Below are positions 1-64,000 of a stretch of DNA of 64,000 bases, in pieces. Below the pieces are notes generated by a model. It was not told the DNA's origin and did no database searches. It saw nothing but the letters and a program-made list of their open reading frames with translations. How positions within the stretch are numbered: position 1 is the first letter of the stretch; every line of letters begins with the position of its first letter. The translations under genes were made by a program, and so were the position numbers. Origin of the DNA: a virus (lineage: Duplodnaviria > Heunggongvirae > Uroviricota > Caudoviricetes); IMG/VR virus record IMGVR_UViG_3300051215_000059, one strand, 5' to 3'.

Positions 1-25
1 AATACAAAAGAATCGAAAACATCGC

Positions 26-54
26 TTGACTTTCTGAACGAATCGCTGTATACA
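26..54 (+). promoter_or_regulatory. sigma70-like promoter TTGACT-17-TATACA with GAACGAATC box in spacer
   Basis: -35 TTGACT 26-31, 17-nt spacer containing GAACGAATC, -10 TATACA 49-54; RBS AGAGAGG and ATG 84 follow. Confidence 0.55.
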
Positions 55-83
55 TAATCTGTAGCCAAGAGAGAGGAAACACG

Positions 84-332
84 ATGAACAGCTTCATGAA
101 CGCCCTTTACAATGCTGAAGGTTCGGTTGTCACTGGTTATAAGAATGATGTGCCGTTTCTTGGTTACATCACCAAGACTCGTGTGAAGTATGGCAGCGAC
201 ATTCAAGTCACCATCGCATATGACGAAGATTCGATGAAAGAAACTGGGTATGGTGGCGACATCATTGACGGTTCGGTTCTCTTTGCTGGTGAAAACGGCA
301 CCTATCGCAATCTTCATGTTTACTTTGAGTGA
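84..332 (+). CDS. hypothetical protein
   Basis: ORF with RBS AGAGAGGAAAC 8 nt upstream, downstream of promoter; no recognisable motifs. Confidence 0.55.
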   Translation: MNSFMNALYNAEGSVVTGYKNDVPFLGYITKTRVKYGSDIQVTIAYDEDSMKETGYGGDIIDGSVLFAGENGTYRNLHVYFE

Positions 333-595
333 GCATGATGGCAAAGATGGTTGATACACGATGCAAGTGGTGCGGATGCGAAATGAGTGTCCGTGCCGCT
401 GATGTGGCAAGAGGGTGGGGCCGTTTCTGTTCCAAGTCTTGCAAAGCAAAAAACCAAGAAAAGAAAAACGGCCAATACAAAGCATACATGAATGGTCGTG
501 GTGTTAGCAATCTTCATCCAGAACGATTGAAAGATTACGAAACCTATGATGTTCATCCGTTTTCATCTGAAGGGTTGGGTCAATGGACAGACTAA
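329..595 (+). CDS. hypothetical Cys-rich (CxxC..CxxxC) small protein
   Basis: ATGA overlap with upstream gene; motif CKWCGC...FCSKSCK suggests zinc ribbon. Confidence 0.5.
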   Translation: MSMMAKMVDTRCKWCGCEMSVRAADVARGWGRFCSKSCKAKNQEKKNGQYKAYMNGRGVSNLHPERLKDYETYDVHPFSSEGLGQWTD

Positions 596-597
596 AT

Positions 598-738
598 ATG
601 AAAGTATACATCACTGAACGAGTGAAAGAACTGGATCATCTGATTTCCCAACAACCAGAGGGTTCCAACCATCGGTATGCGTTGATGGCTGGCAAATTTG
701 AACTTCTACAAATGGCAGTTGCGTTGAACCTTTGATAT
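598..738 (+). CDS. small hypothetical protein (46 aa)
   Basis: ATG 3 nt after previous stop, fills otherwise empty gap; below ORF-track cutoff. Confidence 0.25.
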
Positions 739-752
739 AATGGATAATAATA

Positions 753-986
753 ATGATAACATTTTGGGCGACTGTTTGGTATGCAGGGACAGTCGTTATG
801 GTTTTGGGATACGAAGGGCAATCTCTTGACCAATGCAACACTCTTTCGCAAATCATAAAAGATGATATTGCACTTACCTATGAAAATCCCACAGATGAAA
901 TAAAAAACAGCATTTACCCAACCAACAAGTTTGCTGTTACTTGCGAACAAAAAATCTTTTTACCACCAACGCAGGAGACAATATGA
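753..986 (+). CDS. hypothetical protein
   Basis: ORF in + strand gene train; hydrophobic N-terminus. Confidence 0.4.
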   Translation: MITFWATVWYAGTVVMVLGYEGQSLDQCNTLSQIIKDDIALTYENPTDEIKNSIYPTNKFAVTCEQKIFLPPTQETI

Positions 987-1147
987 TTGCTCTAAGTATT
1001 TTGATTGCTGGCTTTGTAATCGCAGACGCGATTATGTTTGTCAATGGATATAAGAGTTGGGCGTTCTTCGCCAAAACCGAACAAGAAAAGGCAGTTCGGC
1101 GGAAATGGTTTGCTGATCGTGGCATTGAATGGGATGGCAAAAAATGA
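983..1147 (+). CDS. small membrane protein (54 aa)
   Basis: internal ATG 983 preceded by GCAGGAGACA RBS; single TM helix IALSILIAGFVIADAIMF. Confidence 0.4.
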   Translation: MIALSILIAGFVIADAIMFVNGYKSWAFFAKTEQEKAVRRKWFADRGIEWDGKK

Positions 1148-1413
1148 TAATCCGCGAAGACAAGCACGGTCTTTACATTCGCAGTGGATGGTATATGGCC
1201 GATAAGTCTGCAAAAGCATTTCGGCCCGGTGACTTTTCTGGGCATAGCCATGCTTGGAATACAACGGATGCTGGCCTAAAGAAAGGCGACAAACCAAAAA
1301 CCTCGTATGTGAATGGAACATCATTCATTCGTATCAAGATGCCAGATGGCAGCAAGGTATATTGGGGTAGCTACGGGCGAACCGAAGGCGATTTTTCAGA
1401 GGAAAAGGCGTAA
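1144..1413 (+). CDS. hypothetical protein
   Basis: ATGA start-stop overlap with upstream ORF; no motifs. Confidence 0.5.
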   Translation: MIIREDKHGLYIRSGWYMADKSAKAFRPGDFSGHSHAWNTTDAGLKKGDKPKTSYVNGTSFIRIKMPDGSKVYWGSYGRTEGDFSEEKA

Positions 1414-1418
1414 GTCAG

Positions 1419-1760
1419 ATGGGTATCAATACGCACGTTTACACCTACTGGGGTGTTCGCACTGAATACAATCATGATTTGTCAGAAGACTTTGAAGAAG
1501 TATATGACGACATTGACCCTTCGCAGTATCTTTTTGATGGCATGAGTTGCGAATATATGGTGTTCGGCAATCGTCTATACGATTCTGGGGATGCACGTTG
1601 GGGAGAAATGAATAACTCTAACGAGATCGAAATCAACGATGAACTCTTGAACGAAATGAAAACAAACTTCATGACTGAGTTCAAAGAAAAGTTTCCAAAA
1701 CATTACGACTGGCTTGCTGAAAAGCCATGGAAACTTGTATCACTTGTTCATTACTCGTGA
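1419..1760 (+). CDS. hypothetical acidic protein
   Basis: ORF 113 aa, 5 nt after previous stop. Confidence 0.55.
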   Translation: MGINTHVYTYWGVRTEYNHDLSEDFEEVYDDIDPSQYLFDGMSCEYMVFGNRLYDSGDARWGEMNNSNEIEINDELLNEMKTNFMTEFKEKFPKHYDWLAEKPWKLVSLVHYS

Positions 1761-1767
1761 GAAAATA

Positions 1768-2052
1768 ATGGAAAAACTTGATTACTGTCCGTTCTGCGGG
1801 AATGGTGCTGGCGAAGATGGCATCAGTATCAACACTAGGCCGCATCGCTTGGGAATAAAGGCATACGTGAAGTGTGAGCATTGTTCTGCACAGGGTGGAA
1901 CTTTCATTGATGAAACCGAAGACGAAGCAATCGCATCTGCTGTTCGCGATTGGAACCAAAAGGACATTCGCCCTAATACGATTTGCCACAAAGTAAAGCG
2001 TTTCTTTGTTCAACTTGAATATGACCTACGAACTTGTTGGGGGCGATACTAA
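1768..2052 (+). CDS. Lar-family restriction alleviation protein-like (zinc ribbon)
   Basis: N-terminal DYCPFCG...CEHCSAQGG motif typical of Lar/zinc-finger anti-restriction family; ATG 1768 after AAAATA-rich RBS region. Confidence 0.5.
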   Translation: MEKLDYCPFCGNGAGEDGISINTRPHRLGIKAYVKCEHCSAQGGTFIDETEDEAIASAVRDWNQKDIRPNTICHKVKRFFVQLEYDLRTCWGRY

Positions 2053-2381
2053 TGTCAAGATACGTTGAATACTATGAGGTCAAGGACATTTATGCTTATC
2101 CGCCGCCAGAAAACTACGAATACTATGCGATGGCGATAGATAAGGATGCTCACAACAAGAAAAACTTTGACACCAGTTCTCGTCGTATTTGGCGATATGA
2201 TACAAAGACTGGTAATGTGTTTTATGAAAAGTATGATGGATGGACGGGCGAAAGCGCCCATTCTAAGTTTCAAGTTGACAAAGATGAGTTTCAACGTATT
2301 GCAATCGTTGCTGATCCTTGCCCATACTCCGAATACTACACAAATACACAACGCCTCAAAGCAAAAGGAATTATCAAATAA
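2052..2381 (+). CDS. hypothetical protein
   Basis: TAATG overlap with Lar-like gene. Confidence 0.55.
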   Translation: MSRYVEYYEVKDIYAYPPPENYEYYAMAIDKDAHNKKNFDTSSRRIWRYDTKTGNVFYEKYDGWTGESAHSKFQVDKDEFQRIAIVADPCPYSEYYTNTQRLKAKGIIK

Positions 2382-2499
2382 TGATTACAATCGCACTCAT
2401 TTTGGCACACGCATTTAGTAGCAACAAAAACTTTCAGCCAACCATTCTTTATCTTGGCACAATCATTGCCGACTGTGAGATTGCACGATACTTTTTTAC

Positions 2500-2528
2500 T
2501 TGACTTATTTTCCGAATCACTCTATATT
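2500..2528 (+). promoter_or_regulatory. sigma70-like promoter TTGACT-17-TATATT with CCGAATC box
   Basis: TTGACT 2500-2505, 17-nt spacer with CGAATC, TATATT 2523-2528; GGGAGATAGAGC RBS then ATG 2553. Confidence 0.55.
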
Positions 2529-2552
2529 GTATGAGTAATCGGGAGATAGAGC

Positions 2553-2774
2553 ATGACCAACGAAGAACTTGTCCGCAGAATGATTGACGTGCTGAAAGAG
2601 TTCGCAATGACTGCGACTTACGTTGATGCTCTTGACCTTGCCAAGCAACAGTTCGTCGCGAATGAAAGCACTCACAATGACTGGGACATCCTTGATGAAA
2701 ACTACAAGTTCATCAACGTGAAGTTTGCCGAAGCTGCAATTTATGAACTCACCACTGGCAAGGAAGTCAAGTAA
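2553..2774 (+). CDS. hypothetical protein
   Basis: first ORF after promoter, RBS GGGAGA. Confidence 0.55.
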   Translation: MTNEELVRRMIDVLKEFAMTATYVDALDLAKQQFVANESTHNDWDILDENYKFINVKFAEAAIYELTTGKEVK

Positions 2775-3250
2775 TGATTGAAGTCACTGGCGGAACCAAG
2801 AAACAACGTGAACTCGTTCAGAGCATTGCTGAGTATTCGGCAGTGAAGCTGTTGGGTTCGCGTCTTGCCGCTTCAGTGGAAATCAATATTGAACTTCGTC
2901 ATGACCTTGGCACTGCTCTTGGAAATGCAACTTGGGAAGATGACAATCATCGCCCTCGTGAGTTTACCATTGAAGTAAACGCCGCGAAACATATTCGCCT
3001 TCGTAGAATGCTGGAAACTGTCACGCATGAAATGGTTCATGTGAAGCAGTTTGCCAAAGGGGAAATGAAGGATTTGATGTCCCGTCCTGCTAACATTCGT
3101 AAGTGGATGGGCAAAGAAGTAGATATGAACACGATTTCCTACTGGGACTTGCCTTGGGAAATTGAAGCCTACGGACGCGAAGCTGGACTTTTTGTTCGGT
3201 GGGCAGAAGAAAATGACCTTGCAAAAGAAGAATGGACTCACGATGTTTGA
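2774..3250 (+). CDS. SprT-like zinc metallopeptidase domain protein (HExxH)
   Basis: motif TVTHEMVHVKQF (HExxH) in SprT-like context; assignment by motif only. Confidence 0.4.
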   Translation: MIEVTGGTKKQRELVQSIAEYSAVKLLGSRLAASVEINIELRHDLGTALGNATWEDDNHRPREFTIEVNAAKHIRLRRMLETVTHEMVHVKQFAKGEMKDLMSRPANIRKWMGKEVDMNTISYWDLPWEIEAYGREAGLFVRWAEENDLAKEEWTHDV

Positions 3251-3599
3251 AGGAAAACAATGGTTGGTTTATTGGGATAATACTGGATTTGAAGGTATTA
3301 TTGATGTAGGTACTCATCTTGAAAAAGAAGCATTTGACCTGTTGGTTCATGACAAACGCCAAGACCAAAGTATTTCGTCCATCTACAATATGATGACAAT
3401 GCGGGCGCGGTTCAATCCTCAACGCAATCCTGAAATCTGGACGTTCACATCCAATGAAGACATCACCGAAGAATCTCTACGCGAAGTAGCTGACCGTGAC
3501 CCTCAGTGGTTGGTGGATTGGATTCGTAAAAACGGAACCAAGATGTATGATGAACGTGAGATGTATGGTGAACGTGGAGCGAAACCGAGAATCACATGA
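3243..3599 (+). CDS. hypothetical protein
   Basis: internal ATG 3243 overlapping previous stop (ATGTTTGA); ORF track frame 3162-3599. Confidence 0.5.
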   Translation: MFEGKQWLVYWDNTGFEGIIDVGTHLEKEAFDLLVHDKRQDQSISSIYNMMTMRARFNPQRNPEIWTFTSNEDITEESLREVADRDPQWLVDWIRKNGTKMYDEREMYGERGAKPRIT

Positions 3600-3826
3600 A
3601 GATAGATAGGACTAAACACAAACCAAGCTGGCGTGTCCAAAAAGGATGCAACATTGAATGGTTTGAGCCACACCGTAAAGGCAAGGGTGTTGTCAAGAAA
3701 GTAATATGCGAACTCGACAAACTGTGGGGCAATGATCCAAAATATGTAATAGTTGATGATGTAGCACTTGGTGAAGTGACGGTTGATATCGGAAACATTA
3801 GAATACTCAAAGGAAAAAACAAATGA
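3596..3826 (+). CDS. hypothetical protein
   Basis: ATGA overlap both ends. Confidence 0.5.
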   Translation: MKIDRTKHKPSWRVQKGCNIEWFEPHRKGKGVVKKVICELDKLWGNDPKYVIVDDVALGEVTVDIGNIRILKGKNK

Positions 3827-4302
3827 AAACTAAACTTATGGCGGCTGTATTTGCTCTTGTTGGTAACGCAGCATTTGCAGATACTATCGTGGTTCAGGGT
3901 GAAGTAGTATCAGTAAACCCTGTTCGCTCGTATATTTCTGAAAGTGTTCCGCAGCAAGTTTGTCAAAATGTTCGGGTGACACGCCAACACACCCAAGACA
4001 ACCAAGTTGCTGGCGCAGTGATTGGTGCAGTGATTGGCAATCAGTTTGGCAGTGGAAGTGGTAAAGATGCTATGACCATTCTTGGTGCGATTGTTGGTGC
4101 AGAACAGGGACGTAAGAACAGCCATGTTCGCACCGAAACTACCAACCAAGTTGAATGCTTTACCGAATGGACCACAGTGAGAACTCACTATCGTCGCGGT
4201 TTTGAGACTGTGATTTTTGATGGTGCGCAATACCTGACTTTCCACACCGACCAACGTTTTCGTTACGGAGAGGTAGTGTCGTTCTACGTTCAAGTTCAAT
4301 AA
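3823..4302 (+). CDS. secreted glycine-zipper (SlyB / 17 kDa antigen-like) outer-membrane lipoprotein-like protein
   Basis: signal peptide MKTKLMAAVFALVGNAAFA; GAVIGAVIGNQFGSGSGKDAMTILGAIVGA glycine-zipper 2TM motif. Confidence 0.6.
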   Translation: MKTKLMAAVFALVGNAAFADTIVVQGEVVSVNPVRSYISESVPQQVCQNVRVTRQHTQDNQVAGAVIGAVIGNQFGSGSGKDAMTILGAIVGAEQGRKNSHVRTETTNQVECFTEWTTVRTHYRRGFETVIFDGAQYLTFHTDQRFRYGEVVSFYVQVQ

Positions 4303-4356
4303 AAGTGTCCCCAAATGATAAATACAGATGAGAGTTATTTACAGAGGGGATTGGTA

Positions 4357-5826
4357 ATGTTATTTCCAATTATTACATTTATTGTCGCGATTTCTATTGC
4401 AGTGATCGCGGCTTGGTTTTCTATCGCTGGTTTGATGGCGATATTTTCTGCTGCTGCGATACCAGTTGCATTGATGGCTGGTTCACTTGAAGTTGGTAAA
4501 TTAGTATCAGCTTCTTGGGTATATCGCAACTGGAAACGTGCGCCATTTTTGCTAAAATCTTATTTGACTGCTGCAACTGTAGTTCTAATGTTCATCACTT
4601 CGATGGGCATTTTTGGTTATTTGTCGAAAGCGCACTTGGAGCAATCTGCGCAAATGACTCAGGGGTCTGCGCAAGTTGAGCAATTTACCGCAGAAATTAC
4701 CAGCAAAGAACAAGAAATTGCGCTGTTGATGCAAAAAGCAACAGAGTTGCGTTCACAAGCCACAAACAATACTGCCAGTATTCAGGCACAGATTGATGCC
4801 GAACAGAAGCGTAAAGACGAAGCATATGCTCGTATTCAGCCAGCAATTGATGAGCAAAATGCTATCATTGCAAAAGAGCAAGGTGGCTCAAGTCCAGAAG
4901 TTCAAACATATCAGCGCAGAATAGACCAAATTGATGCTGAGTTGGCACAACTACAAACCTATATTGAACAAAACAATATTGCTCAATTGCAAGCAATGGT
5001 TGGTGTCAAAGCAGACGGTAATTATGGTTCACAAACTACTGCTGCTGTTGAAAGTTTCAAACAGCAAAAATCAAGCGAAAAAAATGCACTACTCGATTCA
5101 ATAGCGAAGGCGCAAACTAATGCTGACCAAACAAAGATTGATGCAGCCCGTGCAGAAATTACACGTTTGCGTTCATTGGCAGAACAAGAAGTCGCTGCAT
5201 CACAGTCAACTATTGACAGTCTGAGACAACAACTTACCACTGTTTCCACTATTGATAACAGCGCAGAAGTTCAAAAAGTTCAAACTCAAATCGATGCAGA
5301 GAACGAAGAACTCAAAAAAATGAAAGATGAAAAGTTTGCGTTAGAAACTGAAATACGCAAACTAGAAGCAGAAGTTGGACCAATCAAATATATCGCAGAG
5401 TTGGTATATGGGAACACTGACAAAAGCACAATTGACGTAGCAGTCCGTTGGCTAATCATCGTATTCATTTTTGTGTTTGACCCATTAGCAGTTCTATTGC
5501 TTATTGCTGCAAACTTCTCTTGGAAGCACCGCCATGATGATGACGGTGCTCAAGAAGAAATATTTGAAGCCATCTTTTCTCGTTCAAATGATGAACCAAA
5601 GGTAGAAAAATCTCTTGACAATCAAGAAGTTATGAGTGATAATAAACCTACCGATGAAGAAATCCAAGAACAGGAAATCGTCACCGAAAGTGAAAATGTT
5701 GATAATGAGCCTACTGCCGATGAAAAATCATACACCGTGATAAATAAACTAGAGGCAACGCCAGAGCCAACAATTATCAAAACGCCAAGAAAACCTAGCG
5801 GATGGTTAGATTACATTCGAAAATAA
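4357..5826 (+). CDS. membrane protein with N-terminal TM helices, long coiled coil, peptidoglycan-binding domain and C-terminal TM plus acidic tail
   Basis: RBS GAGGGGATTGG before ATG 4357; TM helices at both ends; Q/A/E heptad-rich centre; VKADGNYGSQTTAAVESFKQQ resembles PG_binding_1. Confidence 0.6.
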   Translation: MLFPIITFIVAISIAVIAAWFSIAGLMAIFSAAAIPVALMAGSLEVGKLVSASWVYRNWKRAPFLLKSYLTAATVVLMFITSMGIFGYLSKAHLEQSAQMTQGSAQVEQFTAEITSKEQEIALLMQKATELRSQATNNTASIQAQIDAEQKRKDEAYARIQPAIDEQNAIIAKEQGGSSPEVQTYQRRIDQIDAELAQLQTYIEQNNIAQLQAMVGVKADGNYGSQTTAAVESFKQQKSSEKNALLDSIAKAQTNADQTKIDAARAEITRLRSLAEQEVAASQSTIDSLRQQLTTVSTIDNSAEVQKVQTQIDAENEELKKMKDEKFALETEIRKLEAEVGPIKYIAELVYGNTDKSTIDVAVRWLIIVFIFVFDPLAVLLLIAANFSWKHRHDDDGAQEEIFEAIFSRSNDEPKVEKSLDNQEVMSDNKPTDEEIQEQEIVTESENVDNEPTADEKSYTVINKLEATPEPTIIKTPRKPSGWLDYIRK

Positions 5827-5835
5827 TGAGGAAAA

Positions 5836-7080
5836 ATGTCTGATAATAAAAACTACTCTTGCTCATTCTGTGGCAAGAACAAATCTGAAGTCAATACACT
5901 GATTGCAGGACCAGGAATTTATATTTGCGATGAGTGTATTGACTTATGCTATGACATTATTCATCAGAAGAAGTCAGAAAAACACGCAGCACTTGACAGT
6001 TTTCCCACACCAGAAGAAATCAAAGCACATCTTGACCAATACATTGTTGGTCAAGATGAGGCAAAAGAAGTCCTAAGTGTGGCAGTATACAATCACTACA
6101 AACGTATCAATCACTCAATGGATGACATTGAGATTGAAAAGTCAAACGTTATTCTACTTGGACCATCAGGGACGGGTAAAACTTTGATTGCAAAAACTGT
6201 CGCCAAAATCCTAGATGTTCCGTTTGCACAAGTTGACGCAACTACTCTTACCGAGAGTGGGTATGTTGGCGAAGACGTAGAAAATGTAGTTCAACGATTG
6301 TTGATCTCTGCCGACTTTGACGTAGAAAAGGCAGAGCGTGGAATCGTATACATTGATGAAATTGATAAGAAAGCCAAGAAGGGCGAAAACGTATCAATAA
6401 CAAAAGACGTATCTGGCGAAGGCGTCCAGCAAGCACTTCTCAAAATTGTAGAGGGAACGAAAGTTCGTGTTCCACCTGGTGGCGGAAGAAAGCACCCTGG
6501 CCAAGATATGATTGAAGTAGATACATCAAACATCTTGTTTGTTGTCGGTGGTGCATTTGTTGGTATTGACAAGATAATTGAAAAGCGTGTCAACAAAAAA
6601 AGTGGCATCGGATTTGGTGCAACAGTGAAGTCTGAAACGGATGAAGTAAATGTGCGAGAAAATATCTCTGCACAAGACCTTATCAAGTTCGGTCTTATTC
6701 CAGAGTTCATGGGACGTTTCCCCATTATCGTAGGCTTGGACAACCTGTCAGAAGAACAGCTTGTTCATGTTATGACTGCTCCCAAAAACAACATTGTTAG
6801 CCAGTTCATTCGTCTATTCCAATTGGATGAAGTTGAACTTGAATTCACTGAGGATGCAATTCGTGCGGTTGCAAAACAAGCCATAAATAATAAAACTGGG
6901 GCGCGTGGTCTTCGCAGTGTGATTGAGAAATCACTACTTCAACTACAATTCAAACTACCAACATTAGCAAAAGAGGGACTAACCAAGGTGATTATCACCA
7001 AAGAATTTATTGATGGAAGCAACAAACCAATCATGGTTTTCAACGACGAGCAAGGGTTCTCCGATACTCAAAATGACTAA
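5836..7080 (+). CDS. clpX: ATP-dependent Clp protease ATP-binding subunit ClpX
   Basis: N-terminal zinc-binding domain CSFCGK...CDECIDLC, Walker A GPSGTGKT, ClpP-docking IGFG loop, full-length 414 aa. Confidence 0.93.
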
Positions 7081-7597
7081 TCAATCAAATACTGTTGTTT
7101 ATAATGAATACATCAAGTATTCTGAAGTCCGTGTCGTTGACGAAGACGGAAGCCCACTTGGCGTGATGGAGATTTCAAAAGCAAGAAATCTTGCTTACGA
7201 TAAAAACTTGGATTTGGTGATTATAACTCATCAAAGCACTCCACCAGTTGCACGTATTGTTGACGTTGCTAAATATACCTACGAACAAAAGAAGCGTCAG
7301 AAAGATGCAGAAAAAAAGGCACGTCAAAATGTCGTTGAGGTCAAAGAGGTAAAAATCAGACCGGGTATTGGACCACATGATTTAGAAATCAAAATGAAGC
7401 AAGTTACAAAGTTTCTTGAGTCAAATGCGAAAGTAAAAATCACCATTCCACTTCGCGGTCGCGAAATCACTAAAGGTAATGATGTTCTTCAAAACATGGT
7501 TGATGATATCGCATCACTACTTACAAATTTCAAATATGAACAAGAACTGAAACAGTCAGGGAATAGAATCACAGGTGTTATAACAAAAGATGGCTAA
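7073..7597 (+). CDS. infC: translation initiation factor IF-3
   Basis: [15 protein letters not shown]...LDLVIIT...[20 protein letters not shown]...[18 protein letters not shown] matches IF3 N- and C-domains; ATG 7073 overlaps clpX stop. Confidence 0.85.
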
Positions 7598-7838
7598 ACA
7601 TTATATAAAAGGCAATGACCAAGAGCGAAATATAAAATCAGGGACAACTGTCACTGTAAAAAATGGAAATGTTGAACGTGCAATTCGTAGGTTCAAAAAG
7701 CTATGCGTGGATGAGAATATCATTCAAGAATATCGCGACCGTCAAGAATATGTAGGCGGAAGCGAAAAGCGTAGAAAAGACAAGGATGCGGGCAAAAAGC
7801 GATGGCAGAAGAAATTGCGCCAGATGCGCAGCGAATAA
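7590..7838 (+). CDS. rpsU: ribosomal protein S21
   Basis: VKNGNVERAIRRFKKLCVDENIIQEYRDRQEY...KRRKDK matches S21 signature (ALRRFKR.CEK...E.RRRE.YEKP..RKR). Confidence 0.75.
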   Translation: MAKHYIKGNDQERNIKSGTTVTVKNGNVERAIRRFKKLCVDENIIQEYRDRQEYVGGSEKRRKDKDAGKKRWQKKLRQMRSE

Positions 7839-8071
7839 TAGACCTAGACCGCTTAGACCTTAGAACCCTTCAAAAAGAATCGTCCCGTGCATTACTGACA
7901 ATGAACGGGACGAATGATGGTATAGCAAAATTCAATAAGGTCGCACATCATAACTCACAACTTTGGTATAAGGCTGTGATACAGTCTTATATTGATGAGC
8001 ATGGTGGATTGCCCAGTGAGGTAGGACCAGCCAAAGATTTTCAACTTTTTTCAGAAAAACTTGGTCTATAA
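7802..8071 (+). CDS. hypothetical protein (start uncertain, overlaps S21 3' end)
   Basis: ORF 89 aa; real start may be downstream. Confidence 0.35.
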   Translation: MAEEIAPDAQRIIDLDRLDLRTLQKESSRALLTMNGTNDGIAKFNKVAHHNSQLWYKAVIQSYIDEHGGLPSEVGPAKDFQLFSEKLGL

Positions 8072-8075
8072 ATGC

Positions 8076-8104
8076 TTGACAAATAACAAAAAAGTTGTTA
8101 TATT
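8076..8104 (+). promoter_or_regulatory. sigma70-like promoter TTGACA-17-TATATT
   Basis: TTGACA 8076-8081, spacer 17, TATATT 8099-8104, upstream of Hsp20 gene. Confidence 0.6.
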
Positions 8105-8191
8105 ATGTGAGTAAAGTTTCATAATGATTTGAACTTTACTGTGACGCCAAAAATGGGTCACTACAATTCTTGCTTATCTAAGGAGAAAAAA

Positions 8192-8629
8192 ATGACACAA
8201 CGCAGAATTACAACTTCAACCCTTCCAAATCTATATAGCGCAACCATTGGTTTTGACAAACTACTTAGTGCGTTGGACGCTCAATTGAACAGTGTCAATA
8301 GTGGCGGATACCCCCCATACAATGTCGCCCAAATCAACGACAATGAGTATATGGTTACTCTTGCTGTTGCTGGATTTGGAATGGATAATCTGGAAATTAC
8401 TCGTGATAAAAACATCCTGAGAATTGAAGGAACTCCACCAAAAGGTGACGAGGAAGTAAACTACCTTCACAAAGGTATTGCGGGTCGTTCATTCCGTAGA
8501 GAGTTCACTCTTGCGGATCATATCGAAATCGCAAACGCAGACTTGGAACTTGGAATGTTGAATATTCATTTGGTCCGAGTTGTTCCACCAGAACTACAAC
8601 CAAAGCGTATCGCGATTACTCAACGATAA
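8192..8629 (+). CDS. small heat shock protein, Hsp20/IbpA family
   Basis: AAGGAGAAAAAA RBS then ATG 8192; alpha-crystallin domain YNVAQINDNEYMVTLAVAGFGMDNLEI...GIAGRSFRREFTLAD. Confidence 0.85.
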   Translation: MTQRRITTSTLPNLYSATIGFDKLLSALDAQLNSVNSGGYPPYNVAQINDNEYMVTLAVAGFGMDNLEITRDKNILRIEGTPPKGDEEVNYLHKGIAGRSFRREFTLADHIEIANADLELGMLNIHLVRVVPPELQPKRIAITQR

Positions 8630-8637
8630 TTCAAACA

Positions 8638-8664
8638 GAGGGGCTGAACAAGCCCCTCACCTTT
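8638..8664 (+). terminator. stem-loop after hsp20 (weak T tract)
   Basis: GAGGGGCT-gaaca-AGCCCCTC 8-bp stem followed by ACCTTT. Confidence 0.4.
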
Positions 8665-8678
8665 AGCGGATAGAAACA

Positions 8679-8981
8679 ATGGCAATAGCAGAAGTAAAAT
8701 CATCAAGTCGCACCGAAATAGAAATTACCGAACCTCTCAACTATTATGTTGTTATGCATAATGATGACACAACTCCAATGGATTTTGTGATTGAGGTTCT
8801 TGCAGAAATTTTTCATCATGATAATCAGACCGCAGTTGACTTGACGATGAAAATTCACGAAGAAGGCAAAGCAATTGTTGGAATGTATAATCTGGAAATT
8901 GCAGAGCAGAAAGTTTCAGATGTATCGTATGTTGCAAAAGCGCACGATTATCCTTTGAAGACTACTGTGGAGCCAGCCTAA
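8679..8981 (+). CDS. clpS: ATP-dependent Clp protease adaptor ClpS
   Basis: YYVVMHNDDTTPMDFVIEVLAEIFHHD...AVDLTMKIHEEGKAIVG matches ClpS core. Confidence 0.85.
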   Translation: MAIAEVKSSSRTEIEITEPLNYYVVMHNDDTTPMDFVIEVLAEIFHHDNQTAVDLTMKIHEEGKAIVGMYNLEIAEQKVSDVSYVAKAHDYPLKTTVEPA

Positions 8982-9700
8982 TGCCGATTGGCGTAATCTC
9001 TGCTATACCAGAAGAATATTCAAAACTATCTTGGGACACTGAACCAAGAACTGAAACAATCATCAACAAAATATTTCAATTTGGCACGATCAACGGCGTT
9101 GAAGTAATCGCGGCAGAATGTGGCATCGGCAAAGTAAACGCTGCCATGACAACTTCCTTACTGTTGGGTCATTACAATTGCGATGGTATCATTTTCAGTG
9201 GCGTTGCCGGCGGAATCAATCCGATACTTGATATTGGTCAAGTCATCATTGCGGACGAACTTATTCAGCATGATTATGGCACCATGTCAAAAAGCGTGTT
9301 TTTCAATGCTATCCCTGGTAGTTTTCCGGGTTACACAGAAGATGACAAGAACGTGTCATACAAAATGCCAACTGCAATGAAGAACACGATACGTCACCTT
9401 CTTGGTCCAGACCATGACGTTCACTTTGGAAAAGTCCTAACAGGTGACACGTATGTTGCTTGTAGCGTTACACGTGAACAACTAAGAAACAAATTTGGTG
9501 CAGATGCGGTTGAAATGGAAGGCGCAGCAATTGCGCAAGTGTGTTGTAACTGGAATAAGCCTTTCATCGTCATTCGTGTGTTGAGTGACTTGGCAGGAAA
9601 CACTTCGCATTTTGACTTTGATACATTTGTAGATGAAAGCAGCGAAAAAGCTGCAAGTTTGACACAAAAACTATTACCTATATTGGACGCTTGGCTATGA
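8981..9700 (+). CDS. mtnN: 5'-methylthioadenosine/S-adenosylhomocysteine nucleosidase
   Basis: PNP/UDP phosphorylase fold motifs GIGKVNAAMTTSLLL, FSGVAGGINP, AVEMEGAAIAQVC. Confidence 0.8.
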   Translation: MPIGVISAIPEEYSKLSWDTEPRTETIINKIFQFGTINGVEVIAAECGIGKVNAAMTTSLLLGHYNCDGIIFSGVAGGINPILDIGQVIIADELIQHDYGTMSKSVFFNAIPGSFPGYTEDDKNVSYKMPTAMKNTIRHLLGPDHDVHFGKVLTGDTYVACSVTREQLRNKFGADAVEMEGAAIAQVCCNWNKPFIVIRVLSDLAGNTSHFDFDTFVDESSEKAASLTQKLLPILDAWL

Positions 9701-10206
9701 TAGTATACACCACTTGTTACAGACGTGGGTTTGAACTGGTCACATCAAACGTGTGGGAAGTTACTGACGAAAGCGGGCATGTTGGTTACGTAAACACCTC
9801 CGTCTCGCCATATCAATCATGTGACCCACCAGAATATATTCAAACTTCTGCGACCGAAAACCCCGTAATTGCATTGCCAAAAAATGCAAAAGTAATAGAA
9901 AAAAGACTTGACACCAAAGCCGATTCTGTAGTATATTCAAATCCTGACGAACTAAAGTTCTACAAAGATAGAGTTGCAGAACTTGAAAGACAAATATCAT
10001 TGAAACCAAACACTGACGTTGAGTTAGTAGACAGATGGAGGTTGCAGTTTAGGTGGTATGGCTCTTGGGGAGAAATTTACCAAGAGTGGGGATTTGAAAC
10101 ACACAAGCAAGCCGAAAATAGACTAAAACACTGGGTCGATACGTTTGGAGAAAAGTTTGAAGACGTAAAGATCATTCCATACAAAATCAACAGAGAAGGA
10201 CTATAA
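9691..10206 (+). CDS. hypothetical protein
   Basis: 171 aa ORF in gene train. Confidence 0.5.
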   Translation: MAMIVYTTCYRRGFELVTSNVWEVTDESGHVGYVNTSVSPYQSCDPPEYIQTSATENPVIALPKNAKVIEKRLDTKADSVVYSNPDELKFYKDRVAELERQISLKPNTDVELVDRWRLQFRWYGSWGEIYQEWGFETHKQAENRLKHWVDTFGEKFEDVKIIPYKINREGL

Positions 10207-10207
10207 A

Positions 10208-10450
10208 ATGGGTAAGAAAGCATCTGGTAAGCATTACACTTCAAAGGGTGAGCGTATCGGTTCAATGAAGACAGCAACACGTGACCCTGCTGCACGAGTT
10301 ATGAACCAGCTAAAAGCATGGCAAGCTGGCAAGAACGTGGTGGTTACCATTGAAAACCCAAACAAGAATGAAACCAATAAGAAGTTCATTCGCGTGAACG
10401 CTCGTGACATTTACGGTGATCCCCGTAAGAAAACGGGCTTTATGATCTAA
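10208..10450 (+). CDS. hypothetical basic protein
   Basis: 80 aa, starts 2 nt after previous stop; followed by terminator. Confidence 0.5.
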   Translation: MGKKASGKHYTSKGERIGSMKTATRDPAARVMNQLKAWQAGKNVVVTIENPNKNETNKKFIRVNARDIYGDPRKKTGFMI

Positions 10451-10476
10451 TAAAAAAGCATTTGTTTTACCAACTC

Positions 10477-10504
10477 AACGCAGCCTTTATGGCTGCGTTT
10501 TTTG
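10477..10504 (+). terminator. rho-independent terminator
   Basis: AACGCAGCC-tttat-GGCTGCGTT followed by TTTTT. Confidence 0.7.
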
Positions 10505-10537
10505 ATAAATACATCAAATGGAAGTTGGAGACAATCA

Positions 10538-11401
10538 ATGAAAATGATGCAAATCATAACCGAAGGACTGAGTGATATACTGTATCACTCCACCAGTTTA
10601 TATAATGTTCTGAGTATTCTAAAAAATAATAAACTTCAACTGACTCCTGACCTTGGCACAAACGCAGAGGTAAAACTGCGAAAGAAAAACAGAATCTATT
10701 ACATGAGTTTTGCCAGAAGCAAAATGGGAGACTATCATCAACCAAGTCAGTATGCTGGAAACCTTGCACTGTTAGTATTTGATGGCAGACAACTAAAACA
10801 AGATGGCTATACTGGCAACCCAGTTGACTATTGGGGATGGGGCGACAAGGATGAAATGGAAGACCGTCTGTTTAGCAGAAAACCATACATTGAAGATGCC
10901 GCAAAATACGTAAAAGAAATACACGTATTCTATAAAAAAGAAGCAGATGACGAGTTCAAAGCAAAGAGCATAAGATGGCTACGAGCAGCTTATATTATGG
11001 CAAGAAAACTTGGAATTGAAATGTATGTCTATGACGATATTGAAGCATTCAAGCTATTGAACAAGTCTAAATCTGTAAGTATTTCAACATTGAAATATGA
11101 TACAAACCAGCAACAATTGAAACCATATTCTCGTCAATCAAAAAACTATTTTGCTCCGTATATGGAACTGTTATCGGTTACCGACCGTTCAAAACTCAGC
11201 AAAGACGCAAGACGCCTTCTATATAATATGGATGGATACTATAAGGATGACGCCAAGCGTTCACTAGCGGCAGATATTCATAACTCAAGAACCAGTTCTG
11301 GCCGACCACAGTTGGACAAGTTTTTAGCCAAGGTTGCATCCCTACGTCTTTCAAGTGTTGAGGAAATCGTGGATTACATAGAAAACAAATTCAAAGAATA
11401 A
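10538..11401 (+). CDS. hypothetical protein with DarT-like / H-Y-E ADP-ribosyltransferase-like N-terminal motifs
   Basis: ATG 10538 (MKMMQ); ILYHSTSLYNVLSIL resembles the DarT IYHITHIDNL..IL NAD-binding motif, followed by YYMSF; assignment speculative. Confidence 0.5.
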   Translation: MKMMQIITEGLSDILYHSTSLYNVLSILKNNKLQLTPDLGTNAEVKLRKKNRIYYMSFARSKMGDYHQPSQYAGNLALLVFDGRQLKQDGYTGNPVDYWGWGDKDEMEDRLFSRKPYIEDAAKYVKEIHVFYKKEADDEFKAKSIRWLRAAYIMARKLGIEMYVYDDIEAFKLLNKSKSVSISTLKYDTNQQQLKPYSRQSKNYFAPYMELLSVTDRSKLSKDARRLLYNMDGYYKDDAKRSLAADIHNSRTSSGRPQLDKFLAKVASLRLSSVEEIVDYIENKFKE

Positions 11402-11436
11402 TACGATAAATACTCATAGTTGTTGGGAGAGGCACT

Positions 11437-12435
11437 ATGAATTTTATTATTTCGTATCTTTTGAGATACGTTTTCCAAGCGTGGCTGATTTCAAAATTGG
11501 CCAAATATATAAGAAAAACAATCGTAAACAAATACAAATTGGACGAACACTTTGTCCAAAACACAGAACGCTTTGCGGAAATTGATTGGGCCAATATTCG
11601 CTGGTTCGCAGTTCTTGCCGCATATGCATATAAAATAAACGATGATGTGATACGAAAAAAGTATGAAACATTTTCGGACATTTACATTCATGAAATAAAC
11701 CAAGTAAAATATATAGTCCTAAAAGACGTAGCGAATAAGAAGTATTACATTTCTATTCGTGGAACAACCAATTCCCACAATGCACTACAAGACATAAACT
11801 TTCTCAAGGACAAAAGTTTTCGTTTGGGAATACATCTGCACACAGGCTTTCACAGAACAGCAGAACTTATTGCAGATGACCTACTAAACCGTTTGGACAA
11901 AACATACAGTATATATCTAACTGGTCATAGTCTTGGTGCTGCACAAGCAGTTATTGTGGCATGGTATTTAGATTACAGTAACTTCAATATAGCCGAGTGC
12001 ATCACCTTCGGTCAGCCAAAGATTACAGATTCAATTGGAACTCGTGTGATGAGAGGAAAGATAAAACTTACTCGTATCGTCAACGAAACTGATATTGTGT
12101 CCATGGTTCCGCCAACTGGAACACATAGAAATAGATATGCACACCTTGGCACATTGATAAAGCTACTTGAAAGAGGCAAATACTGTTATTTGGATGAACC
12201 AGACAGCATGAACTATGGCGTGAATAGCTTTTGGTTATTTGCGGCAGAAGAAAGTTTGTCTTTTTATGAAATAGGAAAAGAACTACCAGACCATTACATG
12301 ACAAGTTACATTTCAAATATTGATTCAATCTTAGAAGATGGAAAAGAAGTGCTGTGGAAAGACCGAATGATGTATCTATCAGACAATAGTATATCTGGGG
12401 AACTGAAAAAAGTTACAGAAATGGAGATTGAATAA
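11437..12435 (+). CDS. class 3 (fungal-type) lipase family alpha/beta hydrolase with N-terminal TM anchor
   Basis: nucleophile elbow LTGHSLGAAQA (GHSLG), ISIRGT motif, hydrophobic N-terminus. Confidence 0.75.
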   Translation: MNFIISYLLRYVFQAWLISKLAKYIRKTIVNKYKLDEHFVQNTERFAEIDWANIRWFAVLAAYAYKINDDVIRKKYETFSDIYIHEINQVKYIVLKDVANKKYYISIRGTTNSHNALQDINFLKDKSFRLGIHLHTGFHRTAELIADDLLNRLDKTYSIYLTGHSLGAAQAVIVAWYLDYSNFNIAECITFGQPKITDSIGTRVMRGKIKLTRIVNETDIVSMVPPTGTHRNRYAHLGTLIKLLERGKYCYLDEPDSMNYGVNSFWLFAAEESLSFYEIGKELPDHYMTSYISNIDSILEDGKEVLWKDRMMYLSDNSISGELKKVTEMEIE

Positions 12436-12848
12436 TGTATGAATATAGATGTGTAGTGATTGAAGTCATAGATGGCGACACGGTAGAAGTAGATATTGAC
12501 TTGGGTTTTGGAGTATGGATGCGCTCAGAGCATATCCGTATTCAAGGTGTAGACACACCAGAAAGTAAAACAACAAACAAAGAAGAAAAAGTATTTGGAT
12601 TGCTGGCAAAGAAACATGTGGAAGGTTTACTTCCCGTTGGAAAAGAGTGCACACTGATGTCAATGGAGTTCAGAGGAAAATTTGGTAGAATTTTGGGTGA
12701 CATAAAAGTGGACGGTGTAACTCTGAGTGAATCGCTAATTTCTAATCATTTGGCCGTTCCCTACAATGGAGAGAACAAAAAACTGGTGACTGACGCCCAT
12801 CTTGCTAATAGAAAAATCCTCATAGAACAGGGTAAAGTGACACTATAA
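12435..12848 (+). CDS. thermonuclease (SNase-like) family nuclease
   Basis: VIDGDTVEVDID...IRIQGVDTPES matches staphylococcal nuclease fold signature. Confidence 0.7.
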   Translation: MYEYRCVVIEVIDGDTVEVDIDLGFGVWMRSEHIRIQGVDTPESKTTNKEEKVFGLLAKKHVEGLLPVGKECTLMSMEFRGKFGRILGDIKVDGVTLSESLISNHLAVPYNGENKKLVTDAHLANRKILIEQGKVTL

Positions 12849-12926
12849 TTCAAGTTTTTTATAAATAATATAAGTTGTCAGATATAAGGCAACCAGCGAA
12901 AATGGACTAACTCTCAGGAATAATAA

Positions 12927-12955
12927 AGCCCTACATTACTGTAGGGCTTTTTTTA
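12927..12955. terminator. bidirectional rho-independent terminator between convergent genes
   Basis: AGCCCTACA-ttac-TGTAGGGCT followed by TTTTTTT on + and A/T-rich on -. Confidence 0.7.
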
Positions 12956-13687
12956 TTGTTCATGCTTTACGTATTCATATTTCGGAGTCGTTCTCAATCG
13001 TCTGTCTTTGTGAGCAATGATGACAGTCTTCCAACCTTTTTCATTCATCGAGTTTATACCATTTCGGTTTTGAGAATCACGAAGAATGAAAGATGTTCCA
13101 TCCTTTGTCATAATCTCAACCATGTCCATTGGATCATGGCGAGTGTCCAAATAGTCATATGCGTTATCAATAGCTTCTTCTGGCGTAGAAACTTCTTCAC
13201 CTCTTGCCTCATTCACTTGTGTATCATCCGAGCTAACTATTGAATCGTAATCATTCATAGTCAATGGTTTTGATCGTGACAGTTCTATCATTTTCTCCGC
13301 AACTGTATGCAAATCCATATCATCTTTAGCGTCTTCTCTTGCATATTCCATAATACGAATAATAAGAGGAACGTCCATTGTGACCATATCAGTCTTGTCG
13401 CCACCTTCGTCTGATTCACGTAGGGATTGCCCATCCATGTAATTTGCTACATTTTCAATGTAATCACTTGCAAGAGTAATCTTGCTTGCAATCCATCCAT
13501 CAATGCCTTCTTCTTCTGTGGTATTGGACAAGTGCTTTGCAATACGTGTTGCATTTTTTACGGTTGACAACAGTTGACCTTTGGCCATTCCAACTTCATG
13601 GTCTGGTTCCTTTTCATCATCGTTCTCTCTAATGGATATACTTTCAATCAGGCGCTTCCATTTCAGTATGTCTGCATTGTTTTTCAT
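12953..13687 (-). CDS. hypothetical acidic protein (only minus-strand gene in window)
   Basis: 244-aa ORF on - strand flanked by a convergent terminator and a divergent promoter region; + strand has no competing ORF except a 95-aa shadow. Confidence 0.6.
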   Translation of the reverse strand: MKNNADILKWKRLIESISIRENDDEKEPDHEVGMAKGQLLSTVKNATRIAKHLSNTTEEEGIDGWIASKITLASDYIENVANYMDGQSLRESDEGGDKTDMVTMDVPLIIRIMEYAREDAKDDMDLHTVAEKMIELSRSKPLTMNDYDSIVSSDDTQVNEARGEEVSTPEEAIDNAYDYLDTRHDPMDMVEIMTKDGTSFILRDSQNRNGINSMNEKGWKTVIIAHKDRRLRTTPKYEYVKHEQ

Positions 13688-13709
13688 TGAGAAATCCTTT
13701 CAACTGTTC

Positions 13710-13738
13710 TTGACATACATGTATTTATCTGCTACTAT
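13710..13738 (+). promoter_or_regulatory. sigma70-like promoter TTGACA-17-TACTAT
   Basis: TTGACA 13710-13715, spacer 17, TACTAT 13733-13738; divergent from minus-strand gene. Confidence 0.5.
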
Positions 13739-13779
13739 GAAAAACATAGAATCAACATTGACACTCAACGAGGAAGAAA

Positions 13780-14040
13780 ATGACTGCCACTAATACCCAT
13801 GAATTTGAGTTTGTGTTCACAAATCGTGAACAGTTTTATGCGGTTGTAAACACTCTAAACAAGGAATGCGGAAAGGGCAAGTGGACTATTCGCGGTAGGG
13901 TTTTGAAAAGCCTGAAGCGGTCAGAACAATACACTTGGCTTTCCTCAAACACTGCCATTCGTAAAGTGGTAGTGGTTCCGAAGGAGAACGCAGACGTAGA
14001 AGCGTTTCTACGGTTTGTTCACTCACCAGACCTAAAGTAA
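13780..14040 (+). CDS. hypothetical protein
   Basis: RBS AGGAAGAAA before ATG. Confidence 0.55.
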   Translation: MTATNTHEFEFVFTNREQFYAVVNTLNKECGKGKWTIRGRVLKSLKRSEQYTWLSSNTAIRKVVVVPKENADVEAFLRFVHSPDLK

Positions 14041-14047
14041 GGAACAG

Positions 14048-14290
14048 ATGCAAATAACAACGTCACAGTTGGCAAGACTTGCCAAAGAAGCTGAGATCAC
14101 AGACCCTATTGAATGGGGTGAACTCACTATACAAGAAGATGTCGCCTACGAAATGATGGCGGCATCTGTTATCGAAATGATGACTAAGTTGAAAGACGAC
14201 GAAAAAGAAGTCGTCGCTATGGCATCTATTGTCAAGCTGTTGGTTGAAAACTTTGTTCTCAACTTAAAGCAAGGAACAGCATTGATGTGA
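14048..14290 (+). CDS. hypothetical protein
   Basis: RBS AAGGAACAG before ATG. Confidence 0.55.
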   Translation: MQITTSQLARLAKEAEITDPIEWGELTIQEDVAYEMMAASVIEMMTKLKDDEKEVVAMASIVKLLVENFVLNLKQGTALM

Positions 14291-14613
14291 TAGAGCAACT
14301 AAAACAATATGTGTGGAGACACGATGGTCAAATTTGGGCCAGACGTGCTATACTCAAAGGTTCCATACCAGACGATTTCACTAGAAACTACTCAATGAGT
14401 GGTATGGTTTCTGAAATCAAAATGAACGCCGCAAGGCAGTGTGCTATGTATATATTTGAACATAGTCCACAATACGATTTACTAAAAGACTACGTTGACG
14501 AGAACACACAGGCAAATGTGTTCTACGATGCTGCAACAATGGATTTGAAATTTACGATTTCCATGATAATACCAGATGACGTATACGCACACTACCTGTT
14601 TATGAAAGGATAA
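14287..14613 (+). CDS. hypothetical protein
   Basis: ATGA-type overlap. Confidence 0.5.
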   Translation: MIEQLKQYVWRHDGQIWARRAILKGSIPDDFTRNYSMSGMVSEIKMNAARQCAMYIFEHSPQYDLLKDYVDENTQANVFYDAATMDLKFTISMIIPDDVYAHYLFMKG

Positions 14614-14616
14614 CCG

Positions 14617-15369
14617 ATGCAAACACTAAGCGTTCTGTTTGAAGATTACGAAAAGTCTAAAGAGATAGAATCAAGAATCAAAACATACCCAGTTGACCCG
14701 CTTGCATTGGCAATTCATTGGCTTGATGGGAATCTGCCGCAACCATCTTCATTGGTTGGACATGCTCCATTTGACATCGCGACAGCATTGATGAATCAGG
14801 CAGATATGTCTCCCTCTGCTTATATGGTTTCAGAATCATCACTTCAAAAAGCACAAGAAATTCGTGACTTTTATAAACAAAAGTATGCCTACGCACTCAT
14901 GATGGACGAAGACCAGCTTTCACCATTTCAGACTGCGTTGGTAAAGTTCTTGTCATCAAATAATCCAAACTCATTGAATTTGGATAATGTTGGCATGGTT
15001 ATTTCTCTGCCAAGTATGTATGAAGAAGACCACAAGATATTTGAACTCATGAAAGAGTTTGTGGACATTCCATTGCCCAATGATGACAAAAGAAAAGCGG
15101 GCGATTATTACAAGGGTAAACTTACTTTCTCAAATAAAAGGACTACTAAGTTTTTGAACTCTGCTGCGAAGCATGATTATTGGTTCAAAAATAGCAAAGG
15201 TCATTTGTTCCGTATGTTATTGCCAATGCATACGATGGAACAAAAACTGATGGACAAAGTTCTTGACCTGAATAATAACACAATTGATTTTGAGGGAACG
15301 GTTTATGTCAAACGGCTGTTTGGCAATAATTTTTACTACGCCCATATATTCGGCAGATACAACATATGA
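14617..15369 (+). CDS. hypothetical protein
   Basis: 250 aa ORF, RBS AAAGGATAA. Confidence 0.55.
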   Translation: MQTLSVLFEDYEKSKEIESRIKTYPVDPLALAIHWLDGNLPQPSSLVGHAPFDIATALMNQADMSPSAYMVSESSLQKAQEIRDFYKQKYAYALMMDEDQLSPFQTALVKFLSSNNPNSLNLDNVGMVISLPSMYEEDHKIFELMKEFVDIPLPNDDKRKAGDYYKGKLTFSNKRTTKFLNSAAKHDYWFKNSKGHLFRMLLPMHTMEQKLMDKVLDLNNNTIDFEGTVYVKRLFGNNFYYAHIFGRYNI

Positions 15370-16226
15370 TGACCACACATTTAGACATCTATCAGTTACT
15401 TGATAGATTTGAACTTCTTTTTCCAGATAACAAAAATCTATCAGACCTTCGTAGGGCATATATAGATAAAGATTTGAATAGTATATTTCGTCTATTATCT
15501 TCTGGTATTGACTCGGAAGAGTTGAGGAAAATAATTCTGGAAGAAAACTACTGGTCATTGTGGAAGATACTACTAGATAGCACCAACAGTCAGTTTGTAT
15601 CGGCCTTCAAGAATTTCTATGTAAACAAAATAGAATTTGATGATGATTGCTTTAGTAGAGGGCAACTTGAATCGAAACTCTGGTTGGTCGGAATTGTCCG
15701 AGATTTGAACATTCCACTGGGAACTGTGTATCTTTGCGCTGGATGGTATGGAACGTTGGCCACCCTGTTATTTGAAAGATGTTCTTCTATTGGAAACATA
15801 CGCAGTTTTGATATTGACCCAAGCTGCGTTCCAATTGCGGAAATCTTCAATAAAAACTGGATGATTGATAACTGGAAGTTCAAATCGTTGGTGCAAGATA
15901 TCAACGAGATTAATTTTGAAACCCATTCGTGGCAAGTATGGAGCAACAAAAACAACCGTTATAGTCATCCTATAACAGAAACACCAAATACGATAATCAA
16001 CACATCGTGCGAACATATTGGCAATTTTGATGAATGGTATGCAAAGATACCGTCTGGAAAACTTGTCATACTACAAAGTAACGACTACTTTGAAGTAAAG
16101 GAACACGTCAATTGCTCAAAAGATTTGGATGCATTTGTGGCTCAAACTCCAATGCGAACCGAACTGTATTCGGGCGAATTGCTACTACCAAAATACAAAA
16201 GATTTATGAGGATTGGATACAAATGA
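15366..16226 (+). CDS. hypothetical protein, possible SAM-dependent methyltransferase fold
   Basis: VYLCAGWYGT...SFDIDP resembles MTase motif I plus post-I acidic residue; weak. Confidence 0.4.
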   Translation: MMTTHLDIYQLLDRFELLFPDNKNLSDLRRAYIDKDLNSIFRLLSSGIDSEELRKIILEENYWSLWKILLDSTNSQFVSAFKNFYVNKIEFDDDCFSRGQLESKLWLVGIVRDLNIPLGTVYLCAGWYGTLATLLFERCSSIGNIRSFDIDPSCVPIAEIFNKNWMIDNWKFKSLVQDINEINFETHSWQVWSNKNNRYSHPITETPNTIINTSCEHIGNFDEWYAKIPSGKLVILQSNDYFEVKEHVNCSKDLDAFVAQTPMRTELYSGELLLPKYKRFMRIGYK

Positions 16227-16480
16227 CACAAGAAGAAAAAGATGCATTGGCAGAACGTCTCAAGTCAGAAGAAGTAACTGTGAAGTTCAAGAAAGTTTCT
16301 GGTGAAGAACGCACCATGAAATGCACTCTGCAAGAGAGTGTCATTCCGCCAGCAACTAAAGAAGACCCACTATCACAAAAGAAAATAAGGGCAGTAAGTC
16401 CAGAAGTATGTAGCGTGTGGGATACTGAAGCAAAAGGTTGGCGCTCATTCCGTTGGGAAAATGTTATTTCCATAGAATAA
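16223..16480 (+). CDS. hypothetical protein
   Basis: internal ATG 16223 with ATGA overlap; ORF-track frame 16112-16480. Confidence 0.45.
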   Translation: MTQEEKDALAERLKSEEVTVKFKKVSGEERTMKCTLQESVIPPATKEDPLSQKKIRAVSPEVCSVWDTEAKGWRSFRWENVISIE

Positions 16481-16491
16481 ACTTGACTTCA

Positions 16492-16536
16492 TTCTCCATC
16501 TGATGTAACTTACAAAAGTAGGAATCAGATGGAGAA
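16492..16536 (+). promoter_or_regulatory. 13-bp inverted repeat hairpin sequestering the RBS of the 16541 gene
   Basis: TTCTCCATCTGAT (16492-16504) pairs with ATCAGATGGAGAA (16524-16536); GGAG RBS 16531-16534 lies in the 3' arm, ATG at 16541. Confidence 0.45.
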
Positions 16537-16540
16537 CTAA

Positions 16541-16990
16541 ATGACAAAGTTTCCAACACGTATCAAAGTTCTTCAACTTGAGTTTTGGATGAAGATAAGT
16601 GATGATAACTTTGATGACAGAACGCCAGATGACAACTCATTTATAGGTCCAGCTATCATTGGCAAGGATGCGTGGTATTATGATGGCACTGGAGTTTCTT
16701 GGTTTGAGTATAAAGGAAACTCTTATGCCACCAAAGGTCTGGCAGAATCATTCAAATATGCGTTAGAATTGTTTGATACTGCTCTGCTCACAAATGAGCA
16801 AGAGAAATCTTTGCGGGCGATGGCATACTCATTGCCAAAATCTCAATCTTCCCTAATCAAAACAATTCAAACCACTTTGCAAAAAAACTATCGGGCAAAA
16901 TCCTTGCGCGAGGTAGGTCGCAGATCGCAACTAGATTTACTTCTGTTTCGTAAAAAACAAAAAATGAAAAAGAATAAGTTGACAAACTGA
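16541..16990 (+). CDS. hypothetical protein
   Basis: 149-aa ORF. Confidence 0.5.
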   Translation: MTKFPTRIKVLQLEFWMKISDDNFDDRTPDDNSFIGPAIIGKDAWYYDGTGVSWFEYKGNSYATKGLAESFKYALELFDTALLTNEQEKSLRAMAYSLPKSQSSLIKTIQTTLQKNYRAKSLREVGRRSQLDLLLFRKKQKMKKNKLTN

Positions 16991-17007
16991 ACGAATCAAT
17001 ATAGATT
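16979..17007 (+). promoter_or_regulatory. sigma70-like promoter TTGACA-17-TAGATT with GAACGAATC box
   Basis: TTGACAAACTGAACGAATCA identical over 20 nt to promoter at 17233. Confidence 0.5.
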
Positions 17008-17034
17008 GAACGGGTAAGGAAAAGGAAACCAAGC

Positions 17035-17229
17035 ATGACAATGTGGAAACCGATTGAAACGTTTGATTACAAAAAGTATCTTTACGTTGATGTTCTTGTT
17101 CGTGGGCAAGACGGTGTAGCAGTCGCAGCGTGGGACGACGAAGAAAATGCTTTCATTTCTGACCTTCGTGGTAAAGGTAATGGACAGACTGTTTATGGTC
17201 CCGTTGCATGGATGGAAATTCCAAAGTAA
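17035..17229 (+). CDS. hypothetical protein
   Basis: RBS AAGGAAAAGGAAACC before ATG. Confidence 0.5.
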   Translation: MTMWKPIETFDYKKYLYVDVLVRGQDGVAVAAWDDEENAFISDLRGKGNGQTVYGPVAWMEIPK

Positions 17230-17232
17230 CGA

Positions 17233-17261
17233 TTGACAAACTGAACGAATCACGCTATAAG
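17233..17261 (+). promoter_or_regulatory. sigma70-like promoter TTGACA-17-TATAAG with GAACGAATC box
   Basis: TTGACA 17233-17238, spacer AACTGAACGAATCACGC, TATAAG 17256-17261. Confidence 0.55.
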
Positions 17262-17288
17262 AATAGAGTAGTCAGCAAGGAGAGAGAA

Positions 17289-17603
17289 ATGACTGTCAAC
17301 GCCACTGAAACCGCCAAGAAAATCCTTGACACTGCCAAAGAACTTGGTTGGGACGTTACTGTCCGTGGTTCCATTCTGACCATCTACAAAGAAGGCATCA
17401 ATGACCGCGAAGCCTTCTGCCGCGCTGATATGGAATATTACAGCATCCTTGGACTTCTTCCTTCCACTTCGGCTGGTTCTATTTGGGGGACTGATGGTGG
17501 TGGCATCGGTGCTATGTCTGCAATGTCCAGCCGAGTTTTCAAAATGAACAAGTCGGGTGGTTCTAAACGTGTCCTCAATGCTCTGAAAAAGATGGGTGCC
17601 TAA
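17289..17603 (+). CDS. hypothetical protein
   Basis: AAGGAGAGAGAA RBS then ATG 17289. Confidence 0.55.
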   Translation: MTVNATETAKKILDTAKELGWDVTVRGSILTIYKEGINDREAFCRADMEYYSILGLLPSTSAGSIWGTDGGGIGAMSAMSSRVFKMNKSGGSKRVLNALKKMGA

Positions 17604-17604
17604 T

Positions 17605-17760
17605 ATGGAAAAGTTTCTTATCAATGTAGCCTCTGGTCTGATCAACGTTGGTATCGCTATCGGTGTTGTATATCTTTTGGGTTGGCTGCTAAACCAAGAT
17701 GTGGATTCCATTGTTGGGTGGGTCGCCCTTGGCATGGCTGCTGGCAGTAATCGGTCGTAA
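17605..17760 (+). CDS. small membrane protein (51 aa)
   Basis: TAATATG start; one TM helix LINVGIAIGVVYLLGWLL; below ORF-track cutoff. Confidence 0.35.
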   Translation: MEKFLINVASGLINVGIAIGVVYLLGWLLNQDVDSIVGWVALGMAAGSNRS

Positions 17761-17763
17761 TCA

Positions 17764-17919
17764 ATGAACGACAACCTATATAAGTTGGTCTTCTTTCTTC
17801 TATTTGCAGAAAAGCAAGACGACAAAATGATGTTTGGTGGACACTCTATCAACGAAGTAGTTGATGCTCTTGCAGAGATTATGAAAGTTCCACCTGACAA
17901 GCTAAGAGAGTTAGCATAA
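17764..17919 (+). CDS. small hypothetical protein (51 aa)
   Basis: fills gap, ends with TAATG overlap onto 17919 gene. Confidence 0.3.
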   Translation: MNDNLYKLVFFLLFAEKQDDKMMFGGHSINEVVDALAEIMKVPPDKLRELA

Positions 17920-18431
17920 TGAGTTATCGATATCTTGTGTTTTTGGACATTGACGGAGTTTTTACTTCGTCGCGTGTCCATTATGCACATAACTCAGAAT
18001 ATAAGATGTGGGCAAGATTCGACCCAGTTGCAGTCGACTTTATGAACAAGATTCACGATAGGTATCCTGTTGAGTTTGTTCTTATGTCAACTTGGAAGAA
18101 TGGACTTCGTAATGACGATATAATGATTGAACATTGGGTTCGTTCTGCTTTTGCCAACTCTGGATTTCGTGGCATGATCGCAAATCCTTGGAAAACCGAC
18201 CCTGATAACTTTGCGACCCATAAAAAATGGGACAGGGCAAACGAAGTCAAAGACTATCTTGAAAATTTTGCAACCGATGTAGATGATTTCATCTTGTTTG
18301 ATGATAATCGGTATCGGTTCAAAGAAATCCTTGGAAAAGGAAGATTGGTTCAGACCGATCCAGAAAACGGTCTATTATATAAACACATGCTCAATGCACA
18401 AAGCATCATGGGCAATTGGATAGAAAGGTAA
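17919..18431 (+). CDS. HAD-superfamily phosphatase
   Basis: motif I FLDIDGVFT (DxDGx) near N-terminus, conserved downstream Ser/Thr and DD motifs. Confidence 0.6.
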   Translation: MSYRYLVFLDIDGVFTSSRVHYAHNSEYKMWARFDPVAVDFMNKIHDRYPVEFVLMSTWKNGLRNDDIMIEHWVRSAFANSGFRGMIANPWKTDPDNFATHKKWDRANEVKDYLENFATDVDDFILFDDNRYRFKEILGKGRLVQTDPENGLLYKHMLNAQSIMGNWIER

Positions 18432-18435
18432 TCTA

Positions 18436-18990
18436 ATGGAAAGTTTTATTGGTGCATTTAGTGGCGTTTGGGCGGCACTATTTTTGATTGTGTTCCTTGC
18501 ATCTGGTATTTTGGCAAGCCGAACCGAAAGTATGATTATGGGTCTTGGAATGCTATTCCTTGGCGCAGTGGTCGCAGAATACGTAGTGGGAATTGCAGTG
18601 GTTTCATACGTCCTTGCAAACCCATTGTCTATTGCCCTTATTGCGTTGGTGTATGGTGCAATTGGTGCAGTATATACTGGTTTGTGGCGCTGGCCTCTGT
18701 TTATCACAAGCCATCACTATGACATTGAAGATAAGTTCAAGTCTTGGCATCGCAATCACGAAGGAACGTTTGACGACTTTTTGGACTCATATGAGTATTC
18801 AAAGTATACCGCCCGTAATAACAAGGACCGTCTTGCTTCCTACGTTCTAATGTGGCCATTTCACTTTACTTGGGAAATTATTCACAAGCCATTCGTGTGG
18901 GTATACAACTTCGTCTACGTTTTCCTTGGAAGCACGTTTGACAAAATCGGCAAATACTATGCAAAGAAACTGCACAGTGAGCGTCATTGA
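18436..18990 (+). CDS. integral membrane protein (3-4 TM)
   Basis: hydrophobic helices throughout N-terminal half. Confidence 0.5.
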   Translation: MESFIGAFSGVWAALFLIVFLASGILASRTESMIMGLGMLFLGAVVAEYVVGIAVVSYVLANPLSIALIALVYGAIGAVYTGLWRWPLFITSHHYDIEDKFKSWHRNHEGTFDDFLDSYEYSKYTARNNKDRLASYVLMWPFHFTWEIIHKPFVWVYNFVYVFLGSTFDKIGKYYAKKLHSERH

Positions 18991-19553
18991 TGTGTAAGCT
19001 GACGTTTGTGTATTCGTCAATGAACTCTGGTAAGAGCCTTTCGGTTCTTACCAGAAATCATACATTGACCCAAAAAGGTTTTCGAACTGTATTGATGAAG
19101 CCAGCCGTGGATGATCGCTCCACTGCTATTACTACGCGCCTTGGTATTGAGCATGATTGTTTGATTGTTGGTCCAACTGATATGCCAAGCGCCAAGATTC
19201 TGAAGTCACACGCCACCAAGCCAGACTTCTTGATGGTTGATGAAGCACAATTTCTTACTAAAGAACAGGTGTGGGATTTGGCAAATCTGGTTGACAACTG
19301 GGACATAAACGTGTATTGTTATGGTCTGCGGCTAAACTGGCAGGGCGAGTTTTTCACTGGTTCTGAAGAACTGATGAAAATCGCAGATGAACTTATACCG
19401 ATTGAAAACTTCTGCAAAGAAAACAAAGGTGCGTTGGCGTTCTTTCACATCAAAAAAGGCGGAAACGACAACCCAGTAGAAACTGGATACGAGGATTTGT
19501 ATGATACTGTATCTCGCAAAGTGTGGAAACAGTGGTGGGAAAGTAAGCAATAA
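18987..19553 (+). CDS. tdk: thymidine kinase
   Basis: P-loop SSMNSGKSLSVL, VDEAQF motif, C-terminal zinc-ribbon region. Confidence 0.85.
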   Translation: MMCKLTFVYSSMNSGKSLSVLTRNHTLTQKGFRTVLMKPAVDDRSTAITTRLGIEHDCLIVGPTDMPSAKILKSHATKPDFLMVDEAQFLTKEQVWDLANLVDNWDINVYCYGLRLNWQGEFFTGSEELMKIADELIPIENFCKENKGALAFFHIKKGGNDNPVETGYEDLYDTVSRKVWKQWWESKQ

Positions 19554-19555
19554 TC

Positions 19556-19963
19556 ATGTTTGATGTATTTCGTATCAGGGCGAGACTCAGAAAAAGAAGA
19601 ATCCGCAAGGTTCTTGAAGATTCTGGTTGTCGCTCTTGGTATGAATATCATATGATTCGAGACCCGAACTTGAATGTAGATGCAAAGACAGTTCAAGAGT
19701 TTTATCGTGGTTACATTCTGTTTGAGGTTCCATTTGGAATTGTAATGCGACAACCATCGTATGACCAAGGACTTTTTTCAGACGGAACGTTGGAATTTCG
19801 TATTTGGTGCAAACATAACTGCGAAGGAAAATATAGAGTTCATTGGCATAGAACTCGTTCCGATGGCAAATTTGACTACTTTGATGGTCGCGGCGGTGAA
19901 GCAGTATATGTCGCATTTGAAAATGAAACTGATGCCGCAAGGTTTGCACTGACATGGTTATGA
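19556..19963 (+). CDS. hypothetical protein
   Basis: 135-aa ORF. Confidence 0.5.
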   Translation: MFDVFRIRARLRKRRIRKVLEDSGCRSWYEYHMIRDPNLNVDAKTVQEFYRGYILFEVPFGIVMRQPSYDQGLFSDGTLEFRIWCKHNCEGKYRVHWHRTRSDGKFDYFDGRGGEAVYVAFENETDAARFALTWL

Positions 19964-20214
19964 AAACTTGGGCGATTGAAGTATACTACGGAAACACAAA
20001 TCCGTTTTATGTCAAGAGGAACAAAGTTGACAGATGGCGAAATATCCTACGTGATACAGGATTTGTGACTAAAGAGGTGACGGTGACACAAGCTGAAGAA
20101 ACTGTCAGATGGGTTGTCGCACATCCAACAAACGAGAATGCATTGGAAGAAATGATGCTTATGCAAGGCGACATACTTCCACCAGCAAAAATAATGGAGA
20201 TTGAATATGCATAG
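19954..20214 (+). CDS. hypothetical protein
   Basis: 86-aa ORF in gene train. Confidence 0.45.
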   Translation: MVMKTWAIEVYYGNTNPFYVKRNKVDRWRNILRDTGFVTKEVTVTQAEETVRWVVAHPTNENALEEMMLMQGDILPPAKIMEIEYA

Positions 20215-20449
20215 GACAGTTACAGTAGACGTTGAAGTAGAGGTAGACTTGGATGACTTCACCGATGATGACTTGGTGGAAGAACTCAAATTTCGCGGCT
20301 ACATCGCAGAGCCAGAAGACAACTATGTTTCAGAGCAACATTTGGACAAGTTTGACCTTGAGTTTCTTATTGAAACGATTGACAAACAAGAACAAACTTG
20401 GTATACTCGCACGGTAAGAGACAAACTACATAAATTGAGGTTCAAATGA
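20201..20449 (+). CDS. hypothetical acidic protein
   Basis: 82-aa ORF. Confidence 0.45.
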   Translation: MNMHRTVTVDVEVEVDLDDFTDDDLVEELKFRGYIAEPEDNYVSEQHLDKFDLEFLIETIDKQEQTWYTRTVRDKLHKLRFK

Positions 20450-20724
20450 ACATACTACAGCAACTAATGGTCATCACAATGGAAGAATGTGCGGAACTTA
20501 CCCAGCAATGCAGTAAGACAATCCGCAAATATGAAACCGTTGAAGAAGCAAACGCTGATAATCCAAAGGCAAAACTTAATCGTGACAAGCTGGTAGAAGA
20601 AGCTGGCGATGTATTGTGTATGCTTCAACTCATGGTTGCCCACAATATGGTGACGTGGGATGAACTTGAACTTCGCGCTGAAGTCAAAAAAGAAAAACTG
20701 AAAAGATGGAGTGATTTGGTATGA
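20446..20724 (+). CDS. MazG-like nucleoside triphosphate pyrophosphohydrolase
   Basis: EECAELTQ...EEAGDVLCMLQLM all-alpha NTP-PPase motifs. Confidence 0.7.
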   Translation: MNILQQLMVITMEECAELTQQCSKTIRKYETVEEANADNPKAKLNRDKLVEEAGDVLCMLQLMVAHNMVTWDELELRAEVKKEKLKRWSDLV

Positions 20725-21086
20725 AAAAGTTAGGATGTTTTTTTGGTTCACATAATTTTGAGTTAGTGGCGGTCAATCGCGACTATCACACAACTTACAC
20801 CGATTCTGATAGAGTAATATATCACACAATGCGGTTCTATCAGTGTTCTTGCGGGGAAAGAAAGTTCAAAACTGATTATGCTAACAAGTATAGCACACAT
20901 AATGGAATCAATCTCGCAAAAGATAATTGGTTAGATGTTGGTGTAGTCCCATCTGGCAGCTATGATCCAAGAACTGTTGGAGAAAATTACGTCCCTACTC
21001 CGCCCACTCCGACAAAAAAACCAATCATCAACAAATCAGCAAAAATTCTTGATTTCAAAGTAATCAAAGGCGGAAACAATGAGTGA
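20721..21086 (+). CDS. hypothetical protein
   Basis: 121 aa. Confidence 0.5.
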   Translation: MKKLGCFFGSHNFELVAVNRDYHTTYTDSDRVIYHTMRFYQCSCGERKFKTDYANKYSTHNGINLAKDNWLDVGVVPSGSYDPRTVGENYVPTPPTPTKKPIINKSAKILDFKVIKGGNNE

Positions 21087-21381
21087 TACCTACACCCTGT
21101 TAGATGCGATGCGCGAGGAAATTGACACCCTCAAAGAACTTGAAACTATATATGAAAAGGAAGAAAAGTTTTTGTTGGTGTCTGATTACAGAGTTCAGCG
21201 CCGAAGTCTGGAACGCATCGTAAATCGTTTTGAAAAAGGGTATGAGTATTATATGGGCATCAACAGCGAAGGCAATGCTCAACTGAAATACCGCCAAACT
21301 GACAAACATCTATTGCGTGAATATCCTGCACTTCGTGAAGCAAAAGAAAACTATGATATCGTGAAAGAGATTGTAAAATGA
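21079..21381 (+). CDS. hypothetical protein
   Basis: 100 aa. Confidence 0.5.
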   Translation: MSDTYTLLDAMREEIDTLKELETIYEKEEKFLLVSDYRVQRRSLERIVNRFEKGYEYYMGINSEGNAQLKYRQTDKHLLREYPALREAKENYDIVKEIVK

Positions 21382-21740
21382 GCGAAGATTACAATCATTA
21401 CGCAGCAATTGACTACTCTGCGACTGGAGAGGGCAGGACACTCTATCTATTGATTACTCGTGCCAATCCCAGTCCAGACGATTGGGAAGACCCACCGTCA
21501 TTGAAAAATGGGTGGAGTGGCACTCTTGCAGTTTCTTCAGAAACAATAGTCAAGCGTCAAATGGCAGAACTCGTGGACTCCTACTACATGGCAGGGATTC
21601 AATATTATACTCGTGAAGAATTTTTGAGTTCGTATCAGTTTTATCTTCCACAAGTTGTTGTTGATATGAGCAATCCAGATAACGACCACCAACCATTCAA
21701 TCTCCATTATTTTCAAGAATTTCATTTCAATTTCTCATGA
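21378..21740 (+). CDS. hypothetical protein
   Basis: 120 aa. Confidence 0.5.
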   Translation: MSEDYNHYAAIDYSATGEGRTLYLLITRANPSPDDWEDPPSLKNGWSGTLAVSSETIVKRQMAELVDSYYMAGIQYYTREEFLSSYQFYLPQVVVDMSNPDNDHQPFNLHYFQEFHFNFS

Positions 21741-22108
21741 CATACGCAAAAGATATAAATGTTGGTGATTTAGTTTACACCGTTGAATCCGTATATCACT
21801 GGATAAACGGACACCGACAGAGGTTGACTATGATTGATGATGAAGGCAACGAATGGCATCGTTACGACAAACCAGGTATTGAATATCATGTTGATACATG
21901 GGCAGTGAAAGGAAAAGTCGTCACTACGTTTGAAGGTGAATTGCCAGATGACGAAAAAATAAGTGATTACACAGATTCTATCTTTCTTGAAAATGTAAAA
22001 ACAAAAGAAAGAAACACACTGGTTGGGGTATGTGGCAATCCTCTTGAAAATGTGTATCTCTGTAGTGGCGATGCTCAGTCAGCAAAAGACACAGCGACGA
22101 AACGATAA
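21737..22108 (+). CDS. hypothetical protein
   Basis: 123 aa. Confidence 0.5.
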   Translation: MTYAKDINVGDLVYTVESVYHWINGHRQRLTMIDDEGNEWHRYDKPGIEYHVDTWAVKGKVVTTFEGELPDDEKISDYTDSIFLENVKTKERNTLVGVCGNPLENVYLCSGDAQSAKDTATKR

Positions 22109-22136
22109 ATAGTGATAATGTTATAGGAGAAACAAC

Positions 22137-24599
22137 ATGAAAACAACAAGGATAACCAACGCAACATTCGCAAAAAGTGTATCGTTACTAAAATCTTCTA
22201 CCGCACTACCAGAAATGTCGTATGTGTTTGAATTAAAATTTACATTGAATAATCCAAACACATACGATGGTGGTTCATATGCAGCAAACGACAAATTTGC
22301 AACTGCGATATCGACATCTGGAAACTACACAATCGTTGGTTCACAAGACGAGGGTGACGCTATCGGAACCATGTCTGGAGTTGCATATATATATTCAAAC
22401 TCAACTGGTCAATTATTATACACTCTTAGAAATCCAAATCCATTTGGAACAAGCACAAATGATTTTTTTGGACAGGCAGTCGCAATTTCTAACAATTATG
22501 CCATAGTTGGTGCATCAGAAAGCGATGCAAATGGAACGGCGTCAGGCAAAGCATATATATATTCTACATCCACAGGCCAATTGATATATACACTAGACAA
22601 TCCAAATCCAGTTGACACTAGTCAGAGTGATCGTTTTGGACAGGCAGTCGCAATTTCTGACAGTTATGTTATAGTTGGTGCAAACGGCGAGGACGATGCT
22701 GGGTTGAATTCGGGCAAGGCGTATGTCTTTTCTCTGGCAACTGGGCAATTAGTTTATCAACTTGATAACGTAAATGCCACCGGAACAACTGCTTCTGACT
22801 TGTTTGGAATATCCGTTGGTATAACTGATACATACGCAATTGTTGGCGCACATCAAGAAGATGTTGGTGGTTCAAGTTCAGGTTCTGCTTACATTTTCTC
22901 CATGTCTGATGGCTCCCTGCAATATACACTAAACAACCCAAATGCATATGGAACAAGTGCAAGTGATTTCTTCGGTAGATCAGTTGCAATTTCTAACAAT
23001 TATGCCATAGTTGGTGCATACGGCGAGGACGATGCAAATGGAACGACATCAGGCAAAGCGTATATATACTCATTGAGTAATGGGTCTTTACTATATACAT
23101 TGAACAATCCAAATCCAGTTGGAACAAGTGCAAATGACAATTTTGGATATTACATTGATGTATCTGACACACATGCTGTTATAAGCGCACATACAGAAGG
23201 AACCAGTGTTGGTGGTGGAGCAATTGCTACTACCGCTGGAAAAGCATATGTATATAACTTATCATCTGGAAGTCTGGTGTATACCATTGACGACCCAAAT
23301 GCTTTTTCAACGGCCACGGCAGATAATTTTTCACAATTTGCAGTTTCAATATCAAATGACTACGTGAGTGTTGGTGCATGGAACGAAGATTCTTCCAATG
23401 CAGCAGGGACTACAATCAACGCAACAGGGAGAGCTTATATATTCTCTGCAAGCAATGGCACACTTCTTCACACATTAACAAATCCAAACGCTTTCGGGTC
23501 TGGATCGTTTGACGAGTTTTCTCGTTACAACGGGGTGTCAGTTTCAAGTATGTATACCGTGATCGGTGCGGCGAATGAAGACTCTGATGGCGTAATGGAC
23601 GCGGGAAAAGCATATATATATTCAAACTCAACTGGACAATTACTATATACGCTGAACAATCCGATTACTGTAAGTCCTGGATATATAGCGTTTGGCACCT
23701 CAGTCGCAAACACAAATGATTATGTCGCAGTTGGGTCTCCATATGGGTATGTTCATGTATTTAATACTCAAGGCCAGTTTTTGCATACAATTACAAATCC
23801 AATAGCTTCACTTACATCCTTTGGCGACGACATTGATATTGAAGGAACTAATCTCATAGTGGGGTCATACGGCGCGACTGATGGCGGTCGGGCATATATC
23901 TATAATGTTGAAACTGGATCGCTATTATATACGCTTATAAATCCAAATGCTTTTGATACAGCGGCAAATGACAATTTCGGATATTCAGTTGGTATTTCTA
24001 ACAATTATGCAATCGTCGGCGCATCATTAGAGGATGATGCAAATGGAACGACATCAGGTAAAGCATATGTATATTCCACAACTACGGGTCAGTTGCTATA
24101 TACACTAGACAATCCAAATCCAGTTGGAACAAGCACGAATGACGGATTTGGAACTTCAGTCGCAATTTCTAACAACTATGCAATCGTCGGTGCATATGGA
24201 GAAAGCGATGCTGGTGGAACCAGTTCAGGAAAAGCATACATCTATTCCACAACTACGGGCCAATTGCTATATACACTAGACAATCCAACCCCATATGGAA
24301 CAAGTGCAAGTGATTACTTTGGGCGCTCAGTATCTATATCAAATAATTATGCTATAGTTGGGGCAGTTTTTGAAGATGATGCAAATGGTTTGTCGTCAGG
24401 TAAAGCATATGTATATTCCACAACTACTGGTCAGTTGCTATATACACTAGACAATCCGAATCCAGTTGGGACTAGTCAGAACGACAATTTTGGACAGTCA
24501 GTTGAAATTTCTGGTAACTATGCCATTTTTAGTGCGTATGGTGAAGATGAATCTAATGGATTAAATTCAGGTAAAGCATATCTATACACATTACCATAA
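22137..24599 (+). CDS. FG-GAP repeat (integrin-alpha-like beta-propeller) protein, 820 aa
   Basis: about 13 tandem ~57-aa units GKAYIYS.STGQLLYTLDNPNP.GTS..D.FGQSVAIS.NYAIVGA..EDDANG; RBS GGAGAAACAAC. Confidence 0.75.
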   Translation: MKTTRITNATFAKSVSLLKSSTALPEMSYVFELKFTLNNPNTYDGGSYAANDKFATAISTSGNYTIVGSQDEGDAIGTMSGVAYIYSNSTGQLLYTLRNPNPFGTSTNDFFGQAVAISNNYAIVGASESDANGTASGKAYIYSTSTGQLIYTLDNPNPVDTSQSDRFGQAVAISDSYVIVGANGEDDAGLNSGKAYVFSLATGQLVYQLDNVNATGTTASDLFGISVGITDTYAIVGAHQEDVGGSSSGSAYIFSMSDGSLQYTLNNPNAYGTSASDFFGRSVAISNNYAIVGAYGEDDANGTTSGKAYIYSLSNGSLLYTLNNPNPVGTSANDNFGYYIDVSDTHAVISAHTEGTSVGGGAIATTAGKAYVYNLSSGSLVYTIDDPNAFSTATADNFSQFAVSISNDYVSVGAWNEDSSNAAGTTINATGRAYIFSASNGTLLHTLTNPNAFGSGSFDEFSRYNGVSVSSMYTVIGAANEDSDGVMDAGKAYIYSNSTGQLLYTLNNPITVSPGYIAFGTSVANTNDYVAVGSPYGYVHVFNTQGQFLHTITNPIASLTSFGDDIDIEGTNLIVGSYGATDGGRAYIYNVETGSLLYTLINPNAFDTAANDNFGYSVGISNNYAIVGASLEDDANGTTSGKAYVYSTTTGQLLYTLDNPNPVGTSTNDGFGTSVAISNNYAIVGAYGESDAGGTSSGKAYIYSTTTGQLLYTLDNPTPYGTSASDYFGRSVSISNNYAIVGAVFEDDANGLSSGKAYVYSTTTGQLLYTLDNPNPVGTSQNDNFGQSVEISGNYAIFSAYGEDESNGLNSGKAYLYTLP

Positions 24600-24612
24600 T
24601 ATGAATGAGGAA

Positions 24613-24640
24613 AGAGGGGCATATGCCCCTCTTTTCCTTT
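24613..24640 (+). terminator. rho-independent terminator
   Basis: AGAGGGGCATATGCCCCTCT palindrome then TTTCCTTTT. Confidence 0.7.
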
Positions 24641-24722
24641 TGATCGATGACATTATGCGTTACGGGGATTATCAAATGATTTCAAACTCATACATTACTT
24701 TCCCGAAGATAAAAGAAAACTA

Positions 24723-24751
24723 TTGACATCATTGGTTTGATGTTGTATAAC
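24723..24751 (+). promoter_or_regulatory. sigma70-like promoter TTGACA-17-TATAAC
   Basis: TTGACA 24723-24728, spacer 17, TATAAC 24746-24751. Confidence 0.5.
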
Positions 24752-24780
24752 ACAAGTGAAGAAAAAACTTGGAGATACAA

Positions 24781-25002
24781 ATGTCGAATCAACGTCCTGC
24801 TAAAATGCACCGTGCTGCTGCTCCGAATGAAGGTAGCATGTCGCTTCAAGACCTCAAAGCATTTGCACTTCTTGCTCAAAAAGAACTTGAAGCCGCTGGT
24901 GAAGATGGTGCTGCATATTACTTCGGGCAACTTGCAGAGTTTATTGCGGATAGTCCCGAAAAACTTACCAGCACTTCTGTGTCTCGTGTGCTTGGTCTAT
25001 GA
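24781..25002 (+). CDS. hypothetical protein
   Basis: GGAGATACAA RBS then ATG 24781. Confidence 0.5.
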   Translation: MSNQRPAKMHRAAAPNEGSMSLQDLKAFALLAQKELEAAGEDGAAYYFGQLAEFIADSPEKLTSTSVSRVLGL

Positions 25003-25340
25003 AACCTTTCGTAGTAAAGAAATCTGCGCCCGTTCAGAAGGTTCAATCTGAACGGGTAAAAGGCGAACTCAAACCTCTTGACAAATACGAAGAAGATATT
25101 CGAAACGGCGAAAATACTCGCTTCGTTGTCAACTTCTTCAAGACTGGTGGCAGTGTTCGTTCAGAACTTGAGTTTGCTTCTGGTAGCGAAGCACAAGAAT
25201 TTGCTAAACTGACATTGACAGAGGGCATGTATCGTGCTGCATTGATTTATGCAATTGATGAATATGCTCATGCTGTGCTACATTCTACTTTGCGCAAAGG
25301 TGACACAAAGTTTGTCTATCCAGAGGTTCAGCGATGGTAA
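24999..25340 (+). CDS. hypothetical protein
   Basis: 113 aa. Confidence 0.5.
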   Translation: MKPFVVKKSAPVQKVQSERVKGELKPLDKYEEDIRNGENTRFVVNFFKTGGSVRSELEFASGSEAQEFAKLTLTEGMYRAALIYAIDEYAHAVLHSTLRKGDTKFVYPEVQRW

Positions 25341-25573
25341 AAGTTTCAGTCTACGAACAATTTATTGGGATGGATTTGGCGGTAAACAAAACCGCCAAAA
25401 TTGTTCTGAATGAGTTTTACCAAACTGACGCTGGACAGTGGATGGCATCAAAACCTGAATGTGTGATGCAATATGACATTCACAACGACCACGAAAATAT
25501 GGGGTTGCGTTTAGAGTTTTTTTCGTATATGAATGAAGATGCCGCAACTGAGTTTATTATGAGGTTCAAATGA
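25334..25573 (+). CDS. hypothetical protein
   Basis: 79 aa. Confidence 0.45.
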   Translation: MVKVSVYEQFIGMDLAVNKTAKIVLNEFYQTDAGQWMASKPECVMQYDIHNDHENMGLRLEFFSYMNEDAATEFIMRFK

Positions 25574-25815
25574 TCGATACTGAAACTGGCGCAGTTTGGG
25601 TTGAATGGAACCTAGCAGAAGGCGACAAGTATTCTGACTTGGTTGATGATTTCGCATCCAGAATGCCTTGGCTGAAATATCTTGAAACTCACAAACTTGA
25701 CAGAACCGATATGATTTCTGACGCGACTGATTACATTTCATGTTGGCAAATCTGTTACATCATGTCGTTTGAGGATGCTGCGATGTATGCGTTGCTATAC
25801 GGACAACAATCATGA
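25570..25815 (+). CDS. hypothetical acidic protein
   Basis: 81 aa. Confidence 0.45.
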   Translation: MIDTETGAVWVEWNLAEGDKYSDLVDDFASRMPWLKYLETHKLDRTDMISDATDYISCWQICYIMSFEDAAMYALLYGQQS

Positions 25816-26057
25816 AATCTGATACTCTACAAATAACGATGGAGATTTCTGATCCATGGACAAAGGAATCTGCTCTAAAACGATTATGCGAAGACCACGA
25901 GAAGATAAACTTTCTATGTCATAATAGCAACAAGTATGAATTTTCTAATCATGTCTTTGATATGGACCTTGACGCAGAAATGTGCGATGTGGTATTCTAT
26001 CTTGATGATATAAGCAAGGCACATTATGTGCTAATATACGGAGAATACGATGTCTGA
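25812..26057 (+). CDS. hypothetical protein
   Basis: 81 aa. Confidence 0.45.
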   Translation: MKSDTLQITMEISDPWTKESALKRLCEDHEKINFLCHNSNKYEFSNHVFDMDLDAEMCDVVFYLDDISKAHYVLIYGEYDV

Positions 26058-26598
26058 TATTTGGGTTACGAGTGATACTCACTTTTTCCACAAAAACATT
26101 CTGTCATTTACCGACAGCAATACTGGTTTGAAGATTCGGCCAGAGTTTTCTACAGTTGAAGAAATGAATGAATGTATGGTTGACCGCTGGAATAGTGTGG
26201 TCAAACCAGGCGATAAAGTCTATCACCTTGGTGATGTCGTCATGGGAAACCTTGACGATTTCAAAAAGCTATGGCCGAAACTAACTGGAAGTAAACGCCT
26301 GATTGTTGGAAACCACGATGATATCAAGTTTCTATCAAGTGGTGGCTTCTTTCAGAAAGTTCAAATGTGGAGAATGTTTCCAGAGTTTGGTTTGATGTTC
26401 AGTCATGTTCCGCTTCATGAAAGTTCTCTGTTTCGTGGTGCGCCAGACAAGAGTTTCGCAGAACATCCGCCAAACCAACTTCTCAACGTGCATGGACATA
26501 TTCACCAAAATCCTTCACCAGAAGGACCATATAAGTGCGTCTGTGTTGAACAAACCAACTACACCCCTGTAAACATCGAAGAACTTCGCATCAAATAA
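26050..26598 (+). CDS. calcineurin-like metallophosphoesterase
   Basis: motifs SDTHF (DxH), LGDVV (GD), IVGNHDD (GNHD). Confidence 0.7.
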   Translation: MSDIWVTSDTHFFHKNILSFTDSNTGLKIRPEFSTVEEMNECMVDRWNSVVKPGDKVYHLGDVVMGNLDDFKKLWPKLTGSKRLIVGNHDDIKFLSSGGFFQKVQMWRMFPEFGLMFSHVPLHESSLFRGAPDKSFAEHPPNQLLNVHGHIHQNPSPEGPYKCVCVEQTNYTPVNIEELRIK

Positions 26599-26632
26599 TT
26601 GGTGCGAAGTATTTACACATAGGAGAGTTCCA

Positions 26633-29299
26633 ATGAAAAAACTTCTACTTGCCCTTTTTATTTCATTGTCTGTAATCGTGTCCCCCGTGCTTGCTGGCAC
26701 AGTATATGACACAATTGCGAGTATCAAAAACAAAACAACACAGACCACACTTGCAACGAAATACATGAACCAATATTTGGGGTATATTCAAACATATTCT
26801 GCATACTTGGATGCCAACAAACATATGGATGGAAATGCAAGTTATGAATCATTGGAAGCAAAGGTTGCAATGTATAAAGAAGATGTTGCAAAGTTTGCAA
26901 TTCTTCTTGGTGTTCCGAACCCACTTCAGCCTACTGTTGTAAACACAACTTCAACTAAATCACAAAACACCGCAACAATCGTTTCTGACCCTGTGTTGGT
27001 GAATACGGTAGTTACAAATGATATTGTATACACTGATACCACTACCGACACTTATGAGGTCACCGTAAAGTATTATCAGACTACTACAACTGTTACTCTT
27101 ACCGAAACGGTTCTTACCACTACCTATTACAGTGACGGAACAAACAAAACAAATACCACTACAAATGTCATTTCAACGTCTTCGTCGGTATCAGAAACAC
27201 AAACTACTGACCGAGTTTTGATTAGTTCTGTTCAAAACACAGAAACCAGCCAGTCGGAGTTTTTGACTGCCGAAGAATATGCTGCTCGTAATGACGTAAG
27301 TCTAGCTGGAACACAAACGTTTATTGATGCAGTAAAAGTGACAAACCCATACTATACCAATAGCACTATTCTAAGCCCAAGTGGTCTTGGACTTTATGCA
27401 AACTGGCTTCCTGCTACTGGCGCTCATGTTGCATGGAGTCGTGGATACACTGGTGCTGGTTCAACCATTGCAATCCTAGATACTGGCATTGATTTGGACC
27501 ATCCAGAATTTGATGGACGTATCGTTGGGACCAAATGCTTTACTGTAATGTGCAAAAGTGGGTATGAAACCATTCAAGATAATAACTCAGTTTCGCATGG
27601 CACACATGTTGCTGGTATTGCGGGTGCAGCATTAGATGGCGTTGGCATGACTGGTGTTGCGCCTGACGCTGACCTGTTGATTGGCAAAATTGGTCATGAT
27701 AGCGGATATATTGAACTTGACCAACTTGGTAATGGTATCGCATGGGCAGTATCAAATGGCGCAGATGTAGTAAACGTAAGTGCCGAAATGAGTATGGATT
27801 CTACATACCGTAATAGTGTAGTGTCTATTGGCGATGGTTTTTACTATAGCACCTACAGCCCATACCAATCTCTTGGTTACAACCAAGTGCTAGATAGCAA
27901 CAACTTCACTGCTCCTGTTATCAGTGCGATGAGTGGAAATGACACTGTTCTTGTTGTGGCTGCTGGTAACCAAGGGTTGGCATTTCCAGCGTTTCCTGCT
28001 CACTATGCCACTATCACTGATGAAAATGGCAACCTTGCACTTGACGGTCGGGTAATCATTGCTGGTTCGTTTGACCTTGGAACAAATAATATTGCTTCTT
28101 ACTCAAACCGTGCTGGAACAATGTGCTATGATTACAATTCCGTAACTAATCAGTGTAACAATACCTATCGTGTTAGCGACTATTATTTGATGGCTCCTGG
28201 TTCTTGGGTCACTTCAACCGATAATGGTGGGGACTATCGTGCTCTGAGTGGAACATCTATGGCTGCTCCCGCTATTTCTGGTGGCGTAGCACTAGTTCAT
28301 CAAATGTGGCCATACATGACAGGCGATAATATTGTAAAACTACTCATGGAAACTGCGGACAAATCGTTTGCTGGCTATAATGTAAATATTCACGGTCAAG
28401 GCGTCATGGACCTTGATAACGCAACGTCTCCACAGGGTGCAATTGGTATTCCTACGACTGGTCGGATTGATGGGGCAACCGCTTCGCTTGATGGGCAACT
28501 TTCTGTTGCAGGGATGAATATGGCTTCGTTGTCCAGTATGATGGTCGTTGATGACTATGATCGAAACTTTTATGTTGATGGCAACAAACTGAACGTTGCT
28601 ACTGATACTCGCATGGTGAACCCAGTTCTGGCAGCATCGTATAACTCAAATGCAGACAATTACATGGGTTATACAAAAGGACTAAATATCAATATCGGCA
28701 ATGTTGCTGTATCTACAAACACTGATGGAACAAACTATGGTCTATCATATAACGCAGGATTTATGACATTCGGGATGATGAAAGAAGATGGTTCATTCCT
28801 TGGAAACACGGCGAACAGTCCAATCATGAATGTAACTGGTGCGACTACAACTTATGTAAGTTTCAATCCAGAAATTCAAACTGGAAACGGCTCACTGTTT
28901 GGGAGTATTGGATTTGGTGCGACTGACCTGAATGTTGGAGATAACTCTATGATGAAAAGTGCTGGAACTATAATCAGCAACACAGCAAGCATTGGTGCAA
29001 AATTCAACACGAAAAACGGACACTTTGGAGTTGTGGCGGCACTTCCAGTTTCCATTCAATCTGGGGAAGTGTCAATGGAATATGCATCTTCCGTAAGTGC
29101 TGAAGGTGTGGTATCATCTGCTTCTGCAACTGAATCTCTTGCGAATAATAGTCGTGAAGTAAATCTTGGTGTGTTTTACAATGTAGACGTAGCACCAATG
29201 ACTAACGTTTCTATGTTTGCAGAAGTTCGCGAAAATTACATGGGTATTGCTGGCGAAACCGCGCCACAGATTGGCTTTACCCTTACACAAAGGTTCTAA
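26633..29299 (+). CDS. secreted subtilisin-like (S8) serine peptidase with Thr-rich linker and C-terminal autotransporter-like beta-domain
   Basis: signal peptide MKKLLLALFISLSVIVSPVLA; catalytic D (AILDTGID), H (HGTHVAGI), S (GTSMAAP); C-terminus ends GFTLTQRF as in OM beta-barrels. Confidence 0.8.
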   Translation: MKKLLLALFISLSVIVSPVLAGTVYDTIASIKNKTTQTTLATKYMNQYLGYIQTYSAYLDANKHMDGNASYESLEAKVAMYKEDVAKFAILLGVPNPLQPTVVNTTSTKSQNTATIVSDPVLVNTVVTNDIVYTDTTTDTYEVTVKYYQTTTTVTLTETVLTTTYYSDGTNKTNTTTNVISTSSSVSETQTTDRVLISSVQNTETSQSEFLTAEEYAARNDVSLAGTQTFIDAVKVTNPYYTNSTILSPSGLGLYANWLPATGAHVAWSRGYTGAGSTIAILDTGIDLDHPEFDGRIVGTKCFTVMCKSGYETIQDNNSVSHGTHVAGIAGAALDGVGMTGVAPDADLLIGKIGHDSGYIELDQLGNGIAWAVSNGADVVNVSAEMSMDSTYRNSVVSIGDGFYYSTYSPYQSLGYNQVLDSNNFTAPVISAMSGNDTVLVVAAGNQGLAFPAFPAHYATITDENGNLALDGRVIIAGSFDLGTNNIASYSNRAGTMCYDYNSVTNQCNNTYRVSDYYLMAPGSWVTSTDNGGDYRALSGTSMAAPAISGGVALVHQMWPYMTGDNIVKLLMETADKSFAGYNVNIHGQGVMDLDNATSPQGAIGIPTTGRIDGATASLDGQLSVAGMNMASLSSMMVVDDYDRNFYVDGNKLNVATDTRMVNPVLAASYNSNADNYMGYTKGLNINIGNVAVSTNTDGTNYGLSYNAGFMTFGMMKEDGSFLGNTANSPIMNVTGATTTYVSFNPEIQTGNGSLFGSIGFGATDLNVGDNSMMKSAGTIISNTASIGAKFNTKNGHFGVVAALPVSIQSGEVSMEYASSVSAEGVVSSASATESLANNSREVNLGVFYNVDVAPMTNVSMFAEVRENYMGIAGETAPQIGFTLTQRF

Positions 29300-29300
29300 T

Positions 29301-30056
29301 ATGAGAATACAATTACTTACACATCCGCGATCCGGCAGCACATATTATGCCGGGTTGCTTGAACGATACATCAGAGAATATCCAGACTTTGAGATACAGT
29401 ATGAACCATTCAATATTGACTGGATTACCGCGAGAGAGAAGATTTCCCGTGATGAATTTCCAAAATATGCGGAAGAGCGTGTAGAGGCGTTTACCAAATC
29501 AAACCATTGTCTTGTCAAAAATCACATGTTCAACATGTTTCATCTTCACAGTATGGGAAATAATCTTTGGGATAGGTATATGTCTCTTGATTGGCACACT
29601 GTTGTGCTTGTTCGTAAAAATGTGTTTGACACCGTTATGAGTCTGGCGTTAGCCCGAACAAAAGATGTTTGGTTCTATGATAAAGACGCCACAGTTGACA
29701 AAAAATCCGTTCCTATTGATATATTTCACCGAACACTACTTGACTGTCTAAACAACTATCGAAAGTTTAGAAGTAATGAACTTGGTATCGTATACAATAA
29801 AGTGATTTATTATGAAGATTTGACATCTGACCCAATAGCAGATGTGAAGAAATCTGGCTTCATTCCAACTTACATAGAAAGTATGGAAAGCAGGGTTCAT
29901 CGGGGACCATCAAAAGAATCATCAATTGACAACATTGAACAACTCAGAAGATATTTCAATAGCTTTATGGTTTCAAACAAGATAAAGTTAGTAAAACCAG
30001 ATGGGTTTCTTGATGAAGAGTTTGCCAACTACGAGAGATTTATACCAAAATCATGA
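29301..30056 (+). CDS. sulfotransferase-family protein
   Basis: N-terminal PAPS 5'-phosphosulfate-binding loop THPRSGSTY; start ATG 29301 immediately after S8 stop. Confidence 0.5.
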   Translation: MRIQLLTHPRSGSTYYAGLLERYIREYPDFEIQYEPFNIDWITAREKISRDEFPKYAEERVEAFTKSNHCLVKNHMFNMFHLHSMGNNLWDRYMSLDWHTVVLVRKNVFDTVMSLALARTKDVWFYDKDATVDKKSVPIDIFHRTLLDCLNNYRKFRSNELGIVYNKVIYYEDLTSDPIADVKKSGFIPTYIESMESRVHRGPSKESSIDNIEQLRRYFNSFMVSNKIKLVKPDGFLDEEFANYERFIPKS

Positions 30057-30550
30057 TAAACGCAATATTTGCAATGGACGACAATTGGGGCATAGGAAAG
30101 AACGGCGACTTGCCATGGCCCCGTAACTCTGCCGACTTGAAATGGTTCAAAGATTGCACCAATGGTCATTCGGTGGTAATGGGAAGAAAGACATGGGATA
30201 GCCTTCCATATAAACCACTATCCAACCGTCTGAACTTTGTAATATCGTCTTCCATGAATCCAAATGAATGGAAGAACGCACCCCATGGAGTATATAGTGG
30301 CAATCCTTCTAGAATCATCAAGGAAATCATAGAAACTAGATACTCGGAATACATTACATGGGTCATCGGCGGCGCTTCGCTTATTGAAGACTGCCTTGAT
30401 ATTATAGATGAATTGTGGATAAGTAATATTAGTGGAATATATGATTGTGACGTGTTTTTACCAAAAGAAAAAATAACAAGCCAATTCTATATTCACAATA
30501 ACGAAATAATAGATAGCGGACTATCTATCACAAAATGGAGAAAAAAATGA
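30053..30550 (+). CDS. folA: dihydrofolate reductase
   Basis: MINAIFAMDDNWGIGKNGDLPW...VVMGRKTW...GG DHFR signature. Confidence 0.85.
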   Translation: MINAIFAMDDNWGIGKNGDLPWPRNSADLKWFKDCTNGHSVVMGRKTWDSLPYKPLSNRLNFVISSSMNPNEWKNAPHGVYSGNPSRIIKEIIETRYSEYITWVIGGASLIEDCLDIIDELWISNISGIYDCDVFLPKEKITSQFYIHNNEIIDSGLSITKWRKK

Positions 30551-30873
30551 GTGTTGTGACACTAACCGACAAAGCAATCAATCACTTTACTAATATCGCA
30601 TCTGGAAAACTGGTGAAGTTTGGCATCATCGGTGGTGGATGCGCGGGTTTCCAATACCATTGGGAAATATTCGATGAAGTCAAGGACCATATGTTTGGCG
30701 ATGAGGTTCAAGAATACGATAACTTCACTCTGTATGTTGACAGTCACAGCCTAATGTATCTTATCGGAACGACTGTTGATTATGTCAGCGATATCACTGG
30801 AAGTAAAATTGAACTTTTCAATCCAAATGCACAATCTGGCTGCGGATGTGGAGTTTCGGTGAACTTTGCGTAA
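30535..30873 (+). CDS. A-type iron-sulfur cluster carrier (IscA/ErpA/HesB family)
   Basis: GGGCAGFQY ... C-terminal GCGCGVSF cysteine motif. Confidence 0.8.
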   Translation: MEKKMSVVTLTDKAINHFTNIASGKLVKFGIIGGGCAGFQYHWEIFDEVKDHMFGDEVQEYDNFTLYVDSHSLMYLIGTTVDYVSDITGSKIELFNPNAQSGCGCGVSVNFA

Positions 30874-31062
30874 TGATGAGCGTATAATAGACTGCAAAGA
30901 AGTAAGATGCATCAATCCATTTGGTTGGTGCATTTTCACTAAAAGGTGGATGTTTTTGAGAATATGCACTAAAGTTATGATTATGGGCGGAAGGATGGAA
31001 TACACCTATACTTATAGAAAGTATGCAACAACAGAAAATCTTGCTTTTCACTTACTATCCTC

Positions 31063-31091
31063 TTGACATTGACACGAATCTATACTATATA
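31063..31091 (+). promoter_or_regulatory. sigma70-like promoter TTGACA-17-TATATA with CGAATC box
   Basis: TTGACATTGACACGAATCTATACTATATA. Confidence 0.55.
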
Positions 31092-31141
31092 TAACACATA
31101 AGAGTGAGCAATAGTGCAAACTCAATACGAAGGAAAACGAC

Positions 31142-31288
31142 ATGGTAGATGTAGTTGTATACTATGTAATCCCAAACGTGCTTATGTTTGGTGGACTGTG
31201 GTTTGTTAGCAAAGCTATTGAACGCATGGTATGGCACGTTATTGAAAACCACGAAACGCTTATGAACTACGGTTCAGAACAAAACTAA
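31142..31288 (+). CDS. small membrane protein (48 aa) preceding SPFH gene
   Basis: RBS AAGGAAAACGAC; TM helix VYYVIPNVLMFGGLWFVS; below ORF-track cutoff. Confidence 0.4.
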   Translation: MVDVVVYYVIPNVLMFGGLWFVSKAIERMVWHVIENHETLMNYGSEQN

Positions 31289-31318
31289 CTCACACACAAT
31301 CTAACAAAGGATAAAATA

Positions 31319-32716
31319 ATGACTGGACTTATTCTAGGCATCGTCTTTATTATTGCGGCAATCGCAATCAAAGCTGTGCCTCTGGTGCCTGAACTACGAA
31401 AAGTAAAAACAATCGTTTCATCTGCGGTCGCCGTTTTTGGTGTTGCAATTATCGGTCTTGGGGCCGTAAGTTACAATGACGCTGGATACTGCCAACACAC
31501 TCGGAGTATTTTTGGAACAGAAACCGCAGTTTGCGAAACAGGTTGGTTTTTTGTCGGTTGGGGAACTTCTACCGCATGGCCTCACTTCATTACAGTCGCA
31601 AACACGATTGATATTGAAGCGGATGGCAGTTCTGTCACGGGTCCATATCGTGTTCGCCTAGCAGACAACTGGACAGGTGATGTTACTCAGACCACTCGTT
31701 TTGCAATCCCACAAGATCAAGAACAATTCTTGACGATGGCACGAACCTTCCGTAGTCCTGAGCGTCTGATTAGCACTACTCTGAAACCTGCCGTTACTGC
31801 ATCGCTTGACTCGGTTTCCAACATGTTTACCATGGAAGAATACTACTCTGGTGGTAAGCGGGACCAATTCAAGAGCGAGTTCAAAGATACTGTTGAAAAG
31901 GGTCGTGCGCAAGTTCGTCAAGTGTCTTTCAACCAAGCGGGTGGCGTAATTCCTAGTCGTGCCGCTCCATCAAGTAGCGATGTTGCTGCCGACACTTCAG
32001 AAGTTGGCGACACAGAAGTTCGTCGTGTTATGATGGAAAAAGTGACAGACGCAAGCGGCAATGACATCCGAACCCCACATGACTTTGCGGAAATCGGTGT
32101 TGTTGTATCATCTGCAATTCTTGAAAACATTGACCCAGATGATGAATATGAGCGTCAAATTGGTGAACGTAAGAAAGCTGCGTCTCGTCGTGTAGTTGCT
32201 CGTGAACAACGCCTTGAGCAAGAAGAACAGCGTCTGCTGGCTATTCAACAAGGTGAAACTGACATTGCCAAGCGTCAAGCAGAAGCAAAAGTGGAACAGA
32301 TTGAAAAGACTACAAACGCCGAAACCACGAAAAAACTTGCTCTAATTGAAGCTGAACGTATCCGCGAGGAAGCCCGAATTGCACAAGAAACCTCGGAAAT
32401 CAATCTGGAACGTGCAAAGGTTGACGCACAATCTGTAACTGTTGCTGCCGATGCAGAAGCCTACGCCAAACAAGCTATCCTTGAAGCTGACGGTGCGCTA
32501 CAACAGAAACTTGATGCTTGGGTTGAAGCACAACGTGTATGGGCAGACGCCGCATCTAAAATCAATGTTCCTTCCACTGTGATTGCTGGTGGTGGTAGCG
32601 ATGGGACTGCGGGAAATGCACTTGGAACCGTAGACCAGTTTATGCAACTGATGATGCTAAACTCTGCAAAGCAACTGAGTGTTGATCCTACTATCGGAAA
32701 CCCTGTAAAGCAGTAA
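31319..32716 (+). CDS. SPFH/band-7 (prohibitin/flotillin/HflKC-like) membrane protein with long C-terminal coiled coil
   Basis: N-terminal TM, SPFH core, Ala/Glu/Gln-rich heptads (IEAERIREEARIAQE...). Confidence 0.75.
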   Translation: MTGLILGIVFIIAAIAIKAVPLVPELRKVKTIVSSAVAVFGVAIIGLGAVSYNDAGYCQHTRSIFGTETAVCETGWFFVGWGTSTAWPHFITVANTIDIEADGSSVTGPYRVRLADNWTGDVTQTTRFAIPQDQEQFLTMARTFRSPERLISTTLKPAVTASLDSVSNMFTMEEYYSGGKRDQFKSEFKDTVEKGRAQVRQVSFNQAGGVIPSRAAPSSSDVAADTSEVGDTEVRRVMMEKVTDASGNDIRTPHDFAEIGVVVSSAILENIDPDDEYERQIGERKKAASRRVVAREQRLEQEEQRLLAIQQGETDIAKRQAEAKVEQIEKTTNAETTKKLALIEAERIREEARIAQETSEINLERAKVDAQSVTVAADAEAYAKQAILEADGALQQKLDAWVEAQRVWADAASKINVPSTVIAGGGSDGTAGNALGTVDQFMQLMMLNSAKQLSVDPTIGNPVKQ

Positions 32717-32733
32717 CCACACAAGAATCAAAA

Positions 32734-32757
32734 AAGGCGACTTCGGTCGCCTTTTTT
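32734..32757 (+). terminator. rho-independent terminator
   Basis: AAGGCGAC-ttcg-GTCGCCTT then TTTTT. Confidence 0.8.
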
Positions 32758-32758
32758 G

Positions 32759-32787
32759 TTGACATCGTGGCATTTGTAGAGTATATT
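32759..32787 (+). promoter_or_regulatory. sigma70-like promoter TTGACA-17-TATATT
   Basis: starts in terminator T-tract: TTGACATCGTGGCATTTGTAGAGTATATT. Confidence 0.55.
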
Positions 32788-32806
32788 ATTCCGAAGGAGA
32801 ATCTAC

Positions 32807-32968
32807 ATGAGCGATATACCAAAAGATTGCAAAGATTGTGCAGAATATGGTTCGCCCTTCTGCGAAGACTGCTTGGACGAACAAAACGAAAAACTATCCA
32901 AAAAAGACAAGATAAAACTTAGTAAAACACTTCGTGCTATCGCAAACGATAAAGGGAATAAAAAGTGA
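32807..32968 (+). CDS. small Cys-rich zinc-ribbon protein (53 aa)
   Basis: AAGGAGAATC RBS; CKDC...CEDC motif; below ORF-track cutoff. Confidence 0.45.
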   Translation: MSDIPKDCKDCAEYGSPFCEDCLDEQNEKLSKKDKIKLSKTLRAIANDKGNKK

Positions 32969-32979
32969 TCCTACAAGGA

Positions 32980-33189
32980 ATGTCAGAAAGTCAGTGCCGC
33001 CTATTAGACAAGATGTGGAGTTTGGAAACAGTAGACGAGTTAGAGCGATGGATTCGCTCACTCCCAGAAGAAACCGTAAAAGAAGTAATTGTGCTTCGTG
33101 AATTGCTAATACTTTCTATGATAGACGAAGAATTGGAAGAAAGAAATGATACTGCAATGGCACGTCAGATGATTGAGAAATGTAGATGA
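32980..33189 (+). CDS. hypothetical protein
   Basis: ATG 32980 within ORF-track frame 32965-33189. Confidence 0.45.
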   Translation: MSESQCRLLDKMWSLETVDELERWIRSLPEETVKEVIVLRELLILSMIDEELEERNDTAMARQMIEKCR

Positions 33190-33452
33190 TTGAAAATTAT
33201 GACATTGTATGGGAAGGCGAAATCATTCCGACTGCTGAACAAGTCGCAAAGGTTCGCAATGAACTTGACTATTTATGCGAAAGCCTAGAAACCACGGGCG
33301 ACCTTTGGTTTCATCACGTGTTCATGTCAAAAGACATAGATGGCCCAAGTATTTTTGTATACGGAAAAGAAGGAGTGGAAGGCACCTTTTTCGCTGAATG
33401 TCACATTGAAACAGAATGGACCGAACTAAATACTGATGATGAAGACGACTAA
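33186..33452 (+). CDS. hypothetical acidic protein
   Basis: 88 aa. Confidence 0.45.
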   Translation: MIENYDIVWEGEIIPTAEQVAKVRNELDYLCESLETTGDLWFHHVFMSKDIDGPSIFVYGKEGVEGTFFAECHIETEWTELNTDDEDD

Positions 33453-33469
33453 TAAGAAAGAAACATAAA

Positions 33470-34105
33470 ATGAAAAACAAAGTCATCCCCGTTCCAAAAG
33501 AAACACCAGCGCCACAAACCCCTCCACCACCACCGCCAGCGCCACCAAGTCCACCAAAACAGCTAGGTGAATACTTGCGCGACAATGGTGTGTTGTTTAT
33601 GGACAAAGAGTTCAATCAAGAAAATTGTATGCCACTAGTAAAAATGATTATGGAATACAACTTGATGCCAGCCGATAGAGCACCAGAAGTGATTCATCTA
33701 TATATCAACAGCCCTGGTGGTTACGTTGACAGTTGTATGCATCTGATTGACATTATCAAACAAAGTCGTATTCCAGTATATACCTATGGAATGGGAAGCA
33801 TTGCAAGTTGTGGTGTGATGCTCATGATGTCAGGAGAAAAGGGACACCGTTACCTGACACAAAACACCGCTGTTATGAGCCATGAATTTAGTGGTGGCAC
33901 TCGTGGCCAATACCATGATATGGTTGAAAGCCGCAAACACATGGATTGGACAAACGACAAGTTGCTTGAACACTACATCAAATGCACTGGCAAAACGGAA
34001 AAGTATATTCGTAAGCACTTGCTTGCGCCAAAAACAGACCACTGGCTAACACCAGAAGAAGCAGTCCAACATGGTATTGCTGACGTGGTTGTAGAAACAT
34101 ACTAA
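33470..34105 (+). CDS. clpP: ATP-dependent Clp protease proteolytic subunit ClpP with proline-rich N-terminal extension
   Basis: catalytic Ser in GMGSIASCG, His in MSHEFSGG, Asp in KTDHWL; ClpP fold; N-terminal PAPQTPPPPPPAPPSPP extension. Confidence 0.85.
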   Translation: MKNKVIPVPKETPAPQTPPPPPPAPPSPPKQLGEYLRDNGVLFMDKEFNQENCMPLVKMIMEYNLMPADRAPEVIHLYINSPGGYVDSCMHLIDIIKQSRIPVYTYGMGSIASCGVMLMMSGEKGHRYLTQNTAVMSHEFSGGTRGQYHDMVESRKHMDWTNDKLLEHYIKCTGKTEKYIRKHLLAPKTDHWLTPEEAVQHGIADVVVETY

Positions 34106-34129
34106 CAGTAAAAATAAATCAAAATAAAA

Positions 34130-34158
34130 GAACAGTGATTACTCACTGTTCTTTTTTT
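34130..34158 (+). terminator. rho-independent terminator
   Basis: GAACAGTGA-ttac-TCACTGTTC then TTTTTTT. Confidence 0.8.
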
Positions 34159-34266
34159 ATTGTGGCAGTAATACCACAAAAGTGGATTTTGATTATTCGT
34201 TATATACAGACAAAATAGATAAATAAATAAATGAATTAGTTTGTGTGAATGTGTGGAGAAGTATTA

Positions 34267-34722
34267 ATGTCTAAAGTTCTAAAATGGTGGCTAGTTTTTT
34301 GTTTATCATTAGTTATGGGATACATTGCATACATCTTTGGATGGACTTGGGAAATTTACACCAAGGATACAACTAAAATAAGCGTCTTGATTATAGCGTT
34401 GTATATAATTGCAAGTTTGTTTGTTGGAAAATTGTCTTACGAAAATTCCAAAAACAAAATAGTAGAAGAAAGAACCGAAATTGCATGGTTCATAAGTGAA
34501 ACTATGTTGACACTTGGTATGATTGGAACCGTTGCTGGTTTTATTATGATGCTAGGCGGTTCGTTTGCTGAAATAGATGCTTCTAATCCAGAAACACTAA
34601 AATCTGCACTTGTCGCAATGGCGCTTGGTATGAGCACTGCACTATATACTACTCTTGTCGGGTTGGTATGTAGTCAAGTATTAAAGATACAACTTGTCAA
34701 TTTAGAGTCAGGCAACCAATGA
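34267..34722 (+). CDS. MotA/TolQ/ExbB-family proton-channel protein (short form)
   Basis: LGMIGTVAGFIMML and ALGMSTALYTTLVGLVCSQVL match the conserved C-terminal TM pair of ExbB/TolQ/MotA. Confidence 0.6.
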   Translation: MSKVLKWWLVFCLSLVMGYIAYIFGWTWEIYTKDTTKISVLIIALYIIASLFVGKLSYENSKNKIVEERTEIAWFISETMLTLGMIGTVAGFIMMLGGSFAEIDASNPETLKSALVAMALGMSTALYTTLVGLVCSQVLKIQLVNLESGNQ

Positions 34723-34723
34723 T

Positions 34724-35437
34724 ATGAAAAGATCACACTACGGAAGTGGCATAGCATTTAATGATTTGTTATTCAACTTGTTGGTGGGATTTGTATTTTT
34801 GTTCACGGTTGCATTTATTTTAATCAATCCGCAAGCGAAAAAAAATGATATACCATCAAAAGCTGAATACCTATTCGCCATCGAATGGGACTCAGAATCG
34901 TATGACGATATTGATATTTGGGTAAGAGACCCAAATGGAATAACCGTAAGTTTCTTGAGTAAAGATGGCGGTTTACTCAATCTTGAAAGAGACGATCTTG
35001 GTAAAAGTAACGATACGTATGAATCCCCAGATGGGACAGAGACTATTGTAAAAACCAATCGGGAAGTTACTACAATGCGTGGAATTATCCCAGGAACTTA
35101 TACAGTTATGGCCCACGTTTTCAATAAGTATGAAAATAAAAATAATCCAGACCCATATTCTCCATTGTCTTTTAAAATGATACGTGTGAATCCGTATCAA
35201 GAAGTATATACTTCAGAACACAGATATAAAGATAAAGGCCAAATCGTTCCAATCCTACAATTCGATTTAGATGAAAATGGAAAGGCAAGCAATTTTAGAT
35301 TTCCTACTGAAAATATAGTAATAAAATCCAATTCCAGAATTAGTGGTTCACTTATATCTGACACGTTTGTCAGTGGTGGATTGCAAAAATCTAATAAAAA
35401 ATATACCGCAGGGTCAAGTTTCATAAATGTAGAGTAA
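34724..35437 (+). CDS. ExbD/TolR/MotB-like single-pass membrane partner with extended periplasmic domain
   Basis: stop-start 1-nt gap with upstream gene; TM IAFNDLLFNLLVGFVFLFTV with Asp near TM start as in ExbD/TolR. Confidence 0.45.
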   Translation: MKRSHYGSGIAFNDLLFNLLVGFVFLFTVAFILINPQAKKNDIPSKAEYLFAIEWDSESYDDIDIWVRDPNGITVSFLSKDGGLLNLERDDLGKSNDTYESPDGTETIVKTNREVTTMRGIIPGTYTVMAHVFNKYENKNNPDPYSPLSFKMIRVNPYQEVYTSEHRYKDKGQIVPILQFDLDENGKASNFRFPTENIVIKSNSRISGSLISDTFVSGGLQKSNKKYTAGSSFINVE

Positions 35438-35443
35438 AATAAA

Positions 35444-35929
35444 ATGATATATAGCAGCGAATTGTTACCTATTTTAATATCCCTTATGTTCCTATCAATT
35501 GTTGTATTGTGGGTAGCGATAAGAAACTATAAAAATTTCCTGATTACTTTTATAATCATACCAGTAACATTCGTTAGTGTCATTACAAGTTATCTCACAT
35601 TACAGAACCTTTTAGGATTTCCCGTTGTTACTCCAATTCCAAATGACAGTTTTTATATAAATCACATTGTTGATGGTGATGTGATTTATGTTTGGGCATG
35701 GCCGACTGAAACTGAAAAGCCTAGACTGTATAGTATTCCAAATACTGAGCAAAACAAAAAGGCGATGGATGAAGCAGCAAAAGCACAAGAAGAAGGCAAA
35801 GGCCAAAAAATTGGTCAAGAAGGTGCAGACCAAGATGGAACTGGAGTAGGCAAAGGGCAAACGCAGGGTGGAGAATATAACACCTATGACTTTGTTGTTA
35901 CTGATCCAGACAATTTAAAAGGAAATTGA
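35444..35929 (+). CDS. membrane protein (2 TM) with Gly/Gln-rich low-complexity tail
   Basis: 161 aa. Confidence 0.5.
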   Translation: MIYSSELLPILISLMFLSIVVLWVAIRNYKNFLITFIIIPVTFVSVITSYLTLQNLLGFPVVTPIPNDSFYINHIVDGDVIYVWAWPTETEKPRLYSIPNTEQNKKAMDEAAKAQEEGKGQKIGQEGADQDGTGVGKGQTQGGEYNTYDFVVTDPDNLKGN

Positions 35930-35930
35930 T

Positions 35931-36191
35931 ATGGAATACAATGCAGTCCTAGTAGTGGTTTACTTTATAGTATCGGTGTTCAATGTGCAACTCGGAGCAC
36001 CGATTATTCAACACATACCGTATACGTCTTTGGAAGATTGCAAAGCACATGCCCAAATGCTAGAAAATCAAAAGACGCAAATTGACATAGAATGGACTGT
36101 CTATTCAAGGTCACAATGTATGACACGTCAAGAATATGATGCCGCAGTTGCGGAACAATCAAAACAACAACCAGACACACCCGCACAGTAA
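35931..36191 (+). CDS. small secreted or membrane-anchored protein
   Basis: N-terminal hydrophobic segment VLVVVYFIVSVF. Confidence 0.45.
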   Translation: MEYNAVLVVVYFIVSVFNVQLGAPIIQHIPYTSLEDCKAHAQMLENQKTQIDIEWTVYSRSQCMTRQEYDAAVAEQSKQQPDTPAQ

Positions 36192-36224
36192 CTAAAATAA
36201 CAATACAATATAGGGGAAACCAAT

Positions 36225-37088
36225 ATGAATATATGGAAGAAGGTTAGACTCTTTATATTTGAATCAATAGAGGGATTGTGGATATATAGAGCGATACGTA
36301 GGCTGATTTCACAGCCATTAATGCTCTCGCTAATAATCATCATAATGTTGTTAGCTGGAAATCAAATAAGAATGTCATATAACGCATACAACGAGTTATA
36401 CACTGAACTAAACAATCCCTCAAAAGAAGTTACTGCGGTAGAAGAAGTTGGGTTAGAGTTCAAACAGATTGATGACAACTTGTATACATTAACTGGTGGC
36501 ATAAAAGAAGGCGATTGTCAAAAAATCGTCCCGTTGTTACCAGACCATTTCACTGTTATTTTAGAAAGCCCTGGCGGAAGTCTTGCAGATGGTTCATGTC
36601 TGGCTGCACATTTCAAAATACGGGACGTAGTAACGGTTGTCCGTGCAACCCCAGTTTATAATGACATGGGGAAAAATATATACCAACCAGGATTGATAGC
36701 ACCAAAAGACTCTGGTATGGAGGGAAACTCAATATGCGCCAGTGCTTGTGGTCTGCTATTCTTGGCTGGTGATGTTCGCTATCTGATTGGCGATGTATGG
36801 TTTGGTATACATTCTCCTGCAACCCCAGAAGGCGCTGGTGGAGGAATGAACCAGTCGCAAGTCGAATCATCAACGTTGAGAGTTGCCAGTAGCTTGTTAT
36901 CGTTACTTGAAGATTTGGGCGTCACAGATGCAGACGTAAGACAACTATTCATTCAAATACCAAATTCGAATATGTATTGGCTAAAGCCAGATGACTTTAA
37001 AGTTAAGCCAGGATTACTTAACATCGCAACAAATTATAGAAACTTTTGGGGTTTTACTGCTGCTAACCCAATAAGTGGATTAGAGTAG
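36225..37088 (+). CDS. membrane-anchored ClpP/crotonase-fold serine peptidase (S49/NfeD-like)
   Basis: N-terminal TM; ILESPGGSL, Ser in ICASACGL, His in GIHSP, as in ClpP-class S14/S49 peptidases. Confidence 0.6.
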   Translation: MNIWKKVRLFIFESIEGLWIYRAIRRLISQPLMLSLIIIIMLLAGNQIRMSYNAYNELYTELNNPSKEVTAVEEVGLEFKQIDDNLYTLTGGIKEGDCQKIVPLLPDHFTVILESPGGSLADGSCLAAHFKIRDVVTVVRATPVYNDMGKNIYQPGLIAPKDSGMEGNSICASACGLLFLAGDVRYLIGDVWFGIHSPATPEGAGGGMNQSQVESSTLRVASSLLSLLEDLGVTDADVRQLFIQIPNSNMYWLKPDDFKVKPGLLNIATNYRNFWGFTAANPISGLE

Positions 37089-37099
37089 GGAGATAAAAA

Positions 37100-38164
37100 A
37101 TGCTAAAAAGTTTCTTTTGGAACAGAGAAACCGCGTTATATTCTTGGCTAATGTTAGCATGGTTGCTATTCGTTGGTTGGTATAGCGTTGAAATTCTCGT
37201 ATATTATAATGCGTGGAACAGAGAGTTCTATGATGCCATACAAACGCTACAAGAGGAAACCTTTTGGGAATTGTTATGGGGTTGGGATACAGGAAGATTT
37301 TTTGACTTTCTAATGCTAAGAATCGACTCCGAAATGATTGTTCCCAGTTTCTTGGAAATCATTGTGCTATACACTCCAATCGCAGTTTATTCAACGTGGC
37401 AAACACAGCGTTACACGTTTGCATGGAGAGAAGCAAACACGATGTATTATCTAAAGCGTTGGGAAAAATCAACGGCAAAGATTGAAGGTGGCTCACAGCG
37501 TATACAAGAAGACTTGATGGTCTTTGGAAAAACACTACAAGGTCTATTTGCTGGATTTGTGAATAAGATTTTTGTTCTTGCAGCTTTCTTGCCAGTTTTG
37601 TGGAATCTGAGCGAAGGACTGCCAGTGTGGGGCGACCAAATAATTCCTGGGTTCTTGGTGTGGGTTGCTCTTACCATGTCCTTGGGCGGAACATTGCTGT
37701 CATTCTTGTTGGGTATAAAACTTCCTGGGTTAGAATATAACAACCAAGTGGTAGAAGCACAGTTTAGAAAGAAGTTAGTTCATTCCGAAGATGATTTCAA
37801 CCATCGTTTGACCGCAGACCTATTCCCTATGTTTGCTTCAATCAAACGTAACTATTATCGTTTGTTCAACTGGTATATGGGATTTGGTGTATGGCAAACC
37901 GCATTTGGTATGATAGCAGGAAACGTGGCTCTTGTTGTGCTGGCACCAAGCTATTTCGCACAGTTGGTTACATTTGGTGTTCTCATACAAGTTCTAAATG
38001 CGTTTGGACGAGTTGAAAGTGCGCTTACATACTTCATTGACCGTTGGACAACGATTGTTGATTTCCAGTCTGTTATAAAGCGTTTACGAGAATTCAACAG
38101 AGTGTTGGACGAAGCTGACGCCAACTCGGCTAATGCGACACCACCAAGTAACCCCACACCATAA
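37100..38164 (+). CDS. SbmA/BacA-family inner-membrane peptide transporter homologue
   Basis: 8-TM protein; motifs MLKSFF, NAWNREFYDAIQT, QRIQEDL...AFLPVLW, GIKLPGLEY, KRNYYRLF, RWTTIVDF, IKRLREF line up with SbmA as recalled from memory. Confidence 0.6.
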   Translation: MLKSFFWNRETALYSWLMLAWLLFVGWYSVEILVYYNAWNREFYDAIQTLQEETFWELLWGWDTGRFFDFLMLRIDSEMIVPSFLEIIVLYTPIAVYSTWQTQRYTFAWREANTMYYLKRWEKSTAKIEGGSQRIQEDLMVFGKTLQGLFAGFVNKIFVLAAFLPVLWNLSEGLPVWGDQIIPGFLVWVALTMSLGGTLLSFLLGIKLPGLEYNNQVVEAQFRKKLVHSEDDFNHRLTADLFPMFASIKRNYYRLFNWYMGFGVWQTAFGMIAGNVALVVLAPSYFAQLVTFGVLIQVLNAFGRVESALTYFIDRWTTIVDFQSVIKRLREFNRVLDEADANSANATPPSNPTP

Positions 38165-38182
38165 AAATAAAAATACTTTTAC

Positions 38183-38211
38183 TTGACAAGACTCCAGTTA
38201 GATGCTATTAT
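38183..38211 (+). promoter_or_regulatory. sigma70-like promoter TTGACA-17-TATTAT
   Basis: TTGACAAGACTCCAGTTAGATGCTATTAT. Confidence 0.55.
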
Positions 38212-38239
38212 GTAGCCGTAACCTAACTGGAGTTTTCTT

Positions 38240-38419
38240 ATGGAAGAAGATCGCGCCGTTGTGCTTCTGAAAGCAGCACTGGAACTACTCAACAAATGCG
38301 ACAAAAGCCCTTATGTGCTTGACGTGCTCAGTGCCACTGCATTTTATGATGGCACTGACTGCGATGGATATTGCCTAAAAGAAGACATTGAAAGTTTCTT
38401 GGAGGAAGTATCACAATGA
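38240..38419 (+). CDS. small hypothetical protein (59 aa)
   Basis: GGAG RBS, ATGA overlap onto next gene; below cutoff. Confidence 0.4.
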   Translation: MEEDRAVVLLKAALELLNKCDKSPYVLDVLSATAFYDGTDCDGYCLKEDIESFLEEVSQ

Positions 38420-39111
38420 CATTGACAAGACTTATTGGCGACATTCACGGAATGGTGAATGATTACAAGGCATATTCCATTGGAGACTTTGATGGTCCCA
38501 CTATTCAAGTTGGCGACTTTGGTATTGGATTTGGCCAAAGCGACTACTGGGTTGAAAGTGTGAATGACTTTCACAAAGATGGGAAACACCGATTTATTCG
38601 TGGAAACCACGACAAGCCTTCTATGTGTAGGTCTGAAATGGTTGGATGGATTCCTGATGGAACTGTTGAAAACGATGTGATGTTTGTTGGCGGGGCGTGG
38701 AGTATTGATGGACCAGATGGTGCGCCCGGTTGGTATCATCGCACAGAGGATGTGGATTGGTGGGCAGATGAACAATGTTCCGATGAGCAGTTCCAACGAT
38801 TTATTGAACTGTATTCGTTTGTAAAACCAAGCATCATGATTACACATGATTGCCCGCAAAAAATCTCACGCGAAATGTTTTTCAATACTGGAATTATCAA
38901 GGGCGTAGAATATAAAACGAGAACCGCCCAAGCATTTGATGCGATGCTTGATATTCATCGGCCTGATTTTTGGTTTTTCGGACATTGGCATCATACAATG
39001 CGTCACCAGTATGGAAATACAGTTTTTATGTGCCTTGGAGAACTTGACTACGTTGATGTGGATTTGAACAATTTGGAAATCACCGACGAGAATATCTATG
39101 GAAAGGGCTAA
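38416..39111 (+). CDS. calcineurin-like metallophosphoesterase
   Basis: IGDIHG (GDxHG), GDFG, RGNHD motifs. Confidence 0.7.
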   Translation: MTLTRLIGDIHGMVNDYKAYSIGDFDGPTIQVGDFGIGFGQSDYWVESVNDFHKDGKHRFIRGNHDKPSMCRSEMVGWIPDGTVENDVMFVGGAWSIDGPDGAPGWYHRTEDVDWWADEQCSDEQFQRFIELYSFVKPSIMITHDCPQKISREMFFNTGIIKGVEYKTRTAQAFDAMLDIHRPDFWFFGHWHHTMRHQYGNTVFMCLGELDYVDVDLNNLEITDENIYGKG

Positions 39112-39373
39112 GAATACATCCATCACAATTGACAACTACACTTGCAGTAGGGTTATTACCGTAACCGAAGGTGAAACCAAGAGGGTTGATGTAACGCTTG
39201 GAACAATGTATCTAAAAAATGGAAAACTCCATAACACGAATGGTCCTGCTATTATTCGGGATGGCGTTTTCTTTTTCTATGTAGAGGGATGTGATATGTC
39301 CTTCAAAGAATGGTTGACATACTGCACATTGTCTGATATAGATAAGGCAATGATGTTGTTCACAATGGAGTAA
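39098..39373 (+). CDS. hypothetical protein with MORN-like repeat
   Basis: NGKLHNTNGPAIIRDG resembles MORN variant also seen at 60429. Confidence 0.4.
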   Translation: MERAKNTSITIDNYTCSRVITVTEGETKRVDVTLGTMYLKNGKLHNTNGPAIIRDGVFFFYVEGCDMSFKEWLTYCTLSDIDKAMMLFTME

Positions 39374-39375
39374 AA

Positions 39376-39777
39376 ATGGAACCGAAACTGTATATTATCA
39401 TGCGCAAAGACATTCAGGACATGAATCCTGGCAAGGCTATGGCGCAAGCTGCACACGCGCAATCTGACTTTGACGAATTTGTGGAATCGTCGAAACTTGC
39501 GCCCTTGGATTTCAAAACTGCTGCACTATTCAATGCGGTTGCACAATGGAAAGAAGATCGGTCTTTTGGCGTCACACTGGTTCTGCATGAACCTCTGGAT
39601 GTCATCAATCAAATCACCAGTGTCATTCCAAACAGTGGGATGACGGTTGATCCTACCTACCCTTGGCGTAACTTTTATGGTGATGTTTTTGTAAGCTGTG
39701 AAGTTACTTGTGCTTGGGTGTTTGTTTACACCGAAGAAGAAGCCGAATATATGAAACAGTTCTCTCTGCATCGGTAG
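39376..39777 (+). CDS. peptidyl-tRNA hydrolase PTH2-like protein
   Basis: YIIMRKDIQDMNPGKAMAQAAHA resembles PTH2 N-terminal motif (R.DL.M..GK.AAQ..HA). Confidence 0.45.
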   Translation: MEPKLYIIMRKDIQDMNPGKAMAQAAHAQSDFDEFVESSKLAPLDFKTAALFNAVAQWKEDRSFGVTLVLHEPLDVINQITSVIPNSGMTVDPTYPWRNFYGDVFVSCEVTCAWVFVYTEEEAEYMKQFSLHR

Positions 39778-39787
39778 GTGAAAATAA

Positions 39788-40186
39788 ATGAACCAAAGCA
39801 CAAAAAATAAGTTGAGTAGAATACTTTTTTACTCAACTGTCATTCTTCGTCCTGCATTTTGGGCCTTGTCTGCTCCCTACAATCGCAACATTGACAATTT
39901 CATTCAAGACATCTTGGATAGAAATGTAGAAGGAGAATATACAGGAACGTATACGGTCAGGTATGGGGATGTGGCGGTATGGATTGGAACATACCCATAC
40001 TCTTACACCAATCTGCGAGACACCCCAATTGTGGGAAGAGCATCACGTTATAATATCTATCGGTTCAAAAAATATATAGATGGACTTGAGAAGAGACGCT
40101 ACAACTCATATATGAACGGCATGACAGAAAAAGAATACCTTTCATTGGAACGAATTGCAAAAGATATGTTTATAAGGGATAACTAA
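39788..40186 (+). CDS. hypothetical protein
   Basis: 132 aa. Confidence 0.5.
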   Translation: MNQSTKNKLSRILFYSTVILRPAFWALSAPYNRNIDNFIQDILDRNVEGEYTGTYTVRYGDVAVWIGTYPYSYTNLRDTPIVGRASRYNIYRFKKYIDGLEKRRYNSYMNGMTEKEYLSLERIAKDMFIRDN

Positions 40187-40187
40187 T

Positions 40188-40661
40188 ATGACACACGAAC
40201 ACACAAGTCTGGTTCAACGTCTACTTGGCCAGTATCGTATTCCTATCACAGACGGTCTTGGTCCCGCCGGTGGAGAAGAACCAGACAACCCCAGTGAGTT
40301 TGTTCGCACGTTTGAAACTCCACCTATTCAAAAAGAAGCTGCGATAGCGATTACATCGTTAGTGTATGAACGGGATGAAGCCATAGCCAAGTATCATGAA
40401 AACGATGGAATGGAAGGTGCGGTGTGTTCAACCATTCGGGATATGCTCAACTCACAAAATGTTCCTCTTGCTGCGTTTATTGATGACCATGTTGCAAACG
40501 CAATTATTCAACGGAACATCTTGCAGCGCAAGGTTGATGCTCTTACGAAAATTATCGAAGCTGCGCCAATCTATGCTGATTCACCAGATGGACTCATAAA
40601 GTTTCTAAACGATTATGAAACTTGGCTACCAGAATTGAAACAAACCGCAAAGGATGAATAA
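40188..40661 (+). CDS. hypothetical protein
   Basis: 157 aa. Confidence 0.5.
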   Translation: MTHEHTSLVQRLLGQYRIPITDGLGPAGGEEPDNPSEFVRTFETPPIQKEAAIAITSLVYERDEAIAKYHENDGMEGAVCSTIRDMLNSQNVPLAAFIDDHVANAIIQRNILQRKVDALTKIIEAAPIYADSPDGLIKFLNDYETWLPELKQTAKDE

Positions 40662-40846
40662 TGAAGTGGTATGATTACTTTGTTTGTTTGTGGATTGCAG
40701 ATGGAATGTCTGCTAGTCTTATGATGACACTCGCTGCTGCCACAACCGTAGACTTTTTGTGGTATTCTGCCATGATTGTTCTTGGATACTTGAGTTTCAT
40801 TTTTTATGCCGATTGGCGTAAAGAAATGATTGACCAACAAAAATAA
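40661..40846 (+). CDS. small membrane protein
   Basis: two hydrophobic helices in 61 aa. Confidence 0.4.
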   Translation: MKWYDYFVCLWIADGMSASLMMTLAAATTVDFLWYSAMIVLGYLSFIFYADWRKEMIDQQK

Positions 40847-40849
40847 GTC

Positions 40850-40878
40850 TTTACATTCTACACGAATCGTCGTATATT
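40850..40878 (+). promoter_or_regulatory. sigma70-like promoter TTTACA-17-TATATT with CGAATC box
   Basis: TTTACATTCTACACGAATCGTCGTATATT. Confidence 0.5.
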
Positions 40879-40903
40879 GCTTTTGATAAGAAGGAGTAAT
40901 AAT

Positions 40904-41428
40904 GTGACCGTTCTTGAAAACTTGAAGTCCAGACACTTTGACTTGAACGTTCACACTGCTTGGGTGGATGAAGAAGAAGGCGTTGCCACTTTTCCATTGT
41001 GGAACCTTTCTGGTCAAATGGTTGGCTATCAGCAATATCGCCCTGCTGGTGACAAAAAAGCATTCAACCATCCCAAAGATGGTCGATATTTCACTTGGCG
41101 AAAAGATAAAGTGGTCGGGGTTTGGGGTCTTGAATCTTGGTCATTCTCAAACGTATTGTTTGTAACAGAAGGTGTTTTTGATGCTGCTCGACTTACTTCT
41201 TATGGCTATTCTGCTATTGCCACCCTTTCTAATGATCTGGACAGTTCTGTGGCTCGTTGGTTATGGGTGGCGAGAAAGAATCGTCCCGTCATTTGTGTAT
41301 GTGATAATGATGCTGCTGGCCGCAAACTTGCTAAATTTGGCAATCAGCATCATGTGATGGACGAAGGCAAAGATATGGGCGATGCTTCCGATGAATATGT
41401 TCGCAACTTTTTGAAATCATACTCTTGA
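40904..41428 (+). CDS. TOPRIM-domain protein (GTG start)
   Basis: AAGGAG RBS 7 nt before GTG 40904 (the nearby ATG is followed at once by TGA); LFVTEGVFDAARL and ICVCDNDAAGRK = Toprim E and DxD motifs. Confidence 0.5.
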   Translation: MTVLENLKSRHFDLNVHTAWVDEEEGVATFPLWNLSGQMVGYQQYRPAGDKKAFNHPKDGRYFTWRKDKVVGVWGLESWSFSNVLFVTEGVFDAARLTSYGYSAIATLSNDLDSSVARWLWVARKNRPVICVCDNDAAGRKLAKFGNQHHVMDEGKDMGDASDEYVRNFLKSYS

Positions 41429-41453
41429 CATTCCTGACGAATCACTGTATACA
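41425..41453 (+). promoter_or_regulatory. sigma70-like promoter TTGACA-17-TATACA with GACGAATC box
   Basis: near-duplicate of promoter/leader at 26-83 (CGAATCRCTGTATACATAAT.TGTARCCAAGAGAGG). Confidence 0.55.
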
Positions 41454-41480
41454 TAATATGTAACCAAGAGAGGTGATGAT

Positions 41481-41708
41481 ATGGACTATCGTCGTTTTGA
41501 GTCGTTCTGCAATAGCTTCACTTCGGGGTTTCTGAAACCTTGGAAGTCGTTTTCCATTTGGAATATGCTTGAAAATCAGATGCCGCAAATCAAAGCGGAC
41601 GAAGAACGACTGTTGAAATATCTTCGCAACTGTCTTGCGATGGAAGGCTTTCGTGAACATGACATCAAAACCATTGCGGTCTATGTCGGTCTGAACGGCG
41701 AAATCTGA
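41481..41708 (+). CDS. hypothetical protein
   Basis: AGAGAGGTGATGAT RBS then ATG. Confidence 0.5.
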   Translation: MDYRRFESFCNSFTSGFLKPWKSFSIWNMLENQMPQIKADEERLLKYLRNCLAMEGFREHDIKTIAVYVGLNGEI

Positions 41709-41719
41709 AGGAATACAAA

Positions 41720-42079
41720 ATGAGCACTGGAAAATATTCACCTCTCTGCCCTCACGCCAATGAAAGCGGATGGGAAATGTTCAAATACAACTGCTATGGC
41801 GAAGTCCCCGCAGAATGGAATCAAGAAGTCTATGAAGATGGAATCGAATATGATGAAAAAACCATGTTTGGCGACTACGACAGTGAAGGTTTTGACAGTT
41901 ACGGATACTCTGCCTTTGATGCTGACGGTGAATACGTTGGGATTGGCAATGGCATTGATCGGTATGGCTATACTGAAATGGACTATCTGACAGACTCCAT
42001 CAACGGTGGAAATCTTCATTCGGACTTACAATGTGGATACGGAACTCCACTCACTGCCTTTATTCGGGAGAAAAAATAA
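41720..42079 (+). CDS. hypothetical acidic protein
   Basis: 119 aa. Confidence 0.5.
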   Translation: MSTGKYSPLCPHANESGWEMFKYNCYGEVPAEWNQEVYEDGIEYDEKTMFGDYDSEGFDSYGYSAFDADGEYVGIGNGIDRYGYTEMDYLTDSINGGNLHSDLQCGYGTPLTAFIREKK

Positions 42080-43089
42080 TGCGTAAACTAGCCTCTATTC
42101 GTCGGATTGCCGACATTCAGCCCATTGAAGGTGCTGATGCTATTGTTGTGGCCACAGTTGATGGCTGGAAAGTTGTGGTCAAGAAAGACGAGTTTCAAGT
42201 TGGTGACCTTGCCGTTTACCTTGAAATCGACTCTTGGGTGCCAACTGAACTTGCTGCGTTCCTGTCAAAAGGACAAGAACCTCGTGAATACAATGGGGTG
42301 AAAGGTGAACGGCTTCGCACTGTCAAACTGCGTGGGCAAGTTTCACAAGGTCTTCTTTTGAAACTTGATGCGGAAGGTGTGAAAGGAAAACTGTTCTTTA
42401 CTCTTCCAGAAGAAGGAGTTGATGTAACCGAAATCCTTGGTATTCAAAAGTGGGAACCAGAAATCCCTGCTCAACTTGCTGGTCAAGTTCGCGGTCTGTT
42501 TCCTACCAGCCTGATTCCTAAAACTGACCAAGAACGTATCCAAAACTGTTTCCAAGAGATTCAGGATAAGGGTGATGTTACTTACGAAGTAACTATGAAA
42601 CTGGACGGAACCAGTTGCACTATCTTCCGTTGGGAAGGCGAAGTTCGCGTTTGCAGTAGGAACCTTGAACTCAAGATCAATGACGAGAACCGAGACAACA
42701 CCCTTGTTGCAATGGCTCTCAAGATCGGTGATCGCATTCCGAACGGTTACGCTGTTCAAGGTGAAGTCATGGGCCCAGGTATTCAAGGAAACCGCGAAGG
42801 GTTCACTGAACACAAGTTCTTCGTGTTCGACGTCTTCGACATTCAGAAGCATGAATACCTAGAACCAAAGACTCGGCGCATGGTCTGCAATGCAAAATAC
42901 TTTGACCATGCTCCTGTTCTTGGTAATGACTGGAAATCCCCTGCTTCGGTTGAACAAGGTCTTGCTATTGCCGAAGGTCCAAGTATCGCCCATAAGGTTC
43001 GTGAAGGTCTTGTGTGGAAGTGCAACGAAGACCCAAGTTTCAGCTTCAAGACAATCAGCAATCAGTTCCTTCTGAAAGGTGGGGACTGA
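42079..43089 (+). CDS. ATP-dependent RNA ligase, Rnl5/DraRnl-NgrRnl-like
   Basis: N-terminal OB-like MRKLASIRRIADIQPIEGAD...VGDLAVYLEIDSWVP; nucleotidyltransferase motif I VTMKLDGTS. Confidence 0.6.
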   Translation: MRKLASIRRIADIQPIEGADAIVVATVDGWKVVVKKDEFQVGDLAVYLEIDSWVPTELAAFLSKGQEPREYNGVKGERLRTVKLRGQVSQGLLLKLDAEGVKGKLFFTLPEEGVDVTEILGIQKWEPEIPAQLAGQVRGLFPTSLIPKTDQERIQNCFQEIQDKGDVTYEVTMKLDGTSCTIFRWEGEVRVCSRNLELKINDENRDNTLVAMALKIGDRIPNGYAVQGEVMGPGIQGNREGFTEHKFFVFDVFDIQKHEYLEPKTRRMVCNAKYFDHAPVLGNDWKSPASVEQGLAIAEGPSIAHKVREGLVWKCNEDPSFSFKTISNQFLLKGGD

Positions 43090-43090
43090 T

Positions 43091-43426
43091 ATGGAAAAAG
43101 TAAAACAATACCCGTGGAAGTTCAAACTTTGTTGGAAGGGAGAACTCGGCGTTGAGTGGTATCAAACCGAAAAGACTCTTGGGTCCGATTGGTATGGGTG
43201 CTATTTCAAGGTTGGACTGGTTGACAAAGAAATGCGTCAAGCAATGCGAGAGTTCAAAGACGACTCTTGGATGCGTAAGATTTGGGGTTTTGAAAACTTT
43301 GGACTTCACAAGTTTTGGTATGACTGCCCACACGCGCAACTGAACCTGTATTTCATTGTGTTCTACTGGTCAACGCAATGGACAAATATGCCAAAAGATT
43401 ATTGGGATAAGAAAAAAGGTTCTTGA
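43091..43426 (+). CDS. hypothetical Trp-rich protein
   Basis: ATG 43091 within ORF-track frame. Confidence 0.45.
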   Translation: MEKVKQYPWKFKLCWKGELGVEWYQTEKTLGSDWYGCYFKVGLVDKEMRQAMREFKDDSWMRKIWGFENFGLHKFWYDCPHAQLNLYFIVFYWSTQWTNMPKDYWDKKKGS

Positions 43427-43451
43427 CAGTTATGCCATTCTGTGGCATAAC
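43423..43451 (+). promoter_or_regulatory. putative promoter TTGACA-17-CATAAC overlapping a 9-bp-arm palindrome (operator-like)
   Basis: GTTATGCCA-ttctg-TGGCATAAC palindrome fills spacer and -10. Confidence 0.4.
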
Positions 43452-43479
43452 TGTTGTGATGAAACAATAGGAAACTAAA

Positions 43480-44190
43480 ATGCCCGCGATTCAAGCATAC
43501 AAAGCAAATGGAAAGATGATTCCAGTGAGCGAAGCAAAAATCTCAAAAGTATATCAATGCCCTTGGACAAGCGAGTTGTTTGCGACCAAGAAGGCATACC
43601 TCAAACATTTGAAAGACCTTCGCGAAAACCGTATGCATAAGCGGGCGCGTCAAAACATTCATCAGCGTAAATTTGCTACTTTCTACAATCAGCCGACATT
43701 CAAAGACATTATTGATTGGATTGAAACCAGTCCAGAGTTTTTCTTTGACAATCTAATTCAACATGGTCATACTGGTTGGGCAACTCGTCGTGCTCACATT
43801 CGCTCAGAATATTGGATCAAAATCCATTATTTGGATTTGACTTACAGCCAACAAGTTTCCAATTCACATTCTGCGCCACGTGGGAAGAAAACCAACTGGT
43901 GCGGGAACGGAGACAAAGAGGGGGTTCCTCGCTATTACCCCGGTTGGAAAGGGCGTATCTCATTCCAAACCAGCCATGATCTTGGGTTTGGTTCTGATAC
44001 GTTCCGTGGAACTGGTATTCACACTGGCACTGGTGGTGGTGGCACCAATAATACCTATAGCTATGAGTGCAACATGTTTGCAGATGATTGGCCTGGCCTT
44101 GCTGCTGCATTGTCTCATGAGTTGCTTGTTGATGATGTGAGCATCACTGGTTCGATCAAAAAGTTCACTTATGGAAAGCGAGACTACTAA
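43480..44190 (+). CDS. hypothetical protein
   Basis: 236 aa, Gly-rich segment GTGIHTGTGGGGTNN. Confidence 0.5.
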   Translation: MPAIQAYKANGKMIPVSEAKISKVYQCPWTSELFATKKAYLKHLKDLRENRMHKRARQNIHQRKFATFYNQPTFKDIIDWIETSPEFFFDNLIQHGHTGWATRRAHIRSEYWIKIHYLDLTYSQQVSNSHSAPRGKKTNWCGNGDKEGVPRYYPGWKGRISFQTSHDLGFGSDTFRGTGIHTGTGGGGTNNTYSYECNMFADDWPGLAAALSHELLVDDVSITGSIKKFTYGKRDY

Positions 44191-44459
44191 TGAAGTATAA
44201 GTTGTATTTGGAACAAGAATACAAAGATTTTGATGGTGACTTGGAGCCTAGTCACATCATCGATACTTCCGATTTGATGATTGATTGGGATATTACTAAC
44301 TTTTGTAAGTATCTGTATAGTCACCGCGATGGTTGGGAGTGGATGAAAGATTCGGATGAACGCATTATAGCTATTGACGAATCAGGAAATAAACGATACT
44401 TTGTATTTGAACTTGACTATGAACCCACCTTCTTTGTAATGGAAAGCGAAGCAAAATGA
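44190..44459 (+). CDS. hypothetical protein
   Basis: 89 aa. Confidence 0.45.
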   Translation: MKYKLYLEQEYKDFDGDLEPSHIIDTSDLMIDWDITNFCKYLYSHRDGWEWMKDSDERIIAIDESGNKRYFVFELDYEPTFFVMESEAK

Positions 44460-45217
44460 CTGTATACGTTCTTATCTATGATGTTGACCATGGAAGCCGT
44501 GAAGATTGCAATATCTTCTATTCACCGATTGAGGTCTTTTCAACGGCTGCTGCACGTCAAGCCCGTATTCAAAAACTGACTGACCTGAATGAAGATATCG
44601 GCTGGCGGGAAGAAGACTTGGAACTTCATGACAATGCTGATTTTGAGATTTCCGAACACTACCATCCGTATGAAGACGAAGAAGATGATGACGTGGCAGA
44701 TGATGACGATGAAGATGAAGATGAAGATAATGACGAGTTCGCAGAAGGTTCCGAAGCACTGACCCTTCTTGAAGAACTTGCAGAAGAAGTTTCAGAAAAA
44801 GAACAAGATACTGGTGTTGATTTCTCTGACGACTTTATGAACCTGTCTCTTGACGATTTTCTTGATGCACTTGCTACCAAAATTGAAAGTGACGAAAAGG
44901 AAAAAGAAAGCCTTATTGTCAAAGAAAAAGAACTGACCCCACAAGATTGCTACTACTACGCGGAAAAAATTGAAAATCCTTGGGGTGGCGAAGAAGAAGC
45001 TGTAGCGGTCTGGGTCATTCCACAAGACAAGTTTGACGGTATTGCCGCAGAGTTCGTAGAACTGCCGTATGGCATGGTTCCTGTTGTTATGACGGAACAA
45101 TCGGTTGCTGGTGGATACTACCATCGCGGCACTGTTGAAGAAGCACGACAAATCATGAACCGTTATGGCTTCTTTGAAGTCCCACAACTTGGTAAGTTTT
45201 GCCCTAAATCGGAGTAA
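44456..45217 (+). CDS. hypothetical highly acidic protein
   Basis: poly-D/E tract EDEEDDDVADDDDEDEDEDNDE. Confidence 0.5.
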   Translation: MTVYVLIYDVDHGSREDCNIFYSPIEVFSTAAARQARIQKLTDLNEDIGWREEDLELHDNADFEISEHYHPYEDEEDDDVADDDDEDEDEDNDEFAEGSEALTLLEELAEEVSEKEQDTGVDFSDDFMNLSLDDFLDALATKIESDEKEKESLIVKEKELTPQDCYYYAEKIENPWGGEEEAVAVWVIPQDKFDGIAAEFVELPYGMVPVVMTEQSVAGGYYHRGTVEEARQIMNRYGFFEVPQLGKFCPKSE

Positions 45218-45222
45218 CTAAA

Positions 45223-46035
45223 ATGGAACACATTCGCCCGAATGGCCTTTCTCATGGATATTTCTGCTTGACTTGTGGTCAAGTATCATCTATGATGGGA
45301 CACAACAAGGGGGAATGTGTTCCAAATCCTTACCTTGTGAACGTTTTGATTGAACTCAACAAACCAAACCCAAGGAAACAAACGATGTTCAAAGTTGGTA
45401 TGAATGTGGAAGTAATCAGCGATATGGCAGAAGGATGGGGTCCGTCCGCTGGCACTATTTGCCAAGTGGTGAAAGTTCACCCAGACCAACATGTGTTTTG
45501 GATTACTCCGCTGAAAGCAAATGGAACACTTGGTAGTGGAATCTTCTGGACTACGCCAGAAGATGTGAAACTTTTGGAGACTGCAACTGCTATGACGACA
45601 CAAACTCTTGGCCAAAAACTGGCTGCTACCCTTGATGAACTTGAAAAAGCAAAAATTGAAGGGCTTGAAAAACAAGCAAGCGCGGATCGTGAAAAGATTC
45701 GCAAAGAACGGCTTTCGCTAACCCGTCTCAAAGATGATACGATTTCCACTCTGACTGCTTCTATTATTGATGGCAGAGTTCCATTGATCAAAATCAAGGA
45801 TTATGACCGCAGGAAATGGGTGCAGGAAGCTGTAAAAGGCAAGGCTGCACATCAAGACATCTGGAATGAACTCACTGCTTGGGCAAGGTCTAATGCTCTG
45901 CATATCAAAATTGAAGATGCACACGATGGCGTTGGTATTGAAAGCTGGATCAATCTCACAGTAGTGCCTGTAAGGCCGGGTTATCGTTCATTGAAAGAAA
46001 TGGAAGGACTGGGAGTAGGAGACTATCGCGGATGA
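45223..46035 (+). CDS. hypothetical protein
   Basis: 270 aa. Confidence 0.5.
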   Translation: MEHIRPNGLSHGYFCLTCGQVSSMMGHNKGECVPNPYLVNVLIELNKPNPRKQTMFKVGMNVEVISDMAEGWGPSAGTICQVVKVHPDQHVFWITPLKANGTLGSGIFWTTPEDVKLLETATAMTTQTLGQKLAATLDELEKAKIEGLEKQASADREKIRKERLSLTRLKDDTISTLTASIIDGRVPLIKIKDYDRRKWVQEAVKGKAAHQDIWNELTAWARSNALHIKIEDAHDGVGIESWINLTVVPVRPGYRSLKEMEGLGVGDYRG

Positions 46036-46271
46036 CCGAAGTAAATAGCTTGTCCGCACTCTTTGAACCTTGTAAATGTGAAGGCAAATACACGATTGAA
46101 AGGCATGGCAAAGGCTATGCCCTTTATCTTGGAAGGTGCAATCATCGTCATGGTTGGAATCTGATCAATATGGTTGAACCCGCTATGCAGTTTGATCCAA
46201 AGTTTATTGAAATGTTGATCAACTTGGGTCATGCCGAATACCAAAAGCAGCAAGGGTGGAAGCAAGAATGA
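46032..46271 (+). CDS. hypothetical protein
   Basis: 79 aa. Confidence 0.45.
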   Translation: MTEVNSLSALFEPCKCEGKYTIERHGKGYALYLGRCNHRHGWNLINMVEPAMQFDPKFIEMLINLGHAEYQKQQGWKQE

Positions 46272-46432
46272 AAGCATATACCGCATATAAAACTTGGTGG
46301 ATGCAACATCAAGCACCAAACCTTGTTCCCTCTTTATATTGGGGACAAACGGCAGAAGAAGCATTTCAACAGCATATTGCTGATATGGGGCTATATAAAC
46401 TTATGGAAACCTTAGTGGATTGGGACGAATGA
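46268..46432 (+). CDS. small hypothetical protein (54 aa)
   Basis: ATGA overlaps at both ends; below cutoff. Confidence 0.3.
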   Translation: MKAYTAYKTWWMQHQAPNLVPSLYWGQTAEEAFQQHIADMGLYKLMETLVDWDE

Positions 46433-46803
46433 AACTATATATCGCTGTTCTGGATGAGTTTCCAGACTATATGACGCCAACTCTTGTCGCTCATTCTATG
46501 CTTGGTGCTCATCTTTACTTCACTAAGTGTCATACTGACCTTGACCGTATTGTAGATGACGGGCCATACAAGTATCCGCAATATATTGACTGGCTTGAAA
46601 ACTCATTCAAGAAATGTGTAGTGAGAGTAAGCCAAAAAGAGTTTGACAAGATTGCCGCACTTCCAGATGTTTATCTTGGTCATGAAAAGAAAACTCTTGA
46701 CGGACGCGATAGTTGCGTGGTAGTATGTCCTTATCGTGATGATGAACCTTTGCCGAATGTGTTGAAGTTCGCCAAGTTATGGAAACCAAAAAGTGTCGAA
46801 TGA
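46429..46803 (+). CDS. hypothetical protein
   Basis: ATG 46429 in ORF-track frame 46420-46803. Confidence 0.45.
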   Translation: MKLYIAVLDEFPDYMTPTLVAHSMLGAHLYFTKCHTDLDRIVDDGPYKYPQYIDWLENSFKKCVVRVSQKEFDKIAALPDVYLGHEKKTLDGRDSCVVVCPYRDDEPLPNVLKFAKLWKPKSVE

Positions 46804-46937
46804 CCTACGCCGAATAAACACACAAATCAAAGATGCTATGAGACGTTTCATCACAACAGACGATGAAGCGTCTTTGCATAGTATCGTAGAGTTGGTAAAA
46901 GAACGGAGAAAGGTTATCATTCATCAAGGAAATTCAA

Positions 46938-47174
46938 ATGAAAACAAGTGATGTATTGATAAATCTTGAATATTGGGCTTCTTGTTTAGAAAACCCAACA
47001 TATAACTCACTTGAAGTTGGCTTTAGGCATTCTCCACTGACCAAGGATGAAATCATTCAACGGTATAAAGATGAATGTCACATGACCCGTCATGCGATTA
47101 TGCGTGTGATAGAAATCATTCAAGAAGAAGGAATAGAAGATGACAGCGAAAGAACGACAACAGTTGATTTATGA
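46938..47174 (+). CDS. hypothetical protein
   Basis: 78 aa. Confidence 0.4.
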   Translation: MKTSDVLINLEYWASCLENPTYNSLEVGFRHSPLTKDEIIQRYKDECHMTRHAIMRVIEIIQEEGIEDDSERTTTVDL

Positions 47175-47415
47175 CCTTGAAGGTGAGATTATGCTTGGTG
47201 CGTTTCATGGTTACAGAATGCCAGCATTGGAAGAAAGGCTTCTTGAACTTCTGAAAGAGAAAGAAAATGACAGTCAAAGAACTGATTGAAGAACTAAAAA
47301 AGTTTCCGCCAGAAACCGAAGTTTTCTATGAGGGCGGCGACTATGCAGACGATTGGCGTAAAGTTCATCGTCTGTCTGATCTGAACAACTGGGGGACACG
47401 GGGAGTTCTTATAGA

Positions 47416-47640
47416 ATGATACATCAAGTTATATTTCACTACAAAGACCATCGTAACCTTGTTGAGCCAAGTTCTCAGCAAGGAGAATGGAATTTGACAC
47501 AAGATGTAAAAAGTTGGTTGGCTACCAACAACATCAAAGTGTTTATGAAATACACAAACGGGGATTCTCCTACTATTACCATGGACTTTCCTTCTCAGGA
47601 TGACGCCAACTATTTTATTGATACGTGGGGAAAGAAATGA
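47416..47640 (+). CDS. hypothetical protein
   Basis: 74 aa. Confidence 0.4.
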   Translation: MIHQVIFHYKDHRNLVEPSSQQGEWNLTQDVKSWLATNNIKVFMKYTNGDSPTITMDFPSQDDANYFIDTWGKK

Positions 47641-47716
47641 AACTGATTTGTCCAAACAACTTTGAACATCGTGGAAGTAGCTGCGGCCCCAAATGCACTT
47701 GCTTTCAGAAGAAAAA

Positions 47717-47905
47717 ATGACTTATTCCAACCAGCACAATCTTGTGCGTTGCAAGTGTTGCGATGCACTTTATGATAAAACTGTTCGTTGGGCAAGAGGC
47801 TCTTATGTAGGAACGTCAAATGCCTTTCTTACTTCATTCAATGTAAGAGAAAACCATTGCCCTGTTTGTGGAGAAGAAAATGAGCCAAGCACATCCAAGC
47901 CATGA
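47717..47905 (+). CDS. small zinc-ribbon protein
   Basis: CKCC...CPVCG motif. Confidence 0.4.
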   Translation: MTYSNQHNLVRCKCCDALYDKTVRWARGSYVGTSNAFLTSFNVRENHCPVCGEENEPSTSKP

Positions 47906-48179
47906 TTTAGAATGGCGTGATAGTTCACACTACGATTATGTATGTAAAAAGTGTGATACCGCCGATACACCAAGTGGATGGGGCAAACTTGCCGATCCTT
48001 GTCCTGCGGTTTATCATGCACTTGAAACTCCAATCGGAACCAATCCGTTGCCAATAGATGCACAAGAAAAACTGGCAGAGTTTCTTGACTGGCTGGATGT
48101 GCATTATGAGACTGAAAACGGTTCAACTGCGTTGTTCTGGGCAGTTTCATACTTGATTGGAGGGAGTATCAAGAAATGA
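47880..48179 (+). CDS. hypothetical protein
   Basis: GGAGAAGAAA RBS then ATG 47880. Confidence 0.45.
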   Translation: MSQAHPSHDLEWRDSSHYDYVCKKCDTADTPSGWGKLADPCPAVYHALETPIGTNPLPIDAQEKLAEFLDWLDVHYETENGSTALFWAVSYLIGGSIKK

Positions 48180-48457
48180 TGACAGAAGATAAAAAGCGCC
48201 GACTTATCGAGCTTGGATATGTAAAGGGTCGCATCCTTCGTAATGGCAAAGCGGTTATTGATAAGCCAAAAGGAATCCAGCATTGGTATTCTACTCGCGA
48301 ACTAAAAAACAAAGTTGAAGAAAGACTTGAAATCTTTCCTGATGGTATGCGAATCAACGGGGAACATCTTCTTCAAATCAGGGGAAAGCATATGCGCCGC
48401 CTGAAAAAGAAAATGAAGATCAAACAAGTAGGCAGATATATTGTGAGGACTAAATGA
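48176..48457 (+). CDS. hypothetical basic protein
   Basis: 93 aa. Confidence 0.45.
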   Translation: MMTEDKKRRLIELGYVKGRILRNGKAVIDKPKGIQHWYSTRELKNKVEERLEIFPDGMRINGEHLLQIRGKHMRRLKKKMKIKQVGRYIVRTK

Positions 48458-48894
48458 TGTATGTAGAAAATCCTATCCGTGAGTTACACGATGCGTTGGC
48501 ACATGCTCAATATGAAGGGTTCAGTGACATTGAGTATGAACAGCGTGACATTGAAGCTATTCGCAAGGCTAAAACTTCGGAAGAACGTGCTGCTGCAATG
48601 CATGCAACCACTCCTGCGGTAAGACGCCCAACTACTCGTGACTTTTGGGTTTACGCAATGTTTCCTCAAACTTGGGGTAGCACCGCCCTTGGTCATGGTG
48701 GAATGGGTGGTGCGGCTATGACAACTGCTTATACTATTGTGTTGGAGTGCTACGCATTACAAGAGTATCTTGTTTACTTTGGTGGAACATTGTGCTATAA
48801 AGTAAGTCGCACAAGCGAAAACATTGAAGCGTTCTTTGAGGATTGTAAAAACCATAGACTGGTAAGTAAGCGAGAAAGCACAAAATACGAATGA
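48454..48894 (+). CDS. hypothetical protein
   Basis: 146 aa. Confidence 0.5.
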   Translation: MMYVENPIRELHDALAHAQYEGFSDIEYEQRDIEAIRKAKTSEERAAAMHATTPAVRRPTTRDFWVYAMFPQTWGSTALGHGGMGGAAMTTAYTIVLECYALQEYLVYFGGTLCYKVSRTSENIEAFFEDCKNHRLVSKRESTKYE

Positions 48895-49466
48895 AAATAA
48901 ACTGGCATCAAAATCCACTGTGGACAACGGTTGACGTTGATGAACGGGATCGTCAACGTATTTGTATGTATCTTCAAAATGAGGATTATGTTGAAATTCT
49001 ATGCGATCTTCAGCTAACGTTGGAAGAAACTATCAACCAAAAGTCACCTTCACTGTCTAACGCTGATATTCTAAAACGTGCCTCAAAGTGGCAACGAATA
49101 TGTGATATGGATGAAAACGATTCTCGAGTCAATGCGCTGGTGAGTGAACTTCAATATTCTCATATGGGCGATTGCACTTGTGTTGCTGCGTCATGTATGA
49201 AGTGTTGGGCGGAAACTGCCCTTGGTATTTCAACCCTTGAAGGTCTTGGCAAGCATGAAGCTGCCAATATTGCAGGAGTGTTTGGTTCAAATGGCAATGT
49301 AACTATTGATGAAGCCATTCAAAAACTTTCAGCGCCATACTCATATGTGAAGCCAATGACTTGGCCAGACTCAGTTGGGTATGAAGAACATATTCCTCGT
49401 TGGGATAGAGAACGAGTAAGAGCAGTAAACTGGCTTACAGAATACAAAAAGGAACATGGATTTTGA
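48891..49466 (+). CDS. hypothetical protein
   Basis: 191 aa. Confidence 0.5.
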   Translation: MKINWHQNPLWTTVDVDERDRQRICMYLQNEDYVEILCDLQLTLEETINQKSPSLSNADILKRASKWQRICDMDENDSRVNALVSELQYSHMGDCTCVAASCMKCWAETALGISTLEGLGKHEAANIAGVFGSNGNVTIDEAIQKLSAPYSYVKPMTWPDSVGYEEHIPRWDRERVRAVNWLTEYKKEHGF

Positions 49467-49717
49467 CATATAAGCCAGTAGTAAATGGCAGAGCAAGTAT
49501 ATGCACTTGGGAACTTGAGTTTCATTTTCGTGATGTGTCACAAGTTCGCAAATTTATCAAGTTGCTAATGGATGACGAGATAGATTTCAACTTTGAATAT
49601 GAGAAAGTGCTTGAAGAAACTTGCGAATTGCACTATATTACAATCTCTGGCTCATGGGCAAACAACTTGGCCAGAATTTCCGAAATGCTAAAAGAAGTGG
49701 ATTATCAGTATGAGTGA
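49463..49717 (+). CDS. hypothetical protein
   Basis: 84 aa. Confidence 0.45.
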   Translation: MTYKPVVNGRASICTWELEFHFRDVSQVRKFIKLLMDDEIDFNFEYEKVLEETCELHYITISGSWANNLARISEMLKEVDYQYE

Positions 49718-50102
49718 GTTAGACCCTAACACTGCCAAGGTATTATTACCTATCATCAGACGAGTTATGCCAAATATCATCGCCAATGATATTATTGGCG
49801 TTCAACCAATGTCGTCAGAAGATTATATTGGTTCAATGATTTATGAAAAGGGGTCTGTTATTATGCAGAAAGTTCATTATCAGCATTTTGTTCGGTTGCC
49901 AAACCGTCAGAAGTTTCACAAGTTTTCTGAAATTGTTGACAAATACAAGTATACCAAAGTCAAGGTAACGTCATTACAAGCAAAAGCAGCAATGCAGTGG
50001 TGTGAACAAAATCTAAAACCAGGCGCATACATTCGTCTTCAAAATCATTTTGTATTTGCATATGAAGCCGATGCCGTATGGTTTGGTATGGTAAACGGAT
50101 AA
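49710..50102 (+). CDS. hypothetical protein
   Basis: 130 aa. Confidence 0.5.
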   Translation: MSELDPNTAKVLLPIIRRVMPNIIANDIIGVQPMSSEDYIGSMIYEKGSVIMQKVHYQHFVRLPNRQKFHKFSEIVDKYKYTKVKVTSLQAKAAMQWCEQNLKPGAYIRLQNHFVFAYEADAVWFGMVNG

Positions 50103-50103
50103 G

Positions 50104-50397
50104 ATGAAAAGTTTAGCAGATGCATTTCGTGACCGTGCAGAGTATTTGAAAAAACATGATGATAGAGAAAGTCGTTGGGGTGACAATGCGAGTGTTGTTT
50201 CAGCCCTATATGAAATGGCAGATGTGATAGACAGTTGGTCTGGCGAATATCTCAGTAAAGAAGAAACATACGAAGAAAATCAAAGAAGGCGATGGGGAAG
50301 TCCACATTGGAGTGTAGACCCACAACCGCCGATGACGATGGAAGATAGAATAAAAGCTGTAAAAAAACCTAATAAAGTCCTTGACTTAGGCGAATGA
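50104..50397 (+). CDS. hypothetical protein
   Basis: 97 aa. Confidence 0.45.
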   Translation: MKSLADAFRDRAEYLKKHDDRESRWGDNASVVSALYEMADVIDSWSGEYLSKEETYEENQRRRWGSPHWSVDPQPPMTMEDRIKAVKKPNKVLDLGE

Positions 50398-50431
50398 TTA
50401 TAGTAGTATATTTGAACTAAGGAAAAGAGAC

Positions 50432-51073
50432 ATGAGTGATTACACAGACGATTACATTGACCATATGGTTGATGGTTGGTTTGATCAACCATATAACAAA
50501 AACACGAAGCAGAAGAAAAAAGGAAACAGTATGAAACTTGTAGTAGGCGACAGAGTTCGCCTTGGGTTTGGAACACGACCACTTATAGTTGAAAGTGTGT
50601 ATGGTAACGATAAGGTTTCTGCCCGCTATGAGCATAGTGGTGGGATGATTTCTTATCGTCATATGAGTGAGTTTGTGAAGATTGACGGAAACAATGAGCA
50701 GAAAGGCAACACAATGAAGGGTAAACTATTTCAAACAAAAGAACAGGCTCCACGGTTTGGCGTTGGTCTTGCGATCAACAGCACTGGGAAGTATGTTCTT
50801 GAAATGAAGGGTTCTGGCGACCTTGAAGCGTTTGACAAGCGGGATATTGAAGTGGTTATGCCATTCACCTTCTCTGTCAAATTCAATGGCCAAGGAACCG
50901 AATATGCGTATCTTGGCAAAGAGGGTTCAGTTGCAGTTGGCGATTTGCTGCTAAAAACTGATGAAACCAAAGGCATCACAATTGCAAAAGTCACGGCAGT
51001 TGATACCAAGAGCGAAAAAGCTACGAAGTATTTTGAAGGCGTAAAACTAGCAACTACGCCACTTGACCAGTAA
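50432..51073 (+). CDS. hypothetical protein
   Basis: 213 aa; RBS AAGGAAAAGAGAC. Confidence 0.5.
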   Translation: MSDYTDDYIDHMVDGWFDQPYNKNTKQKKKGNSMKLVVGDRVRLGFGTRPLIVESVYGNDKVSARYEHSGGMISYRHMSEFVKIDGNNEQKGNTMKGKLFQTKEQAPRFGVGLAINSTGKYVLEMKGSGDLEAFDKRDIEVVMPFTFSVKFNGQGTEYAYLGKEGSVAVGDLLLKTDETKGITIAKVTAVDTKSEKATKYFEGVKLATTPLDQ

Positions 51074-51277
51074 GGTTGGCCAAACGGCCAACCTAATCCA
51101 CGTAACTCTAACAAAAAACTTTGGTGCAATGGAGAAAACAATGCCAAATTCTGACAGCCTAAAAAAGATGCTAGAACAAGATATTGATTGGATGTGGGAC
51201 GAAGGGTTTTATACCCTTGCGAATCGTCTGGATCGTGTGCTACAATACATCGAAATCTTAGAGAAAAAGGCGAAAGA

Positions 51278-51619
51278 ATGAACGACATTCGTGGAGTGTT
51301 TGATATCCCAAACGATATTTTCAACAACTACATGGTAGAAGCGTTGGAACTATATCTGTTTCATGGTATCGAACCGGGTGGATATACTACCGCATTGCTG
51401 GCTGGAAATCTGTATCTTGCTTCTGCACGAGCAGACCACTTCAATGCACCCATGATGTCTCGTCAGGCAAAGTGGATTTATCTTGAATTTCCAAATGGTA
51501 GTTTTGGCAATGAGGATAACTTCAAGAATTGGTGCAAAGACACCAATGGCATCCGCTCATCTTGGGTGGAAAAACAGAAGACCGCTCACATGTGGAAAAT
51601 TCTACAGGGCGTTGCATAA
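51278..51619 (+). CDS. hypothetical protein
   Basis: ATG 51278 in ORF-track frame. Confidence 0.45.
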   Translation: MNDIRGVFDIPNDIFNNYMVEALELYLFHGIEPGGYTTALLAGNLYLASARADHFNAPMMSRQAKWIYLEFPNGSFGNEDNFKNWCKDTNGIRSSWVEKQKTAHMWKILQGVA

Positions 51620-51639
51620 CCTATTATTTGGAGATAAAA

Positions 51640-51945
51640 ATGAAATACCTACTGTTGACTGCGATGCTGCTTGTGGCTCCATTAGCCGCTTCTGCACAAC
51701 AACTATCAGACGAACAACGTGATGCTCTGTGTATGAATATGGGAAAGCTGACGGGCGCAACGGCATCAATGCGCGACCAAGGACAAACTGCATCTGCTGT
51801 ATATGCCGCAATGATAGCAAATGGGTTAGATCAGCAAATTGCACATATGATTGTAAAGATGGTATACGATGACATGCCAACTGCATCACCAGAAACAGTT
51901 GCTGGCGTGTCCTATCTTGGATGCATGGAAGCAACAAAACAATGA
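51640..51945 (+). CDS. small secreted protein
   Basis: GGAGATAAAA RBS; signal peptide MKYLLLTAMLLVAPLAASAQQ. Confidence 0.55.
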   Translation: MKYLLLTAMLLVAPLAASAQQLSDEQRDALCMNMGKLTGATASMRDQGQTASAVYAAMIANGLDQQIAHMIVKMVYDDMPTASPETVAGVSYLGCMEATKQ

Positions 51946-52154
51946 TGGCAAAATTTATTATCTCACCTTGTGGCAATGTTGCAAGGTGGGATTCTGAATC
52001 AGATATTGGGTATCGTTGCACTACTTGTTTTGCTATGGTTGGCAGTATTGGCCAACCAAAACAATGCCAAGAAAAAGCAGAAATGTATAAAATGATGGAA
52101 ATCCTTGGTGGACAAGGATGGGATTACGAAAACGGAAAGGTCAAAGAAGCATGA
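51942..52154 (+). CDS. hypothetical Cys-rich protein
   Basis: ATGA overlap. Confidence 0.4.
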   Translation: MMAKFIISPCGNVARWDSESDIGYRCTTCFAMVGSIGQPKQCQEKAEMYKMMEILGGQGWDYENGKVKEA

Positions 52155-52507
52155 CACCAGAGACACCAGCATCGGGTATTCTAAAACAAGGGGACTTTGG
52201 AGATTCTAAGTTCTACTATGTTCAATGTGATTGCAGTAATGAAGATTGCGCTCATACGATTGAAGTAGAAGCGGATGATATGTTCGTTCAAGTTCACCTA
52301 TATCATAAGCAGCATACCAAATGGTGGAAGTCTAATCGGTGGAAGCAAATCTGGCAAATCCTTACAAAAGGATATGCAGACATGGAGACTACTATTGTCC
52401 TAACTGAACAAACCGCACTGAACTACTCTGCGGTATTGAAATCTGCGATAGATGATGTAAAAGAGTTTCGTAATCAAAGGATGAAAAAAGATGGCGTTTC
52501 GAAATAA
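52151..52507 (+). CDS. hypothetical protein
   Basis: ATGA overlap. Confidence 0.45.
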   Translation: MTPETPASGILKQGDFGDSKFYYVQCDCSNEDCAHTIEVEADDMFVQVHLYHKQHTKWWKSNRWKQIWQILTKGYADMETTIVLTEQTALNYSAVLKSAIDDVKEFRNQRMKKDGVSK

Positions 52508-53312
52508 CTATTGGTCTTGTAGTAAGTTTGCTGATTGGCTACGCGGAACTGAAAAACCATATGCTGCATCTGGCTCTGGCTGGAAGCAGTGGAAGAATGA
52601 AGCCAAGCAGAAACATTCTTTCCGTTATTGGCTGGCAGAAGAAGGTCTTGACAAAATTCAAAACTTTGTCAACTGGCCTGTTGACCGACTGTATGATATG
52701 AAATATTATGTTGTCAACCGCTGGATTGACCAAAGCAATGCCTTGGTTGCACATCCAAAACATATCAAGCCTGGTCAGTATCAAGACTTTGACAGTCGTA
52801 TTCTTATTTGTCTTTTTGATGAACTTGTTGACTTTGTAGAGATTGAAAAGGCATACTGCAACTATCGTTGGTGTGAAGAAAAACAAAAAGGTATGAAGTG
52901 GTGGCAAGTTGGCCGTTGGCGCACTCGCACTTGGCGAAGTGCCGAAGCTGGTATTGGTCATCTAAAATGGGAAATGGACCTCACCGACGAAGAATGGCTT
53001 GATGAAGATAAAAAAGATCAAGCACAACCAACCGCACAGTCTATTGCTGCAAAAGAAATCTACGACCTTTATATGTGGTGGACAGAGGTTTATCCTAACC
53101 GTCCAGACCCATACGATGTGAGCGGTTGGAGCGAATACTGCGAAAACAAACGTGGACGCGGTGTTGATTTTCTTGAAGATGACCCAGACGAAGAAAAGTG
53201 GAACACTCGTGCAATGCATGACAAAATCCGCGAAATGGAAAAAGCATACGAAGAAGAAGATACCGAAATGCTTATTCGCCTAATCAAAGTTAGAGCAAGT
53301 CTGTGGACGTAA
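52491..53312 (+). CDS. hypothetical Trp-rich protein
   Basis: 273 aa. Confidence 0.5.
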   Translation: MAFRNNYWSCSKFADWLRGTEKPYAASGSGWKQWKNEAKQKHSFRYWLAEEGLDKIQNFVNWPVDRLYDMKYYVVNRWIDQSNALVAHPKHIKPGQYQDFDSRILICLFDELVDFVEIEKAYCNYRWCEEKQKGMKWWQVGRWRTRTWRSAEAGIGHLKWEMDLTDEEWLDEDKKDQAQPTAQSIAAKEIYDLYMWWTEVYPNRPDPYDVSGWSEYCENKRGRGVDFLEDDPDEEKWNTRAMHDKIREMEKAYEEEDTEMLIRLIKVRASLWT

Positions 53313-53447
53313 AAGCAAAACCAACTGACGACCAAATCAAAGAGTTCATTGAAATGTTTGGGAGTAAAATCCCAAACCCTCAACAATACCCAAAGTGTTT
53401 TGAGCACTATTGGAAAATGTATCTACTTTCAAAAAGAGAGGAATGAA

Positions 53448-53651
53448 ATGCAAAAAGTTCTAATGGTCGATCCGCCAGAAGGTTGGAAGTATGGATTTCC
53501 AAAACAGATGCATGACGAATATTTTCTGTTGGGAGAAGATTTTGATTTTGAGCGTTGGTTGGTTTCAGAAGGCTATCCGCAATCAATCATAGATAGTTTT
53601 CCGAACAAAGAAATTTTTTGTCGTTGTTGGTGGGCTGAGATAGAAGAATGA
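53448..53651 (+). CDS. hypothetical protein
   Basis: AGAGAGGAATGAA RBS then ATG 53448. Confidence 0.4.
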   Translation: MQKVLMVDPPEGWKYGFPKQMHDEYFLLGEDFDFERWLVSEGYPQSIIDSFPNKEIFCRCWWAEIEE

Positions 53652-54367
53652 TACTAGTTATCGGATGTGGATTTGTTGGCGAAACTGTTGCGACAAGCCT
53701 AGAAAGAAATGGTTATGTTGTAGGTCGGGTTGACCCAAAACTGGAAACTGACCTTTCCAGTTTTTCCAACTATCAATCAGCAATTATATGTTTGCCAACT
53801 CCAACTGTAGATGGAAAATGTGATGATTCACTAATACGGTTCATCATTGGGAAACTCGGTGATATTCCCATACTGTTGAAAAGCACAGTTCCGCCTGACC
53901 TCATTGCACTATATCCAGATAATGTAAGTTATTATCCAGAATTTTTACGGGCGGCTCATGCGTATGAAGATTTCAAGAACCAAAAAGTTATGGTTATTGG
54001 CGGCGACCATGCGCAATTGTTTTATTGGAAACACGTGTTTTCATACATTGAAGCCAATGTCATGGAAACCGACAGACATACTGCAAGCATGGTAAAGTAT
54101 ATGCACAACGTGTGGCTTGCAACAAAGGTTGCGTTCTTTCACGAGATATACTCTCTCGTTCCAGAAGCTAATTTTTACTCTATGGTGAATATTCTTGCAC
54201 AATTTCCAAATATGGGTCCAAGTCACATGATGGCACCAAATGATGAGGGCGGGCTAGGGTTCGGTGGATATTGCTTTCCAAAAGATACAGAGGCGTTTTT
54301 GAAGTTCAGCAACAGTGAAATTCTTCGTAAGGTCATTGAAGTGAACGATAAACTAAGAAAGTTATAA
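53648..54367 (+). CDS. UDP-glucose/GDP-mannose dehydrogenase family protein, truncated (N-terminal NAD-binding plus central domain only)
   Basis: Rossmann VIGCGFVGETVA; central KYMHNVWLATKVAFFHEI; catalytic-Cys motif GFGGYCFPKDTEAF; lacks C-terminal UDP-sugar-binding domain. Confidence 0.55.
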   Translation: MILVIGCGFVGETVATSLERNGYVVGRVDPKLETDLSSFSNYQSAIICLPTPTVDGKCDDSLIRFIIGKLGDIPILLKSTVPPDLIALYPDNVSYYPEFLRAAHAYEDFKNQKVMVIGGDHAQLFYWKHVFSYIEANVMETDRHTASMVKYMHNVWLATKVAFFHEIYSLVPEANFYSMVNILAQFPNMGPSHMMAPNDEGGLGFGGYCFPKDTEAFLKFSNSEILRKVIEVNDKLRKL

Positions 54368-54774
54368 TGTTACTTGGGACAAATCTTACATACTGCATCA
54401 GTGATATTCTACTGAAAAAAGTTGATTTGAACGATGTTTACTGTATCATTGCACATGACGTAAACATAAGAAGCATGGATTCATTCACTCATTGGTATGA
54501 TACCCAAGTAGACCCTATGGTAATAAACCTATCAAACGGTAAAAACGTTTTTCATCTATTTGATTTTGAAGAAGTTTACCATTTGTGCTTGACATTGTAT
54601 CAGGATGGTGCTATAGTAATTCGCGATACTGGTAATCCAGTCAACTTACTCGTGAGAGCAAAACAAGCTGCACGGAGTCATTGGTATCAAATAAATTTAC
54701 GAGAACAAGACATGGAGCCAGCAGTCAAGTTGGCTTGGGACCACTACCAAATGTTAGCAGGGTTATGCAAATGA
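54367..54774 (+). CDS. hypothetical protein, paralogue of next gene
   Basis: C-terminal AVKLAWDHYQMLAGLCK shared with next ORF. Confidence 0.5.
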   Translation: MLLGTNLTYCISDILLKKVDLNDVYCIIAHDVNIRSMDSFTHWYDTQVDPMVINLSNGKNVFHLFDFEEVYHLCLTLYQDGAIVIRDTGNPVNLLVRAKQAARSHWYQINLREQDMEPAVKLAWDHYQMLAGLCK

Positions 54775-55160
54775 AAGTTGGATTGAGTTTTAGTCGTTGC
54801 CTTCGCGACATTTTTGAAGGAAAAGTTGACTATCATGATGTGTTGGTGATTGTCGCCAGAACAGATGTTGATCCAAACATTGACTCAGAATGGAATCAGA
54901 TTTGGGAAGGCTATACCCGTGGTGGATGGTCAAATCCAGAATGGTCCGCACATATTGACAATTATGATGAGTTTAGAAAGCTGGCAGTCAAGCTATACAG
55001 TGGTGGAAAAATACATCAACCACGTAAATTTGGAACACATCCACTTCGGTTGAATTATTACTGGCTTGATTGTGCTGTTCCTGTTGATGAACTTGAAAAC
55101 GTTCCCGCAGTAAAAGAAGCATGGGAACATTACCAAATGCTTGCTGGACTATGTAGCTAA
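54771..55160 (+). CDS. hypothetical protein, paralogue of previous gene
   Basis: ATGA overlap; C-terminal AVKEAWEHYQMLAGLCS. Confidence 0.5.
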   Translation: MKVGLSFSRCLRDIFEGKVDYHDVLVIVARTDVDPNIDSEWNQIWEGYTRGGWSNPEWSAHIDNYDEFRKLAVKLYSGGKIHQPRKFGTHPLRLNYYWLDCAVPVDELENVPAVKEAWEHYQMLAGLCS

Positions 55161-55170
55161 GGAAAAGAAA

Positions 55171-55599
55171 ATGAGTGTTATTGAAAAACTAAAAGCTGAA
55201 TCCATCGCACTGCGTAAAACTCGCAGTCCCATTGCGCCATCCATTCTTTTTGCACTTAGCGAAATTGAAAAGGTTGGCAAGAATAACGGCAACCGCGAAA
55301 CCACAGAAGACGAAGCCATCAAGGTTATTCAGAAACTTATCGTCACTATTGACGAAAACTTGAAGCTGAATATTGATGATGGTCGGCGTGTTGCTCTAAA
55401 CTTTGAAAAGAATATTCTTTCTGGTGTTCTGCCACAAATGGCCTCAGAAGAAGAAATTCGTTCAAAGCTGGTATTCGCCTTCGGTGGCAAACAGGTCCAA
55501 AATAAGGGCGAGATTATGAAGTGGGCAAAGTCTCACTGGGGTGTTCTTGCCGACATGAAACAAGTTGGCGCAATTGCGTCTGAACTGTTTGGCGTATAA
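55171..55599 (+). CDS. GatB/YqeY-domain protein
   Basis: AGGAAAAGAAA RBS; IEKLKAESIALRK...TEDEAIKVIQKLI resembles YqeY. Confidence 0.55.
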   Translation: MSVIEKLKAESIALRKTRSPIAPSILFALSEIEKVGKNNGNRETTEDEAIKVIQKLIVTIDENLKLNIDDGRRVALNFEKNILSGVLPQMASEEEIRSKLVFAFGGKQVQNKGEIMKWAKSHWGVLADMKQVGAIASELFGV

Positions 55600-55613
55600 A
55601 GAATAGGAAAATA

Positions 55614-56153
55614 ATGACAATACATGCAATGATTGATTTGGAGACGCTTGATGTGTCTCCAACAGCACAAGTTTTATCCATCGGTGGGGTAAAATTTAAT
55701 CCAAACAGTAAAGAAAATCCATTTGATGAGTTTTTCTATCGGGTGGATATTGACTATCAGGAAAGCACTGGTAGAACGGTAAGCACAGAAACGTTGGATT
55801 GGTGGTCCACACAAGACAAAGACGCAATTGAAATGGCGTTCTCACCAGAAGGGCGTGTTTCCCCACATGAAATGCTTCGCCATTTGAAAAAATGGTATGT
55901 TGGCTGTGATGCCATCTGGTCACAACGTATTTTGATGGACGTTGGAATTATACAAAACATGTGCAAGCAATACGATTCTCCCGTTCCTTGGCCATACTGG
56001 GCAATCAAAGACAGTGCCACACTGTTTAGTATTTTGCCAGACGACCCAAGGAAAGCATACACGTTTTTGAAGCATGACCCACTACAGGATGCGAAATTTC
56101 AAGCAAAATCCGTCCAAGATGCTATCGCCACATTGGGTTTGAATATCCGATGA
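55614..56153 (+). CDS. DEDD-family 3'-5' exonuclease (Rv2179c-like exoribonuclease fold)
   Basis: Exo I motif MIDLETLD, later DAIW and H...D motifs. Confidence 0.55.
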   Translation: MTIHAMIDLETLDVSPTAQVLSIGGVKFNPNSKENPFDEFFYRVDIDYQESTGRTVSTETLDWWSTQDKDAIEMAFSPEGRVSPHEMLRHLKKWYVGCDAIWSQRILMDVGIIQNMCKQYDSPVPWPYWAIKDSATLFSILPDDPRKAYTFLKHDPLQDAKFQAKSVQDAIATLGLNIR

Positions 56154-56422
56154 CTAACATAGTAAGTTTGGATGAATATCGGTCCAAAAAAGAAGACTCT
56201 ACCTATCGTCCGCAAGACGAAGTAGAGTCTCTTGAACTCATGAAATCCATTATCACCATACTTTTGAAATACAAATACAATGCGTATGACGTGCAAACAG
56301 CAGAGAATATGATTTTACTGAGCATGTTATTTCAAGCACACATCAATCATTTGAATGATATTGACGATGACTTATTTGAAGTTTTCTCTCTCATTAGTGA
56401 AAGGCTGACAAACAATGAATAA
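56150..56422 (+). CDS. hypothetical protein
   Basis: 90 aa. Confidence 0.45.
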   Translation: MTNIVSLDEYRSKKEDSTYRPQDEVESLELMKSIITILLKYKYNAYDVQTAENMILLSMLFQAHINHLNDIDDDLFEVFSLISERLTNNE

Positions 56423-56963
56423 TGCACTATCATTTGTTGTTTACGATAAATACAACCACAACAATAATAATAACAAGGAATACAAAGAATTGAGTGGGGA
56501 CATTATTACCGAACAGGGACGAAAACAAATTTTGGAAAAAATTCAAATTCTTTCCAAAAAGAAACCACTAATTTCTGAGCAAATTAAAGATGCCAGAGAA
56601 AACGGGGGCGTAGAAGAAAATGAAGAATTTTCTATGGCACTCGAAGAAATGATGAGATTGGATATGGAGATTGCAAAACTCCAATTCATAGCAGAAACAT
56701 ATACTATCATACCAACAAAAGCAAAGGGGGAATATAGTAAGGTCGAAGTTGGGCTGAGTGTGACTGTGAAAAACTTATCGACTGACAAAATTATAACATA
56801 CACAATCCTTGGAGAGACGGACAGCAATCCGTCTGAGGGCGTTATAAGTCATAGATCGCCAGTTGGAAAAGAACTATTAGGATGTTCAATTGGTGATATT
56901 GCTTATATTGAACGAAACAAAGATTATATAGAACTCGAAATTTTGAAAATTTTCGCAAAATAA
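56415..56963 (+). CDS. transcript cleavage factor GreA/GreB-like protein
   Basis: N-terminal coiled-coil ARENGGVEENEEFSMALEE; C-terminal FKBP-like ILGETDSNPSEGVISHRSPVGKELLGCSIGDIAY. Confidence 0.65.
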   Translation: MNNALSFVVYDKYNHNNNNNKEYKELSGDIITEQGRKQILEKIQILSKKKPLISEQIKDARENGGVEENEEFSMALEEMMRLDMEIAKLQFIAETYTIIPTKAKGEYSKVEVGLSVTVKNLSTDKIITYTILGETDSNPSEGVISHRSPVGKELLGCSIGDIAYIERNKDYIELEILKIFAK

Positions 56964-56966
56964 TCA

Positions 56967-56995
56967 TTGACACGACCGACGAATCAGAATATAAG
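56967..56995 (+). promoter_or_regulatory. sigma70-like promoter TTGACA-17-TATAAG with GACGAATC box
   Basis: TTGACACGACCGACGAATCAGAATATAAG. Confidence 0.55.
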
Positions 56996-57027
56996 TAAGA
57001 TGCAAAAGAAACAAACATGGAGCGACA

Positions 57028-57567
57028 ATGAAAAGGTTACACCTTGCAGCGTTTCTCATGAATGCTACTGTAGCAATAGGACTTGCGGGTCTCGGAGTTC
57101 ATGAGGTTAAAGCAGAGTCAGAAAGACGTATAGCGATGGCTACGTCTATTGACAATCAAGTTCAAAAAGTGAACATTGAAAAACAAACAGATTGCCTTGC
57201 AAAAAATATCTATTTTGAGGCACGAAACCAATCGTTTCTTGGGCAACGGGCAGTTGCTTGGGTTACACTCAATCGGGTAAAAGACGAACAATATCCGAAA
57301 AGCGTATGTGAAGTTGTATGGCAAGATGGCCAATTCTCTTGGACAGAGGATGGCAAATCGGATAAACCAAACGACGAAACATCTTGGATGCTTGCACAAT
57401 TCGTTGCCGAAATTGCAATGTATTCATACGGCCAAATTCCAGACCCAACGAATGGCGCGACTATGTATCATGCCGACTACGTTGACCCTTACTGGAGTTC
57501 AAAATTTGTAGAAACCGTTGAGATTGAGGATCACATTTTCTACAAAGACGAGAAAAAAGGTTCTTGA
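57028..57567 (+). CDS. secreted SleB/CwlJ-family cell-wall hydrolase (candidate endolysin)
   Basis: signal peptide; LAKNIYFEARNQSFLGQRAVAWVTLNRV Hydrolase_2 motif. Confidence 0.7.
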   Translation: MKRLHLAAFLMNATVAIGLAGLGVHEVKAESERRIAMATSIDNQVQKVNIEKQTDCLAKNIYFEARNQSFLGQRAVAWVTLNRVKDEQYPKSVCEVVWQDGQFSWTEDGKSDKPNDETSWMLAQFVAEIAMYSYGQIPDPTNGATMYHADYVDPYWSSKFVETVEIEDHIFYKDEKKGS

Positions 57568-57636
57568 CAACGATATACGAATCTGCTATAAATAATGTAT
57601 CAGAAACAAGAACTTAACCGTGGAGAATAAAATGCG

Positions 57637-57789
57637 ACGATGACGGTTACATCTTAATGTTATGACTGACTTATAGATATATGAGACTAATTTAGTATGA
57701 TGAGCGCCGAATAATGGGAATGCTGCTCGTAAAACAAAAAACTAACCTTCAACCTCCACTTGGAGTAAGTGTCATGTAACCGTCATCGT
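57637..57789. repeat. perfect 16-bp inverted repeat flanking a 121-bp ORF-free spacer
   Basis: ACGATGACGGTTACAT 57637-57652 and ATGTAACCGTCATCGT 57774-57789. Confidence 0.6.
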
Positions 57790-57882
57790 TATTTTAATAT
57801 TATTAATCGGTGAAGCCGCAACGAGAAATGCTCACCCAAATCAAAAACTTTCTCTTCTTAAATTTGTCAATATGAGGAAAAT

Positions 57883-58155
57883 ATGGCAAACCCAAATACC
57901 CAGAAGAATCGTCGCCCACAATCAAATCAATCAAACCAGCGGCGTTCTCGGACACCTTCGCTAGATGAAGCAATCAAACTTGTGAAACAACATCGTGGCA
58001 AGGAAAATCTTTACGGTATGCTATCCACGAATGACCGTGGTGATGTCACCGAAGTCGGTGTTTATAACGGAAACACAAAACGATACGCGCTATACCGAAG
58101 CGACCTTGTTGATGCCGACACCCTGACAGAGTTCAAAACAATTCTCGGTAAGTAA
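57883..58155 (+). CDS. hypothetical basic protein
   Basis: GAGGAAAATATG RBS; N-terminal RRPQSNQSNQRRSR. Confidence 0.5.
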   Translation: MANPNTQKNRRPQSNQSNQRRSRTPSLDEAIKLVKQHRGKENLYGMLSTNDRGDVTEVGVYNGNTKRYALYRSDLVDADTLTEFKTILGK

Positions 58156-58186
58156 AAAAAAGGGTGGGCAACGTCCCACCCTTTAT
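58153..58186. terminator. stem-loop terminator flanked by A-run and T-run
   Basis: AAAAAAAAGGGTGGG-caacgt-CCCACCCTTTAT. Confidence 0.6.
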
Positions 58187-58196
58187 CATATGGAAA

Positions 58197-58382
58197 ATGC
58201 AGATGCGTTTTAAAAACAAAAAAGAAATGACCGATTGGGCTTACGAACAATTTGACAAGTTTGGGGTTCGTAAACCAGAATCGTATACTGAACAGGAATT
58301 GATTAATTTAAATCCAAGTGTTCCTGTTGATTTCATAAAACAACATGTAAAAAATAGGAATAAGAATGCGCATAGAAAATGA
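58197..58382 (+). CDS. small hypothetical protein
   Basis: ATG 58197 after terminator, within ORF-track frame. Confidence 0.35.
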
Positions 58383-59538
58383 AGTATTGCTGGATTACAG
58401 CGATGTTCTAATTCGCCCAAAACGAAGCACACTCAAAAGCCGTTCAGATGTAAGTCTGGAACGGTCATATACATTTAGAAACTATGTTTCTGGTCCAAAC
58501 GAAACCATGAATGAAGTGTTTGATCGTAACTACTCTCAATACAAGGGGGTTCCCATCATGGCTGCAAACATGGATGGTGTTGGAACATTTGAAATGGCAG
58601 ACGTTCTATCCAGCCAAAGCATTTTTACTTGCTTGGTAAAAACATATTCGATGGATGAACTCGTTGAGTTCTTTTCACAAAACGTTGAACGTAGAACTCA
58701 ACATGTAGCTATGAGTATTGGCACCAGTAATGCAGACTATGACAAGTTTGTTCAGGTTTATGCCAGAGTTGGTGATAATCTAAAATATCTTTGTATTGAT
58801 GTTGCAAATGGATACAGTCAGCATTTTGTTGAACATGTAAAAAACATTCGCAAAATATATCCAAACATCGTTATCATCGCAGGAAACGTTGTTACCGCAG
58901 ACCAAACACAGGAATTGATTCTAAATGGAGCAGACATTGTTAAAGTTGGGATTGGTCCTGGTAGCGTCTGCACCACTCGGATACAAACTGGTGTCGGTTA
59001 TCCCCAACTCTCGGCTATCATTGAGTGCGCGGATGCGGCTCATGGTCTTGGTGGACATATTATTGCTGACGGGGGCTGTTCTTGTTCTGGGGACGTTGCC
59101 AAGGCTTTTGCAGGGGGTGCTGACTTTGTAATGCTAGGTGGCATGTTGGCTGGCCATGACGAAGGTGGTGGCGAGGTGATAAGTAAATGGTATAACACAG
59201 GTGAATACAAACACACTGGCACACCAGAAACTTTTGAAAGTTTTCAACCCATCATCGCAGAAAAGAAATTTGTTCAGTTCTATGGTATGAGTAGCGATGC
59301 TGCTAACACTAAACACTTTGGTGGCCTCAAAGATTATCGGGCAAGTGAAGGCAGAGAAGTATTGGTTCCGTATCGTGGAAATGTATCCAATACCATTCAA
59401 ACTATTCTTGGCGGAATACGTTCAACTTGCACTTATGTTGGCGCACCTACCTTGAAACAACTCAGTAAATGCACCACATTTATTAGGGTAAATAATCAGT
59501 ATAATCGGACATATGAGTCCACAACAACAAAAATGTAA
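58366..59538 (+). CDS. guaC: GMP reductase (IMPDH/GMPR family)
   Basis: N-terminus [29 protein letters not shown] and [33 protein letters not shown] match GuaC. Confidence 0.85.
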
Positions 59539-59547
59539 GGAAACAAA

Positions 59548-59748
59548 ATGGAAATTCTATTCTTTCTACTAATATTCTCGTTTGGCGTAGGATATTGGGC
59601 AAACTCTTGGGGTCGAAATGGTTGGGGTTGGGGCATAGTAGCCTTCATTCTTTCTCCCCTGCTTGTAGGTATAGCACTGCTTATTGCTGGTAAAACTGTA
59701 GAAAAGAAAGCAGAGGAAGCAAAACGTATCAAGGATATTGTTGGCTGA
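59548..59748 (+). CDS. small membrane protein
   Basis: AAGGAAACAAA RBS; two TM helices. Confidence 0.5.
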   Translation: MEILFFLLIFSFGVGYWANSWGRNGWGWGIVAFILSPLLVGIALLIAGKTVEKKAEEAKRIKDIVG

Positions 59749-59754
59749 TAATGA

Positions 59755-60027
59755 ATGTATGATAAGAACTCCAACCTCGATTATAAAGTAAACATCGTTA
59801 ACTCGCGATACATACACGGGGCTGGACTTCCATACACTGTTGTTGTTAGTTTCGATTTAGGAAATTACGACAACCATCATATAAAAAAATGCATCAAAGA
59901 TTTTCGTAACCTTCTTTCTGAAAACTGTGGAAAAGACATAGGAATATATTTTGACAAATATAGTATGATGGCAACTCTCAGTTTTCGCAACGAAGATGAT
60001 GCAGCAATATTTACAATGTTGATATAG
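59755..60027 (+). CDS. hypothetical protein
   Basis: 90 aa. Confidence 0.45.
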   Translation: MYDKNSNLDYKVNIVNSRYIHGAGLPYTVVVSFDLGNYDNHHIKKCIKDFRNLLSENCGKDIGIYFDKYSMMATLSFRNEDDAAIFTMLI

Positions 60028-60028
60028 A

Positions 60029-60457
60029 ATGAAAGTAGGATTTACAGCTTCGTCATTTGATTTACTACACTCAGGTCACACACTGATGCTTGAAGAAGCT
60101 AAAACAGTGTGTGACTATCTTATTGTAGGACTTCAAACTGACCCGACAATAGACCGCCCACAGAAGAACAAACCAGTTCAAACTGTGGTTGAGAGATACT
60201 TGCAACTAAGAGCATGTAAGTATGTTGATGAAATTATCCCATACGCTACCGAACAAGACTTGGAAGATATTCTTTCTGGTATGCATATTGATATTCGTAT
60301 TCTTGGTGTTGAATACAGAGACATGGATTTCACAGGCAGAGACATCTGCAAAAAACGTGGAATTGAAATTTACTTCAACCAAAGAGATCACAGATTTAGT
60401 TCAAGTGACCTAAGAAAAAGAGTAACGAATGAAGAACTACAAAAGACCCAAAAGTAA
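60029..60457 (+). CDS. cytidylyltransferase-like nucleotidyltransferase (TagD/RfaE-domain-II-like)
   Basis: MKVGFTASSFDLLHSGHTLML (HxGH motif). Confidence 0.65.
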   Translation: MKVGFTASSFDLLHSGHTLMLEEAKTVCDYLIVGLQTDPTIDRPQKNKPVQTVVERYLQLRACKYVDEIIPYATEQDLEDILSGMHIDIRILGVEYRDMDFTGRDICKKRGIEIYFNQRDHRFSSSDLRKRVTNEELQKTQK

Positions 60458-60743
60458 AGGCGACCATAAATATACCATATATCAAGATGGAAACATTACA
60501 ATGTATTATAGATACGGGTGTCTTCATAGAGAGAAAGGTGCTGCATATATTGACCACACTGTAAATAGAAAGATATATTATCGTTATGGCAAGATACATC
60601 GCAATGATGGTCCAGCCGATATTATTGAAAATGAGTTTTCAGACTTCTATTTGAATGGTGAACGATATAATTTTGACGAATGGGTCAACAAAACGAATGC
60701 GTCTGATGAAGTAAAGGCGCATCTTATTTTATTATATGGATGA
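60429..60743 (+). CDS. MORN-repeat-like protein (start uncertain)
   Basis: repeats YYRYGCLHREKGAAY / YYRYGKIHRNDGPAD. Confidence 0.4.
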   Translation: MKNYKRPKSKGDHKYTIYQDGNITMYYRYGCLHREKGAAYIDHTVNRKIYYRYGKIHRNDGPADIIENEFSDFYLNGERYNFDEWVNKTNASDEVKAHLILLYG

Positions 60744-60747
60744 AAAA

Positions 60748-60996
60748 ATGAAAGCAAAAATATATACCAAGAATGGATGCAGTTATTGCATTCAGGCAAA
60801 AACTCTATTGCAAATTCGTGGTGTTCAGTATGAAGAACTGAATGTTGAGTTTGTGGATGGAGCGAAAGAAAACATGCTTGCAGAATGTGCGGCAGTAAAT
60901 TACACTCCAAGAACATATCCTCAAATATGGGTAGATGGAAATCACATTGGTGGATTCACTGAACTAAAAGCATACTTTGACAAAGTAGTATGTTGA
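60748..60996 (+). CDS. glutaredoxin / NrdH-like redoxin
   Basis: MKAKIYTKNGCSYC CxxC thioredoxin-fold start. Confidence 0.7.
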   Translation: MKAKIYTKNGCSYCIQAKTLLQIRGVQYEELNVEFVDGAKENMLAECAAVNYTPRTYPQIWVDGNHIGGFTELKAYFDKVVC

Positions 60997-60999
60997 CCG

Positions 61000-61560
61000 A
61001 ATCATAGAGTCTATGATACTCTTATAAAGTCAGGTGTATACCTGTCATATAAAGGTAGTAAAACTTATAACACAGACAATGAGGATGTATCCTCTGTTAC
61101 GTTTTCGGTAGTAATAAACCACTATGCGAATAGATATAGTGACAATGTGTGCTCTGGCATTTTACCGATGCCAGAGTTCGTTTATGTAATCAAGATGACC
61201 ACTTGAAAAATGAGCGGGCAATCCATGACACTTAGGGAACCCGCAAGACTGCTAATGTTATTCATACAGCTATAGCAAGTCTGCGTCATAATAAGTTAGA
61301 ACGTAAAATGGCACCGCGTGACCACCATAACCTGACGTAACAAGGTTGTTCTGTATGAAGTATCAGTGTGACGGAAAAGATTTCCCCATAGATACACGCT
61401 TGCCAGCCTGAAGGCAAAGTGTATCTTGGCTCTGGAAATGATATAAGAAAATAATATCATAACTAAAAAATTATGATGGATATGAATGACGAAGCGATAG
61501 CAAGGAATGAGTGTCCATCATAATTTGATACTTACAGAGTAAGTATCTGTATGAATCCAC
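61000..61560. other. about 560-bp ORF-free region with several local hairpins
   Basis: no ORF of 60 aa or more on either strand; palindrome ATCATAGAGTCTATGAT 61001-61017; 9-bp stem GATACTTAC/GTAAGTATC 61527-61548; 7-bp stem ATCATAA/TTATGAT around 61455-61478. Confidence 0.5.
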
Positions 61561-61589
61561 TTGACAAATGAATCTGCATAGTATATGTA
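61561..61589 (+). promoter_or_regulatory. putative promoter TTGACA-17-TATGTA
   Basis: TTGACAAATGAATCTGCATAGTATATGTA upstream of 61619 gene. Confidence 0.35.
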
Positions 61590-61618
61590 TGGATTCGAAA
61601 TAACCGATAGGAAATCAC

Positions 61619-62728
61619 ATGACCGCATACTATGCCTTTCTATTCCTTATCCCTGTTGTGATATGGATTGGAATCACAAAGACCTTCCTACACATGAACA
61701 TCACTTGGGGTGAAGTTGCTATTCAATTTGTAGCAACAAGTCTTATCATTTTTCTGGTATTTCTTGCTGGCATTGGGTCACAGACAAGTGATGTAAAATT
61801 CGTAAATGGCGTAGTAACTGAACTCGTCAAAGAAAGAAAGTCTTGCAATCAATATTGGAGCGATTGGCCAGATAGCTTCTGCACCAATCAACAAACAAGA
61901 ACGGTAAGGAATGGGCAAACTTGCACAACCGTCAATAATAAACGCACTTGCACTCCAAAATACAAAACTCAATATCGTTCAAAATATTCTTGGGAACAAA
62001 AGTATTTTATTGAAACAACGATTGACACGTATCAAATTTCTCGTGTTGATGCCCAAGGCGTAAACATTCCGCCTCGCGTTGCAGAAGCGAATGTTGGTGA
62101 CCCTGTATCTGGTCAAGTATCGTATACAAACTATATTCGTGGTGCGTCTACAAGTCTCTTCAACAAACATCTGAAACCAGAAGAACTGCCTTCTATCTCC
62201 TATCCTGCCATCTATGACTTCTATCGTTCTGACCGTGTGATTACTGTTGATTATTCTATGCCAGAAACAATGAAAGCAGAATGGAACAAGAAACTTTCTA
62301 TTCTAAACTCTGATATTGTGAAAACTGGCGCAAACGTAATCATTGTAGTAACCAGTAAGAATCAAGACTTTGCTGAACAACTGGCACAATCTTGGGATGC
62401 CCATAATATCAATGACGTAATCGTTGTGATTGGTATGGCAGACAACAATATTTCTTGGGTGGATGTGCGTAGTTGGAGTGAAGATAGCATTGTAAACGTG
62501 AAAATCCGTGATGCAATTTATGATGCGAAAGTTCTTGACATTGATACGATCAATACCTATATTGGGAATGTGATTCGAAGCGACTACAAACTTCAATCAA
62601 TGGACGACTTTGAATACCTGTCCAACGACATTGTTCCGCCTACTTGGGCATTTGTCTTGGCACTCATCGTGCTTCTAATTGTAACCCCTGCAATCACCTA
62701 TGTGATGAACAAATATAAAATCGTCTAA
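61619..62728 (+). CDS. membrane protein (N-terminal 2 TM, C-terminal TM), positional partner of LemA
   Basis: 369 aa; TM helices at both ends. Confidence 0.55.
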   Translation: MTAYYAFLFLIPVVIWIGITKTFLHMNITWGEVAIQFVATSLIIFLVFLAGIGSQTSDVKFVNGVVTELVKERKSCNQYWSDWPDSFCTNQQTRTVRNGQTCTTVNNKRTCTPKYKTQYRSKYSWEQKYFIETTIDTYQISRVDAQGVNIPPRVAEANVGDPVSGQVSYTNYIRGASTSLFNKHLKPEELPSISYPAIYDFYRSDRVITVDYSMPETMKAEWNKKLSILNSDIVKTGANVIIVVTSKNQDFAEQLAQSWDAHNINDVIVVIGMADNNISWVDVRSWSEDSIVNVKIRDAIYDAKVLDIDTINTYIGNVIRSDYKLQSMDDFEYLSNDIVPPTWAFVLALIVLLIVTPAITYVMNKYKIV

Positions 62729-62738
62729 GGAGAAAAAG

Positions 62739-63284
62739 ATGAAATACCTAATCGCTGCCCTTGTCTTTGTTGTCGGTCTGGTTGGCCTTGTGTTCATGAG
62801 TTATGTGTCCGCGTATAACACTGGTAACCGACTTGAAAATCAGATTGTCGCAACATTTGAAGACAACAAAAACATTCTTGCTCAATACAGTAATCGTATT
62901 GCGGAAGCCGCTCAAATCCCCGCAATGCAACGAGACGATTTGACTGCGGTTGTAACCGCTGCCCTTGATGCTCGTTATGGAGAAGAAGGTTCAAAAGCTA
63001 TGTTCCAGTTCATTCAGGAACAAAACCCAACCATTGACAGCACTGTATACACTCAACTACAACGCATGATTGAAGCGGGTCGTATTGACTTTGCAACTGC
63101 CCAAACTCGGTTGATTGATCAGAAACGTGTATATGAAACTGCCCTTGGTTCATTCTGGCAAGGCACTTGGATGCGAGTCGCTGGATATCCAAAAATTAAT
63201 CTTGACGACTACAAGATTGTGACCAATGCCCGAACTGAAGAAGCGTTCAAGACTGGTGTCGAAGAACCACTCAAACTACGATAA
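62739..63284 (+). CDS. lemA: LemA-family membrane protein
   Basis: GGAGAAAAAG RBS; N-terminal TM then YNTGNRLENQIVATFEDNKNIL...QRDDLTAVV LemA core. Confidence 0.7.
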   Translation: MKYLIAALVFVVGLVGLVFMSYVSAYNTGNRLENQIVATFEDNKNILAQYSNRIAEAAQIPAMQRDDLTAVVTAALDARYGEEGSKAMFQFIQEQNPTIDSTVYTQLQRMIEAGRIDFATAQTRLIDQKRVYETALGSFWQGTWMRVAGYPKINLDDYKIVTNARTEEAFKTGVEEPLKLR

Positions 63285-63293
63285 TCTCAACAA

Positions 63294-63320
63294 AAGGCGG
63301 CTTCGGTCGCCTTTTTTATT
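63294..63320 (+). terminator. rho-independent terminator
   Basis: AAGGCGGC-ttcg-GTCGCCTT then TTTTTATTT; same TTCG tetraloop design as terminator at 32734. Confidence 0.75.
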
Positions 63321-63348
63321 TGACAATCTTGGGTTATCAACTTATCAT
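63320..63348 (+). promoter_or_regulatory. sigma70-like promoter TTGACA-17-TATCAT
   Basis: TTGACAATCTTGGGTTATCAACTTATCAT immediately after terminator. Confidence 0.5.
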
Positions 63349-63377
63349 AGAAGTATAGAAACAGAAAGGAACCGAAG

Positions 63378-63578
63378 ATGAAAGTAAAATACGAAGTCTG
63401 CACTATTGAATCAGAACGTGGTTGGGGACAAAAACGAGAATATGCTTTGTTTGATACGATAGAAGAAGCCATCAAGTATCGTGACCATATCAACTCATTC
63501 AATGAGCCACCAGAAGCAATCGCACCTGATTGGTATATGATTGCCGAACAAGAAATACGAGTTGTGGAACAAAAATAA
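63378..63578 (+). CDS. hypothetical protein
   Basis: AGGAACCGAAG RBS then ATG. Confidence 0.5.
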
Positions 63579-63600
63579 AGAGGGGAAACCCTCTTTTTTA
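63579..63600 (+). terminator. rho-independent terminator with GNRA tetraloop
   Basis: AGAGGG-gaaa-CCCTCT then TTTTTT. Confidence 0.75.
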
Positions 63601-63601
63601 T

Positions 63602-63630
63602 TTGACAAGGTAAGAATCATACTGTATGGT
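63602..63630 (+). promoter_or_regulatory. putative promoter TTGACA-17-TATGGT (weak -10)
   Basis: TTGACAAGGTAAGAATCATACTGTATGGT, contains GAATC box. Confidence 0.35.
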
Positions 63631-63658
63631 GTAACAGTAATGAGAAAGGAATCACCAA

Positions 63659-64000
63659 TGCAAACATTTCTGGTCGGCGGTGCTGTTCGCGATATGCTGA
63701 TGGGCATGGAGCCGAAAGATAAAGATTTTGTCGTGGTCGGTTCCACGGTCGAAGAAATGCTGGCTGCTGGCTTTGAAAAAGTTGGCGCTGATTTTCCTGT
63801 GTTTCTGCACCCCGAAACTGGTGAAGAATTTGCTCTGGCTCGTCGTGAAAAAAAGACTGGCACTGGGTATCTGGGTTTCACTTCTGAGTTCGGCACTGAT
63901 GTGACGCTGGAAGAAGACCTGGGTCGACGTGACCTGACCATCAACAGCATGTCTCTGCAACGCATGGAAGACACTGAGTTCTTTGTTGAAGGCGATGAAG
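63659..64000 (+). CDS. cca: CCA-adding tRNA nucleotidyltransferase (partial, runs off window end)
   Basis: [16 protein letters not shown]...[10 protein letters not shown]...[22 protein letters not shown] matches Cca N-terminal pol-beta NTase head; codon usage (CTG-rich) differs from rest of window. Confidence 0.85.

Follow-up and report, generated by a model that had tools for sequence, protein, structure and literature searches.

Background

Phages are known to send small proteins into the host envelope; Lom and Bor of lambda, Llp of T5, and the OMP-like barrels of cyanophages are all phage products sent to the host outer membrane. Phages send such proteins there while they infect or lysogenise the cell, in many cases for the sake of exclusion or of host fitness, and to our knowledge none of them possesses a protease domain or belongs to the barrel family described below. 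Among the subtilase autotransporters, NalP and SphB1 are lipidated and surface-exposed, and Ssp has a 248-residue beta-helix between its S8 domain and its barrel (PMC9977779).

The window, i.e. the whole stretch of 64,000 nt analysed here (IMG/VR virus record IMGVR_UViG_3300051215_000059, Caudoviricetes) and assigned to an uncultured marine giant phage, contains a gene for an apparently active subtilase, the tail of which is modelled as an outer-membrane barrel whose sequence family had not been classified before, followed by a gene for a probable sulfotransferase.

The protease gene and its catalytic domain

The gene and the N-terminal and catalytic parts of its product were as follows:

26633..29299 (stop codon included), + strand: gene of a secreted subtilase with a predicted C-terminal outer-membrane barrel (ORF list, Pfam S8, homologues, AF2)
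26633..26695, + strand: signal peptide of the Sec pathway (SPase I type), aa 1-21; predicted cleavage site behind VLA (sequence, hydropathy)
26699..27235, + strand: N-terminal extension, helices at aa 23-92 and then Thr-rich long beta-hairpins at aa 102-201 (AF2 DSSP, composition)
27452..28399, + strand: Peptidase S8 catalytic domain, aa 274-589 (Pfam)
27479-27481, + strand: catalytic D283 (DTGID)
27596-27598, + strand: catalytic H322 (HGTHVAG)
27968-27970, + strand: oxyanion N446 (AAGN)
28256-28258, + strand: catalytic S542 (GTSMAAP)

An AGGAG ribosome-binding site was located 8 nt upstream of the start codon, and the deduced product of 888 aa, which ends in GFTLTQRF, was modelled by AF2 with a pLDDT of 84. 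Its N-terminus, MKKLLLALFISLSVIVSPVLA with Gly following the cleavage site, is a canonical Sec signal by sequence and hydropathy and is disordered in the AF2 model; a Sec signal with AxA was present in all 40 homologues compared. The region at aa 274-589 scored 124.8 bits with PF00082 (Peptidase_S8; cut-off 21.8, E 5e-36) and adopts the subtilisin alpha/beta fold. It contains the Asp-His-Ser triad in subtilase order together with the oxyanion Asn, and these four residues (D283, H322, N446 and S542) were invariant across the 40 homologues and kept in 10 distant ones. Judged by these residues, the protein is apparently a catalytically competent protease of the subtilisin type. Cysteine in the S8 domain is limited to two closely spaced invariant pairs, C302/C307 and C498/C508. 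A role as prohead protease was rejected on the grounds that a signal peptide and a barrel are present and that the gene lies outside a structural module.

Thus, the S8 peptidase with signal peptide and intact triad that had been proposed in a preliminary description of this DNA holds, while the Thr-rich linker described there between protease and barrel does not: the Thr-rich stretch lies at aa ~100-205 and is modelled as long beta-hairpins, and it cannot serve as passenger-barrel linker because it is N-terminal to the S8 domain. The N-terminal extension to which it belongs had a pLDDT of 60-84 by DSSP of the AF2 model and is missing from homologues of 660-770 aa.

The linker and the C-terminal barrel

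Two further regions follow the S8 domain:

28427..28681, + strand: conserved 85-aa linker between S8 domain and barrel, aa 599-683 (alignments, DSSP)
28682..29296, + strand: predicted C-terminal outer-membrane beta-barrel domain, aa 684-888 (~205 aa), of ~12-13 antiparallel strands

The linker is not Thr-rich. Two motifs in it, GIPTTGR[IV]D as well as [MT]V[VL]DD[YF]DR[ND], define the family and also retrieve homologues from genome and viral collections; its secondary structure is limited to short helices and strands (DSSP). Beyond it, the C-terminus was all-beta with a pLDDT of ~90 in two independent AF2 models, 13 strand segments were assigned by DSSP, and dyad hydrophobicity was kept in the strands, a picture consistent with a closed antiparallel transmembrane beta-barrel. 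The domain closes with an amphipathic strand ending in an invariant Phe, F888, and the terminal pattern G-h-x-h-x-h-x-F was observed in 40 of 40 homologues, the window protein having Gln at position -3. The protein thus combines an aromatic-ended C-terminal beta-signal with an N-terminal Sec signal. The same barrel fold bears a VCBS-repeat passenger in an uncultured phage protein (BFVD A0A6J5L9S5, TMq 0.69). The models support the outer-membrane barrel of the preliminary description, at the C-terminus ending in GFTLTQRF, with a length of ~205 aa in place of the ~300 aa given there.

No known family was recovered with this domain. Pfam scanning of the window protein's C-terminus at E up to 10 gave noise only and no autotransporter or OMP family, and so did NCBIfam scanning at permissive E-values; In 15 diverse family members no PF03797 match appeared at E up to 1, nor is this domain among the precomputed Pfam assignments of 135 listed homologues. 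When the barrel alignment was run as a profile against PDB, one spurious match and no autotransporter came back; homologue searching with the barrel profile yielded S8-linked fragments only, with no alternative architectures. As neither Pfam nor PDB has a sequence family that includes the barrel, it is a candidate new OMP or translocator family. Mean-field DCA of 164 unique linker-plus-barrel sequences (Meff 82), aimed at barrel closure and the position of the linker, was too noisy to be informative, giving only a few hairpin contacts and a weak signal between the linker and strand 843-854.

Distribution of the family and phage context

Full-length homologues of the protease fell into more than 120 clusters sharing 40% to 85% identity, almost wholly on contigs of uncultured aquatic large phages. 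These homologues and all 76 homologous loci in IMG/VR possess the S8 domain, the linker and the barrel. Some relatives carry a lipobox, LTAC-GGGGGG; such lipoprotein variants were found in low-GC phage contigs and in two cultured Pelagibacter isolates, HIMB1509 and HIMB1746, where they adjoin an integrase gene and tRNA-Met.

We infer a phage origin of the window from PHROG hits, the one-strand packing of small genes, the presence of relatives in IMG/VR, and distant similarity at the protein level to T4-like phages, namely those of Alphaproteobacteria; no structural gene within the window is involved in this assignment. Related contigs span 246-355 kb, with JGI Ga0633745_000040 and JAOHXO010000001.1 among the complete ones of 320-350 kb, and the genome is probably ~250-350 kb in size. 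Other window genes encode an SbmA/BacA-like importer, PNP, IMPDH/GMP reductase, DHFR and a lipase. Neither the locus nor the first 25 kb had a megablast match among 50,697 GenBank phages; tblastn against the GenBank phages gave S8-domain matches only for the protease (coverage at most 40%), none for the barrel alone (50,697 records), and none for the sulfotransferase alone. The T4-type late promoter TATAAATA was not enriched in the window, and scans for sigma-70 promoters and terminators were uninformative save for hairpins at 24.6 and 32.7 kb. Literature searches for a jumbo-phage subtilisin or autotransporter and for a phage sulfotransferase returned nothing relevant.

The sulfotransferase-like gene and its neighbours

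Downstream of the protease gene, the following were predicted:

29301..30056, + strand: cytoplasmic sulfotransferase-like protein, 251 aa (weak Pfam match, conservation among relatives, profile match)
29319-29342, + strand: 5'-PSB THPRSGST, aa 7-14
29517-29525, + strand: K73-N-H75
29613-29642, + strand: 3'-PB R105...S114 (V-L-V-R105-K-N-V-F-D-T-V-M-S114)
30053..30550, + strand: dihydrofolate reductase (Pfam DHFR_1, E 3e-31; phrog_316)
30535..30873, + strand: A-type Fe-S carrier, IscA/ErpA-like (Pfam Fe-S_biosyn, E 2e-13)

The sulfotransferase-like protein starts with MRIQLLTHPRSGSTY and lacks a signal peptide. Its match to Sulfotransfer_3 was below threshold (20.2 bits, cut-off 27, E 8e-4), and at E up to 0.01 Sulfotransfer_3 was detected in 20 and Sulfotransfer_1 in 4 of 70 relatives. 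The loop THPRSGSTY, earlier taken to bind PAPS, has the features of a 5'-PSB: its H8-P-R-S-G-S-T14 aligns with the loop of NodH and CurM ST and fits P-[KR]-[ST]-G-[ST]-[ST], with R10 invariant and G12 near-invariant among the 70 relatives. The 3'-PB motif, the lack of which would have counted against the preliminary description, was likewise present, with R105 and S114 invariant in the same set and an alignment to I-L-E-R-E-N-K-L-A-S-Y-S-S of NodH. Near-invariant K73 and H75 align with K-T-H of NodH and are presumably catalytic, by analogy with cytosolic sulfotransferases. The family is small, with 215 distant relatives (representatives), which associate with, and are partly fused to, radical-SAM/SPASM enzymes and not proteases. 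A PDB profile search with six close sequences gave noise and became informative once distant relatives were added, the family profile then matching NodH (9vki, E 2.9e-4) and CurM ST (6e-3). These motifs indicate a probable PAPS-type sulfotransferase. No APS-kinase-like P-loop ORF was found in the window; most plausibly, the gene is a separate accessory of its clade and the enzyme would draw on host PAPS.

Proposed role of the protease

A signal peptide, an apparently active S8 domain and a predicted outer-membrane barrel tail occur in one protein; the phage therefore probably installs this protease in the host envelope. On balance, we favour a catalytically competent protease placed in the outer membrane of a diderm (Gram-negative) marine host, most likely facing the surface, where it would cleave envelope or surface proteins. 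We infer insertion by BAM, the membrane side of the S8 domain, what it cleaves and what the phage gains as follows. The Sec system would export the protease by means of the signal peptide at aa 1-21, and the last ~205 residues would then fold into a small outer-membrane barrel of ~12 strands. An amphipathic C-terminal strand ending in Phe is the usual BAM recognition signal, and the C-terminal strand would recruit BAM in this way. Barrel and 85-aa linker would tether the S8 domain to the outer membrane, with the cell surface as its most likely location as in the subtilase autotransporters NalP and SphB1, and the S8 domain would cleave host envelope or surface proteins; this may serve to shave receptors, against superinfection or the loss of progeny on debris, or to remodel the surface otherwise.

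Closely spaced Cys pairs are tolerated by autotransporter passengers. Surface display is favoured because the Cys residues of the S8 domain form such pairs only, because the lipobox of relatives resembles the lipidated NalP and SphB1, and because a VCBS-repeat passenger occurs on the same barrel fold (BFVD A0A6J5L9S5). Counted against the favoured reading as a whole are the failure of Pfam, NCBIfam and the PDB profile search to connect the sequence with any autotransporter or OMP family, and the AF2 models, in which no long pore-spanning helix, beta-helix or autochaperone is predicted and DSSP assigns 13 strand segments.

As a tentative extension, which we think rather unlikely in this full form, the S8-linker-barrel arrangement may be a new, largely phage-borne and self-contained class of outer-membrane display or secretion, sister to but outside the type V autotransporters, that would put an active protease on the surface of infected cells and so re-engineer this surface, with receptor shaving as one example of its use. 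This proposal points to linker motifs peculiar to it (GIPTTGR[IV]D, MVVDDYDRN), the lack of a pore helix or beta-helix stalk, and other passengers (VCBS repeats), as well as to use by many lineages of large aquatic phages, some linked to SAR11.

A protease anchored in the outer membrane and facing the periplasm is possible but has perhaps one chance among several: the barrel would be an anchor only and the linker a FadL-like plug. With the same modest likelihood, such a periplasmic S8 domain may degrade periplasmic or outer-membrane-tethering proteins for lysis, destroy components of incoming phages, or recycle abundant periplasmic proteins into peptides. Against this reading, the coevolution signal is weak (Meff 82), and the VCBS-repeat passenger on the same barrel fold is of a usually extracellular type. 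Moreover, lipidated proteins with S8 and C-terminal barrel of known topology (NalP and SphB1) are surface-exposed (PMC9977779).

Nutrient scavenging, in which a surface protease digests dissolved or particulate protein and the imported peptides feed replication of a ~250-350 kb genome, appears improbable. It would suit a window rich in metabolic and transport genes (those for the importer, PNP, IMPDH/GMP reductase, DHFR and lipase), a protease gene situated among nucleotide-metabolism genes and not structural ones, and the porins and TonB-type receptors of uncultured marine phages listed in BFVD, but it is doubtful that one planktonic cell would profit from a public-goods protease within a single latent period, and subtilase autotransporters of known role process surface proteins (PMC9977779).

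The preliminary description had joined protease and sulfotransferase into one unit acting on the host envelope or the virion, with DHFR and the IscA-like carrier in it. The 1-nt gap that it reported is real (the next ATG is at 29301), the pair is retained in three related loci with protease identities as low as 49%, and the stretch between 24.6 and 32.7 kb is free of terminator-like hairpins. Against these points, the sulfotransferase follows the protease in the three closest loci only (protease 49% to 85% identical where measured) and is missing from the 6-kb flanks of all 76 IMG/VR loci; thymidine kinase or unrelated genes follow elsewhere, e.g. in loci L001 and L004. Furthermore, the sulfotransferase lacks the signal peptide of the exported protease, its distant relatives go with radical-SAM/SPASM enzymes, and tight gene packing is the rule throughout the window. 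Since the pairing is confined to the closest clade, there is no evidence for a protease-sulfotransferase module, and a common target for the two enzymes is highly unlikely; DHFR and the Fe-S carrier are co-directional neighbours. Nor was a virion or depolymerase-like role of the protease supported, and that the C-terminal domain is a soluble beta-rich part of a virion-associated or secreted (depolymerase-like) protease, for which the missing OMP Pfam match is the sole point, is scarcely credible.

A protease with its own outer-membrane barrel would represent a previously undescribed phage route to edit the host surface or periplasm, conserved and enzymatically intact in more than 100 lineages of uncultured marine and aquatic large phages and found nowhere described in the literature search. 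The candidate new OMP or translocator family could help define the minimal requirements of autotransporter-like secretion, and the Pelagibacter relatives beside integrase and tRNA-Met offer an experimentally tractable handle and tie the family to the most abundant bacteria of the ocean. With the sulfotransferase comes a further family of PAPS enzymes, small and poorly annotated, with viral and microbial members.

Comparison with known systems

The sulfotransferase-like protein shares with NodH / LPS sulfotransferase, Stf0 and CurM ST (Sulfotransfer_3) the 5'-PSB P-R-S-G-S-T, K-x-H and the 3'-PB R-x8-S, but the similarity is limited to the N-terminal nucleotide-binding half, the acceptor-binding half being unique. 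The S8 proteases of phrog_3677 (Bacillus phages SP-15, Goe3, Tsamsa and others) share the subtilase domain with 26% to 30% identity over aa ~240-600, but lack the linker and barrel and belong to phages of monoderm hosts. With the small monomeric outer-membrane barrels OmpG, FadL/TodX, PorV, KdgM/NanC and FapF, the phage barrel shares 8% to 16% identity and no profile-level similarity; those proteins are channels or transport components, whereas the phage barrel appears to be an anchor fused to an enzyme.

In architecture, the protease resembles the type Va autotransporters (NalP, SphB1, Ssp and EprS), which have a Sec signal, an N-terminal passenger and a C-terminal beta domain in the same order. 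In contrast to these, no member of the phage family gives a PF03797 signal, and the modelled phage protein lacks a beta-helix stalk or autochaperone, with 85 residues between S8 domain and barrel. An alpha-helical pore linker is likewise not predicted, the longest helix in aa 599-683 being of 6 residues in both AF2 models. The phage protein also differs in possessing an N-terminal extension of ~250 aa (aa 22-273) before the S8 domain and a shorter barrel (~205 aa), and its genes are carried by large uncultured phages and not by the chromosomes of pathogens.

The protease gene and its family

The locus comprised two adjacent genes:

26633-29299, +, protease (S8 subtilase with predicted C-terminal barrel), 888 aa, ending in GFTLTQRF
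29301-30056, +, sulfotransferase-like ORF, 251 aa, first ATG 1 base past the protease stop

An AGGAG ribosome-binding site preceded the protease gene by 8 nt. The protease possessed a Peptidase_S8 domain at aa 274-589 (Pfam, E 5e-36) and an N-terminus (MKKLLLALFISLSVIVSPVLA, followed by G) that matched a Sec signal in its charge, hydrophobic core and AxA-like site. The ORF, its terminus, the S8 domain and the signal peptide were thus as stated in the preliminary description, and the D/H/S triad reported there as intact was invariant (D283, H322, S542) in an alignment of 40 sequences, as was the oxyanion residue N446. The Thr-rich stretch, proposed as a linker between protease and barrel, was misplaced; it lies at aa ~100-205 and precedes the S8 domain.

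A search of 5.8 billion proteins yielded >120 clusters of full-length homologues (~880-940 aa, 40-85% identity), nearly all unnamed or annotated as "subtilisin family serine protease". Also invariant in the alignment were two closely spaced Cys pairs (C302/C307, C498/C508), the terminal F888, and linker and barrel residues including D640, D643, R644, G714 and G846; all 40 homologues had the Sec signal and a G-h-x-h-x-h-x-F ending, and the 85-aa linker carried the family-specific motifs GIPTTGR[IV]D and [MT]V[VL]DD[YF]DR[ND]. The protease feature is real and conserved. Two groups of invariant polar residues were observed, which, speculatively, may contact the lumen or mark a site of autocleavage within the barrel, as in SPATE autotransporters:

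28550-28576, +, aa 640-648, linker (D640, D643, R644)
28784-28807, +, aa 718-725, early barrel strand (E718, G724, N725)

Distribution

A pattern scan found 76 protease loci in IMG/VR. Their reconstructed ORFs fell into three architectures, and the S8 domain was intact in each:

(a) 880-940 aa, SPase I signal, Phe at the end; the clade of the window
(b) 1160-1250 aa, lipobox LTAC-GGGGGG, ~55-aa Cys-containing tail beyond the barrel
(c) 660-770 aa, no N-terminal extension

Architecture (b) occurred on low-GC (30-34%) large phage-like contigs (loci L041-L047 and L058-L062; e.g. L062, 3487-7110, surrounded by genes for a Lon-like protease, a cytidyltransferase, a 2OG-Fe oxygenase and radical SAM proteins), which may be large SAR11 phages. 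Homologues generally resided on long contigs of small one-strand genes with many nucleotide-metabolism genes, among them a 350 kb contig (JGI), TARA scaffolds and a 322 kb single-contig NCBI MAG deposited as "bacterium" (L001; GCA_028125345.1, JAOHXO010000001.1). Around the L001 protease were small one-strand genes, GTP cyclohydrolase I, radical SAM, SufE and SAM synthetase, a layout that looks like a jumbo phage genome.

The barrel was not found in any isolated GenBank phage, isolated phages sharing the S8 domain only. Megablast of the locus and the first 25 kb detected no nucleotide-level relative of the window among 50,697 GenBank phage records; single window proteins had distant matches to T4-like Alphaproteobacteria phages and Alishewanella phages. 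Four cellular loci were present among 185,579 species genomes, in two Pelagibacter isolates, one SAR116 MAG and one alphaproteobacterial MAG. The Pelagibacter homologue was a 1223-aa lipoprotein (E 1e-88 to the window protease); in Candidatus Pelagibacter sp. HIMB1509 (L008, 3430-8689) it comprised lipobox LSLSAC-GGGGGG, S8 domain, linker motifs and barrel and adjoined a tyrosine integrase and tRNA-Met, and HIMB1746 (L009) had the same arrangement. Judging from this position, the cellular copies are apparently carried by an integrated mobile element or a prophage.

The sulfotransferase-like gene and other window genes

The ORF at 29301 matched Sulfotransfer_3 weakly (E 8e-4, below threshold) and had five close homologues and, in an exhaustive profile search, 215 distant relatives. 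Alignment of 70 sequences showed R10 (5'-PSB loop PRSGST), R105, S114 (3'-PB) and N211 to be invariant and G12, Y15, K73, H75, E172 and K205 nearly so, and 20 of the 70 matched Sulfotransfer_3 and four Sulfotransfer_1. The family profile matched the LPS sulfotransferase NodH (9vki, E 2.9e-4), with 5'-PSB, K-x-H and 3'-PB aligned, and CurM ST (E 6e-3). The PAPS-binding loop was therefore present as proposed, together with the 3'-PB, and from motif conservation and profile matches the product was accepted, at the superfamily level, as a probable PAPS-type sulfotransferase. It lacked a signal peptide, and no APS-kinase-like ORF was found in the 64-kb window. Since distant relatives were fused to or adjacent to radical-SAM/SPASM enzymes, the acceptor could be a peptide or small molecule; examples were P0152 and P0191 (fused to SPASM/radical-SAM domains) and a member beside three radical-SAM genes (L011, 1205-5622).

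Strong terminator-like hairpins with 12-13 bp stems (24609-24636 and 32729-32758) flanked an 8-kb co-directional block containing the protease, sulfotransferase, DHFR, IscA and SPFH genes. The DHFR and A-type Fe-S carrier (IscA) genes described as following in the same unit were identified by Pfam (30053-30550; 30535-30873), but are ordinary phage metabolic genes. No tRNAs were found in the 64-kb window. Other genes were:

4315-5826, +, accessory, PG_binding_3 membrane protein
5836-7080, +, ClpX (zinc finger and AAA)
8981-9700, +, accessory, purine nucleoside phosphorylase
11437-12435, +, accessory, class 3 lipase
22137-24599, +, 820-aa protein, 11 FG-GAP_2 repeats (E 1e-111), no signal peptide
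31319-32716, +, SPFH/Band 7 membrane protein
33470-34105, +, ClpP/NfeD-like serine protease
37100-38164, +, SbmA/BacA-like inner-membrane peptide transporter (Pfam E 7e-78)
42031-43089, +, accessory, RNA ligase
53648-54367, +, accessory, short UDP-glucose dehydrogenase-like ORF
58366-59538, +, accessory, IMPDH/GMP reductase

The ClpP/NfeD-like gene lay ~750 bp 3' of the SPFH/Band 7 gene, an order reminiscent of stomatin-NfeD pairs. The SbmA/BacA-like transporter could import peptides and is a possible partner of an envelope protease.

Barrel fold and membrane orientation

The AlphaFold2 model of the whole protease (pLDDT 84.4) began with a disordered signal peptide, helices (aa 23-92) and long beta-hairpins (aa 102-201), followed by a confidently modelled subtilisin domain, a linker (aa 599-683) of lower confidence with just 3-6-residue helices and short strands, and an all-beta C-terminus (aa 684-886; 13 DSSP strand segments, pLDDT ~90). 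The figures listed for known barrels against this C-terminus were 11.6 (OmpG), 11.2 (Vibrio OmpT porin), 11.1 (PorV), 11.0 (FadL), 10.7 (KdgM), 10.4 (EspP and FapF), 10.1 (Hbp), 9.7 (NalP), 9.3 (EstA), 9.2 (AIDA-I) and 9.0 (BrkA). Hydrophobicity, averaged over 40 homologues, alternated along the predicted strands. Model, matches and alternation thus favour the outer-membrane barrel of the preliminary description over a soluble sandwich, and the predicted fold resembles outer-membrane barrels generally, not autotransporter translocators specifically.

In the reading that we find most likely, and consider somewhat probable, the protease would be exported by Sec, its barrel inserted in a BAM-dependent manner, and the active subtilase displayed at the outer membrane of the host. 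There, probably on the cell surface, it would cleave envelope proteins; receptor shaving or exclusion would be the favoured purpose. In FadL, an N-terminal hatch enters the barrel from the periplasm and plugs it. The likeness of the modelled barrel to FadL, PorV and TodX and the missing pore helix argue for an outer-membrane-anchored protease with its S8 domain facing the periplasm, a reading considered rather unlikely. The lipobox relatives, the close Cys pairs in the S8 domain and a VCBS-repeat passenger favour the surface. The last was seen in BFVD A0A6J5L9S5, from another uncultured phage, joined to the same barrel fold (TMq 0.69); BFVD A0A6J5TBB6 was a 689-aa S8 homologue (E 3e-13). The lipobox relatives recall NalP and SphB1, which are lipidated and surface-acting (PMC9977779). 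DCA (Meff 82) gave a noisy signal.

A role of the protease in nutrient scavenging is improbable. More doubtful still is the joint envelope- or virion-modifying module of protease and sulfotransferase put forward earlier: the three closest loci retained the pair (L003 and L006, with proteases 85% and 49% identical to that of the window, and L012, with a sulfotransferase 88% identical), whereas no sulfotransferase homologue lay within 6 kb of the protease in 76/76 IMG/VR loci, and the protease was followed by thymidine kinase in L004 and by unrelated genes in L001. By this comparison of loci, the protease gene is conserved widely, and the sulfotransferase is an insertion specific to its clade, in a slot of variable content. 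Tight spacing, as in the 1-nt gap between the two genes, is the norm across the window, where nearly all ORFs of at least 120 aa (64/80) are on the + strand. A soluble or virion-associated protease is hardly credible against the modelled all-beta C-terminus, its barrel matches and the strand alternation.

Relation to known autotransporters

PF03797, the sequence family that defines autotransporters, was absent from the window protease at E up to 10, from 15 diverse family members at E up to 1, and from the precomputed domains of homologues among the matches listed; profile search against all PDB sequences found no OMP. The signal, enzyme passenger and C-terminal barrel with final Phe nevertheless follow the autotransporter order, and the architecture of the protease is therefore described as autotransporter-like, its barrel belonging to an unclassified family. 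No description of a phage autotransporter-like subtilase was found in the literature searched; the protease family varies the theme of autotransporter-like subtilases by this barrel and by its mostly viral distribution. Neither a long pore helix nor a beta-helix stalk was predicted by AlphaFold2. Ssp, a subtilase autotransporter, carries a 248-residue beta-helix (PMC9977779); the protease instead has the 85-aa motif-bearing linker.

What the first reader, a model, noticed from the sequence alone, without database searches (positions are those of the whole stretch)
34267..38164. Phage-encoded ExbB-like / ExbD-like / periplasmic ClpP-fold peptidase / SbmA-BacA-like membrane module
Six co-directional, tightly spaced genes lie between a terminator (34130-34158) and a promoter (38183). 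They are: a short MotA/TolQ/ExbB-family channel (34267), an ExbD/TolR-like single-pass partner with a long periplasmic domain (34724), two small membrane proteins, a membrane-anchored ClpP-fold serine peptidase with Ser/His motifs (36225), and an 8-TM protein whose motifs (NAWxxxFYDxIQT, QRxQEDx, FLPVLW, GIKLPGLEx, KRNYxRLF, SWTTxVxx, YKRLRxFE) line up with the SbmA/BacA peptide importer. In bacteria, ExbB-ExbD-TonB energises outer-membrane uptake and SbmA imports microcins and proline-rich peptides across the inner membrane. A phage carrying both halves of such a pathway plus a periplasmic protease is not a described system as far as I know. It could serve peptide or nutrient uptake during infection, processing of an imported or virion component, superinfection control, or PMF hijacking. 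The neighbouring ClpP carries an unusual Pro-rich, TonB-linker-like N-terminal extension.
Basis: partly seen in the sequence, partly recalled or inferred. Interest (0 to 1): 0.85.

Follow-up and report, generated by a model that had tools for sequence, protein, structure and literature searches.

The report
Phage membrane motor–protease–importer module
A large uncultivated phage carries a tight six-gene operon for a miniature proton-driven membrane motor, a protease facing the periplasm and a cut-down SbmA-type peptide importer; the same genes recur in hundreds of other phage contigs, appear in no paper in the held library, and their job during infection is still unknown.

Summary
The six genes are real, tightly packed and bounded as described. 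Three family calls hold. ORF A is a minimal MotA/TolQ/ExbB protein. ORF E has a ClpP fold, with an invariant Ser and His at the ClpP catalytic positions. ORF F is an SbmA/BacA-family protein.

Two details are wrong. F has about 6 TM helices, not 8, because it lacks SbmA's TM0 domain. ORF B shares only the N-terminal Asp-bearing TM helix with ExbD/TolR; its periplasmic domain is a TerD-like beta-sandwich.

No TonB, TolA or outer-membrane receptor is present, so "both halves of a Ton–SbmA pathway" is not supported.

Surveys of viral contigs show two cassettes:
- A-B-C: 461 viral stretches, about 1,880 clusters at 50% identity, and 23 cultured Rhizobium phage records.
- (D)-E-F: 294 stretches.

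The cassettes are joined in at least four different orders, once with a second SbmA lineage. ClpP, ClpS or IscA-like genes are repeatedly next to them.

Best reading, largely inferred: a phage-specific, proton-powered envelope module that cuts a periplasmic substrate, imports the pieces and hands them to Clp proteolysis.

It is a new variant of known machine types, undescribed in the literature searched.

The parts
33470..34105 (+). Cytoplasmic ClpP with a Pro-rich N-terminal extension. It has no predicted TM helix. It is a recurrent neighbour of the module.
   Evidence: Pfam CLP_protease E 5e-33. S113, H138 and D190 are invariant in 19 relatives. ClpP lies next to A-B-C or E-F as P-A-B-C, E-F-A-B-C-P and P-E-F-A-B-C.
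34126..34155 (+). Intrinsic-terminator-like hairpin separating ClpP from the operon.
   Evidence: 13-bp stem, 4-nt loop and T-run.
34267..34722 (+). A: minimal (151 aa, 4 TM) MotA/TolQ/ExbB-family ion-channel subunit.
   Evidence: Pfam PF01618 at 30 bits, above the cut-off of 22.9. 33 of 33 relatives hit the model. The GTVxG and ALxxT motifs align with those of TolQ, which by my numbering contain T145 and T178. The family profile's only PDB hits are ExbB, MotA and ZorA, all weak at E 0.08-1.
34724..35437 (+). B: single-pass partner. An N-terminal TM helix carries an invariant Asp14, followed by a periplasmic TerD-like beta-sandwich.
35444..35929 (+). C: protein with two TM helices, a short conserved C-terminal domain inferred to be periplasmic, and a low-complexity tail. 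It is the third member of the A-B-C trio.
   Evidence: Hydropathy. Alignment of 36 relatives with P40 and G58 invariant. Present in 74 of 79 B-centred loci. No family or PDB match.
35931..36191 (+). D: small protein with a signal-anchor and two invariant Cys. It precedes E-F in one lineage.
   Evidence: Alignment of 20 relatives with C37 and C63 invariant. Present in 39 of 78 F-centred loci.
36225..37088 (+). E: inner-membrane-anchored ClpP-fold serine peptidase candidate, inferred to face the periplasm.
37100..38164 (+). F: SbmA/BacA-family (SLiPT) transporter core without the TM0 domain.
   Evidence: Pfam SbmA_BacA E 7e-78. SbmA 7p34 E 1.9e-57, aligned to residues 86-395. E193, E276, E287, R280 and D288 are invariant in 57 of 57 relatives. 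E203 is Gln in 51 of 57.
38183..38211 (+). Sigma-70-like promoter of the next transcription unit, marking the downstream boundary.
   Evidence: TTGACA, 17-nt spacer, TATTAT with an upstream TG; 11 of 12 matches.

Best explanation
This is a phage-specific envelope module built from two cassettes that phages repeatedly keep together.

Cassette 1 (A-B-C). A is a stripped-down MotA/ExbB-type channel. B has an ExbD/TolR-like Asp-bearing TM helix and a TerD-like periplasmic beta-sandwich. Together they most likely form a 5:2-type stator that turns proton flow into movement of B in the periplasm. C is a membrane accessory. Because A has almost no cytoplasmic domain, the work output must be periplasmic.

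Cassette 2 ((D)-E-F). E is anchored in the inner membrane and presents a ClpP-fold Ser/His peptidase to the periplasm. F is a proton-coupled SbmA-type importer lacking the TM0 domain.

Proposed flow. A periplasmic or envelope substrate is cut by E. The fragments are imported by F. They are finished in the cytoplasm by the phage's own Clp machinery: ClpP next door, with ClpX and ClpS elsewhere in the window. A-B-C supplies proton-derived force for delivering or unfolding the substrate, or for another envelope step.

Shown: the family or fold of A, B, E and F, the conserved key residues, the gene linkage, and the phage restriction.

Inferred: the 5:2 assembly, the topology, the protease activity, peptide transport, any coupling between the cassettes, and the physiological purpose (nutrient or amino-acid salvage during infection).
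For: Identities.

Operon packing.

Linkage.
- A-B-C-D-E-F, E-F-A-B-C-ClpP, ClpP-E-F-A-B-C, A-B-C-F' and A-B-C-ClpS-F' all occur in viral contigs.
- F' is a second SbmA lineage, 37-40% identical to F, with Pfam scores of 395-459 bits.
- Five contigs whose D-E-F stands alone carry A-B-C 30-48 kb away on the same contig.

Proteolysis theme.
- ClpP is adjacent in 24 of 79 B-centred loci.
- ClpS directly follows C in 6 loci (Pfam E 4e-31).
- One lineage reads Hsp20-DnaK-A-B-C-ClpS-F'...ClpP.
- The window itself encodes ClpX, Hsp20 and ClpS.

Periplasmic site of action: invariant Cys pairs in D and E. The positive charges in E lie before its TM helix.

F keeps most of the SbmA proton ladder and gate residues defined in PMC8442886.

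Phage restriction.
- A scan of genome contigs with the E profile found only a T4-like contig inside a MAG, plus three distant secreted alphaproteobacterial proteins with no SbmA neighbour.
- The B homologues listed come almost entirely from metagenomic sources.
Against: - No substrate is known and nothing was tested experimentally.
- A-B-C stands without E-F within 6 kb in 63 of 79 B-centred loci. It is also the more widespread cassette, with 461 viral stretches against 294. Its function therefore cannot depend on E-F.
- In F, SbmA's proposed first proton site E203 is Gln in 51 of 57 relatives.
- E lacks an Asp at the ClpP triad position. It gets no HMM hit to any protease family. The hhalign probability is only 31%.
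- C and D have no recognisable fold.
- Part of the ClpP and IscA neighbourhood may be inherited gene order rather than functional linkage.
- The loci analysed are the best 80 of each scan, so the counts are biased towards relatives of this window.
Confidence: 0.4

Rival explanations
1. Ton/Tol surrogate for metal or cofactor uptake. A-B-C replaces or boosts the host ExbB-ExbD-TonB or TolQRA complex to drive outer-membrane uptake of iron complexes, haem, B12 or peptides. F then carries the cargo across the inner membrane. E processes a carrier protein, as in the Pectobacterium ferredoxin-uptake (Fus) system.
For: - The A and B motifs align with TolQ/TolR and ExbD.
- The three-gene order mirrors tolQ-tolR-tolA.
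- IscA/HesB-like Fe-S genes lie upstream of A in about 40 loci, in four of them (L081, L083, L084, L087) within 26-49 bp. A FeS_assembly_P gene follows F' in L128.
- F also matches the TMD of PDB entry 6tqe at E 5e-16. From my own knowledge that entry is the mycobacterial cobalamin importer Rv1819c.
- The Fus parallel rests on my own knowledge.
Against: - B lacks the ExbD/TolR periplasmic domain that contacts TonB or TolA.
- C has no TonB_C or TolA hit, no single-TM SHLS-type anchor and no invariant His.
- No TonB-dependent receptor lies in the module.
- The IscA linkage could be inherited synteny.
Confidence: 0.2
2. Two unrelated cassettes that are merely neighbours. A-B-C and (D)-E-F each do their own job, and their adjacency in this window has no functional meaning.
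For: - Most A-B-C loci have no F within 6 kb (63 of 79), and 24 D-E-F loci have no A-B-C within 6-8 kb.
- A-B-C alone exists in cultured Rhizobium phages, including a 68-kb phage.
Against: - At least four different gene orders keep the cassettes adjacent, including overlapping stop and start codons.
- A second, independently derived SbmA lineage also sits beside A-B-C.
- Where D-E-F stands alone, A-B-C was found on the same contig in five cases.
Confidence: 0.17
3. Superinfection exclusion or an anti-competitor device. The module alters the infected cell's envelope so that other phages, colicins or peptide antibiotics cannot enter. It might do this by poisoning the host Ton/Tol motors, by degrading receptors with E, or by acting as a Zorya-like envelope sensor.
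For: - The best NCBIfam and PADLOC hits for A are ZorA models, though weak (E 2e-7 and 1e-6).
- In T4-like and 68-kb phages the module sits among early or replication genes. That is where exclusion genes often lie (my own knowledge).
Against: - The ZorA similarity is confined to the shared MotA/ExbB core.
- A is 151 aa and has no ZorA tail. There is no ZorB-, ZorC- or ZorD-like protein and no other PADLOC hit.
- An importer would admit peptides rather than exclude them.
Confidence: 0.12
4. Peptide signalling. D is a secreted pro-peptide, E matures it and F re-imports it, giving large lytic phages an arbitrium-like way to sense infection density.
For: D is a small protein with a signal-anchor and a conserved disulfide pair. 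It lies immediately upstream of E-F in 39 of 78 F-centred loci.
Against: - D is absent from the E-F-A-B-C-ClpP arrangement.
- No receptor or regulator candidate was found.
- D's conserved core looks like a folded domain rather than a short signal peptide.
Confidence: 0.04

Closest known systems
ExbB-ExbD and TolQ-TolR: non-flagellar 5:2 ion-driven motors, the 'generic ion transporter' class of PMC12505986
   Same: - A passes the Pfam MotA_ExbB model and shares the GTVxG and ALxxT channel motifs.
- B is encoded immediately downstream, is single-pass, and carries the invariant Asp at the start of its TM helix.
- A third membrane protein gene follows, as in tolQRA.
   Different: - A is only 151 aa, with 4 TM helices and almost no cytoplasmic domain.
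- B's periplasmic domain is a TerD-like beta-sandwich rather than the ExbD/TolR fold.
- C is not recognisably TonB or TolA.
- The system is encoded by phages, which the 2025 survey of 205 bacterial genomes did not cover.
SbmA/BacA (SLiPT-fold proton-driven peptide importers; PDB 7p34)
   Same: - Full-length Pfam match and E 1.9e-57 to E. coli SbmA.
- No nucleotide-binding domain.
- E193, E276, E287, R280, D288 and Y116 are conserved.
   Different: - F lacks TM0a and TM0b, like the 326-aa NCBIfam family PRK12369. It scores below the curated cut-offs of both NCBIfam models.
- E203 is Gln, Y285 is His/Phe/Tyr/Ile, and E378 is mostly Asp.
- It is always paired with E in this lineage.
ClpP, SppA and NfeD (ClpP/crotonase-fold serine peptidases)
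   Same: - The SPGG oxyanion-type motif is present.
- Ser173 and His196 align with the ClpP Ser and His.
- Like SppA and NfeD, it is membrane-anchored.
   Different: - No HMM hit to any of these families.
- No Asp at the ClpP triad position.
- The presumed nucleophile is flanked by two invariant Cys (CASAC).
- The orientation is inferred to be periplasmic, with a single N-terminal anchor.
TerD (tellurite-resistance, Ca2+-binding beta-sandwich; PDB 2kxt and 2qz7)
   Different: - TerD proteins are soluble (my own knowledge).
- Sequence identity is 11-15%.
- Calcium binding was not tested.
Zorya ZorA-ZorB anti-phage motor
   Same: A's best NCBIfam and PADLOC hits are ZorA models. Both are non-flagellar members of the MotA/ExbB superfamily.
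   Different: - No ZorA tail, because A is 151 aa.
- No ZorB peptidoglycan-binding domain.
- No ZorC or ZorD effectors.
Fus ferredoxin-uptake system of Pectobacterium (receptor, TonB-like protein, periplasmic protease, inner-membrane transporter). This comparison rests on my own knowledge and was not checked here.
   Same: The same logic: envelope energiser, periplasmic protease and inner-membrane importer encoded together.
   Different: - No outer-membrane receptor and no TonB homologue.
- The protease and transporter belong to unrelated families.

Membership tests
MotA/TolQ/ExbB (Pfam PF01618), for A | Significant match to the family HMM above the curated cut-off | tested here: met
   30 bits against a gathering score of 22.9, E 5e-7. 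33 of 33 relatives match, best E 9.5e-10.
MotA/TolQ/ExbB (Pfam PF01618), for A | Channel-lining hairpin with conserved Thr residues (the TolQ T145/T178-type motifs; residue numbers from my own knowledge) | tested here: met
   G84, G87, T88, G91 and T129 are invariant when aligned with the GTVWG and ALIAT motifs of E. coli TolQ.
MotA/TolQ/ExbB (Pfam PF01618), for A | Pentamer enclosing a dimer of the B subunit | not testable with these tools
   No multimer prediction was available.
MotA/TolQ/ExbB (Pfam PF01618), for A | Sizeable cytoplasmic domain between the TM helices | tested here: not met
   151 aa in total. The cytoplasmic loop is about 20 aa and the tail about 12 aa.
ExbD/TolR (Pfam PF02472), for B | Match to the ExbD family HMM | tested here: not met
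   No Pfam, NCBIfam or PHROG hit at E up to 1. None of the homologues listed carries a Pfam domain.
ExbD/TolR (Pfam PF02472), for B | Single N-terminal TM helix with an essential Asp near its cytoplasmic end | tested here: met
   D14 is invariant in 34 relatives. It aligns with ExbD D25 and TolR D23. The AF2 model places a helix at 8-34.
ExbD/TolR (Pfam PF02472), for B | Periplasmic alpha/beta ExbD/TolR domain | tested here: not met
   [not shown]
ExbD/TolR (Pfam PF02472), for B | Gene immediately downstream of a MotA/ExbB-family gene | tested here: met
   The gap is 1 nt in the window. A is present in 76 of 79 B-centred loci.
TonB/TolA, for C | Recognisable TonB_C or TolA domain, and a single TM anchor with a conserved His motif | tested here: not met
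   No Pfam hit and no PDB profile hit. C has two TM helices and no invariant His.
ClpP (peptidase S14), for E | ClpP/crotonase fold | tested here: met
   [not shown]
ClpP (peptidase S14), for E | Catalytic Ser and His at the ClpP positions | tested here: met
   hhalign places S173 and H196 on the invariant Ser and His of the phage ClpP family (E 5e-4, probability 31%). Both are invariant in 32 and 36 relatives.
ClpP (peptidase S14), for E | Catalytic Asp completing the triad | tested here: not met
   In the hhalign alignment, my residue mapping puts the invariant M250 opposite ClpP D190.
ClpP (peptidase S14), for E | Match to the CLP_protease HMM | tested here: not met
   No Pfam or NCBIfam protease hit. 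The family profile found nothing in the PDB.
SbmA/BacA (SLiPT; Pfam PF05992), for F | Full-length match to the family HMM and to solved SbmA | tested here: met
   262.7 bits covering profile positions 3-314 of 315. PDB 7p34 at E 1.9e-57.
SbmA/BacA (SLiPT; Pfam PF05992), for F | Glutamate ladder E193, E203, E276, E287 and E378 (PMC8442886) | tested here: inconclusive
   E193, E276 and E287 are invariant. E378 is Asp or Glu. E203 is Gln in 51 of 57 relatives.
SbmA/BacA (SLiPT; Pfam PF05992), for F | [quoted passage not shown] | tested here: not met
   The HMMER alignment starts at SbmA residue 86. F has about 6 hydrophobic segments where SbmA has 8 TM helices.
SbmA/BacA (SLiPT; Pfam PF05992), for F | No nucleotide-binding domain; proton-driven peptide import | not testable with these tools
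   The absence of an NBD is seen directly: the protein ends at 354 aa with no ABC ATPase hit. Transport and its energisation need experiments.
Ton system as a whole | ExbB, ExbD, TonB and a TonB-dependent outer-membrane receptor | tested here: not met
   Only the ExbB-like part passes a family test. No TonB or receptor homologue is present among A-F and their neighbours.
Zorya defence system | ZorA with a long cytoplasmic tail, ZorB with a peptidoglycan-binding domain, and ZorC/D or other effectors | tested here: not met
   The only PADLOC hits are weak core matches of A to ZorA (26 bits or less). There is nothing for B-F.

The most novel reading that the evidence does not exclude
A-B-C is a previously unrecognised, virus-borne family of 5:2 ion-driven motors. 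It has the smallest known MotA/ExbB subunit and a TerD-like rotor domain. It works mechanically with an SbmA-type importer, a periplasmic ClpP-fold protease and cytoplasmic Clp proteolysis. On this reading the phage installs its own proton-powered machine to harvest envelope or periplasmic proteins, or an external substrate, and feed them into the infected cell.
Probability: 0.15. Interest if true: 0.9.

Novelty: new variant of a known kind. Interest (0 to 1): 0.72.

Why it matters
1. It adds a phage-encoded branch to the 5:2 ion-motor superfamily. That superfamily is under active structural study (flagellar stators, Ton, Tol, gliding, Zorya). This branch is unusually small and may therefore be tractable. 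The B family is large, with about 1,880 clusters at 50% identity, and has no annotation at all.

2. No earlier report of SbmA/BacA-type transporters as a recurrent phage gene family turned up. They occur on 294 viral stretches, in two lineages, one of them always paired with a periplasmic protease. SbmA is of practical interest as the entry route for peptide antibiotics and antisense oligomers. A phage that installs such a gate could change its host's sensitivity to them.

3. The repeated linkage to ClpP, ClpS, chaperones and Fe-S carriers points to an unexplored way in which large, apparently aquatic phages re-engineer the envelope and proteostasis of the infected cell.

4. Cultured Rhizobium phages carry A-B-C, so its function can be tested genetically now.

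Tried and rejected
- Nucleotide search of the module against GenBank phages: no match.
- Protein search of F against phages: only mislabelled bacterial sequence ('Acinetobacter phage MD-2021a') and two short unannotated fragments.
- The nearest cultured relatives of the window phage, Alishewanella phage Slicko01 and Sinorhizobium phage phiN3, were found through the SPFH protein. They lack the module next to that gene. SPFH is therefore not part of the module.
- Profile searches of B, C and E against PDB sequences: nothing usable.
- Foldseek of the B model against viral structures: no convincing hit, TM-score 0.4 or below.
- The afdb50 fold library was unavailable.
- PADLOC: only weak ZorA core hits, so the Zorya reading was rejected.
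- Lysis cassette (holin plus spanins): rejected. A is a consistent MotA/ExbB member. In T4-like and Rhizobium phages the trio sits among replication and late-transcription genes.
- ClpP as prohead protease: unlikely. It lies among non-structural genes, matches Pfam CLP_protease end to end with an intact Ser-His-Asp triad, and the phage also has ClpX and ClpS.
- Low GC at 34-36 kb (0.35 against about 0.41): noted as a possible sign of recent acquisition, but not pursued.
- Literature searches for phage SbmA, phage ExbB or TolQ, and PF05992: no relevant paper.

Full report
1. WHAT IS IN THE WINDOW

Between 34267 and 38164 lie six + strand ORFs:
- A, 34267-34722
- B, 34724-35437
- C, 35444-35929
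- D, 35931-36191
- E, 36225-37088
- F, 37100-38164

The gaps between them are 1, 6, 1, 33 and 11 nt. One automatic gene call on an identical public contig uses a shorter start for E that would remove its membrane anchor. The hydrophobic N-terminal segment is kept in all 32 relatives aligned, so the long form is preferred.

A 13-bp hairpin followed by a T-run at 34126-34155 separates the operon from the upstream ClpP gene. The best sigma-70-like site of the region, at 38183-38211, follows the operon.

The window is phage DNA.
- Nearly all ORFs run in one direction.
- It encodes a primase, an RNA ligase, a metallophosphoesterase and a clamp-loader-like ATPase.
- Its SPFH protein is 58% identical to that of Alishewanella phage Slicko01 and 49% identical to that of Sinorhizobium phage phiN3.
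- Proteins identical to B and F sit on public metagenomic contigs from several samples. Two size blocks fall in the 0.2-1 Mb class, and a 246-kb contig is on record. This is therefore a jumbo-size phage.

2. WHAT EACH GENE IS

A
- A passes Pfam MotA_ExbB (30 bits, cut-off 22.9). So do all 33 relatives scanned.
- Aligned with E. coli TolQ, its invariant G84, G87, T88, G91 and T129 fall on the GTVWG and ALIAT channel motifs.
- The family profile's only PDB hits are ExbB, MotA, a MotA/TolQ/ExbB-domain protein and ZorA. All are weak, at E 0.08-1.
- A is 151 aa with four hydrophobic helices and almost no cytoplasmic mass.

B
- B has no hit in Pfam, NCBIfam, PHROGs or PADLOC.
- Its AF2 model (pLDDT 82.8) is one TM helix (8-34) followed by a beta-sandwich (47-192).
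- The invariant D14 at the cytoplasmic end of the helix aligns with ExbD D25 and TolR D23, inside a shared F-x-D-(L/V)-(L/M)-(L/F) pattern.
- B therefore works like the 'B' subunit of a 5:2 motor but is not a member of the ExbD family.

C
- C has two TM helices, a short conserved domain and a low-complexity acidic/Gly/Gln tail.
- Nothing matches it.

D
- D is a small protein with a signal-anchor and two invariant Cys.

E
- E has no HMM hit.
- Profile-profile alignment with the phage ClpP family (E 5e-4, probability 31%) puts ILESPGG on INSPGG, S173 on the ClpP Ser and H196 on the ClpP His. All of these are invariant.
- By my mapping of that alignment, the ClpP Asp position is an invariant Met in E.
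- The presumed nucleophile sits in an invariant C-A-S-A-C motif. Two further Cys are invariant.
- The N-terminal Lys/Arg residues lie before the anchor. Together with the Cys pattern, this argues for a periplasmic domain. This is an inference.

F
- F matches Pfam SbmA_BacA over the full model (E 7e-78) and the solved E. coli SbmA (E 1.9e-57).
- The alignment begins at SbmA residue 86. [quoted passage not shown]
- Hydropathy gives about six segments.
- Of the functionally tested SbmA residues, E193, E276, E287, R280 and D288 are invariant in 57 phage relatives, and Y116 is kept in 56. E378 is Asp or Glu.
- E203, the proposed first proton site, is Gln in 51 of 57.
- F scores below the curated cut-offs of both NCBIfam SbmA-type models. 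Its best match is the 326-aa 'putative transporter' family PRK12369.

Upstream ClpP (33470-34105)
- It is a complete CLP_protease with an invariant Ser-His-Asp triad, no TM helix and a conserved Pro-rich N-terminal extension.

3. DISTRIBUTION AND LINKAGE

Cultured phages
- F: tblastn finds no credible homologue in GenBank phages.
- A and B: tblastn finds them only in Rhizobium phages, 23 records in all. These are T4-like phages of 150-170 kb and a 68-kb phage. Everything is annotated 'hypothetical'.
- In RHph_I46 the A-B-C trio lies next to the late sigma factor and the gp47/gp46-type nuclease genes.

Uncultivated viral contigs (IMG/VR)
- A profile of B finds 461 stretches and a profile of F finds 294.
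- Against 1.84 billion cluster representatives, the B profile finds 1,880 proteins at E up to 1e-3. The 150 best shown are mostly about 200-230 aa and match over most of their length.
- None of the listed homologues of B or E carries a Pfam domain.

Synteny, by HMM searches over all fetched loci

| Set | Loci | Neighbour counts |
|---|---|---|
| B-centred | 79 | A in 76, C in 74, F in 16, ClpP in 24 |
| F-centred | 78 | E in 58, D in 39, B in 33 |

Arrangements seen among loci L080-L236. This set partly re-samples contigs already fetched in the earlier scans.

| Arrangement | Loci |
|---|---|
| A-B-C | 44 |
| D-E-F | 24 |
| E-F-A-B-C-ClpP, often with 4-bp overlaps | 17 |
| A-B-C-D-E-F | 15 (6 of them with ClpP 1.6-2.2 kb upstream) |
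| ClpP-A-B-C | 7 |
| ClpP-E-F-A-B-C | 6 |
| A-B-C followed by a second SbmA lineage, F' | 8 |

F' is 37-40% identical to F and has stronger Pfam scores, 395-459 bits. It has no E beside it.

Five contigs with D-E-F alone carry A-B-C 30-48 kb away on the same contig.

A scan of 185,579 species genomes with the E profile found four loci:
- one E-F-A-B-C-ClpP locus on a 106-kb contig in a Gammaproteobacteria MAG, whose flanks are T4-type genes (late sigma factor, SbcD-like and SbcC-like nuclease subunits, helicase);
- three distant secreted alphaproteobacterial proteins with no SbmA neighbour.

The module is therefore, as far as seen, phage-specific.

All these counts come from the 80 best loci per scan, so they lean towards relatives of this window.

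4. RECURRENT NEIGHBOURS

Besides ClpP, three kinds of gene recur beside the module.
- ClpS directly follows C in six loci (Pfam E 4e-31 and 2.5e-24).
- One lineage reads Hsp20-DnaK-A-B-C-ClpS-F'-FeS_assembly_P...ClpP.
- An IscA/HesB-like gene (window 30535-30873) lies upstream of A in about 40 loci. The distances run from 26 bp to 4.7 kb in most of them.

The window phage itself encodes ClpX (5836-7080), Hsp20 (8129-8629), ClpS (8679-8981) and an 888-aa S8 peptidase.

Part of this neighbourhood may be inherited gene order. However, ClpP or ClpS touches the module in several different orders.

5. HOW IT MOST LIKELY WORKS

Shown
- A MotA/ExbB-type subunit sits next to a single-pass partner with the essential-Asp helix.
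- A ClpP-fold protein has Ser and His in place.
- An SbmA-type core keeps most ladder and gate residues.
- The operon is tightly organised.
- The two cassettes are repeatedly juxtaposed.

Inferred
- A and B form a 5:2 stator. Because A lacks a cytoplasmic domain, its work is delivered in the periplasm through B's TerD-like domain, possibly with C.
- E cuts a periplasmic or envelope substrate.
- F imports the fragments using the proton gradient.
- The phage Clp system finishes them.

I put this at 0.4. Rivals:
- A Ton/Tol surrogate for metal or cofactor uptake (0.2). The Fe-S gene linkage favours it. The missing TonB or TolA, the missing receptor and B's non-ExbD domain weaken it.
- Two functionally unrelated cassettes (0.17).
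- Superinfection exclusion or defence (0.12). The ZorA similarity is only the shared core.
- A D-E-F peptide signal (0.04).

6. COMPARISON WITH WHAT IS KNOWN, AND NOVELTY

The A-B pair fits the 'generic ion transporter' class of ExbBD/TolQR-like motors. In bacteria, the B subunits of that class have repeatedly acquired different periplasmic domains (PMC12505986). That survey covered bacterial genomes only.

The SbmA/BacA distribution study (PMC12003926) and two SbmA/BacA structure-function papers (PMC8442886, PMC12912959) do not mention phages. Full-text searches for phage-encoded SbmA or ExbB found nothing relevant.

Each part belongs to a known superfamily. What is new:
- the phage-borne minimal motor with a TerD-like partner;
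- the TM0-less SbmA lineage tied to a periplasmic ClpP-fold protease;
- their recurrent combination with Clp components.

I rate it a new variant of known kinds, with an interest score of 0.72.

Noticed in passing
window 5836-8981: A proteostasis cluster. ClpX (zf-C4_ClpX, AAA_2 and ClpB_D2-small domains) lies at 5836-7080, an Hsp20 homologue at 8129-8629 and a ClpS homologue at 8679-8981. With ClpP at 33470-34105, the phage encodes ClpX, ClpP and ClpS. No ClpA was seen.
   Followed up: partly
window 30535-30873, and about 40 related loci: An IscA/HesB-type Fe-S carrier gene (Pfam Fe-S_biosyn, E 1.6e-13) lies 3.4 kb upstream of A here. In other viral contigs it lies mostly 26 bp to 4.7 kb upstream of A, sometimes in two copies. 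A FeS_assembly_P gene follows F' in L128. This may point to an iron theme or may be inherited synteny.
   Followed up: partly
L128 2929-11798; L133; L224, L226, L228, L230: In a low-GC (0.32) lineage, seen on a 328-kb viral contig (L128) and a 9.5-kb one (L133), the order is Hsp20-DnaK-A-B-C-ClpS-F'-FeS_assembly_P-aldehyde dehydrogenase-ClpP. In a separate group (L224, L226, L228, L230), C is followed directly by ClpS and F' lies 4.2 kb downstream.
   Followed up: partly
window 36225-37088 (E) and 35931-36191 (D): The presumed nucleophile of E sits in an invariant C171-A-S173-A-C175 motif. C98 and C125 are also invariant. D has invariant C37 and C63. A Ser flanked by two Cys looked unusual for a ClpP-fold enzyme from memory; I did not check this. 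It might mean a disulfide or redox control.
   Followed up: no
window 26633-29299 and 31319-32716: An 888-aa Peptidase_S8 protein and a 465-aa SPFH/Band 7 protein with two N-terminal TM helices lie just upstream. The SPFH protein is shared with Alishewanella phage Slicko01 and Sinorhizobium phage phiN3. It does not travel with the module.
   Followed up: partly
window 34001-36000: GC drops to 0.349 over A-D, against 0.40-0.43 on either side. This could reflect the composition of membrane-protein genes or a more recent acquisition.
   Followed up: no
window 37100-37117: F begins MLKSFF and E. coli SbmA begins MFKSFF. MAFFT aligns the two N-termini even though HMMER aligns the body of F to SbmA from residue 86. 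This hints that the short form arose by internal loss of TM0, or it is coincidence.
   Followed up: no
L001 (CAKLQH020000002.1, 'Acinetobacter phage MD-2021a'): This 254-kb GenBank 'phage' record carries sbmA among gatA/gatB, tdcB, pepO and bcr. It looks like bacterial chromosome, so it is not evidence for phage SbmA.
   Followed up: partly
L079 1640-3501 (E. coli K-12 sbmA-yaiW): E. coli sbmA is followed 13 bp later by yaiW, a surface-exposed outer-membrane lipoprotein. An SbmA gene with an envelope partner gene therefore has a bacterial precedent.
   Followed up: no
window 39376-39777, 4315-5826: A PTH2-type peptidyl-tRNA hydrolase-like protein scores just above the Pfam cut-off. A 503-aa membrane protein has a weak peptidoglycan-binding (PG_binding_3) match that is below the cut-off.
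   Followed up: no
L080 2394-3391, L181 333-1348, L064 2487-3506: A GroES-like gene (weak Cpn10 match, below the cut-off) immediately precedes ClpP in the lineages where ClpP lies 1.6-4 kb upstream of A. A clamp-loader gene lies in between.
   Followed up: partly
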